Assembly (NCBI RefSeq): GCF_021028975.2
Contig: NC_059433.1
Location: forward strand, 52,204,001-52,268,000
Source: Sphaerodactylus townsendi
Lineage: Eukaryota
DNA: 64,000 nt
Direction of reading: 5' to 3'
The translations under genes were made by a program, and so were the position numbers. Of this stretch, positions 1 to 64,000 are shown one piece after another (position 1 is the first letter of the stretch; every line of letters starts with the position of its first letter). The notes beneath the pieces are model-generated. The model worked only from the letters and a program-made list of their open reading frames with translations. It had not been told where the DNA came from and made no database searches.

Positions 1-8
1 TTATTTAC

Positions 9-166
9 CTGCTTAAGAAACGCATCTAGGGCTGAATTGCCAGCTTTCCTCAGTTCTGCATTCTGATGGCCGCACCATTTAGACATTACTTCAAACAGTG
101 ATACACAGTTGTCCAGAAGGCAGGTACTAAACTGAACAGCATGCACACTAAACAAATGTAGGCCAG
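9..166 (-). CDS. PRKDC: PRKDC exon 10
   Basis: 158 nt, [53 protein letters not shown]. Confidence 0.95.
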
Positions 167-3100
167 CTGCAAACCAAATGTTTAAATTTAGATTCAAAAT
201 TTTGTCCAGTCACACAAGTCAGCATGTTCTAGCAGGTCAGAAGTTCTACCTTTCTTGGTGAATTACAATAAGCTGCACATTTATGGAATTATATACTTGG
301 ACAGAAATTAGGAATGAAAAAAATAATTGGCCCATATTTCATTATTATTGTTACCATATTTTAAAATTCTACTTCATCTCCTGTAAACAATAAAGGTGCA
401 TGCACTACACCTCTTCCAATGAAAGAAGTAAATATGCCTGTTTCATCAATGTACGCAATATAAAATAAAATTCTTACCCAGAGGCACGGCATATCGCTTT
501 AAGTCAACCTGTAAGATCAAAAGTTTTGCTATAAAAGGCTTGTCACTCAAAACTACTTAATGCATTAAGAATGATAATTTTGAACCAATATACATCATAC
601 CTGTGGATTTATTGCCTTTACAGCAAAATCAAATATCTCCTTTGAAGTCTGTGGTTCTATGGGGAAAACATCCAAACATTTGAACAACCATGATGTGGTC
701 AATGTGAAATTAAGACTCTTGTCAGTATGGAGAGAAAAAAATTGGGTCTTTGCAAAAAACTGTTCTTCAAGGAAACTCCATGATAATCTTTTTTTACCAA
801 CTAAACAAATCCCAACAATAGATGTAGAAATTTGCAGAAGGTATGTGTGGGATCAATGAAAACATCCAGTAAATCTGTATCCTCATTTTAATTGAACTAT
901 CTATCCTTCCATCTTCACTAAAAATAAACTGAACTAAGCAGATTATAACTTTTAACGCCATATTGAGCAAAACATCCTTATTCTGCATATTCCAACTGAA
1001 AAACCCATAAAGACTAAAGAAAAGGACTGAATGCATGATAAAAGCTATGAAACATAAACCCAACGAAGACAGAAAGAATTTGTAAGAAACAATGAAAATT
1101 AGATGGAGTGAATAAGATGACATTGATGGGAATTTAATCATCTAAAAAGATCACAGTGAAGAAAAAAACTACAGCTCATTCTGCTACTAAAGACAGTGTA
1201 AACAGCAACAGATACAAAGCACAGGGAGATATATTAAGATTAAAGGTCAGGAAACTCTTCCTGACTATTGGAGCAACCTACCCAGGCCACAAAGTCTGAT
1301 TCTGGAGGCGTCCAAGAAATACTGGACAAGCATCTGTTAGATATGCCAATGTATAAATATATTCTTGCTCAGCACAAGCGTTTGGATTAAATGGAACATG
1401 CAACTCATTTCATTAGAATAACTTTAAACTGGCATAAGCACTTCCTTGGATAAAAAGCACAGCAGCTGGAGTATGGAATTTTTTTCCACATCTTATTGGT
1501 AGCAAATCTATGATCAGTCAGACCAATGGTGGTCCTTATTTGAAGAACCAAAACCACCAGGAGTACAGTCCTAAAGACATTCCTGCCCTTTTAAGTCCAG
1601 TGAAGTCAGTGGGTTAAGAAGAGTGTAACTCGGCTTAGCACTCAACTTCATGAATACCGTATATACTCGTGTATAAGTCGACCCGAATATGAGTCGAGGC
1701 ACCTAATTTTACCACAAAAAACTGGGAAAACTTATTGACTTGCGTATAAGTCGGGGGTGGGAAATGCAGCAGCTACTGGTAAATTTCAAAAATAAAAATA
1801 GATACCAATACAATTACATTAATTGAGGCATCAGTAGGTTAAATGTTTTTGAATATTTATTTCAAAGAAAAACAGTAAACTAGCTCTGTACGTGGAAAAG
1901 GGAGTCAACAAAAACAATATGGTCTCAACAATAACTTTAAAAGTACAAAAACCTTAGCTCAACCAGCAACCAAGCTAAAACACAAGAGTTAAAATCCTTC
2001 AAAACTGGATTTTTGGTCAGGGGAGGAATGTTTATGTTAGCAGTACCAACATTTCAGAGTATCTTTAGGAGACCTTCCTGATGATACCACCCAGGTTTGG
2101 TGAAGTTTGGTTCAAGAGGTCCAAAGTTATGGACCCTCAAAAGTTATGGACCCCATCTACTATAAGCTCCCATTGGAAACAATGGGGGATGGGGAACCCC
2201 CTTTGGGGATCCATAACTTTGGACGACCAAAACCAAACATCACCAAACCTGGCTGGTATCAGCAACAGATTATCCTGATGATACCACCCAGGTTTGGTGA
2301 AGTTTGGTTCAAGGGGTCCAAAGTTATGGACCCTTAAAATGTAGCCCCATCTACTATTAGCTCCCATTGGATACAATGGGGGATAGGGGCACCCTCTTTG
2401 GGGGTCCATAAATTTGGACCCCTTGAACCAATCTTTACCAAACTTGGATGGTATCATCAGGAGTGTCACCTGATGATATCCTGAAATTTTGGTGCTGCTA
2501 GCCTAAAACCTGTGCGCCCTGGTGGCCGACAAAGTAAAAACCCTAAAATATTTTTTTTAAATACAGCTGACTTGTGTATAAGTCGAGCGGGGCTTTTTCA
2601 GCACAAAAATGTGCTGAAAAACTCAACTTATACACGAGTATATATGGTACTAACAGGAAGTAGTGGGAGAGTCCATGACAGCTGTGGGCCTTGGCACTTC
2701 ACACTGTCTGTGAAGTGGCACAGAAAAACAGAGATCTCTGAAAGATCTGGACATAGGAGCACCACATTAGTTCTAAATTGGGAAGCAATGACCAAAGATC
2801 TAAAAAAAGTAGAAGGCAGGAGCAATTTCTAGAAGTCGGAATAACACCATTATATTCTTAAGATTCTTAAAATTCAAATATTTTAAAAACAAAACTACTA
2901 CACCTTCATCCATGGACTTTGTAAAGTTATACATCAGAGCAGTCAGTCCTTTTAGACACCCTGCTACTAATGGAAACTTGGGCTCCCTTGTTGAAGATGT
3001 CATCTAAAAAAGGAGGGGGTTAGGTTTAAGTAATATGCTAAAGCAGACTGGTATTCTGACACAAATACACAGAGAAGACGCTACTGCTACAATAAAAAGA

Positions 3101-6100
3101 ACTGAGGAATAGTTTTAATAAAATCTGGGTTTTTTACTTCTACATCACAGATAATCATTACTGGATCCAATCTGGCAAAAGTCGGTAATGGTTAAATCTT
3201 ACTGGCATTAATTCAACTTAATGAATCCAACTGAAGATTCATTCCATTGCTTTCAATAGGACTTGGTAACAACCAACTTTTGATAGATTGTGCCCATTGT
3301 ACATTACACAGAACTAAAATTTTCTTATAACTTTGTTGGCTAAATACAGCAAGTTAGGTGAAGTTCCCAGGATAAAGAAACAGTTAAATAAATTATACTG
3401 TGTATAAGCAACTATTGGAAGTTAACAGTTCTGATACACTACAAAGTTATAAGTATTCTGAATTTTTCCTTCTTGGAAAAACAGTAACAGAATATCCAGT
3501 GGCGAAGCAGAAACAGGGTGGGGAGAGGGGGTGTTCAGGTGCTCCAGTCGCATACCATTGGCATAATGTGGGGGCGGAAAATCGCCCCCAAACCCCCCTC
3601 CCCAGGAGCGGGGCGGGAGGCGGTTTGGGGCGGGGGCAGGCAGGTCGTGCCCCTAGCACAGTTCCCTCTCCCTCTGTCCCTAAGAATATCACAATTTTAA
3701 TTCTATGAGTACTTGTGTAAGAAAAATAGTTACTGCTTATAAAGACATAAACAATCATGAAAATGGTAAGAATTTTCTGTTGCAACATCAAAAAAAGTTT
3801 TACAATTGTCCTGCAGTATAGTGTCTCTCCCTTCCCTCTTCAGCATGGTGTAGTGGTTAAGACCAGGCCTCAGATCTGGAGAATCAGGCTCTTAGCATTA
3901 GTTACAGTTCTCTCGGAACTCTCTCAGTCCCACCTACCTCACAAACTGTCTGTTGTGGGTAGAAGAAGGGCTGCTTTGAGACTCCTTACAGGAGAGAAAG
4001 ACAGGGTATAAATTCAAGCTTCTCCTCCTCCTCCAATAACTCAGCTAGACTGATTATGGATCCCCCCCCACCCATGGTTAACTCTAAGTTAAGAAACAGC
4101 ACATATTTCCAAAAGAATTACTTGTACTCATTTAAGGAAGACTTCAAAATATTCACCCTGAAACACAAGGTTTGAACATACACAGATGGAGACTGATGTC
4201 CCATAAAAATCCAATTTTACCTGTGTTTTGAGTTCGCCCAAATAAGCTCGGAATAATTTTTCAGAGTTGTCAAGCATGTCACTAGGTTGGACTTCTCCCA
4301 AGACTCCAAGGAGCTCATAAATTCTTTCCAGCACTTAAGAAAAGAGAGAGTTCAGCATCCTACTTATACATTTGGCAACAGCTGAAACAATTCCTTCATT
4401 GTATCCACTCTCACTGTCCTGACTTTTTACTCATTGCCTGGCACTCTTATTCATATTTACTCATACTGGCACTCTTATTCTGAGAACCGCAAAAAGGTTA
4501 GGCTTTCAACCTATCTGGGTTTTCTGTGGCTGAGAGAAAAGGCAAGACTGAAAGGATACATTATACTTTTTCGTTATTGCCAACAATTCCTCTAACCGTG
4601 GTAAGGAACCAAGCAGAGTGACCCGGTCTATGCAGTGACCCGGTCTATGCAGCACCAACATGGTGCTTGTGTGGCCTCGAAGCTTATAGGGACCACTGGT
4701 TATTGCCACCATAAACCTAAATAATTTTTTTGGCTGACAGGATCTCCTCTGCCTTTATGAGTTGCATGATGAATATAAATTGTGCAGTGAATCAGATTGT
4801 TCACAGTGCTAATGTTTATAAGGATGTGCTCCAAGAGCTCTTGCATGTGACATAGGAACCGTGGGTCACCTCTTGAATAATGTCCTGAGGCATTAAGGAT
4901 TGCCAACTCTCTTGATCTGGCACTGCCTATAGGAATGATACGCGAAATCATAGGCCCCTTCTGCATGGGCCAACAGAGGTTTAAGGACGGTAAAAACGCT
5001 ATTTTGGGAGAGAATTTTGCACCATTGCTGCAACAAAGCTGCAACACTCTATTTCCCCCAAAGCGGTGCATTGGTGAATCGATAAACTAGTGATTCTTTC
5101 CAAAAGCGGCACTCTACAACAGGCACCGAATGAACTGCTGGGCAGGAGGCACTTCTGCTCCGGCCGTGCTTGCATTTTAAAAAAATTTCTGGTTCATGTC
5201 TGCATCACTACGCAGGTGCACAGGGTTGAATCAGGGTCTCATGGAATGTCAATGTTGCTGTGGGGGTACATGTGTGCATTCCTGTGTAGCTACACAGAAA
5301 TGAGTGGCCAACAAAAAAACCCCACCGCACTGCCATGTGAAGTCTCACAGCCCTGTCGATGCTCTTGCTGCTGACGGGAGGGCCGGGTGTGCAATCAGAT
5401 TGAGGCGACACCGGTGTTATTTACACCATTTGCACAGTGCTGTAGTTGGCCCATGCAGAAGAGACCTTTGTTTGAACATATTTAGCATTATTGGCATTTG
5501 AATTTATTTTCCTACCATTGAATTGTGGCATGGTTCTTTGCTTTAAGTCAAGACATGACTTAAAGCCATGCTTCTAAAGTGCATATTGAAGTAAAATTAG
5601 GACATGATACTCTGTTGCTAAGGCCCTACCAACCCTACTGACTAACTCTGAGCATCATGCACAAGACATACAGTATTTGTGGCTCTACTGGTTGTGTGAC
5701 TGTAAAACTGGATGCTGTTAGCTACAGAGTGAGACCACTTCTCTAAGATACGTTTATTGGATTATGTCTGCATCCTTTAGTAATGGTGGTGACCCACCCC
5801 TTTCCAGCTTTTTTTCTTTTGAAGTTAAAATACATTCATACTTACCTGTATCTGAAACTTTACTTTTTACAGCAAGTTCACCATAGAATTTGTTAAAGAT
5901 TTCCCCAACTTTCATGTCTTCCATCATATGAACTGACCGTACATTCTGAAGCAGCTAGAAATATATTTGCAATAATCAAATGAAAGGGGGACATTTTTAA
6001 AAGGCAGAACAAATAATAGAAGAATGCCATATTGTTTTTTGAGGTAAATGTCATCCTTTACAGTCTCTTGGGGAAAATATGCAAAATCAATTAAAACTTG

Positions 6101-9100
6101 CACTTAGGATCTGCTGCCATTTATGTGTTAATTCATTTCTCAAAGCCCCCAGGGGATGGGGCGGTTTATAAATCGAAACAATAAATAAATAAAATAAATA
6201 AATAAATAAAGGTAGGTATTTTCCTAATTGTCATTTACTTTAAGATACCCTTCAATGTGAATTAACGTACTTCAGCAATATTCCTATTATAACAGCCTTT
6301 AACTATCACTACATATAAGCATGTAGAATGAGATGCTGACTATCGCTACATATAAGCATATGGAACTAGATACTGCCAGAAACACACATAAAGTTGCAAC
6401 TAGACATGCTGCCATTTCTGTGGTAGAATAACACGTTCTCTTCCTGAAGGCAGATGTTCTTTCTTCCTACTATGAATAACACAGACTCAAAGATTAACAA
6501 ATAACATACTATTGCAATATTCCCATGAAAATGAACTTTTGAGTGTCACTCTATATAATGCTATATAGTGCAATTCTCAACCAAATTACCCCTTTCAAAG
6601 TCCACTGAAATCAATGGACTTAGAAAGGAGCAATTTGACTTAGGTTGGCACTGACAGTCATTCCCAGAAACAAAAACCAGCATACAAAGCTTGATGCCTT
6701 CAGTTTGGAGAACAGTGGGCCTATAAAAATTAAACAAATACCTTAATCAGTAGTTCTAGAGCTGGGATTCTGCATTTTGCCGATTTTTCCTTGGTATAAA
6801 CACTAATGCATGTTCGCTGGATGTTAAAAGACAATAAACAAATCAATAAACAATGCGCTGCTTTTTTTGCAGTACAATAGCTTGCAACAATAGTTCCTCA
6901 GCATTGCATTTAAAGCATGACAGCCTATGTATGCATAAAAGGAACAGCAATCCTTAAAATAAAAAATGTAACATTTCCCTCAGTTGTTCTTGTAAACACC
7001 CAGAACATGTATAAGAACTTTCCAAAGTTCCCTAACCAAAACTGGATGGGCTAATAATAATGTCATATTCATATGGAGAGGCTTCTGCCACGACACTGGA
7101 GTACTACTGCTAATGAGGCTTGACAAAACAAAGATAAGAAATGCCTTATGTTTTTACTTGCAGTACCTTGACTGTGACACTGAGGCTCATTCCGCACATG
7201 CAGAATAATGCACTTTCAAACTGCTTTCACTGCTCTTTGAAGCTGTGCGGAATGGCAAAATCCACTTACAAACAGTGGTGAAAGTTGTTTGAAAACGCAT
7301 TATTTTGCGTGTGCGGAAGGGGCCTGAGTGAAGAGAAGAACAAGTATCTCATTCTTCCTGCCCTTCCATAACCCCATTGATACTAAAACTTACACATCTT
7401 TCCTATGCAGAAAATGAAAAAGCTTCAGCTACATAGACAATTTGTGCATATCCAAGGAAGAAAAAATAAGAAAAGGTATATTTTGGACATGATGGTTCTG
7501 TACTGGAACAAGAAGAGCAGCAACAATTTGTACAGTCATTTAGTGCAGCAAAACAATTTTCTCACAATAATGGATTGAAGAACTTAAAACGTGTCCAGAA
7601 CAGAGGGACAAACACAATTGGTATTATTATACAGAAAGAACAGGTGAACATTAAGAGAACAGCAAAAAAGATGTGACATAAGAGAGGAAATATTCCAAAA
7701 GTATTTATATAAAAGCAAGTAGTTTTCCTTGACTTACCCTTAGATCCTGTGCATAAGGGTGGATTTTCTGCCCAATCTTTTCCAGAAAAGCACAAAGAAA
7801 CTTCAATATTTCTTCTCTACAATCTCGAAACTGAAAACAGATAGCATTAAAAGCATTTTCCCAAGTCATATAAACCAGACAACAAAAATATTCAACTAAT
7901 AAGGATTCAAGTTGATTTTGCAAATGCCTTACTTCCTCAAAAAATGTTTTACCAGCACAAGCATACCCAGCACTAGAATACATTCTTCCAATTTATTTTT
8001 TATTTATCTCACTTACAGCCCATCGTTCTCAGAGAGACTTGAGGTGGATTTTAAAAAAGCAAAAAAAAAATCCTTCTCCACCTGGTAACGAGGAAGCGAC
8101 GTGGAAAATGTAATCCGGGGTGTGTGTGTGTAGTTGTAGTGTAGTCAAGGACAGTGCAGCTGTGCTACCTCCTAAGAGGCTTGCTGCACTGTGGTCAGCA
8201 AATCAAAAGCAATGCTCCCCAACCTCTGTAAAATTCCCCTATGAAGCCTAGTGAGCTGCACCTACCCCTTTGCTGGCATAAATCTGCACTGGCAAACAGA
8301 GGCATTCCCAATTTGAAAGGGCACAGGAAGCTGACTAAAACCTTTTCAGCACAGGCTCCTGCACGGAGAAGCGCTAGTGCTGCAGCTGCATTGGTGCTCA
8401 GAGGTCGCGCTATCATGCAGCTCCCCAGCACCAGCATCAGTGCCTCTGAACTGGCATAAATGACACTTATGCCAGTATTAAGAGCCATTCATGCTGGCAC
8501 CAAGGTCATGCCACATCCTCAGCAGTTTGGACCCTCTGCACTGTTATCTTCCTTAACTAGCATACTTTTACAAGCATGCTTTAAACAGTGTTGTTCTTTA
8601 ACTGTTCATTCAACCAAGTGCTTATGGACAGGCACGCTTTAAACTAAGATTTAACTACTTACTTCTTCCATACGCAATGATTTATGGATAAATGAAAGTA
8701 ACCCATCCTCTTTAGAAAAGACCAGTGAAGCCTGTAAAGCTGAAGGGAAAGTGAAAGTTTAAAATGCATACACTACAGCAAATTGCTTCTTTCCAAGTGT
8801 GATTCTAGAATACTTATTACAGTATACAGATAAAAATGCAACAAGCAGTGGACCTCTAAAGACTGCCAGTTTACAATTACCAGTCTAGTTTACTAGTTTA
8901 CAAATGAGCGTCCGGAATTAATCACAGGGCCTCTGTTCACATATAAATATCATACAAATAAACAGAATCCCACCAAGGGAGAGATGAAATGTGCCCACAA
9001 AAGGTCACTGTAGAGATATTTTCCTGCATACTTGGGAACTTCTAGCAAGGTTTTACTGATTTTATTGCTTTTGATTGGCAATGATAATGTTAAGTTGTTG

Positions 9101-10145
9101 CACTAAACACAAACACAATTCAAAACTGATCGACACCAAAAACCTGACAGATCAGAAATAATAGCAGTTATGATTATAATAAAATAGTTGTCCATTAATC
9201 ACTGCAAGATTTAAAGTAGATGATAAAACAAGAATTCATTCACTATATACCTGAAAGGTATTAGAGAATGTTACATAGTGAGCCTTAAAGAAGAAAACGT
9301 ATCAGAGTTGTGGCATGACCACCCAAAATACTTGCTCCAATCACTTATGAACTCAACTTCCTAAAAAGTTGGAATAAGGAGGGGTGCCTTTCATTAAGCC
9401 TTTAAAGGTCAAGAATTATTTCATTTAGTTGAAACATTAGCCAACTTTCTTCCTTGTAGAGCTCAAGGCAACTTACAACATAGTTCTGATACATGCACTT
9501 TTAAACACCTCAGAATTTTGTTAAACTCAATGTTTAGAACACTCTTTTTTTTCAACTCCCCACCCCCATTAAATTTTTATATACTGAATCTTCAGCATCA
9601 TGACGCTTCCCAAAAGCTTGTTTCCTATTCTGTCACATTTTAACTGACCAAGATGCTGCTCTACTGGCTTCTTGTTTTCCTGGGGAAGGGTTAGAATGTG
9701 TTTGCTTATTTATTTATGGTACAATTCTCGGTGAAAGGCGTAAGTCTATGCGTGCAACAGGACGGGGCATTCACTAGCAACAGATCTACACTCATGGGTC
9801 AGGTGGCAATGAGTTCCGCAGTCAACGGTTGCAGTTCATTTGCGGGAATAAAACGTTATATAGCCTCAAGGTCTTTTCCATGTGGTTATTGGTCAAAACC
9901 CCAGAATGAATAATTAAACAAAGTTTCCAAATCCCATTTTTGAGCCCTTAGACCGCTCTATGATGCGCTGTTTACGCACCACGAGCGACATCACCGCTGC
10001 TGGTCACACATGTCTCCGCCAAGGAACGGATTAGGTTATGTCCGTGAATGGCAGCACTGGACGGGTCTGGGCTCTGCAGGATCCCGTGCAGCTGGAGCAG
10101 AAAACCCTGCAGCCCCACGCCAGCTGCAGGCAAGGGTGCCGCCAT
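9..10145 (-). CDS. PRKDC: DNA-dependent protein kinase catalytic subunit (DNA-PKcs), 5' part; coding exons 1-10 (326 codons), continues beyond left edge
   Basis: Exons 9980-10145, 8663-8739, 7738-7830, 6742-6816, 5846-5954, 4221-4333, 2904-3003, 601-656, 478-508, 9-166 all have GT-AG boundaries and splice in frame. Peptides match the DNA-PKcs N-terminus ([29 protein letters not shown]). Head-to-head with MCM4 as in other vertebrates. Confidence 0.97.
478..508 (-). CDS. PRKDC: PRKDC exon 9
   Basis: 31 nt, [10 protein letters not shown]. Confidence 0.93.
601..656 (-). CDS. PRKDC: PRKDC exon 8
   Basis: 56 nt, [19 protein letters not shown]. Confidence 0.94.
1657..2647. mobile_element. Non-autonomous Tc1/mariner-superfamily (Tc2/pogo-like) DNA transposon
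   Basis: TIRs CCGTATATACTCGTGTATAAGTCGA / TCAACTTATACACGAGTATATATGG, TA duplication both sides, internal palindromic repeats. Confidence 0.85.
2904..3003 (-). CDS. PRKDC: PRKDC exon 7
   Basis: 100 nt, [33 protein letters not shown]. Confidence 0.96.
3840..4033 (+). mobile_element. tRNA-derived CORE SINE (Squam3-like), internally deleted
   Basis: A box TGGTGTAGTGG, CCCACCTACCTCACA body, (CTC/CTT)n tail; homologous to 63604-63895. Confidence 0.7.
4221..4333 (-). CDS. PRKDC: PRKDC exon 6
   Basis: 113 nt, [38 protein letters not shown]. Confidence 0.96.
4953..5466. mobile_element. PIF/Harbinger-like MITE
   Basis: TIRs GGCCCCTTCTGCATGGGCCAAC / GTTGGCCCATGCAGAAGAGACC. Confidence 0.7.
5846..5954 (-). 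CDS. PRKDC: PRKDC exon 5
   Basis: 109 nt, [36 protein letters not shown]. Confidence 0.95.
6742..6816 (-). CDS. PRKDC: PRKDC exon 4
   Basis: 75 nt, [25 protein letters not shown]. Confidence 0.95.
7184..7324. mobile_element. 141-bp PIF/Harbinger-like MITE, copy 1
   Basis: TIRs GGCTCATTCCGCACATGCAGAATAATGC / GCATTATTTTGCGTGTGCGGAAGGGGCC; 3-bp TSD TGA. Confidence 0.85.
7738..7830 (-). CDS. PRKDC: PRKDC exon 3
   Basis: 93 nt, [31 protein letters not shown]. Confidence 0.96.
8663..8739 (-). CDS. PRKDC: PRKDC exon 2
   Basis: 77 nt, (A)[33 protein letters not shown]. Confidence 0.94.
9980..10145 (-). CDS. PRKDC: PRKDC exon 1 (start codon)
   Basis: [55 protein letters not shown]; ATG in gtcATGG context, donor GTGCGT. 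Confidence 0.92.
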
Positions 10146-11018
10146 GACACCGCCCGGGCCCCTCAGGAAAATCCAGGCAAAGACTCTCTTTCCGAATCAG
10201 CGCTGCTGGGGGAAGGGGAGCGGAAGTGACGGCATCAAAAGGCGGGGAAAGAAGACTTCGGCCGCGAGGCTTGAACTGTACGGGGGGGGGGGGGGGGGGA
10301 CCGTAGTTGGCTTCACAAGAGGTGGGCGTGGATGGTGACGAAACCATTGTCATTCAAAAGTTAAACGTCGTTCCCCGGTCATAACTAGGAAAGTTAAAGC
10401 AAAAAATAATATTTTATGTGGCATTTTAAAACTTTATTCAAATATCAAGCTGCTGCAACAGTTTCTATTAGAGCTGAGTGCAGTCCCCCCCCCCGCCGCT
10501 TATGGTAATAAACTGGCCCTCCCCGACTCTGTGACCGCGGGATCTGTCAAAACATGGGCGATGCCATTATTAGGATGAGAGTACAACAGCTGTTGAAGGA
10601 AAATGTCCGAAGGCAGATGTCCGCACATGACGCCGAAACGCCACAGTACATATAAACAAAGGCGTTCTTCTTCCACAAACACACCCGAATTGTATGTGGG
10701 AATAATTTTGGCCACCCTTTTCCGGGCTGAGTTGGTATGTCCCATTGTACGATTGGTGGGAATGCCCGCGAACTGGGCGGTCATGTGATTATTTGGCGCG
10801 GAATTTTTCCCTTCTCCCATTGAAGAAATAAACCAAGAAGTAAACCGTGCCCGCGTGGTCTCGGCAGCCAGTTGGGATCGGGCCAGTCAAAAGTGCATGC
10901 TCGTTCGCAAGCTCCCGTGTGGGCGAGAAGACAGTCTGGCATACTAGCTAAGCCGACTCTTGCGTGCCGCTCACAACTCGTTTTTCTTCTTCCCTCTGGC
11001 TTTAGGAGTCTCTCAGCC
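10146..11018. promoter_or_regulatory. Bidirectional CpG-rich PRKDC/MCM4 promoter
   Basis: Divergent ATGs at 10145 and 11019. ETS/GABP CGGAAGTG 10221-10228, E2F-like GGCGGGGAAA 10241-10250, CCAAT (ATTGG) ~10752, GC box GGGCGG 10775-10780, E2F site TTTGGCGC 10792-10799. Probable non-coding MCM4 exon 1 near 10800-10839; acceptor AG at 11004-11005. Confidence 0.85.
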
Positions 11019-25688
<14,670 letters not shown>

Positions 25689-26048
25689 ATACATCTTTAA
25701 CTGTACAATAATGAGATTGTAAGCCTGGTTTCTTTTTATAACAGCATTAGTGCTCATATAACTTAGGTATACTATACAGTGTTAGACTGGCCTTGGGCAG
25801 TAGGCCACCAATATCAACAAAGAAAGTTTCTGTCAGTTCTTGAAATACATTGATATCTTTGAGCACAGGAGATTATCACTTAAGGGCAATTTTGTCCCCT
25901 TAAAGCTCAACATAGAGTATATACATTTAATGCCAAAGTGTAATGACATCATGGACAACTCTTAACATGTAATCTTGCATTTATGCTGATTTTGGCTTAG
26001 CACTTCTTCCACGAGGTGTAAAATGCTTGTCAGAATTTTGTCATTTGC

Positions 26049-26054
26049 AATAAA
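26049..26054 (+). terminator. Probable MCM4 polyadenylation signal AATAAA
   Basis: AATAAA ~360 nt after the stop, followed by GT/T-rich sequence. Confidence 0.6.
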
Positions 26055-28809
26055 ATCTAATTTACTGGTTTACATTGTCATGTGTTTAAAAAATCTAAGC
26101 TAGATTAACTTGTTCTGGTATGTATTTAATCAGCCTGTGTTTTGTATTTAACATGCTCCTCAAGCTTGTTTAGAAAACAGGAAATACTCCTAATTGCTTA
26201 AATCAATGCCCTTTTCCTCCAAGATATTTAATTCAATTTTAAGTTGAAGGGGACCATTCTCTAAAGCTATTTAGCACAGTACATGTTGCTATAGATTTTG
26301 GATGGGATCCATGGATGGAAAAGAATGTGATAGTTACCAATTCTTTCTGGTGGCAGCAGCTATTCACAGGTCATAGGATGTCTCCTTTTTTGTGGAAAGA
26401 AACAAACTGCTAGAAGAGGAAAGCTGAAGCTAGTGATTGTGAGAGCTAAGATGATCTAACTAGCACTTCCAGACCCAAATCCAGTGGGGGGCGGGGGGGC
26501 TTCTTTTTTGGCCCATGACCAAACTACACATGATTTTAGGAGATTGGTAAGCTGGTTTATTCAGCATTTTTGGAAAACTAACCATACTTCCACCCCCCCC
26601 CACCCCCCCGTTTGGATGAGGATGGCAGAGAGGCTTTAACTTCCTCCTTCCCTGTAGACTTTTCACAGATCAAAACCAACACTGTACCACATTTATGTTA
26701 TTAGTTTGTCTCTTGTGATGCAAAACATCAGAAAGGGAGAGTGGGAGAAAGGAGTGGTTCTATTTGTATATGACAGAAGGGTTAAATAATTTCTGGCTTG
26801 CAATCTGTGTAGCTCCTATTTCACTTTTAAAATTTTAGGAAGGTTTTCCAACAAGTCTTGTTTAGTCCTACATTAATTTACACAGAGGCACAATTCATAT
26901 CAGAAATCTGTGCTTATCTTGCAAGTGTGCATTCTGTGACAGAATACTGTAGATTCCTGAGATTTGATCAAATGTGCTATAGGCCAGTTATGCACAACGT
27001 GTCTGCTGTGTGACAGGGCAAATGTCAGTTGCAGCAAGATTTCTTATATGGACATATTTTCTGGAGTTCTGCTTTCACTTTCCATTCTCTCCATGGCAAG
27101 TCAGACCACTTACAACACTATTTTAATTTGCTTTGTCACAAGAGTGGACAGATTTGCTGGTGAGCGGAGCTTTGCCCCATATATCTTCCCTCCACCCACA
27201 GCACAGCCTACCTAGCTTGTCCCTGCTTTTCCCGTCACACGCCCCACCCCCCGGGTTGATGTTGCTGGCTCCTTCCTGCTTCTCTAAAAGCTTATATCAC
27301 AACAGTGATATCTTGATTTAATAACAGTGGGCTTTTCCAGAGAATAGCTCAAGCAGGGTTTCTTTTGGGCTTCATACCATCTCCTCAGCTCTGCTTCCAC
27401 CCTTCCCGATGATTGGGAGGGCTTTTAAAAATTTTATGTCAACCAGCCTTTTAAAACAAGCCTCTCTCTTCCCTGCCCGGCCAGCAGCAGCAGGAACACA
27501 CAGAGAGAGAGAAGAGGGGAAGGGGAGAGATCTATGTCTTTAAGGCTGATTTGATGGGCAGAGTTAAGAGAACCAGGAACTGAGCTGGCAGAGTTCATCA
27601 AACACACTGCTGCAAGCTGTGGGCTGCTTCCTCATGTGTAAATGGAGAAACATGAGGAGACCCCCCCTATCAGTGCAGTGAAGAGCCCCAAGGCAAGCCT
27701 TCCCTAAATAATAGGCCATAGTGTTCAAACTATCAAAATTGTAAAATTTAACTACAACAGTACAGCCTTTTTTGCACCTGTGCAGTTACTAGCATGCATG
27801 TTGACACTGTAGAACAAACTACAGTTTTGAATATCTGGAGAATATACACAGTATTTGCAATTTTATCTTTGGAGAATGCACAAAGCATTTGCAATTTGGA
27901 AAGTGTCAGGCAAAACAGTTCCAGCAGTTTTTCCTACAGTCTCAAGATAGCCAAATAAAACATGTATTTTGTATTTGTAAGTGTGGTATGTTGTATGTTA
28001 GACTAGAATGTGGAGGGCCAGGTTCAAATCTTCACTCGACTATGGCAAATCTTCACTCTACTACTTGCTATAATGTGAACAATAAAGCAATCTGTCACTA
28101 GGTAGCTAAGGACACAAGCAGTGTTTCAACTACATATACCTAGCAGATATTCCAGATGTCCAGCTAATTGTCTCACTCTGTTACCTGGGATTAGCAGAAA
28201 ACATTTTGCTATGAATTACAGAAATTTTGGCTGAATAGTGACAAGTCAGTTCAAGAAGTGCACCAAAACCAAATTCAAGCAGTTTAAATTAAAATGAATA
28301 AAATACATTTTAATAATGCATTTGATTTGAATAAAATTCAAGCATATGGCAAGTACCAGCAAAGTTATTCTAACTTCACAGATCAAGAATATCAATATCT
28401 CTTTTTCCACTGAGGCAAAATATAACTATAGCCACTCGGTTATCACAACAGAGAAGGTTTAAAAAGTATAGAAATCTTTCATTTTCTTTCTTGATCATTC
28501 ATTACAATCTCCAGCAGAAGAAAATTAAGCAGGAGATCATGGAAACCCCACATTTTCAGTAATTTCACAGCCTACATACTTAGTCACAACAATTGAATAT
28601 GGAGTTACAGCTGGAAGAGCAATTCAGTTAACTGTTGTTTCCTTTTCCTAACATCTTTTTATGCAGATTTTTAAAATGACAATTGAAAGTATAAGGAAAA
28701 AATCCTGCTCATAAGTCCCCTAGCTAATGGCTAAATTCTGCTTCAATGGCAGACCATTGCAAGTGGTTGTAAGCAGCTGATGTTTATAACTTACTATGTA
28801 CGATACACC

Positions 28810-29010
28810 TCTGACCTGGATGGTCTGGGCTAGGCCAATCTCATCAGATCTTGAAATCTAAGCAGGATTGGCCCTGGTTAGTATTTGGATGGGACCACTA
28901 AGGAATTTCAGGGTTGCTATGCAGAGCCAGGCAATGGCAAACCACCTCTGAACATTTCTCACCTTGAAAACCCCCTGAGGGGCTGCCATAAACTGGCTAC
29001 AACCTGTAGG
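28810..29010 (+). mobile_element. 5S rRNA-derived SINE with Sauria/BovB-type tail
   Basis: CCAATCTCATCAGATCTTGAAATCTAAGCAGGATTGGCCCTGGTTAGTATTTGGATGGGA resembles the 5S internal control region; then GGCAATGGCAAACCACCTCTG..CTTGAAAACCC. Confidence 0.75.
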
Positions 29011-29959
29011 CATTTCACATGTACCATCAATACTAAACAGTTGTTGCTGGAAAGCGGCATGTCACAGCCAACATGGCTACCACATTGGATTTTCAAGACG
29101 AGACTAACAGAAGTGGTTGGTCATTGCCTGCCTGTTCCTTGCACTTTCATGGTGGTCTTTCATCTAAGAACTAACCAGGTTTCTAACCTGCCTGCTTAGC
29201 TTCTGACAAAGTCAGGCTAGCCTGAGCAATCCACAGTTCTACCCTTTGAAATCCATTAAAGTTGATGAGTTTTGAAAGGTGTAACTGCTTGGAACTGTAC
29301 TGATAATCTCTATTTTAAAAAATTAAAAAAATGATTTTAAGTATTGGTAAAGAATTTTATTACAATATATTTGAGATGAAATATGAAGGTTGTAACACTG
29401 CATGGGTGTGGAAGATAACTGAATTCCATTGTCCCTACTTCTGAGTGAATATGCTGAGGACTGGGCTGTATCTGAGTATTTGCTCCTTAAAATTCGCAAA
29501 ACAAACACTATTAAATAAAATAAGACCATTTTGGCTTTGCTCAATATAAATAATTGGGGGTGGGGGCGGGGGAGAGATGCTGGAAATGATTAACAACATG
29601 ACAGAATATAGCCCGCCAATGGATTCTGAAGTTGCTTTGAGGGATTATATGGATAGATAAAATAGTTTTAGAACATAATTACTGCTGCTGTTGGCTTGAA
29701 AGTATCTGTGGTATTGCAATTGTTTTGTCTGAAGTAACTGGAACATCACAATTATTTTGTTTGTGAAGTTGATCACTTGTTTCTTTATGGAGTCAGCAAT
29801 CCTGTTGCATGAAGCAAATGCTGCATAGGAGCGATTCTGTTTGCTTCTTTTCAGGCACGGATGTCTGCATTGCCACAGAGAATGACTCAGTGAAAACTCC
29901 CAGGATGCTGTTCTTTGCCTAGGCATTTACTCACAGCCCTCTCCCTATTTCATGTGGGA

Positions 29960-30032
29960 GGGGAATTAGCTCAAATGGTAGAGCGCTCGCTTAGCATGCG
30001 AGAGGTAGCGGGATCGATGCCCGCATTCTCCA
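29960..30032 (+). tRNA. tRNA-Ala (anticodon AGC)
   Basis: GGGGAATTAGCTCAAATGGTAGAGCGCTCGCTTAGCATGCGAGAGGTAGCGGGATCGATGCCCGCATTCTCCA; intact cloverleaf, G3:U70 AlaRS determinant, T5 pol III terminator at 30039-30043. Confidence 0.97.
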
Positions 30033-30546
30033 AGTTCCTTTTTCTTTTACCCAGAAGTTTAAATATTTGAAATGCTGGTAGTGCATACTGCTTTACAATT
30101 TTTTAAAAATCATAGTCTAGCATGCAAGTCAAAAGGAACTAATAAACTGGTTTTAGTTGTACTAAACTTCCAGCATAATCCTATGCAGTGTTTATCCAGT
30201 TTAAGCAAGGACTAAGTATGATTTTCAGTTTTCACCAAGATGCTATCTTTTGAATATTCTCTCTTTGAGGTCCAACAAAATATGAAGTTGCATGCACCAG
30301 TCTATCTGATTCTTGCTCAGCAAACAAGCACTCTATACTTTGAGCTGTACTCTGAATGCCAGTCAGCAGTCAGAAATCTTGTCATTAAAACATGCCCTTT
30401 TCTGTGCATAACATGCACTTCCATGAAGAAAATAATAGCTACTATCTCATGCTGACACACTTTGAGAGCCTTTCACGTCCTGTTCCCTTTGACGCTGCAC
30501 AGCAAGTTGGGAATAGACATCCTCCACATTAAAAAAAAAACACTTC

Positions 30547-30619
30547 TGGAGAATGCGGGCATCGATCCCGCTACCTCTCGCATGCTAAGCGAGCGCTCTA
30601 CCATTTGAGCTAATTCCCC
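30547..30619 (-). tRNA. tRNA-Ala (anticodon AGC), identical copy, convergent
   Basis: Exact reverse complement of 29960-30032; terminator = A10 at 30531-30540 on the plus strand. Confidence 0.97.
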
Positions 30620-31289
30620 CTACAAATTACAAGTCTTAGCCTTTGGTCAATCATTACAGTGAAGTGGGTATCTCAGAAACATCCCATCACTCTAATTTTC
30701 AAATTAAAAGTTCTGATGGCAGACTTTATCCAAACAAAAAAGGAAATAGGAACTCTGTAAATATTTCTTTGTAAAAACTGTTTCATGTTCGAATATTCAA
30801 ATAGAGTATATGTGATGGCAAATTGGCACTCCTACAAATCAGAAGCTCCCTCTCCCAGAGTAACTTGGGCAGCTGTCTCTCTTTCTCTGCTAATCTGTTT
30901 AAAATTACAACTGCTTTTTCTCACCCTTCTTACCCTCCTCTCAGCTGGTGGAGTGTCACCTTTTCCAGTACCTGATCTGATAATATTCCACTAATATTAA
31001 AAACCTCACCACTCAAAAAAAACAGCGGAAGACCATTTTAATCTTCCAGGTCGTTCCATTGCTGACTTGTCAGTTGTCACACAAAGAAACTCCAAGGGGA
31101 AATTGCAACACAAGATTGCGGAACTTGAGTTCAGATTCATTGGGCGGAATAGGGACATAGGATTCTTATCTCACTGCAGATGATAATGTTCTGCCCTCAA
31201 GCATTTACTGTGCCCTCCAATCCAGATGATTACAATGCACATTGTACCTCTACAACCTGAATTCCTTCTTTGCAACACTCTTCCCTCTT

Positions 31290-31425
31290 TCTAACTGGGA
31301 TATAAAGACTTTGAAATCTCCATTCCTACTTGTGTCTGACAAAGGCAGCTTTGATTCTTGGAGCTCATACCCTGAAAATCTTGTTGGTCTCTGAGATGCT
31401 ACTGGGGTCTAACTATGTTACTGAA
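31290..31425 (+). mobile_element. Probable Penelope-like element terminal fragment
   Basis: CTGACAAAGGCAGC..GCTCATACCCTGAAAATCTTGTTGGTCTCTGAGATGCTACTGG resembles reptile Penelope pseudo-LTR ends (recalled, not searched). Confidence 0.45.
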
Positions 31426-31549
31426 AACACAGATCATCTCTTATCAGGAGGTTTCTTATCCATCACCAGCTATTATCCTGAGCCAGCAATCTGCTTAAAA
31501 TAAAGCAGCTAGCTATAACAAAAAATGTGTGCTATGAAGAAAACATTAC

Positions 31550-31622
31550 AGGAGAAGGTGAACATCGATCCTGATGCCTCACACATGCTAAACAAATGCC
31601 CTAACATTTGAGCTCATCCCTC
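31550..31622 (-). pseudogene. Decayed tRNA-Ala(AGC) copy
   Basis: Reverse complement GAGGGATGAGCTCAAATGTTAGGGCATTTGTTTAGCATGTGTGAGGCATCAGGATCGATGTTCACCTTCTCCT is colinear with the intact copies but has many stem-breaking changes. Confidence 0.8.
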
Positions 31623-32603
31623 CTTACCAATTATCCTCCTTTTTCATAAAAAACTTACATAACTTTGTTTTAAACCCTAGGTTTTACACCTCCCTAAATG
31701 AACTAAACCAAAACAGACTTTTTAAGGCTATCAAGTGTATTAATTGCAAAACTGGGAATATGAACACAGATATGAGCAGTACTTTCATTTTATTACTGCC
31801 ATCTTCCCAAGTATAACAATAATATGCAGATCACTTGTTCAATTGACTTTCAGAGTCTTTTGTTAAAGGATCCAATTTACTCAATGTTTGTAGAAAAATA
31901 GGTACCTATTACAGTGCCCTCTTGCTATGAAGATGGGGTGAACTGGGAGGCACAAATGGCCATGGAAGACATCCCCCTCACCATGGAAGGGGAACGGAAG
32001 AAGCAAGTTTGACATGGCTTTTGCCTGGCTTGCACCTGCCCATACTCAATGTGAGCATGTGACTGCAGCGGTTTTTACACTGGGCAGAAGCGGGGATATT
32101 TTGCTATGCAGAACAACAATATAATCACAAGCTTTTCTCCCATAACAAAACGTGTCATTTTGCTTTGGGTATAAATACAACTCACAGCACTGTTAGGCAG
32201 AATGAACATAGTACAACGGCTGCTCAAGAACAAAATTCACACAGACCTTGCTTTTATCTTTACTAATGGAATATGAATCCTTTATTTAAAGGAACTTCAT
32301 TCTCAATAGGATAGAGATAGCACTGTAATCTAGTGAAACGAGAATAGGACAGAGAGATATGCAGGAAGCATGTTCTGCAGTCACAGTAGTTAGGTGCTGA
32401 AGAGAGGAAAGGGGTTATCCAGAAGGAAGATTCCCTACACATCTGATGAATAAGAGCATAGAAATAAAGGGATCCACAGATCTTGATCTACCTGTTTCTC
32501 TGGAGTCCCCGTCTGCAGTCTGATTCTAAGCAGCAGAGCAAAGTCCTTCAGTACAAAAAGTCCAGCAGTATCAAAAGATGTCCTGACAGTCTCCCATCAA
32601 TGG

Positions 32604-32782
32604 GGTGCAGCAGAGTGTCGCACTAGTATCTGGAAGACCCAGATTTGAATCCCCACTTGCTGAATGACCTTGGGCCAGTCACATGCTTTCAGCCTAACCC
32701 ACTTCACAGATAATAGAAAAGAGAATGAGAATAATGTAAGCTGTTTTGGGTACCCACTGCGGAGAAAAGTACAGTATAAATG
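32604..32782 (+). mobile_element. CORE SINE (Squam3-like), degenerate
   Basis: tRNA-like head (GATTTGAATCCCCAC), GACCTTGGGCCAGTCAC..CAGCCTAACCCACTTCACAG. Confidence 0.6.
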
Positions 32783-33529
32783 AATTAAACCAATAACAAC
32801 TTCAAATGTATTAACTTTAAAATGTTTGCCACCTTTGGGAAAGTGGGTGGGAAAGTGGCATAAAATGTTTTTGATTATGATAAAGATGATTATCAGCAGA
32901 CAGCCGACTGCCCCAGAAGATTCATGCCAGGGCAACTTCACATCAGAAGATTGCATGGTGTTCTGTCATAGTTACAGAAGATAGTATCATGCAGCTTATT
33001 TGTCAGCAGTTACCATAGAACTGCCAGCAGATTTAATTTACTAACCATGTGTGCATAATACATAATATTAAACCAGTTGTATTCAAAAATTGATACTGTA
33101 TGGAGAAACTTTCATTCGTGAATCCTTATTTGCCAAAGCGAATAAAGGGTACGAAAGTGGGTTGAGAGGTAGAGGTCAGGGGTGTCAAAAGGAAGGAAGA
33201 ACAAAACTGTTTACTTGTGCCTGAGATACTGGAGAGTCAGAGGCAGTGAGAGGTGGGCAAATAACCTGACATCCTACAAGGACATTTATATATTAAAATC
33301 TTAATGTAAAGAAGTATACATCACCTCACATATAGACTGGGGGTAGGATACTGTGGGCCAGTGGTCAACATAGTACATAGAAATGCTCAGAGAGAACAGG
33401 CAGTGTGTGATACATGAAACATAGAGAACAAGAAGGAGGCAGACCTGGACACAATGGGGCTTTAGGAAATAAGAGCCAGGAGGAAGACTCTGAGGCTGCC
33501 ATTTCTGGCCCAGAATAGTTATGGCAATC

Positions 33530-34245
33530 CATACTATCATCATTCCACTCTGGGAGTTGTCATTCCCATCCCAGAACATTTATGCCAATTCCAAGGACCA
33601 TGATTTCATCCTGGGGGTTATCACACCAGTCAGAGATAATTTTTCCTCGTTCCATATCATTGCACTCTTGGGGGCTATCATTCCAGGTCTGGAACATGAT
33701 GCATTCAAGGTCCTCTGGCAATCATTCTACTACTCTAAGGAATCGTCATTCCATTCTAAAAGCCTATCATTCAAATCTAGGATACTTATGCTACTTCCAG
33801 GGACCATCATTCCACTCTTGGGACTGTCATTCATGTCCCAGATCAGTTTATCTGATTCTTAGGGTCATCATTCCACTTTCATTACAGTCTTAGAACACTA
33901 ATTCTGGCCCCAGAAACTGTCATTCCACTCTGGCGGCTATCGTGATTCCACTGAAGAGTGGTTCCTTCAGTCCCAGAGCACTATGGTATTCACAAGGACT
34001 ATCATTCCATTCTGGCCTTGTCCCAAAGAACATCCTACTGTGGGCGGTGTAATTCCACACCCAAAATACTTCTGCTACTCCTGCAAGCTGTCATTCCCTT
34101 CTGGGGCTGTCATTCCAAACCCAGAACACTTATGCCTCTCCTAGGGACTGTCATTCCATTCCAGTGGCTGTCATTCCAGCTCGAAAGAAGTGTATGGTCC
34201 CAGGGAAAATCATTTTACTTTGGGGAATTGACACTCCAGGCCCTC
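33530..34245. repeat. Degenerate minisatellite, ~20-bp monomer (core TCATTCCA) in ~60-bp higher-order units
   Basis: Recurrent (C)TRTCATTCCAYTCTGGG; period 60-61 at 33540/33601, 33807/33868, 34091/34151. Confidence 0.8.
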
Positions 34246-34589
34246 ATCAGGTTTCTCAAATTCTGATCTGCATTTTATTGCAACTTTTCTGTAATATTTT
34301 CCAATGGAGCCCATGCAAGTAAATTGGCATTCCTGACTCCCATTATATCCAGTGGGCTTTCAGGCATATTCCCTTTACTCCAGTGGCCACTCTTGCCATT
34401 CTTTCCTTCTCCCTTCCTTCAAACTCACCTACCCAAAGAGGTTTAGCCGCATTAAGGCAACAGTAAACCCCTAGTTTCCATTCGCCATCGACTGCATTGT
34501 TAAGGGTGCTTTAAAAGCAGGGAAGAAACAAGTTACAAATGCTCGAAGCAACCCAAGCCTATACCATGTTAATAAGGCAGTAAACATTT

Positions 34590-35240
34590 GCAAAGGCGCA
34601 TCATGCGTAGTGGGGCTCCAAGACTGCGCTGCAAATACTGCTCAGTGTAATGGGGTTCACTCCTGCACATTGGATTTACTCCTGAATAGATATTCGTGGG
34701 AATATAAACCATTCCCAGGTGACCCATTCGCAACCTCTCAGTTATGCTCTGAAACTATTTCTACTTTCTGTCCACGCTCTCGCCATCCCCTCGTCCCGCC
34801 CGCCACGGCATCCTGCGGAAACGCCGATCGAGGTGGGGCTTGTTTCTAGGAAGTGATGTTACACGCAGGGCAGAAGACGCGCATTTGGCGCCTGTGCGTT
34901 TCCTGGCTGGTGGAGGAGGGGTTAGGGCAAGATGGCCGGATCCACAGGTCTGTGTTGGGGGGGCGGGTGTCTCGGTGCCACCGAGTGGGGTCTCTCCTGG
35001 CGGGAGGGCTGCGCGCATTGTGGGTCTGGGGTGTTGCAGCCGAGCTGTGCCCGCCTTGTGCGGAGTGGCCGGTGTCAGTGCAGCCTGGTGGGGGGGAAGA
35101 AGGTGGGAAGGCCGCGGGGTTGGTGCAGGGGCAGAGAGCCCCCCTCAGTGTGGTGGGGTTCAGAGGGGGCAGCTCAGGTAGTGCAAGAACCATTCTGCTA
35201 GGGGTGGGCTGGTTATTAATTCAGGGGCTTGGCGTTTTCT
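34590..35240 (+). promoter_or_regulatory. UBE2V2 CpG-rich promoter/exon 1 region
   Basis: GC/CpG-rich; ETS GGAAGTG ~34849; YY1-type CAAGATGGC overlapping the ATG. Confidence 0.75.
34932..34947 (+). CDS. UBE2V2: UBE2V2 exon 1 (MAGST)
   Basis: aagATGGCCGGATCCACAG|gtctgt in CpG island; 16 nt, phase fits exon 2. Confidence 0.85.
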
Positions 35241-38200
35241 CTGGGAAAGCCTGCAGGATTTGCATTACCTAGCTGGGAGTTTGCTTCATAAAGAAGCAAA
35301 TAACTCATTCCTTTGAGTACAGTATTGGTGGATGATGTTGACGATAGAGGGGGATCTCACGTCTGACTTCCCTACCTCGAAACGGCAGATATTGGGGGAG
35401 AAGTATGTAACTAAAGGGCAAAATTGGTACACTATAACTGAATCTATGCTGTCGATAATTTTACTGATGGTGTATTAATTAGTGCAGTGCTGAGGGAATG
35501 GCTTGCTTGCTTCTAAGTAAGGTTTACTACTAAGTAAGGTTGTTGCTTGCAACTGTTCCTGTATGTGGTGGTCTTGTTGGCTAACTGCAAAATTCAAGAA
35601 GAAAAGCTGGTTATGTTCATTTCAGTCTGTCTGTGGTGAAACTTGAGGGGGGGTTTTTTGCATCGCTTTTGTTTTCCAAGGTTTACCTCTGTCCCCTTTA
35701 GAATATTGTGAAACAGTGAATCTTACCTGCCATTCAGTGCATATGTTATTGATGAAGATGAAGCTAAACTGCTATAGTAGCTGTAAATAGGAAACTGAGG
35801 AGGAGGGTGGTAATTACTGCCAGTGAATAGGAAGTAAAATAAAATGGTCTTGTGTATATAATACTATTTCCTGCTCATTATTTTTAATTGATCCAGAAAA
35901 AGTGAAGGAACATGATCAACTTTAACTTTGAGAATACAAACCAAAACCATTACACATCAAACTGATATTATAAAACTGACTTGATGACAAAAATCTGGAT
36001 GATGGCACTTGGTTTGGTTCCCAAGGGATTGTAGTAATTTCTTCTTAGATACTGGCTTAACCTGGCTTATCTTGAAGCTGATACAAAATTACTGAATTTT
36101 ATTCCACTACTGCTTGGTTTACACTATGAATATTGCTTCTGGTAAGGTGGAGAAGGTTTGTGACCTGGAACTTTCACAGCAGGGGTGGATCCTGAACTCT
36201 TTATTTATTTAAAATTATTTGGCCCTAGCATGTTACTATTGATAGGAGTATGGCATTTGCTATATATTCTAAAAATGTTATCTAAAAATGTATTCTAAGT
36301 CACAGTGTGTTTTGTTTTCTTTATTTATTATTTTCTATTTTGCCCGTCTCCTATCATGGAACTCAAGATAGTCTGTAAAACTTCACAGGACGCCTTCCAT
36401 CGAGACCCAGACCAGCTCTGGTTTAGCAAAGTTGTCATGTACATCGAAGCATACCCTTGGGAGTATGTACGCTAAACTATATGGTACCATTGCATCAAGG
36501 GAAACCATTCAATATTCTGAAAAGGCGCCATCATTCAAATTTTGCAGAAAATATCTCTTTCAGCTGAATTGCTAACAATTGCTTTGGCCAGTTTCTGTCT
36601 GTCTATAAATGTACTTCTAACAGTTTGAAAACTAGCCAAACAATCACCTCAGCCACCCAAGGAACTGTCTCAAGTAGGTCTTGGAGAAGCAGCATATGCA
36701 TTTTCTGCATGCCTTTTATAAACAAACTGCTATTATATTAAGCCGCGTCATCAATCCTTGTCATAAAATGCTAACCAGAATAAGGTAATGCAGTGCCTTG
36801 GAAAGAGGCTTGGTGGGCTGATGAATGGACTTCCAGTGTTTGGGGCTGATGTTGAGCGAAGGGGAGATACTTGGTCAATCTGACACAACCTTGAGGTTCA
36901 GAAAACAAACCCCTAAGTTTGGACAACATAAAGTGAAGCTCATACCAGCTCAAAACTAATGCTAAGGGGAAGTCATAATTTAAATATTAACGTAGCATAG
37001 AAAGACTGTGCCTTCTGTATTGGGTAGGATACTGACGCAAGCTCTCTACATTGAATGTCAGATGAATTCCTTGGTGAAGAAGAGTGAAGTAACTGGGTGT
37101 AATGAGGCAGACATACCAGTTATTAATATTTACTAAATCTGTTAAGACTAGAGCTTGTTTGTCAACTGGACAGCACTGTTTTAGAATGTGTTGAATCCTC
37201 AGATATTGAGTGATAATTAAAATATAGCAGTAAGTGGTATTGAATCCCAAGCTTTTGAACTTGCCTGATTATCGCAGTGTCCAGGGCAGCTATAAAATTA
37301 TGTATGGCTGGCAAACTGTCTAGCTGTTATAAAAGTAATGACAGATACAATAGCAAATAAGTAATTGAATAAAGAAAGCCATAATCTTTTAAATGGTGGT
37401 TATCCCCTCCACAGTTCACAAAACATTTGGATACTAGAAAGTATCTCAACATTGTACTGCCTTGAGGTCCCATGTCTGAGATCGAATTGTTGTGGTGGGC
37501 AAGCTATTAATCTCAATCTTGGATCCCCATCTGTAAATGGGGATAACTGTCATAACATTCTTGTAATGTAAAATATGGTAAGAGTGAATAATTACTCAAG
37601 GCATGGGTGTGGGGAAAGACTGGAAAGAAGAAGGAGTCTTTGGAATTAAATTTGTTGAGAGTCAGGCTCATTTCGCACATGCAGAATAATGCACTTTCAA
37701 ACTGCTTTCAGTGCTCTTTGAAGCTGTGCGGAATGGCAAAATCCACTTACAAACAGTTGTGAAAGTGGTTTGAAAACACATTATTTTGCGTGTGCGGAAG
37801 GGGCCTCAGTGTGGTCCATTGCAAGGAATTGATTGGTCTAATAAAAAAACTAATTAATCACTCAGAGGCTTTCATACCCATTGTCAATGGGCCTGTCCAC
37901 TATAAGTTGTGAAATATAGGATATTCATGATGCTGAGAAGTTATGATGAAATTAATACAAAGAGTCTGCAGAATTGGAATGAATGAAACTTAATTCAGAG
38001 AGCAGACCTGACTGTGGTTCTGGGAATCTAATTTATTCTTCCCTGAGTGAATCCATAATTTGGTATTTTCTTACTGTGGGAACAGTGGAGAATACAATAC
38101 AGTCACAGAACCATTTTTAGGTTTATTAAGAGTGTTCACGCAAGAAGGAAGTCCTAGGAAGCACTGTGGGGGCACACATTGGCTTCTGTTGTATAAGGGA

Positions 38201-41200
38201 GCCTATATATAGTCTTCTTAATCTCATCTAAGTGCTGTGAAGTGCCTAGGAGTGCTATGAAAGGGCTATCCTACTAAAGCTTCCAGTTTAAAATATTTCT
38301 TACCGTGCCATTGGTCTCAGCACTTAGGTTTTTCAGTTTGGAGTTTGAAAAGTAAACTTCTATTAGTTTACAATACTTTGCAGCCTGTTGCAGTAACTCA
38401 GGCTCTTCACTGTGTAAAGTGCAGTATGATTTGTTTTCTTATTATAACAATCTTATCAGCGTTCATGATACTTGACTTACATAGAGCTTTTAACTGCTCA
38501 AAGTGTCTAACGTATTATTTTGCTGTCCCTAAAACAATTCTGTAACATAGGCCTGTATTGCAGTTATAGCTTAGGGGCAATAGCTTGCCTGAGGTCATCC
38601 AGTGATTGTATGGCACAGGCAAAATTTAAACAGGGAGCTTCCTGGTTCATAGTCACATTCTTTTACCCACCATACAGCATCCTACTGCCTCAACAATGGC
38701 CATTGTACGTTTAGGAAACTGAGATTTAAAGAAGGTTGGACAAAAAGTTGCCTGCAGATAACCACTGACTAGATTCTTAGACCACCACATGCTTACTGAT
38801 TGCTGGGATTTCTTCAAAGAATGCTAAATTATGTGATTGTTGGCAGAATCCAATAATACATTCTTTATGCTCTTGATTGAGATTTGGCATCACTGAAAAT
38901 CTGTAATGCCTTTAATGCAAGACACTTTGAATGTCCTCTTGCTCTTTCAATGTAAAACAAGTTGCTGAACGATATGGAATTTAGTATAAATAAATTAGAA
39001 GGCCAGGCTCTGGTTTCCAGATAGTGACTTACTCCAGGCTGTGAGAGACTTCTAGTTAAAGAGATATCTTTATCCGGCTTTGTCTACAGTGACATTGAGT
39101 ACAAAAAATGAGGAACAGTTTTGTGTTGCCCGCTATTTCTACACAACACAGAAGTGTCGCAGTGGATCAGTGATTATTGTTTGCATAGGGTGATTTTACA
39201 AGTGGTTGCGTTTTTCACGAACATTGTCATACTGACATTAAAAGCAAAACGTTAATAGATATGAGAGCAGTTGACATTATTTAGTATTATCCTTGTTAAC
39301 TACTTCAGTAACTTCACAGCAAGTAAAAGTTTTATATTAGTATATAGTTCAGATGCAAAGAAGAGTTACCCTACTAAAATGTTGTATACTTATTATCAAA
39401 AATAAGCTTACAAATTACTGATCTGCAAAGCAATGTAATAGCCTGCCCACTGAAATGTGAATTTTAAAAACCACTTTTATATTTTAAAAATTCTCAGAAA
39501 TATGGCTTTGAGGTTATGTTTTTTTTGAAAAAATGGTCCACTTTTATTTGTGATTTGAATGGCACACACAGCAATAACACAGCTGCAGTCTCATAGTAGC
39601 TTTTAATTGCAGATTTTCCATCACATAATCTAATTGGCCAAAGATAAAACAAACTTTCTTGTTCAACCAAGCATTTTTTTTAAAGCAACAGTTCAGGGCT
39701 CTGCAGGTGAATATCTGTGCCCATTGCTCTTATTTTGTGCCAGAGTTTGATAGAACTTGGACTAGAACTTGTTTTTAGTGTTTGGGTTCAGTTAAAAACA
39801 GATATGATAGATGGTCTGTGAGAATTTGTTGAGTGTCCTGTTTAACTCATTTTGTAACGAAAACAAGTCTTCCATGGTGCTCAGATTCCATTCAGGAGCA
39901 GTTTTCCTTGAAAATGCACACAGAAAGTGTAAATAGCTTATAAAAGTCTATATCTTTCCCTATGGTTTGGCCTGAGGTCAAGGAAAAACTAAGTAACAGA
40001 GCAGTTCTGCTAAAGGCAAAGACCATGCTCACAAAACACAGACTATCTGTTGGCTTCCTTTATCAATTTTCTGGATCCTGATCATGCAGAAAGCATGTAA
40101 ATGGCAGGTGTCTTTGCATGACAAAACAGGAAGCTTCTGAAACACAAGTACTTATTCAATAACTGAGGGAAGTTCAGTCAACCCTGAACTGAGCATTTCC
40201 AATGGATATGTGAAAACTATTTAAAGGGCTATACTTAAGCTGGACAATGTTCTGGGAATAAGGTGCTTTTAGTCACCTCCTGATTGCCTGGGGCAATTTC
40301 TGGTGGCCAATGGCAACCTAGTGTCTTAATAACAAAGTTGTTTATGTTCCTTATGATCCAGGGAACCTCTCCTAGTCTAAGAGTCATTTTCGTTTTCCAG
40401 AAGCATATAGCAAGGACTTCAGTTATTTTGTGACTTGTTATTTTTGAGGAGTGAAGTGTAGCATTACAAGAGACTTGTGCAATCAAAAAGCAAACGGATC
40501 TCAATCCTGCTGGGTAACTGCTTTCAGAAGAGCAGCTGGTGAAAATAGCATAGGCAGTATTGTTTGCACTCGTTTTCCCCATACTTGCCACTTATCACTT
40601 TTCAGGCCTTATTTTTCTCAACGTCTGCTTAAAGGAATATATTCACTTGGCTGTAATTCACAGGCCAATATTTTAAAAACTTTATGATTTGGGGTGAAAA
40701 AGCCATCAAAATCAGCTGTTAACATCTGCAGTATCAGTTGTGGATGAAGACAAGCTTTTGTGTGGCAGTTTCTCTTGATAACTACTGTTCTTAATGGTAT
40801 GCATTGCTTCTAAATAAATTCAGAAATTGTTGTTGCAATGTATATATAATGCTGGAGTTAATAATTCATTTTTGTAGTAATGAATCATTTTGTGCCTTGT
40901 TTAATGTGTTAGTCTGTAAAAAAAAGTACCCTTGGACTTAAAGCATTTAGCTATCTTTGGAGGAAAAAAGATGGCCCTGGTTTTTCTGGGATGTTTTAAA
41001 TGTTTAGAAAACACTTGATGCGGTCCTCCACCACTCCCTAGACTACAGCACTGCTCACCTGTGGAATATTTCAGAAAGTGAATCTGAGGCTATGTACCAG
41101 CATTATAAATGTTGCGTGTATTAACAGATGTTTCCTGTTTTGATGTTGGTGACATAACTAAATTCAAAGGCAATCAGCAATTGCAGCAATTAAGTTTAAA

Positions 41201-44200
41201 CAGTACATAAATTCCCATTATTTAGTCTGTAATGTAAAGTTATGTTGAGAGGTTCTAATTCAAAAACTGTTTCCCATGGCAACCACAAGGCACCATAAAT
41301 CTTAGCTGGAAACAAGAGTAGGAAATTTTAACAAGGTATTGTAAACCTTTTTTATCAAAACAGTAACTTCTTGCTTTGCTAATAGTGTACACTAAGGCCA
41401 TACCTCCTAGTGAAGGAGGAAGAACTGTTTTTGATGCAGCCTGACAGTAGTGGGATAAATGCTTGCTTTTAAAAAATCTGTCCCTTCAGGCTGTGTGCAC
41501 TTTGGCCATGTGCACTTGGCAGGTTTGCCTTAAAATGGAGCTCAGTGGGGAAGCAGGGGAAGCTTTAGATCAGAGGTGTCAAAATCATTTGTTACGAGAG
41601 CCAGATATGCATCAAATGTGACTTGGTTGGGCTGCCTCAGCTAGCACCCTCATAGTAGCCCAGATCAGAACCCTCTGAGACAACCCCCCACACACACACA
41701 CCTGGCCTGGCCCAGGAGTAAGGGAGTTGCTTCAGCTGGCTTGCAGGCCACATCCAGCCCCCAGGTCACATGTTTGACACCCCTGCTTTCGTTAAACAGC
41801 TTAAGCTTTTCTGCATCAGTCTAAGATATAGAGCAGTGGTTCTCAACCTTCTTAATGCTGCGACCCTTTAATACAGTTCCTCATGTTGTGGTGACCCCCA
41901 ACCCTAACATTTATCCATTTTACAGATGGAGAACACTGATGCAAAGAGTCTTAGGCGACCCCTGTGAAAGGGTCGTTCAACCCCAAAGGGGTCCCGACCC
42001 ACAGGTTGAGAACCACTGATATAGAGTCATGGCTCCGGCCAGCCCAAGTAGATTGTTCTTCAGCATCTCAATTGCAGCTGCCTGAACAAATGAGAATCAA
42101 GCTTCTTATATATTTAAGTTCAGGTGTCTATCCTTTATTCTATTGCAGTCATCTGTTAAATTCAGTTGGCACTTTCCTCAGCTCTGTCTCCCAAAATAGC
42201 CACATGAGCATGCTCGTGGTTAGAGCAACTTAGAGTAAGCACTGTATACTTGCATAATAGTTGACCTACACAAGGAATCAAGTGTGTCCGTGTCTGGAGC
42301 AGTTACTTGATGCATGAATATCAGCTGACTTTGAGTCTCTTTTGAAACTGTTCCTTTTATGGGGAAATGATGTGCTGAATGTACAGGGTTTTTGTTTTTT
42401 TAATCCACTCTGAGGAATATGTGTTTCTGGCTTCAGTAAACATGAAGGGAGGAGAATTATATAAGCTGTAGCAATGCAATAAAATTTTAAAAATTAATTA
42501 ATGGAATAAGAAGGGCTTACTGAAGCTCCTTCAACTGAAGATGGTTTCTGTCCGTGCCTTGACCAACAGCCTAACAAATGCTGTTGTTGGGAACCTGTCA
42601 CATGAGACTTATTTTTCATTCTGATTTCTAGCCTGAACTAGAAACTGAGTAATAGAAGTCATATAAGCTTCTAATTTGCAAGATATTCCGTGAACAATGC
42701 AGTTTTAAATCCCACTGTCCATTAATAGGCTGTGAGGTAACAACCTGCAAAATTCCCAAAAGCCCAGGAAGCACCCATTAGGTGGCAAAGGAACATCAAA
42801 CAGGCCGTGTCTTTCGGCATTGCCCTTTAAGAGCCACTTTGGCTGTAGGCTGCTTAAGTAGACTAGTTGTCAGCCCTGCCTTCCCCCACTCAGCTGCAGA
42901 TGTTCAGCAGCAAACATTAAGCCCCGGGGACTCACAGTCACATGCTAACACTTGAACTCTAGCCAAGACATGTAGACAGATGTATCTGCTAAACTCTGTA
43001 TTGCTCCCTACTGCAGTGCTTATAAACCCTTATAAATTAGGACTTTTATTTCACGACTAAGAAAAATGAATTTATGAAAGGAAAAAACCACTTTTTATCA
43101 ACCTCCCAAATAAAAAAATTGGGATAATAAATGGAACCAATTGCTTTAAAATGGAGCCTATGAAAATATGCTAAATTTCACACGTTAAACATGGATCAAA
43201 CTAGTTTGATGCTTTGCTACAGAATTTAAAATTCAAATTGTTGTATTGTGTCAAAACCATTCATTAATTAGGCAGGTTTATTTTTCTCAGTAGTTTGTAG
43301 GTAATGTGTTCCTCTGTAAAGTGTTTTCCATGGAAAAAAGTAAAAAGGTGTGGGTTTGCTTTCACATCCTGCATGTGAGCTCCCAAAGGCATCTGGTGGG
43401 TCACTGCGAGTAGCAGAGTGCTGGACTGGATGGACTCTGGTCTGATCCAGCAGGCTCTTTCTTATGTTTGTAATATTTGTAATGGACAGCATGTCATGCT
43501 ATCAGGTGAAATGAGGCAATCTGTAATTTTGAACATTGCCATTTATATTGCTTCCTTTTTCCGAACAGTTAAAGTCCCTCGTAATTTTCGTTTGCTGGAA
43601 GAACTTGAAGAAGGTCAGAAAGGAGTTGGAGATGGTACAGTAAGCTGGGGCCTTGAAGATGATGAAGACATGACACTTACAAGGTGGACAGGCATGATTA
43701 TTGGACCACCAAGGGTCAGTGGTACAAGTCAACTTTCATTTTTAAAAAATATATGTTTCAACAAAGCTGAAATTCATGGTAGCCATTATTAAACTAAAGT
43801 AAAATCCTTTAGGGGTAGATTTTAGTATTCCATGTCAGTCATTTTGCAACCAGTAGCTGTCTACAATCTTGCTTCCTTAGAGCTGGATGATAAAAAATAT
43901 GCAGAGGGTTTTTTAAAAAAAATAATTCACATCTCCTATCATTAAGAGTAATGACTTTCTTACGCACATTACCTAAGCTATCAAATTTATATTGACATGA
44001 TTTGCCTTTAGTTGCTTCTAGTTCAGGGGTTTGGTTCAGCACAAGTACAGAGCCCTGCTGGGTGTATTCAAACTATTTTGCTGGTAGCATTAGGCACCTC
44101 CGATGGCACTGTGATTTCAACTCTGCCAAGAAATCAAACTTCTTCTTTTAGAAGCTTTAAATGTTTTCAACTGTAGTTGAGTGGCATGTATAAAAAATCT

Positions 44201-47200
44201 TGTCTCTTAGTTTGACTGGGCTTTCAGCACAGTATTCTCTTCTTTCTTGTGTGTGTGTATGTATGTGGTGGGGGTGGTCCTATGCTGGCATTACAGAGTG
44301 ACAAAAAAGGTGGGTAGGAGATGAGACAATGGGTCTTTCAGACTAATGCATATAAAAAGCAATTGCTTTCTCTTCAGTTTTTCACAGACTTAAATGTAGA
44401 CTGCAGACTAGTTACTGTTTGAGGCAAAGCAGGGTGGGACTGGGGTTCAGATCAGATTCCTTTTTTGGTGTGGAGGAGTGGTGTTGGTGTTAGGAGCCCA
44501 CTGTGTCTCCTAAGCTACCTGTCTGTTGCTTCTCACCCTCTGACTGCAGCCTCCCAGGTGTGATTCAGAAGATTAAAGTTGGAGGAGAATGATTGGATGG
44601 GTGAGCAGTGACATCTAGTTTATCTAGGAGTGCCTAGGCACTACTGTTTGATAGGGCAGGCATTTTGCTAGAATTAGTGTAAAGAGGTAAATTTGAAGGC
44701 TCTTGGTATGCACAAAGTGACAGCAAAGCAGTTTTGTTACAAAGTTTCTGTGATTCTGTCAAAAAATGACAGTTGTTTATAGAATGTATGAAACCAACAG
44801 GCAAAAACATTTATATCAGCATAGAACTGTTTGAACTGCTATGCCTTTAGGCATGCCTCAGTTTTATTTATTAGTTTTATAAAACATTCCACCCAAATAG
44901 GTTCTCTAGGGCAGCCTGATCAAAACATTTGGACATTAAAGCAGCATTTAAAATAATATATAAAATAATGCAATAATTCAAATAATTCAATAAACTGGAG
45001 CTTATTCCCGTTGCAGGCATTCTATATCATCTTTCTATATTGTCCCATTGCAGGCATTCTGTATTATCCTTCACTTAATTTTTTATGCTGCTTTTCAACA
45101 ACAACACTGTTTTCACAGGTGCAACCAACGAAATAGTTCACATTTACTGTGTGGGAAGTTATTAGCCTCTGGTTCTTGGCTTTTTTTACTGACTTGCTCA
45201 AACTGTCTCCTGGGGAAATTAAGAACTCTTCCTTACTGGCCCACATAGTCATTATCAGAATTTTTACAAGGATCTTTTTCATGCAGTGAATTGGCAAAAA
45301 GGCATTAGACCCCTGTTGGAAGCATAAGGAAATAGTAGGCAATGATGTAAAGATATTTTTAGTGAAATTTGAAGGAGGTTGCCACACGCCAAGATTAAAA
45401 ATTCTAACTGAAGTTGGAGAGGTGCTGCTACTAATTCTAGGAGTGGTTTACAAACTTTGTGGTTTAAAAATTTGTCCTGAAGGCCAAACAGCAGCAGGTG
45501 TTGGAGCCCAGTCTCTTGTTCCGCATGGATTTGTTTGGGATAGTGCGATCTGTTTCTTGAAACTCTACCTTCCTCTTCTGCTTACTGCTTTCTGGGTAGG
45601 AGTTTTAAAACATCTTTGACACAGTGGGTAAAGCTGAGGTTTCTTCATCTTACAGTATAGGATGGGGGTTCTAGCAGTAAGCTGACAGAGAATAAATATG
45701 GGGTGCTTTATTTGTTGTGAAAACACAGCCTACATCAGATTGACTGAAAGGAAGAATTCTGTATTGGTAGGAAAGCATATATTAAAATGCTGGTGTAAAC
45801 TTCTTCCTGCTGTGAAGAGGAAAAGCAGCTGCAGAATAGGTAAGATGATAACCAGTCCCAGATGAAGAGAAGCCAGAAGGGTAAAGGACAATCTGCAAAG
45901 AAGTCTCAAGTTCTCTAGGTTAGCCCTATCTCATCAGATCTGGGAAGCTCAGCAGGGTTGGCTGTAGTTAGTGTTTGAATGGGAGATCACTAAGTGTTGA
46001 TGCACAGGGGCAGGCAGTGGCAAACCACTTCTGAACAAAGGACATTCTGCAAAGAAGTCTCCAGTCTTGTATAGTTTCCCCCCAAATTTTCAAGGTTCCC
46101 ATATGTATCTGTGCTTTTGGAAATGTACGTTCTTTCAGTAATGCTTCTGTGTCATGAAATGTAGTACTTTTTTTCAGTTTCAAAGCCCATCATATACATT
46201 CACAATCCTTACAGAAGCTTTGCAACATAGATCAGTGTTATACCCATATGACAAATGTAGAACTGAAACAAGGGGGCATTAATAGAAATTTCAGTTCATG
46301 TTCTGAATAACCACAATACCGTTTTGATAGCAAATCTGTTTTATATGTAGTGGCTTAGATTTATAGCAGTGGATTTAGTCCTCGTTCACTCAGAAAAGAA
46401 TTACAAAGGAATTGCTCAGTTAAGATTAGATTAGTACTTTTCTCCTATGGCCACAGTTTTTCCAGGCTGATTTGTACATGCTTGATTTTTGTGATAACTC
46501 AGTAACTTGAAAGCTTCAGGCATACTTGATCTGAGTTATTCCTACTGCAAGATAGTTCTGCCGCTGTGACAGAACAATTGATTGTGATCTGTCGGTAGCT
46601 AATTGCTTAATTAATCATTGGGCACTAAAGCCAAAAGAATCTAAATAACAGGTAGTTTACTTCATCACATATTTTCAAAATAATAAGAGTTAATATTTTG
46701 TTGAGGTACAAAAAGGACTACAAAGAAGGGCTCATTGATACTACCTCAGTAAACACATCCATGTCTAACATGACTTCTTAATTCTGCCAAGGTTATCAAT
46801 AAGTTTGCTTTGTCTTGCTGTTGAAGTGCCTGTAAAAAACATGGTTAAATGCTATTTTTGACAAAATCTTGAGACACAAAATACCCTGTAGCAGATGTGA
46901 AGGATTTTCACACATTTATATCTGAGCACAGTGTTGCTAGATATTGAAGGAACCTGCCTGAGCTCACTTGACTCTTTTTATTCCAAAGTTCTTTTGGGGT
47001 TGTTGGCTATCCTTCTTATATTCCCTTTGGCTGATTCCGCATGGGCCAAAAACAGCAGTGTGAAAACGGTGTGAAAACGGTGTAAAAGGGGTTAAAATGG
47101 TGTAAAAGGGTTTATACTGTTTTCACACCATTTTCACACTGCTGTTTTTGGCCCATGCGGAATCAGCCTATGTTTTATATACACATTTCTCTCTCTTATC

Positions 47201-50200
47201 TCAATTTATTTTATTTTTAATCCACATTTCTCCTATGGCAAGCCTCCGATCAGATTGCAGTGGAAATTAAAACATGTCAAACATAAAATTCACGGTTAAA
47301 ACCTGTGCGCATGTAAGAAAAACCCAATAACTGGTCAAATTAGCTGTTGCTGTCCTAAATAGCAACAGACCTACATTGTCATCCTTAGTAGTCTACCTCT
47401 TTGTCAACTGACAAAGTTCTCCTAAGTATCTTGGCCTTGCATATTTCACGGACGGGTGGCTGTAACAGAGAAGGCTGGGCACAGCTTAATTAACGTCTGT
47501 CTTTGCAATAATGGTGGCATTTGTAGATTGAGTAAGAGAAGTACTAGTTATTGCTCTGGTTATATATGTAAAAATCTTAAAAATGGGATCATTGGGTATA
47601 ATATCTAATCACACTTCAAGGGTGTCTGGAATACTTAAAATATCTTGCTATGAAAGTAGTGGCAGCAGCCCCAACTTGCTGCCGATTAGGGCAGATAATT
47701 GTATTTGTATTTATCTTCGTCCCATCATAGAAGAACTTACAGAGGAGTTTGTTCATCTTAGGAGTTTGTTCATCCAGCCAGGTGCTGTGCATGTGTATCC
47801 CCAGGTGTGCAGGAAACCTCACATAAAAGTAAGATCTGCACACATGTCTTTCCTCTCTCAACCAACAACTAGTTGCACAGTGGGAGCCCTTTTAATAGCC
47901 AAAATCCCCTCACATCATCTGTTCAGATAGAAGAGTGGACAAGAGAATTCAGTCCCTGCTGCAGCTCATTCCCTGATGAGCAACATTTTAGGTATTTTGG
48001 ATGTGCTTAATCTGTTCACCAGAACTGGGTCAACCGGCATCATTTCATTATTTAATAGTGCCTTTTGCAAGTGTATTTTCATATCATGAATAATTCTTTC
48101 TCTTTCATTACTAGACAAATTATGAAAACAGAATATACAGCTTGAAAGTAGAGTGTGGCCCTAAATATCCAGAAGCACCTCCAACAGTTAGATTTGTAAC
48201 TAAAATTAATATGAACGGAATAAATAATTCCAATGGAATGGTAAGTTAACAGTGTATTATGAGCAACCTGTTTCACTTCACAAAAAAGCTGTCGGGGATT
48301 ATGATGGGTAGGAAATAATGTATTTGTTTCCCATTACATGTCTTGAACTGAACCTTGCTGGTTCAGAGACACAATTATCTAATACACAATTCTCTTTCCC
48401 CCAGTAGCCCACAGAAGGAACACAGAGGCCAAAACTTCCCCTATTGCTGCCTCCCAGCATCTTGTATTCAGAATTAAACTGCTTCCAAATAGGGAGATTC
48501 CAGTCACCCATCATAACTGTTAATTAATCTTTCACTTGTGAATTTTTCCCTTACGTTTGTGCAGAGGGAAAAACCCACAAATGATTACGCATGTGTATCT
48601 CTGACCCACATGTCCACACTAGGAAAGAAATACATCTAGAATGTATGTTGAGAGTCCTTATATACTAATTATGGGAAACTCTTTCAGAATGCCGTAGAAT
48701 AAATTACATAGATTGATCAGTTATTGTTTGCTTTGTGCCGAATTCATGTATCAGTTGTTTAAACTGCACAATTACATACACAGTCAAGGCGTTAATCATC
48801 GTATTTTTGATGCACATCTTTATGCTGTACCCAAAGCTGAAGAAGTTACATAATGAAAGTGAAAATCAATCTCAATCAAATCTAGAAAGTAAAGTGCAAA
48901 ATAACAGGCTTAGCTGCGTTTCCCTGTCAAGTGACTCTGTGTTTACGTTGTATTGATGTATGTAGTTTGTGTTCAGGTCAAATAGGAAACCAAATGTTTA
49001 AACTGGAATGAGATAGACAGAGCTCCATGGCTACTAGCAGTCCTTTACCTTTCCTTCACCTGGAGTTCAGACAACTCAAAATGCAGCTCCAGTTTTTCAT
49101 CAAAGTTAGATGTTGCCGTTGTGAAAGGGTATCTTTCAGCAGTGCATTAGAAAAATGTGAATAAATTGATTTCGCTGCAGTCTTGCTTGTTGTTACTGGG
49201 TAATGTGTGATTGTGTCCTATTCGTGTTTTTAGTTTGGTATTGTGAATTGCTTTGGAAATGTAAACCAAGTTATCTGACAGTAAAATAAAGGAGTAATGC
49301 CTTGAGCAGTCAGTTGTGGAGAAGCGAGACATGGATGTGGAGATAATGCACTGCCCCTTCTCTCCTGTACTGCTGAGTTCTTTTCTTTTCCTTGTGTATT
49401 CCCCTAACAGGCAAAACAACAGCTTAGGTCAGGAAAAGGTTTCAGGGAGGAAAAAGTTCTACACATCCCTCCCACTTGTGCATATCCCTCTCTGCCTTGT
49501 CCTGCAGCTGCTATTTTGCAATAAAAATATGCTGAAAGATCTGTTTCCAGCACCTTTGGTGCCCCAGATGCCTGTGTTCTTCAGTAGCTTCCTAGTATAT
49601 CACAGGAGTTTGTTGTATTGGTTGGTGTTAAAATGCTGGTAGCTATGAAGTCTTCTTTTTAAATAGCTTGAATTTTGTTCACTCACCAAATTCTGTGTAT
49701 GGAACAGTTTGTCTTTTTAAATATAAAACTTTAATCACATCTTTCTCAAGTTACCCTTGAAAAAATGCACAATGACATGATAATAAATTAATGCTTTTGG
49801 TATGGAGTTGTGTCTAATGATTGTTGTCTGTCAATAGAGCTAGGGAGCCATTTTTACCTATTCTTGCCACTGCCACCACACATTCTGTAGATCTCTTCAT
49901 GCACAGCGCAGATTCTGCCACATCCCTGGAACACTGGAGGCAGCATTTGAGGGGATGCAGTGGGAGAGGACAAGAGGCAGGAAAATTGTGTTCTGAGAAT
50001 AGTGTGCAGCACATATATACTTGGATTCAAACCAATATTCACAAGTTTCTTTGGAATGTGTTGCTTTAAGGTAGCCTAGCCTAACCATAAACCTTCTCAC
50101 CCTCATTTTTTATGGTTTGTATTTTAGTAGGAGTGGTTCCCACACCCAGGAAAATCTTTTATAGTAACAGCCAAAAAAATCCTCACCTTGAATATATACA

Positions 50201-50534
50201 TTCATGATGCTTAATGACGAGGTATAGATAACTTTTGCTCATGGAACCAGTTTTAGCACCAAGCTGTATTGCTTAACCTTCTGGTGTGTGTTTGAAGATT
50301 AAATGCAAGATGGATACTACAATTGTAAAATTAGGTATTCTGCATTCTTTATTCCCTATTTAAACGTATGCTTTCTGTCCTTNNNNNNNNNNNNNNNNNN
50401 NNNNNNNNNNNNNNNNNNNNNNNNNNNNNNNNNNNNNNNNNNNNNNNNNNNNNNNNNNNNNNNNNNNNNNNNNNNNNNNNNNNNNNNNNNNNNNNNNNNN
50501 NNNNNNNNNNNNNNGACAAACTTACAACAATTAA
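34932..50534 (+). CDS. UBE2V2: Ubiquitin-conjugating enzyme E2 variant 2 (MMS2), ~144 aa, 4 exons; exon 4 mostly in N gap
   Basis: Exons 34932-34947, 43569-43714, 48115-48240, ~50388-50534; [48 protein letters not shown]; conserved synteny downstream of MCM4. Confidence 0.95.
37665..37805. mobile_element. 141-bp PIF/Harbinger-like MITE, copy 2
   Basis: Near-identical to 7184-7324; 3-bp TSD TCA. Confidence 0.85.
41571..41785. mobile_element. hAT (Charlie-like) MITE
   Basis: TIRs CAGAGGTGTCAAA / TTTGACACCCCTG; degenerate 8-bp TSD CTTTAGAT/CTTTCGTT. Confidence 0.7.
41834..42018 (-). mobile_element. SPIN (Space Invader)/URR1-type non-autonomous hAT element
   Basis: TIRs CAGTGGTTCTCAACCT / AGGTTGAGAACCACTG, perfect 8-bp TSD ATATAGAG; subterminal GCGACCCTTTAATACAGTTCCTCATGTTGTGGTGACCCCCAACC and TCTTAGGCGACCCCTGTGAAAGGGTCGTTC match SPIN/URR1 as recalled. 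Confidence 0.88.
43569..43714 (+). CDS. UBE2V2: UBE2V2 exon 2
   Basis: [49 protein letters not shown]. Confidence 0.96.
45915..46036 (+). mobile_element. 5S rRNA-derived SINE, 3' truncated
   Basis: ATCTCATCAGATCTGGGAAGCTCAGCAGGG..GTTAGTGTTTGAATGGGAGA..GGCAGTGGCAAACCACTTCTG. Confidence 0.7.
47029..47168. mobile_element. Palindromic PIF/Harbinger-like MITE
   Basis: 38-bp perfect inverted arms GGCTGATTCCGCATGGGCCAAAAACAGCAGTGTGAAAA; internal GGTGT(G/A)AAA repeats. Confidence 0.8.
48115..48240 (+). CDS. UBE2V2: UBE2V2 exon 3
   Basis: [42 protein letters not shown]. Confidence 0.96.
50383..50514. other. Assembly gap or masked stretch, 132 N
   Basis: Run of n. Confidence 0.99.
50388..50534 (+). 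CDS. UBE2V2: UBE2V2 exon 4 coding part (start inferred; only last 20 nt visible)
   Basis: GA CAA ACT TAC AAC AAT TAA = (G)QTYNN* directly after the gap; polypyrimidine tract directly before the gap. Confidence 0.8.
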   Translation, partial: XXXXXXXXXXXXXXXXXXXXXXXXXXXXXXXXXXXXXXXXXXXQTYNN

Positions 50535-51194
50535 TTTTAGCTGAATCCGAAACTTGTCTTAAACAACTTCTACTTATGTTAATGTCTTGATTCAATCTCA
50601 CAGTGCAAAACTACCCACACATTAAGAGTTTTCTTCTGGTATACATGAACTGGACATATGAAAGAATATATATATGTGTGTGTGTGTAGGTATATATGCA
50701 TATATACACACATATATATCTATGCCCCATATGTTTTCAGGCACAATCAGAGAGAAAAGGCAGCACATTTTTTTTCGTCTTTAGCAAGGCACTATCATTT
50801 TAACATAAGCCTGAAGTAGCCTAAAATTGGAGCTCCAGTGTTTCGAGACGAAAGCATGACAAGAAGTGCCAGGTTGCTGTGGAGTAAGATGTTTCAGAAA
50901 AACCTTTTCTCAAGAAGAAAAAGAAATAAAAATGGCATGCTTTATCCATCTTGCTTTAGTCAAAGAGCTGCGGGTGAAATTGTTTTAAAGTAGTGGGTAC
51001 TGCAACTACCATTGCTCAACTTGTTTAATTTTTTGCAAAGGTGTGGGTGCTGAATGCTAGTAGTGTCACAGAATACAGTCAGGATTGTTTTGATACTTGT
51101 ATTTATAAAATGAGGGAATGATTTTTCTCTTAAGCGGCTCCTGTGTGTTACATGTAATGGACATTGCAAAATATTTGTTTACAGTCTTTGTTCT

Positions 51195-51200
51195 AATAAA
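51195..51200 (+). terminator. Probable UBE2V2 polyadenylation signal (alternative AATAAA at 50925-50930)
   Basis: TTGTTCTAATAAACCATGCATTT in AT-rich 3' UTR. Confidence 0.55.
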
Positions 51201-53480
51201 CCATGCATTTAAGTTTTAGTGAAACAAAACAAAAAAGTAAAAAAGGAAATAGGTGTATGGCAAATGTGACTGAGAATAAAGTTAGTCTTCAAATGTAAAT
51301 AAAATGTGGAAAGTATCCTCTGAGGCTGTGCCATTTCTGTATTAAGTAATTTATTCCTGTAGTACCTTGCACAGACAAGGAGTGAACCAACTAACATAAA
51401 ACTAATCTGTGTCCAACTTCCATTTTACTTCATTTGATAGCCAGAACTGCTGCTGGATTGTTTCAATGGAGCTGTTTGGTTAAGGGCTATCCTGAAGTTA
51501 ACTTGTGCAAATATAGCTTTTGTAAGGCTTTGGAAGCAGAATGATTCTCTAGTTGTAACTCACTGTTTTCATGGCTGTTCGTTTATAACAGTTATCAACA
51601 TACCTGCAAAAATCAGCGCAACGGTTAGAAAGAGCACCATTTCTGGATAGCTTTGGTTTCATGTTTCTGCTGGCAGAATCAAGAGGTGTAGAGGGACCAT
51701 GGAAGTTGTTGCAGTATGAGGCATGGAGTTGTCTGGAACATGCAGTCCCTTCCAGCAAAAATAGAACCAACAATGAGATGTTAATGGGGGGGGCGGGGGG
51801 GGATGGCTGTTCAGATGGTCAACATCAGCAATTTCCTATCTAAAACTGAAAAGAAAGCTGTGCCTTTGCTATGAACTTTGGTGGGTCTAGAGCCAGTCCA
51901 AGTATGGGTTGCTTGTTTGGCCAGTCTTTTGCTTCCCTGAGAATTGTAGCTGGTCAGCAGTTTCAGAGCAGAAATCCATTTTGTACAGAAATCCATTTTT
52001 AGCAGCAGCTATGCTGATTGTTCATCAAGTGGACTAGCCGAAACAGCACCAGCTTTTCTCTTCTTCATTCCCTCAAGCAAATGCTCAGAAATGAACTTCC
52101 TCTAAGCTTTAAGGTTCTATTTAGTTATAAATATTGATGGTCTCTGCTGGTTTGGCCAAGTCATGTGTCAGACTGCTGTCTATTCAGCTGAATGGTTGCA
52201 GGAACTTAAAAGTAAAGGAGCTTGCAGGAGATCCTTTTCTCCCCATGCATGAGAAGAGTGGAAGGTATTCCGTGATTTTTGAAAAGCTCCTTCATAATTT
52301 CCCTCACATGTACAATTTAGTGAACATCCAAGTGTCTCCACCATCACAATATGCCTTTTGAGTTGTGAAGGCATTTTCTTAGATATTGTACCAGTTCTCT
52401 TGGGCAGTGGCCATAGACATGCATGAGGATAAATCCAGAGCTTTTACTCCTGGATACACCAGAAAGCAAACGGAATTCAAGAAACTCATCAGAAGGTCTC
52501 TAAATGTTTGCTTACATTATGACTAATTATCACAGTTTAATTTCTTTTACCTCTCTCCACTTTCTGTAACATTTTAGAAAACATACTCCTATAAAGCAGA
52601 ATGGCCTCATTGGAAAAAGAGAAGCTGGTAAAGTAAATTTTGCACTGGATCAGCTGTTAGGATTACAGTAGCACGATAGAACCAATAACCAATTGAACTT
52701 GGTTACTTCAAGCAGAAGAAGTGCAAAACAGCAATTCAAACAGTATATCATATAATAACAAGCATGTAACTGGGCTTTTGTTCTGACTCAAGAAACATAA
52801 CATTTAACTGTGCCTGGAACCAAACATTTCTAGTATCGTTGAATTCAAAGGGCAATTTGCTGGTCAGAGATGTTAGTTGTTTGAGTTAACGGTGATTGCC
52901 ATACACCATAACAACTGTATGAAACATTGTAATTGGCTAGCTATTTATCTGATGACATAAAAAATTATTTGCACTGGGAAATATAGTTGCTACGTATATA
53001 GTTAAGAACTGGCTAGTTTCCCTTTCTGTTCATTTGCTGACCAAAAACTAAATTTCATTTTTGCTTAGGAAGGCCATATTCTTATTTTACTTGCTGTGTC
53101 ACTATATCTGTTTAAATCCTATTGTTCTGATGAGTGGGGGGGGGGGGAAGGAGGCCCTCCCATGCTGACATATACTATCTCCCCATATGATGAGTACTGC
53201 TCTCATCCACAGAAATGTGTCTCATTTCTTTATGTCTTTATGCTTGTCACATCTATGACAGACGATGAAGTGACAATGTGTGCCCTCTAGGTGGCAGCAT
53301 GCTGCAAAGCACCTGAAAATGCAGCGTTTGACCAATAAAAAAAGCTAGTGAACTTTGTGTGTGCCACTCTATCTTCATGTGAAAAGTTTTGAAATTTTCT
53401 TTCTTTTCTGCCCTAGCTGTCAAAATTTTGACCAAAGACACAAACAGTGTAAATCCTAAGAACACTTTTCTGAGATAGAC

Positions 53481-53906
53481 AGGCCAATCCAGAGCCCCTG
53501 GGGGCTGGGGATGGCACAGCTGAGGCACTTGCCAGCTTTCCAGGAAGAGAAAGAAAAAGCACACACCCCACCTCCCTGCCGCTGCCTGAGGGCTTATGGA
53601 CTTGTGCCACTGAAAAGAATGGCGTAAGTCTAGGACCCGGTGCAAACCTGGAGTAAAATCCTACTAATGTCAACTCCACATTGGGAATGCTCCCCTCTCC
53701 CATGCTGGTGTCTAATCAGAAATCCAGTGCAGCTCTGCAGCAGCTTGGATGTCGATTTTGCTGCTGAGGGGCAGCTGACTGGCTGTTGGCGCCTTTGTCC
53801 CCTCTGCAATTATGGGTCCCCTTGTGCCAGCAGAGAGGGGAACGTGTCAACATAGCCCCACACCGCCTCCCTAAGTGGATTCGGCCCCCTCCATCTAGAT
53901 TGGCCT
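53481..53906. mobile_element. MITE (probable Harbinger-like)
   Basis: TIR-like AGGCCAATCCAGA / TCTAGATTGGCCT around a GC-richer core. Confidence 0.5.
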
Positions 53907-53956
53907 ATAGGCCTCAATGAATACATCTGAGTAGGGCTCTTGAGTAGAACTGCTTA

Positions 53957-54232
53957 TTAGGTTACCAGGCCCCCCTGGCAACTGGCAAAGGGGTTTTACA
54001 GAGTGTGGGCTCTCACTGGCAATGCACTGACATCACTAACATCAGTGCATCACTAGCAATAGCCGTAGCATTTTGCCCAAATACCAGAGCATTTCCAGAG
54101 GCCACAGCGATACACTGATATCACTTCTGGAGGATGCTGCTGGCATCCACCTTATTTGGGTGCCATTCTGCACCCCCCTTTTCTGAGAGCTGAGTGGCAG
54201 CTGGGAACATTTGCAGGGACCTAGCCACCCTA
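53957..54232. mobile_element. hAT-like MITE (TAGGGTTGCC-type ends)
   Basis: Ends TTAGGTTACCAGG / CCTAGCCACCCTA; near-perfect 8-bp TSD ACTGCTTA/CCTGCTTA. Confidence 0.55.
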
Positions 54233-57200
54233 CCTGCTTAAGATTTGTATCTAAAACCCTTCTTGTAGTCAGTGCTCAGCAGCTGAACTGCAAGTGTTGT
54301 GGCTGTATTAAAGTTATTTATACATCTTCACAGCCATCTGAGTTTTAATCATTTTGCTAGCAGCCTAGAGACCACTATTTAGAGCAGGCCAGGACCAGTT
54401 AACTAATATTCTGTGAGTTGCATCCTGTGTTTCTGGACAGTCATTTATGTATCTGTAATGGGGAAGGCACTTTCTCTGGGGCTGGGTTAAGATCTTTCAG
54501 AGTGAGATCTGCTTCTTATATTACACTCGACCTTTCACACAATCTTGCAGTTTGAGGCCTTCAAAGGAAAAAGCAGAAATTTTAACAGAGAACGTGTGAC
54601 ATAAAAAGTCAAAGTTGTAAGTTTGTACAAAGGACAATTTACTACTGCTTATTGAAAAATAACAGTTGCCAAACATGGCTATTGTACACCACTCATCAGG
54701 TAACCAAGGAACATCCTTCTGTAAAAACTGATTGGAGAGCTTGCATTTCTTGTAATTTCTTTATTGCTCAAATCATCCATGCAAGTGGTTGTGTGCTGCT
54801 GGCACATATGATATACTACAACCCTTGGTACAGGAAATGAAGAAGTCCTCCTACAGCAATAAAATAACTAGCCATTTGCCTTATAGAATCATATAGAATC
54901 TTGAGAAATTTCTGCCTGCCTTTATACCAATATCCTGCTTACATAGCATAACATTGATTGGTTCTCAAAAATTCAGGATTTTTAAAAAATGTGATATTTA
55001 CGGGCTTGCAAAGCAAAAAGATAACGAGCTATTTGCAGGCTTGCAAAATAGTTTTCAGTAGCAAGTTTCTATATACCAACATGGATTATCTGATTCCCAA
55101 CTTGCTAGTAGCAGTTCTCTACCACAAAGACTTCCATCATCTTGGACATGATATTTTAAAAAGGGGGTACCAGGAGTTGGGAACCCCTGTAAGAGTGGAG
55201 AGGTGGAATATGGCCTACAGGACAGAGCAGGCTCATTCCACCACAGGCACAAAAGCAGATGACTTCACTGCTGTAGGCACCAAATTTTTTTGTTTTGTTT
55301 CTGATTCAGTGTCATTCACATACCCACCTTGCTGCAGACTCCATTCCGTGCATTTCCCCTCCAGAACAACCTGGTTTGCCATTGAGCCCATCTGTTAATA
55401 AGGCCCAAAGAGCAGGCACACTCTTTTCCACTGAAAGGTTAAAGTGCAGTCAGTTATGATGCGGCAGGAGAAGAAATCGTATGCTTCTGCATTAGAAATA
55501 AATATAAGAATTATTCATTTTAAAGCGCTGCCTTTGCCAAAACCATTATTGTATATTCAGCATATTTAACATGGCTTGATGGGCAGGAGTAGCAGGAACT
55601 CACCAGGGGAGGAATCTTCAGGTCGCCTTGCCAACAAGGCAAGAGGTGGTGGCAGCAGTGAGGTTTGTCTGGCAGCAGGAGCAGGAGGACTAGAGGGTAT
55701 ACACAAGCATACACAAACATACAAAGACGGCTGAATTCGTCCACAGCCAGCCCCACACCATGGCAGAGCCAGGTGACACCTTAAACCCAGCCTCTTAAAG
55801 GAGAAGGAGGGATGGCAAAAGGCAAACTGGGGGGAGGGGCAGAAAGCAGAACTAGGTAGGCACTAGGACCCAAGCAGAGCATTCTGCAACAAAGAAAGTC
55901 CAATGTAGAACTTTACTTTAATCTTTCAGTGGAAAAGAGTACAGTATGGCTAGTACGGTGCATCTACCAACCAGTTTGAAAGGAGCTCAGGATATTTGCT
56001 GCACCAACAACTAATCCTGAGATCAACTCACTAGAATGGCTTCCATCAATTATAGTAAATTAGTGTGGCAGCACCCCCTACACTTACATGCTGTTGGCAG
56101 CAATTACAAGAACATTTCCCTTTGCTACTGAGCAGTGCAATGCCAACACTAGGTTTTGAGGCTGAACTTATAGTGACAAGTTAGTTCAATTGCTGTCCTA
56201 AATTCAAATGCCAATGGAATATGGTCATTATTGCTGTAGTGACACAATACAGAAAATGTAAATATTTACCTGGAAGATCCAAGCTGAATTTATTCAACAA
56301 CCTGGACATGATGGAAGAAGACTTTATGTGACTGAGGATCTGCAGGACAAAGAAGGTTTAATGAAAATAAAAGTTACATTAGGCATTGTGAATAAAGAGC
56401 AAAATGTTCATGGGTCAGTGCTTCCATTCTGTACTGCAAGTTAAATTTTTGTGACTCTGAACATCATGTCTAAGATTCCATTATAGAATCTTTTGTTTGA
56501 TGCACAGAACTGAAGATTCTATGTATGTGTGTAGCAAATGAAACCTGTAGTATAAATGGATGTGATGTCGGGGGTGGGGGGGTGGGTGGGTGTTCACATC
56601 CGTTTTGTCATTACCTACCATCTGGCAATCCCTTTTCTACTCAGATGTGCTGAAATTAGGCTTTTGCATGCTCCTTACTGTTCTGCTCTGCCTCCCTCCC
56701 TCCCTCCCTCCTCTTTCTTAGAGTGAATGTTCCCAGGGCACCTAATGTAATGAAAAACAATTTCTGCCCTACATTGTGCAGGCATTAAGAGGCTTTTCAT
56801 AATTTCAATAGGTTCTAATTATCCAGCTTGTCCCTGAAGGCATTGTAGAACTTGCCTTTTGAATAAAAATCTTTAGAATAATGAAATTGAACCATTTGGA
56901 TACGTGCACAATATGTACAGCCATGCACATATTTAGAGTCTTCTGAGAAAGGATGAGTGGTACGCAAAAGCATGTTTAAGTCCACCTTTTCTATTCCCCC
57001 ACAATAATCCAAACACTGTACATGAAGCAAATGAACTAGTAAATGATACCATCCCTTATATATTAGGACCACTAAGTGATCCAGGGTCTCTCATTTAGTC
57101 AAAGATATGCACTCCTATGTAAAGGGATGACAACACTAAACCAACATGAAGGGTTGTAGGACTCTTCCATTGTTGCTTTGCTGTATAATAAACAGCCAAG

Positions 57201-57360
57201 CTCCTAGAACGCAGCAGGACTTGTGCTGTTTTGAAGTCATTGACCATCAAAGTCTCATATGTAAACACACAGCATTGCTATTTTCAGTTTACAGTAAACA
57301 TCTATAATATAATGCAGAGACACTGAAAGCTCTCATTAGAGTAAAAGGTATTCTTACACA

Positions 57361-57620
57361 GCCAGTGTGGTGTAGTGGTTTGAATGCTGGATCTGGTACA
57401 CCCCAGTTCAAGTCTTCATTCTGTAGGGTTGCCAGCTCTGGTTTGAGAAATTCCTGGAGATTTTGGGGGTGGTTCCTGAGGAGAGTGGGGTTTGGGGAAG
57501 GGAGGGATTTCAATGGGGTTTAATGCCATAAAGGCTACCTTACAAAGCAGCCATTTTCTCCTGGTGAACTGATCTCTGTTTCCTGGAGATCAGTTGTAAT
57601 AGTGGGAGATCTCTAGCTTG
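57361..57620 (+). mobile_element. SINE head (57361-57423) interrupted by hAT-like MITE starting TAGGGTTGCCAG
   Basis: TGTGGTGTAGTGGTT A box, then an abrupt switch to TAGGGTTGCCAGCTCTGG... Confidence 0.55.
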
Positions 57621-58639
57621 GAGTCTGACAAACACACAAAAAAATAGGAGTAGCACAACCTGCGAGCTGCTAATTATAATGAAATGGAGGCACCTACATG
57701 CTAAACTCAGTAGCCCCCAGAAGTTAAACTCACTTGATCTTTCATGCTTTGTGTAAGCTCAAGCATACCCTCTTTGAGGAATCTTGGCAACAGAAGACTG
57801 GTGTCTCAAACTCGTTGATTCCCAGATGAAGTATGATGGATAGTATACTAATTTGTCTATAATCTTGTTATTAATCTATTAATGTTTTCTGTATGTACTC
57901 TAAGAGAATTAATTTTTCAGAGTATTTATTATTATTCCTAAAAAGGAATTATATTGGCAAGTAACCAATTGGTAGGTAATTTAAGACCCTGAAAAACTGT
58001 GTTACTTCAATTGAACTTGACTTGAATAGTTTTACTAATATAAATTGTAATTGCTGTTCCCAGATAAAGTTTAAACATTCTGAATACGAGATACTGAGGT
58101 AGAATATTAAGTGTGGACTCCTTTCTATGTGTGCAATATACATTTTCATTTTGAGTGTATGTGTATTTTTTATGTATAAGTTTTGTAAGCTTTAGAAAGC
58201 TATCAATTTATTTTCTGATTTATTTAAGATGGTCCCTTGAATAAGCCTTCAGATGAAACACTGACATAACCAGCTTGCGTTGGCACCCAGGAGTGCTACA
58301 CCAGTTCAATAAATTGAAAGCAAACCTAATTTTAAGATACACTCCTCGTAGTATGCTCCTTGTAAGGTGGGAACTGATTTAGAGAGATTTCATGGAAAGG
58401 CTATGTATGCTGAAGGTTTTTAGTTGATGGTTGAAAAATTCATTTCCTCCAAGAAACAAAACACACATACATAAAGGTTTATGTTAATCTTCTCTGTATC
58501 ATTCCAATTTTAGTATATGTGCTGCTGAAGTGAGCACATAAAGGTGATTTATGAGACAATTCTATTCAGGTGCCTTTTTTTACACAACTTCACTATAACT
58601 ATGTGAAGTCTGGCAATCCTACCACTCTGCTGTGGAAGC

Positions 58640-58800
58640 TTTCTGGGTGAAGCTTGCTTGGGCCAGTCATATACTCTTAACCTAACCTACCTCACAGGGT
58701 TCTTGTGAGAATAAAATGAAGGAGAGGAGAATGAGGTAAATCACTTTGGATCCCTACTTGGGAGAATGTGCGGTATAAATGATATAAATAAATAAATAAA
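58640..58800 (+). mobile_element. CORE SINE 3' part with (TAAA)n tail
   Basis: CTTGGGCCAGTCA..CCTAACCTACCTCACAGGG..TAAATAAATAAA. Confidence 0.65.
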
Positions 58801-59769
58801 TTTAAACACAAGAAGTGGCTGACTCTCTCCCCCAAACCCACCCATGAATCACTAGTTAATTAAAAAAATCTAAGCAGCTGTACATAATATTGAATTTGTG
58901 ACATTTATGGGTAAGGTAGGTGGCCTGTAAAACCAACAACTCCCAATAATATCATTCCACTTTGAATGCTGGAGAATTGCTAAGACAATTGTGTTTTGTT
59001 TGATATTTCTAAAGTACACTTTATACAGTTGCAACAACATGGAAAGCGGACCATCACCCAGACCTTCTGGAATGGATGAACAAGTTAATGATATACTCAA
59101 CAATGGCAAAGCTAACATCCTTGGTGAACAGTAGATCCTCTACAGAGTATGAAAGAAGATGGCAAGTTTTTGTGGATTATACTAATTAAAGACTTGGATA
59201 GTTATATAAATTAATAACTTGTATAATTAGAATGTATAAGAATGATGTGAATAAGGATAAACCATGGTAAAGATTGTATAATAATTTCTTGATTCTTAGA
59301 AACTATTGTTAGAATTTAAGATGCTATTAAATCGAATGATATAGATTTACGCAAGCTTCACTATGATTATGTTTAATTTTAAGTTTATTTTTAAAATAAA
59401 ATAACTTTAAAAGTACATTTTACGTTAAATTATTATTAATATTTTTAATGAGTCCAGTCTATTGTAAATATGCTTGGCTTTAAACCTATTTGTGAGTTCA
59501 CATTCTCTGCCTTGTTAAGCAAAGTGGTGGCTTTCATTTAATTGCCTGTCATACCTTTCTGGTGGGAAAGTCACTCATAAAACAAGATCTGGTTCTGACA
59601 GACTATGAATAACACAAACACACTGGTTCTGTGTGCTGTTGCAACAACCCAACCCACAACATAAGACAGCAAATCCTTATTACATGGGTAGAATCTACTG
59701 CCTTGGCTTTCCCTCAGTCAGGAGCCTGGATCAGATATTTAGGTCTGAACCTTTTTGCTGTTCAGTAAA

Positions 59770-60017
59770 ATGCCCTCTGTCCTTTCTTGTAAGAGGTGTG
59801 CAGATGATGACAGTGAGCAGTTGTTGCTGGCAGAGGAGAGACCAGATTTGATTGAGTCTTTAGATCCTGGATGCAATGCCAGCAATAACAGACGTTGCTT
59901 CAGAAGAACCAGAGTCCGAGAAAAGGAAAGAGAACGTCTGTCCATCCATGAGAGTCTGGATTATTTGACTTCACATAGCAAAGTTTACAAGAAGTGGTTG
60001 CAGGGCCAAACATACAG
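59770..60017 (+). CDS. CLC-like gene, first coding exon
   Basis: Acceptor TTTTTGCTGTTCAG ends at 59765, aaaATG at 59770; MPSVLSCKRCADDDSEQLLL...ESLDY...GQTY; donor AG|GTAATA. Confidence 0.8.
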
Positions 60018-60080
60018 GTAATATCTTTAATATTTGCGCTGAAAAATATTACTAAAATACTACTAGTAAGTAGTTGGAAA

Positions 60081-60124
<44 letters not shown>

Positions 60125-62534
60125 TTTGTTTGGGGCAGGGAGGGGGGCCAGGGATAATTGGAGAAAGATTTCTTCTTTATAACATTGTGGCACTGGCCAG
60201 TGTCTGATTTACATTGTGCTAGGTTTACCCTGTTCATTTATCTTGCAAAATGCTTACTCCACCATCCTGGATAAATATTTTGGAAAAAGTGTCATTTAAA
60301 CTATTAAAACTTTAAGCAAAGCAAGCATTTTTGTAATAATTTAAATTCTTCCAGCCTGTCTGTTTACAGATAAGAAAGGACAATTTTTCCCCTTTTCAGT
60401 TGAATCCCTAGAAAATGCAGAAGACAGTTTAGCTGGTGCCTATTCTTAACAGAGGGGAAAGTACACTGAAGAATAGGGTAGGCAATCTTTGTGCCAAAAC
60501 CTCCAAAATGCCTATTGGTGATGATGTTGCTGTGATCGTAAAGAGAAATTATCTATGTTTGTGTGGGTGGCTGGGTGGCTGGATGGCTTGAACCTTTGCA
60601 TTGTAAGCAAAATGGTCTTGTCGACCAGTCTTCAGTGTCATTTTTCGATGAGTTGCTGTGCCGTTCACAGGTTTAAAATACCTTCCTATTCTTGCTATCC
60701 ACTTTAAGTTGCATTCAAATAGATTAAAGCAAAAATCCTTTGATGCCACCTACTGGTGAAAAGCAGTAAACAGTGCACTAATCTTTCCGAGAAAATAGAC
60801 AGTTAGGACATGCAAGAAAGTGACCCATTCCAAAGGGAAAATAAAATAACAGTCCAGTGGCATAATCTTTCATTACCATCAGACAAGATCATCTGGAATA
60901 AACTGTGTTCATTGCACTGCTGTTGTATTTTGCTGTTACAGACTAACATTGCAGCCCCTCTGGAATTATATGCCAAAGGAAGAAATTTATAAATGCCTAC
61001 ATTAGAACAACTTTTAAGCTATGCTACAAAAAGTATGGCAAGGAAGAAAGTTAACTAACTGGAGTTGTGTACTGTGGTGGATTCTGCATGGTAGAAATAT
61101 AATGGATTAAAAAAGGGAAATATCCCAGCCTGAGGAATAACTTTGCATGGGTCCCTTCCACAAAGCAGGATTGACCCATTATATTTTCCTCAACCTGTTT
61201 TTTTTTTTCAAAAAACGCTAAAATTGCAATCTTTTTGAAAAATCCCTGGTTGAACCTGCTACCAAGGGAACTGCATGGGTGTCCAACCACTTAATTTTTC
61301 CTGCCCCACTGCCTGTTCTTCCACCTTACATCATGCCAGTTTCATTTCTGCTGAGCTGCTGACCAGTGCGATAGCCCACCATTTCAGAAATGTGCCCCAA
61401 GCACATTTTCTCCCCTTGGCAGCGACTGTGAGCGCCATTTCACCAAAATGTGTACAGCAACGGATTCACAATAAGCTGTTTCCTTCTCTTTCTGTTTTTT
61501 GGGTGCTCAGAGCAGGTAGCTAGGCAGATACACACCTTTGGATGTGGATGGGACGTATTGCTTTTCTCCCTTTTTGGACATAATTTATTATTTTGTATAT
61601 CACAACATTAAGGTGGTTGCATGCTTCATGTTTACATGTGTTCTGGTTTCAAAGCCATAAACTCTCTCCCCTCCCCCATCTGTAGAAATGGGAGAGAAAG
61701 GTCCTGCTTCAGCTCCTGTGGTTACTGTAGATTCTCCACCAATCGGAATTGTTCCCTTAGCAGAAAGTGGGAGCAGGCAGAAAGGGGACTGTGGTGATGG
61801 AACAGCCAATCAGAACGCAGGAAAACCAGATTTTTTTTAATCTGCATGTTTGCATTGAAAAAAAAGCAGGTTTGTGCAAAGGGGCAGAAATAAAATGATT
61901 TTTTTTCCTTCACTGAAAATGGGCACCCATCCAAAGGACAAAAATAGAATAGATTCAAAAATAATGGATGTAACCTGTTATTATTTGGGGATGAGGCTTT
62001 CTGGTTTGTTTTCTTTGCTGCTAGTACTGCAAATTGTTTCTAAAGAACCCACTTCCTGACTGTGTCGTACGTGCATAGGGAATGAGAGGAAGATGGAGTA
62101 TGTTGTACCTCATGAGGGAAGTGAAGCTGAAGAGATTGGTGAAGTTTAGAAGTTTCTTGATCAGCGGTCGTATTGATCCAAGCAGCCGAGCTGAAAAACA
62201 TATGTGCATTAGATGTTTCTCCCCTACCCATAATGTCTAAAAAAATATAGTTGTATGTTTCAAATGGAAGCTGAAGAATACTAAAGTAGATGCTAGATGT
62301 ACTGATACACTCACTCAGCTTTTGAGATTCCTTAACCAAAATACTTCCGAGATTACTGCAACTGATACACAATTCTGAGTTTTAATTTGTTTTTTAATCT
62401 TTAGAATGGACTGGGATCGGTGGTTGTTGATGGGACTTATTGGAATCATAGTGGGAACACTGGGTTTCCTGATCCATCAAACAATTGATTATCTCATCAA
62501 TCTGAAATGGGAACTGGTGGAAAACTATATTCAG
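59770..62534 (+). CDS. CLC-family chloride channel / H+/Cl- exchanger (ClC-6/7 branch, 'chloride channel protein C/D-like'), first two coding exons; continues beyond right edge
   Basis: Exons 59770-60017 and 62405-62534 splice in frame (AG|A = Arg) to ...HESLDYLTSHSKVYKKWLQGQTYRMDWDRWLLMGLIGIIVGTLGFLIHQTIDYLINLKWELVENYIQ. ESLDY plus the W..LIG...G helix B pattern is typical of the ClC-6/7/plant CLC branch. Confidence 0.85.
60083..60120. repeat. (TG)n microsatellite
   Basis: ~19 perfect TG units in the CLC-like gene intron. Confidence 0.95.
62405..62534 (+). CDS. CLC-like gene, second coding exon (first transmembrane helix)
   Basis: T-rich acceptor ending CTTTAG; MDWDRWLLMGLIGIIVGTLGFLIHQTIDYLINLKWELVENYIQ; donor CAG|GTAAAA. 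Confidence 0.85.
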
Positions 62535-63036
62535 GTAAAATGGAAGAAAATAATGAATAACCTTCTATTTCATGTACCTCATGTACCTTTGAGTGGTACT
62601 AAACATAAATCAACACTTGACAACCTTTAGCATTAAGCTATTTGTTCCTGAGTCTCTTTCTCTACCAACACTGAACAAAAGTACTGTTGAACTATTCATT
62701 TACTGGTATGCATGGGATCCAGTGGCGAAGCTATAACGGGAACATCCAGGGACAATTGACCCAGGCGCCCCACAGTTAAGTCATGTGGGGGGTGCACAAT
62801 CGCCCCCAAACCCCTCCCCCTTCCTGCCTCGCCTGGCCCCACCCCAACAGACTGCTCCCGGCAGAGCCGACTGAAAGAGTAATCTGTTCGGGACTGCTCC
62901 CTCTGCTGGCTGAAAGAGCAGTCTGTTGGGGAAGGGCCAGGCCAAGGAGGGAAGGAGGCCAGGCCCTGCCAGGCTGCCCCAGACCACTGTGGCACCAAAA
63001 GTAAGTGGAGTGCGGGGGAGGGGGCGGGGCCCTGCA

Positions 63037-63400
63037 GAAGAAGAAGAAGAAGAAGAAGAAGAAGAAGAAGAAGAGGAGGAGGAGGAGGAGGAGGAAGAGG
63101 AGTTTGGATTTATATCTCCCCTTTCTCTCCTGCAGGAGACTCAAAGGGGTTTATAATCTCCTTGCCCTTCCTCCCTCACAACAAACACCCTGTGAGGTAG
63201 GTGGGGCTGAGAGAGCTCCGAGAAGCTGTGACTAGCCCAAGGTCACCCAGCTGGCATGTGTGGGCGTGTACAGGCTAATCTGAATTCCCAAGATAAGCCT
63301 CCCACATTGAAGCTCAAAGAGCTGACAGAGTTTCGGGAATCAAACCCGGTTCCTCCAGATTTGATACACGAGCTCTTAACCTCCTACAACACTGCTGCTC
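63037..63400 (-). mobile_element. Full-length young Squam3-like SINE with long (GAA)n(GAG)n tail
   Basis: Reverse-strand A/B boxes, CORE body, trinucleotide tail 63037-63101. Confidence 0.82.
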
Positions 63401-63603
63401 CAAGGTTGATACAAGGTTTTATTTATTTATTTATTTGATTTTTATACCGCCCCATCCCCAAAGGGCTTGACAATCCCCAAGGTTGACAGCTTGACAATCT
63501 CCAAGGTTAATACAAGGTTGACAAGGTTGATACAAGGTTGACAGCTTAGAACATAATTAAGACAGTCATGTAGCAAATTAAAATAAAAGTTCTTTGTAAG
63601 GAG

Positions 63604-63895
63604 AGAGGGTGGTGTAGTGGTTAAGAGCAGGTGGATTCTAATCTGGAGAACCGGGTTTGATTCCGCACTCCTCCACCTGAGTGGCAGAAGCTTATCTGGT
63701 GAATCAAATGTGTTTCCACACTTCTACATTCGTGCTGGGTGACCTTGGACTAGTCGCAGTTCTTTGGAACTCTCTCAGCTCCACCTACCTCACAAGGTGT
63801 CTGTTCTGGGGAAAGGAAGGGAAAGGAGCTTGTAAGCCACCTTGTGTCTCCTTACAGGAGAGAAAGGTGGGATATAAAACCAAACTCTTCTTCTT
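63604..63895 (+). mobile_element. Full-length Squam3-like SINE
   Basis: A box TGGTGTAGTGG, B box GGTTTGATTCC, (CTT)n tail. Confidence 0.82.
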
Positions 63896-64000
63896 TATTA
63901 GTGAACTCCATTCTGGATGGAGATAGAGGTTTTCTAGTCTAATCTATCTAGCTGAATGGTAAGGGATGCTAACTACATAGGGTGTGTGGGTGGTGGAGAG

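Follow-up and report, generated by a model that had tools for sequence, protein, structure and literature searches.

In the squamate Sphaerodactylus townsendi, a pair of exons downstream of UBE2V2 reads like the beginning of a CLC chloride transporter, and the question is whether they belong to one of the nine CLC genes of mammals, to a decaying relic or to an additional gene. We analyzed a 64,000-nucleotide stretch (the window; contig NC_059433.1, positions 52,204,001 to 52,268,000) and consider it about 85% probable that they are coding exons 1 and 2 of an intact CLC gene present in single copy, the S. townsendi orthologue of "chloride channel protein C-like", and that this gene is a third member of the ClC-6/ClC-7 branch, vertically inherited next to UBE2V2. 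By homology, its product would be a membrane transporter that forms a homodimer and carries two CBS domains at its C-terminus.

The exons and their neighborhood

The window contains the following features, given with coordinates and strand.

43565-43759, plus strand: UBE2V2 coding exon (phmmer match to UBE2V2 in the PDB, E = 4e-30, ORF residues 50-114)
48100-48246, plus strand: UBE2V2 coding exon (tblastx, 88% identical to the UQ_con gene that precedes the CLC gene in Xenopus)
50515-52685, plus strand: end of the UBE2V2 coding sequence and conserved 3' UTR (tblastx to the quail locus, at the end of the called UQ_con gene)
59429-59769, plus strand: conserved upstream block (promoter or 5' UTR) with a polypyrimidine tract and a CAG acceptor ending at 59765
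59770-60017, plus strand: coding exon 1, with start codon, cytoplasmic N-terminus and a split Arg codon at its end
60018-62404, plus strand: intron 1 (GT...AG, 2387 nt), donor and acceptor conserved in the Heteronotia locus
62405-62534, plus strand: coding exon 2, which completes the N-terminal linker (DWDRW) and encodes the first membrane helix (helix B in CLC numbering)
62535-64000, plus strand: start of intron 2, with no further exon within the window by tblastn of the Heteronotia protein

Exon 1 opens with an ATG at 59770-59772 and closes on the split codon AG before a GT donor (60018-60019); exon 2 is flanked by an AG acceptor (62403-62404) and a GT donor (62535-62536). Joining the split codon, AG plus A, restores Arg and yields the ...QTYRMDWDRW... 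junction read in the earlier note, whose claim of two clean in-frame CLC exons is confirmed by the translation, splice sites and orthologue matches: together the exons encode 126 residues, ESLDY included, with 0 stops and 0 frameshifts. The start position given there, 59766, needs correction. The CAG acceptor ends at 59765, four bases 5' of the start codon, and is kept base for base in Heteronotia; 59766 thus reflects that acceptor, and coding begins at 59770.

Neither exon matched Pfam when searched singly. Exon 1 gave only a chance match in the PDB, and exon 2 matched helix B of ClC-7 (residues 125-161) weakly, at an E value of about 2 among MthK and MalF helices, which is not significant by itself. 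Because the exons alone are too short for Pfam and weak in the PDB, we base their assignment to the CLC family on full-length orthologues. The orthologue in the gecko Heteronotia binoei is an 832-amino-acid RefSeq protein named "chloride channel protein C-like" (P0013). Its tblastn matches in the window are exactly the two exon intervals and nothing else, with 82% identity for exon 1 (residues 1-84) and 93% for exon 2. The Heteronotia locus (L001) is collinear with the window over 12 kb; the block at 59429-60103 is 82% identical to L001 9674-10334, and the four splice junctions are all preserved, as is the sequence around the ATG. Exon 1 alone, searched against 1.8 billion proteins, retrieved orthologous N-terminal exons at E values of 3e-29 to 4e-4. 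Such agreement goes well beyond what chance would produce.

Intron 1 also contains a (GT)n run (60084-60122) and a high-copy interspersed repeat (about 61.0-62.0 kb), where contig depth in DNA runs reaches hundreds or thousands.

In the window, in quail and in Xenopus alike, the gene immediately follows UBE2V2 on the same strand; in quail and Xenopus, the UQ_con gene is 6-7 kb 5' of the CLC gene. The synteny described in the earlier note is therefore repeated in a bird and a frog. In the window, the UBE2V2 coding sequence ends in ...QTYNN, with its stop at about 50532-50534, directly after an N gap, and a 2.1-kb block of its 3' region is 77% identical to the gecko locus. Vertical inheritance beside UBE2V2 would extend back at least to the amphibian-amniote ancestor.

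The Heteronotia gene spans 98 kb and has at least 16 coding exons, the next one lying 6.2 kb past exon 2; by this comparison, the remaining S. townsendi coding exons (at least 14) are placed beyond the window. With no more than 15% of the coding sequence in the window (126 residues out of about 830), intactness elsewhere in S. townsendi is assumed from relatives. A decaying pseudogene whose first two exons happen to be still intact would fit the fact that two exons are all that is visible, as well as the repeated loss of the gene in other lineages. It would also fit the four sequencing runs found to hold this stretch, which are genomic DNA rather than RNA; coverage is uniform across the exons and the intron, none of the four runs joins exon 1 to exon 2, and every joint in them falls in the intronic repeat. 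We nevertheless regard decay as highly unlikely. The gene is under purifying selection: dN/dS against the gecko is 0.34 overall, 0.51 in exon 1 and 0.12 in the membrane-encoding exon 2, at a dS of about 0.2. Moreover, the ATG and every splice site are undamaged as well as conserved, and every squamate sampled has a full-length model.

A probable third member of the ClC-6/ClC-7 branch

Full-length orthologues carry both Voltage_CLC (PF00654) and CBS (PF00571) domains, and the window fragment joins them through its 82-93% identity to, and collinearity with, P0013. More than 100 annotated orthologues have this domain pair. Against the PDB, a profile built from 50 clade sequences scored 436 bits with ClC-6, 431 with ClC-7 and 385 with AtCLC-a (best E value, 1e-129), compared with 217, 177, 155 and 129 bits for the other CLC classes (ClC-3/4/5 and ClC-1/2/K), the 217 being that of ClC-3. 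The ranking, with ClC-7, ClC-6 and AtCLC-a well above ClC-3, then ClC-1, ClC-2 and ClC-K, keeps the same order of branches for lizard, frog, shark, chicken and sea-anemone members. ESLDY, present in the window and aligned identically to ClC-7 in the orthologue, agrees with this ranking, and membership of the ClC-6/ClC-7/plant branch, as proposed in the earlier note, is upheld. The ESM Atlas returned generic CLC clusters only, one labeled "chloride transport protein 6-like" and others from plants.

Could the gene derive from CLCN7 or CLCN6, either as a rapidly diverging orthologue or by a duplication peculiar to vertebrates? ClC-7 and ClC-6 are its top PDB matches, and it has both ESLDY and a CBS2 motif (LGLRHL...TRKDL) in common with ClC-7. 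However, the scores to ClC-7, ClC-6 and a plant CLC are nearly equal, and the chicken member (P0089) is no closer to the ClC-7 of its own species (7jm6; 227.7 bits) than to human ClC-7 (228.8 bits) or ClC-6 (228.0 bits). The shark member scores 785-850 bits (47-50% identity) with cnidarian, echinoderm and mollusc members, 815 bits with that of Nematostella, versus about 330 bits with ClC-6 and ClC-7. The clade-wide GPEGP and ND.Q.LL motifs also occur in protist and green-algal relatives. Birds have CLCN1-7 and CLCNK on record, with CLCN6 and CLCN7 as separate genes and a separate CLCN6 in both zebra finch and chicken; the HGNC-based survey of bird ion channels that lists them has no "C-like" CLC gene (PMC6679542). 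On this evidence, which bears out the earlier claim that the gene is neither CLCN6 nor CLCN7, we give an origin from either next to no credence. The near-equal distance to ClC-6 and ClC-7 and the far higher shark-anemone score point instead to a third, pre-bilaterian member of the branch, a placement largely supported by bit scores, same-species paralogy and clade-specific motifs. Among the latter is an N-terminal signature, ES.DYL(P).HS..YK.WL, followed by DWD.W and helix B, which is common to the clade from cnidarians to birds. Exon 1 carries it as HESLDYL.SHS.VYKKWL; the window reads HESLDYLTSHSKVYKKWL, then DWDRW.

Squamates, turtles, crocodilians, birds, amphibians, sharks, rays and Polypterus have orthologues of full length; echinoderms, hemichordates, amphioxus, a tunicate, molluscs, chelicerates and cnidarians have clade members that are 45-50% identical. 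The likeness to invertebrate "chloride channel protein C/D-like" proteins noticed earlier is thus a grouping at 45-50% identity. Spliced full-length transcripts come from a frog and a ray (L002 and L006) and from two unplaced invertebrate-type clade members (L007 and L008); an annelid locus (L005) shows only the N-terminal exon within 10 kb. The best 120 protein matches listed are clade members throughout, even with the C-terminal half of an invertebrate protein as query; they reach sharks, cnidarians and molluscs and include no mammal, teleost, insect or nematode. The earlier note had the gene kept in reptiles and lost in placental mammals. Reptiles do have it, and no mammal is among those 120 matches, but it is not confined to reptiles, being found also in birds, amphibians, cartilaginous fish and the bichir; teleosts, too, appear to lack it. 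A tree confined to "C-like" clade members agrees with the species tree; in it, vertebrates are monophyletic (SH-aLRT 100) on a long stem branch (0.59 changes per site). The "C-like" lineage is old in animals and probably older still among eukaryotes.

Pore residues and predicted function

The earlier note made the choice between channel and antiporter depend on GSGIPE and on the gating and proton glutamates, and both glutamates are present in the full-length proteins of relatives, in regions beyond the window. The gating Glu is invariant, within G(P/L/S/Q)E(G/A)P, in every orthologue covering the region, and the proton Glu, which is the second E of LEE (LEEV), lies within LF..EEV(A/S)SFW in all members covering it. 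In CLC channels, the proton (internal) Glu is Val. Since both glutamates are invariant, the protein is predicted to be a Cl-/H+ exchanger, and voltage-dependent 2Cl-/H+ exchange would be its most likely mechanism.

Other pore positions depart from the pattern. GKEGP reads GPEGP, and PSGLPE takes the place of GSGIPE. Squamates, amphibians, sharks, most birds and invertebrates have the central Ser of the latter; turtles have Tyr there, the alligator has Cys, and some birds have Phe, Leu or Cys. The central Tyr of helix R was located by ungapped HMMER alignment to ClC-7, whose residue at the aligned position we take to be that Tyr; all tetrapods and sharks have Ser there, Polypterus has Ala, and invertebrates have Phe or Val. 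The central Tyr is part of the inner gate of CLC exchangers, and in ClC-ec1 small residues at Tyr445 progressively uncouple H+ from Cl- transport. With the central Tyr missing and the central Ser variable, tight 2:1 coupling is not assured; each of the replacements (central Tyr to Ser, Lys to Pro in GKEGP, and GSGIPE to PSGLPE) may have effects.

A possible but doubtful reading keeps the same gene and lineage and supposes that, owing to a weakened inner gate, the vertebrate protein is no strict 2Cl-/H+ exchanger and instead conducts anions in a channel-like way, with weak coupling or none. The Ser fixed in all tetrapods and sharks, the Phe or Val of invertebrates, the long vertebrate stem and the behavior of ClC-ec1 favor it, whereas the clade-wide invariance of both exchanger-defining glutamates, set against the Val of channels, and a transmembrane core under strong purifying selection (72% mean column identity) favor an exchanger.

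Exon 1 carries an acidic dileucine motif, DSEQLL (amino acids 14-19). Dileucine motifs occur in 40/66 and 41/66 vertebrate proteins and in 0/33 invertebrate proteins; such vertebrate-specific motifs suggest an endosomal or lysosomal membrane location.

Wider meaning and comparison with known systems

The literature we searched holds no paper on "chloride channel protein C-like", related names, CLCN8 or a ClC-6/7 phylogeny with losses, and no functional datum on any clade member, invertebrates included. The earlier description of the gene as largely uncharacterized is apt, although automated annotation already covers it in well over 100 species. CLC biology and disease genetics are built on nine mammalian genes; since chicken, Xenopus, Anolis, sharks and many invertebrates carry an extra, strongly conserved paralogue, the vertebrate CLC repertoire is incompletely described. 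Its apparent loss in mammals and teleosts, and our failure to find it in insects and nematodes among the matches listed, would mean that it is missing from most major model organisms. It is experimentally accessible in chicken and Xenopus. Given its repeated loss, one may ask which transporter fills its place in mammals.

We offer a broader scenario only tentatively. Ancestral jawed vertebrates may have had ten, not nine, CLC lineages, the tenth being pre-bilaterian, kept in birds, reptiles, amphibians, cartilaginous fish and bichirs, and lost in mammals and teleosts. The central Tyr would have been lost on the vertebrate stem while both catalytic glutamates were kept, leaving an endolysosomal transporter whose stoichiometry, leak or anion selectivity is changed. 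If so, the tenth CLC would be a natural experiment in CLC coupling. The substitutions that the gene carries by nature at textbook pore positions (the central Tyr and the Lys of GKEGP, together with the central Ser of some sauropsids) are directly relevant to Cl-/H+ coupling in CLC exchangers.

Of the known systems, ClC-7 (CLCN7), the lysosomal 2Cl-/H+ exchanger, shares with the "C-like" protein its branch, ESLDY before helix B, the order of helices, the gating and proton glutamates, two CBS domains with a near-identical CBS2 motif, and an N-terminal dileucine-type sorting motif; clade members match it in the PDB at E values of 1e-96 to 1e-128. It is nonetheless a separate gene in another chromosomal neighborhood, only 228 bits from the chicken member within chicken, and has GKEGP, a GSGIPQ/E-type motif and the central Tyr where the new protein has GPEGP, PSGLPE and Ser. 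ClC-6 (CLCN6), the late-endosomal Cl-/H+ exchanger, is as close as ClC-7 and has the same catalytic glutamates. It differs in the same pore residues as ClC-7 and, presumably, in the long insert between the CBS domains that makes it 869 amino acids long and that the "C-like" clade lacks; in birds, it is a separate gene (PMC6679542).

Of plant CLC-a to -d and -g, AtCLC-a is by its score somewhat farther away than ClC-6 and ClC-7, and green-algal and protist relatives have GPEGP and the helix-R motif ND.(Q/H).LL in common with the clade. The RefSeq names "chloride channel protein A/B/C/D-like" given to animal proteins presumably derive from Dictyostelium entries (ClcA-D). Invertebrate "C-like" proteins (those of Nematostella, Acropora, Branchiostoma, Lingula and sea urchins, for example) differ from those of vertebrates in keeping the canonical GSG(I/L/M)PE, in having Phe (Val in molluscs) in place of Ser, and in lacking the vertebrate dileucine motifs; they belong to the same clade, at 45-50% identity over their full length, and share with the vertebrate proteins the N-terminal signature (Y/F)ES.DYLP.HS.VYK.WL, GPEGP and MEEVSSFW.

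A CLC gene downstream of UBE2V2

The two in-frame CLC exons that an earlier note had read in this DNA were recovered intact, with the open reading frame, the GT/AG sites and the ...QTYRMDWDRW... junction, whose Arg codon is split AG/A between the exons. Their place beside UBE2V2, also claimed there, was borne out in the window, in quail and in Xenopus tropicalis.

Features of the window
~16-24 kb, + strand: MCM exons
43.6 and 48.1 kb, + strand: UBE2V2 exons (same strand as the CLC gene)
~50.53 kb: UBE2V2 C-terminal ...QTYNN and stop, just past an assembly gap
59770-60017, + strand: CLC coding exon 1 (ATG at 59770, GT donor after 60017)
between exons 1 and 2, + strand: CLC intron 1 (2387 nt, canonical AG acceptor at 62403-04)
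62405-62534, + strand: CLC coding exon 2 (GT directly after)

Together, the exons encode 126 residues, comprising an acidic N-terminus with the dileucine motif DSEQLL, the motif HESLDYLTSHSKVYKKWL, and DWDRW with a single hydrophobic helix. A strong polypyrimidine/CAG acceptor lies four bases before the ATG (59766, the earlier note's start coordinate), so a non-coding exon may lie upstream. No further CLC exon was found in the window by tblastn with P0013, the Heteronotia binoei (gecko) orthologue; the window holds only two because in Heteronotia at least 16 coding exons are spread across 98 kb, with exon 3 lying 6.2 kb past exon 2. Intron 1 contains a (GT)n microsatellite (60084-60122) and a high-copy interspersed repeat (61000-62000); contig depth in DNA runs rises from ~25-75 to hundreds or thousands across 61.0-62.0 kb and does so once more from 62.7 kb (62700-63000). 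A (GAA)n/(GAG)n run (63036-63100) is flanked by two tRNA-like SINE copies (~63090-63400 and ~63600-63900), pieces of which also match several sites in the gecko locus.

On a shared strand, 9.2 kb separate the UBE2V2 stop from the CLC start codon downstream. In quail and X. tropicalis, a UQ_con gene, identified as the same UBE2V2 by tblastx against the window, is the next gene call upstream of the CLC orthologue, shares its strand and ends 6-7 kb before it, which argues that the arrangement is at least as old as the tetrapod ancestor. An N-run gap (~50380-50510) falls within the last UBE2V2 coding exon, leaving only the ...QTYNN end and stop readable after it. The following 2.1-kb block (50687-52685), 77% identical to gecko and also conserved to quail, is probably a long UBE2V2 3' UTR. 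GC-rich stretches (0.47-0.48) lie at 10000-11100, the expected place of the MCM4 promoter, and at 34600-35300, that of the UBE2V2 promoter and first exon.

Orthologues and their distribution

Searched one by one, the exons gave no Pfam match, being too short; against PDB, exon 2 weakly matched ClC-7 helix B in the correct position (residues 125-161; E ~2). With exon 1 by itself as query, a search of 1.84 billion proteins brought up seven relatives (E 3e-29 to 4e-4). Each is an N-terminal piece with a common MPS/MSS... start and an ESLDYLPSHS.VYKKWL block; one is a Komodo dragon model of 634 aa, 'Chloride channel protein B, partial'. Used as query, this model retrieved at least 120 proteins of ~800-835 aa that carry Voltage_CLC and CBS domains; the matches listed are sauropsid (squamates, turtles, crocodilians and birds), amphibian (frogs, salamanders and caecilians) or cartilaginous-fish (sharks and rays) sequences. 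Their RefSeq names are 'chloride channel protein A-like', 'B-like', 'C-like' or 'D-like', and 'CLCB protein' is their label in bird-genome annotations; since such machine-named models are public, the gene's existence is no discovery in itself. Full-text searches outside paywalled literature, on the RefSeq names, 'CLCN8' and ClC-6/7 phylogeny with lineage losses, returned no relevant paper.

Among the matches listed, Heteronotia P0013 is closest to the window exons (82% identity in exon 1, 93% in exon 2). Its locus is collinear with window 50.7-62.7 kb at 69-82% nucleotide identity, and the two loci share the ATG context and all four splice junctions. Against gecko, overall dN/dS is 0.34 (dS ~0.2), with a lower value in the membrane exon (0.12) than in the cytoplasmic one (0.51). 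Conservation across the clade is high, mean column identity being 72% over 50 vertebrate sequences.

Searching with a shark member brought up full-length relatives, 45-50% identical and scoring 785-850 bits, from sea urchins, starfish, a crinoid, hemichordates, amphioxus, a tunicate, corals, sea anemones, a nemertean, a brachiopod and molluscs, upholding the proposed likeness to invertebrate 'C/D-like' proteins; the bichir Polypterus member is 54% identical to this query. One more search extended the set to chelicerates, a copepod, green algae and metagenome eukaryotes. The gene is thus kept in reptiles (squamates, turtles and crocodilians), as proposed, but is not confined to them, occurring also in birds, amphibians, sharks, rays and Polypterus. 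No mammal, teleost, insect or nematode appeared among the best 120 matches of any search, in line with the suggested loss in placental mammals; this describes the match lists, the genomes themselves not being proven to lack the gene, and true orthologues in these groups would score well above the lists' cut-off.

A maximum-likelihood tree of 46 clade members agrees with the species tree: vertebrates form a monophyletic group (SH-aLRT 100) whose stem branch is long (0.59), squamates are gecko-first, and turtles join crocodile plus birds, as expected. The only ray-finned fish member among the matches listed, from Polypterus senegalus (P0141), has a long branch (0.75) yet retains both the gating and the proton glutamate. 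Vertebrates are single-copy and some invertebrates have duplicates: two copies share one contig of the coral Porites lutea (P0144 and P0165), and amphioxus has two well-separated paralogue pairs (P0151/P0154 and P0153/P0158). Invertebrate N-termini (P0143-P0176) carry a second conserved motif, FF(A/Q)(K/R)GR(D/E)FESRYVNH, absent from vertebrates.

Sorting motifs and transcripts

When 66 vertebrate and 33 invertebrate clade proteins were compared, dileucine-type motifs occurred only in the former: an N-terminal [DE]xxxL[LIM] in 40 (the window's DSEQLL included) and, at the C-terminus, an acidic motif of the DSDEELL type in 41; the invertebrate set had neither. The analogy to ClC-7 and sorting receptors suggests a predicted endosomal or lysosomal address for the vertebrate protein. 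Four runs matched the window's CLC stretch, all genomic DNA and none RNA. Spliced full-length transcript contigs of orthologues were found from a frog (91% identical to Rhinoderma) and a ray (87% identical to Mobula), and public transcriptome assemblies also hold spliced full-length transcripts of two unplaced invertebrate-type members (860 and 870 aa).

Pore residues and relation to known CLC proteins

Pore positions in the clade
Gating glutamate (canonical GKEGP): Glu invariant, GPEGP (GYEGP in some protists)
Proton glutamate (canonical second E of LEE): invariant (LEEV)
Selectivity motif (canonical GSGIPE): invertebrates GSG(I/L/M)PE; vertebrates PSGLPE
Central serine (canonical Ser): mostly Ser; turtles Tyr; alligator Cys; some birds Phe, Leu or Cys
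Central tyrosine, helix R (ClC-7 has Tyr here): most invertebrates Phe; molluscs Val; all tetrapods and sharks Ser; Polypterus Ala

It is well established that these two glutamates mark CLC Cl-/H+ exchangers, and their invariance makes exchange the most likely mechanism (probability roughly 0.55). The helix-R position, set by ungapped HMMER alignment to ClC-7 and anchored on the conserved Pro-Ile-Met that comes next, has lost the tyrosine hydroxyl in the clade and, in vertebrates, the aromatic ring as well. This loss would make weakened coupling or a channel-like leak in the vertebrate protein a serious, if distinctly less probable, alternative to exchange; in ClC-ec1, transport becomes uncoupled when a small residue occupies the site. 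Among orthologues P0021-P0027, which are from turtles and the alligator, the turtle proteins, with Tyr at the central-serine site (APYGLPEV) and Ser at the central-tyrosine site, show what resembles a swap of inner-gate residues.

Scores against all PDB chains (phmmer or profile bits)
Gecko P0013: ClC-7 human 328, chicken 325; ClC-6 317; AtCLC-a 302; ClC-3 180; ClC-2 134; ClC-1 123; ClC-K 111
50-sequence clade profile: ClC-7 human 431, chicken 422; ClC-6 436; AtCLC-a 385; ClC-3 217; ClC-2 177; ClC-1 155; ClC-K 129
Chicken P0089 (partial, 491 aa): ClC-7 human 228.8, chicken 227.7; ClC-6 228.0; AtCLC-a 191; ClC-3 127; ClC-2 103; ClC-1 83; ClC-K not among matches listed (E > 1e-20)

Frog, shark and sea-anemone members gave the same order. 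ClC-7, ClC-6 and AtCLC-a outscore ClC-3, ClC-2, ClC-1 and ClC-K, as expected from the assignment to the ClC-6/ClC-7/plant branch in the earlier note. Nothing in the scores marks the chicken member as an orthologue of chicken ClC-7 (227.7 bits, versus 228.8 for human ClC-7). Zebra finch and chicken have CLCN1-7 and CLCNK according to a published survey, which does not mention this gene because it was built from human gene names (PMC6679542). The shark member scores 815 bits against the sea-anemone member, more than twice its ~330 bits against any ClC-6 or ClC-7, which argues that the clade split from ClC-6/7 before the cnidarian-bilaterian divergence. Orthologue identity, UBE2V2 synteny and score order against known CLCs support the original interpretation, and by these sequence comparisons the gene represents a real, conserved and undescribed tenth vertebrate CLC lineage, within the known CLC kind.
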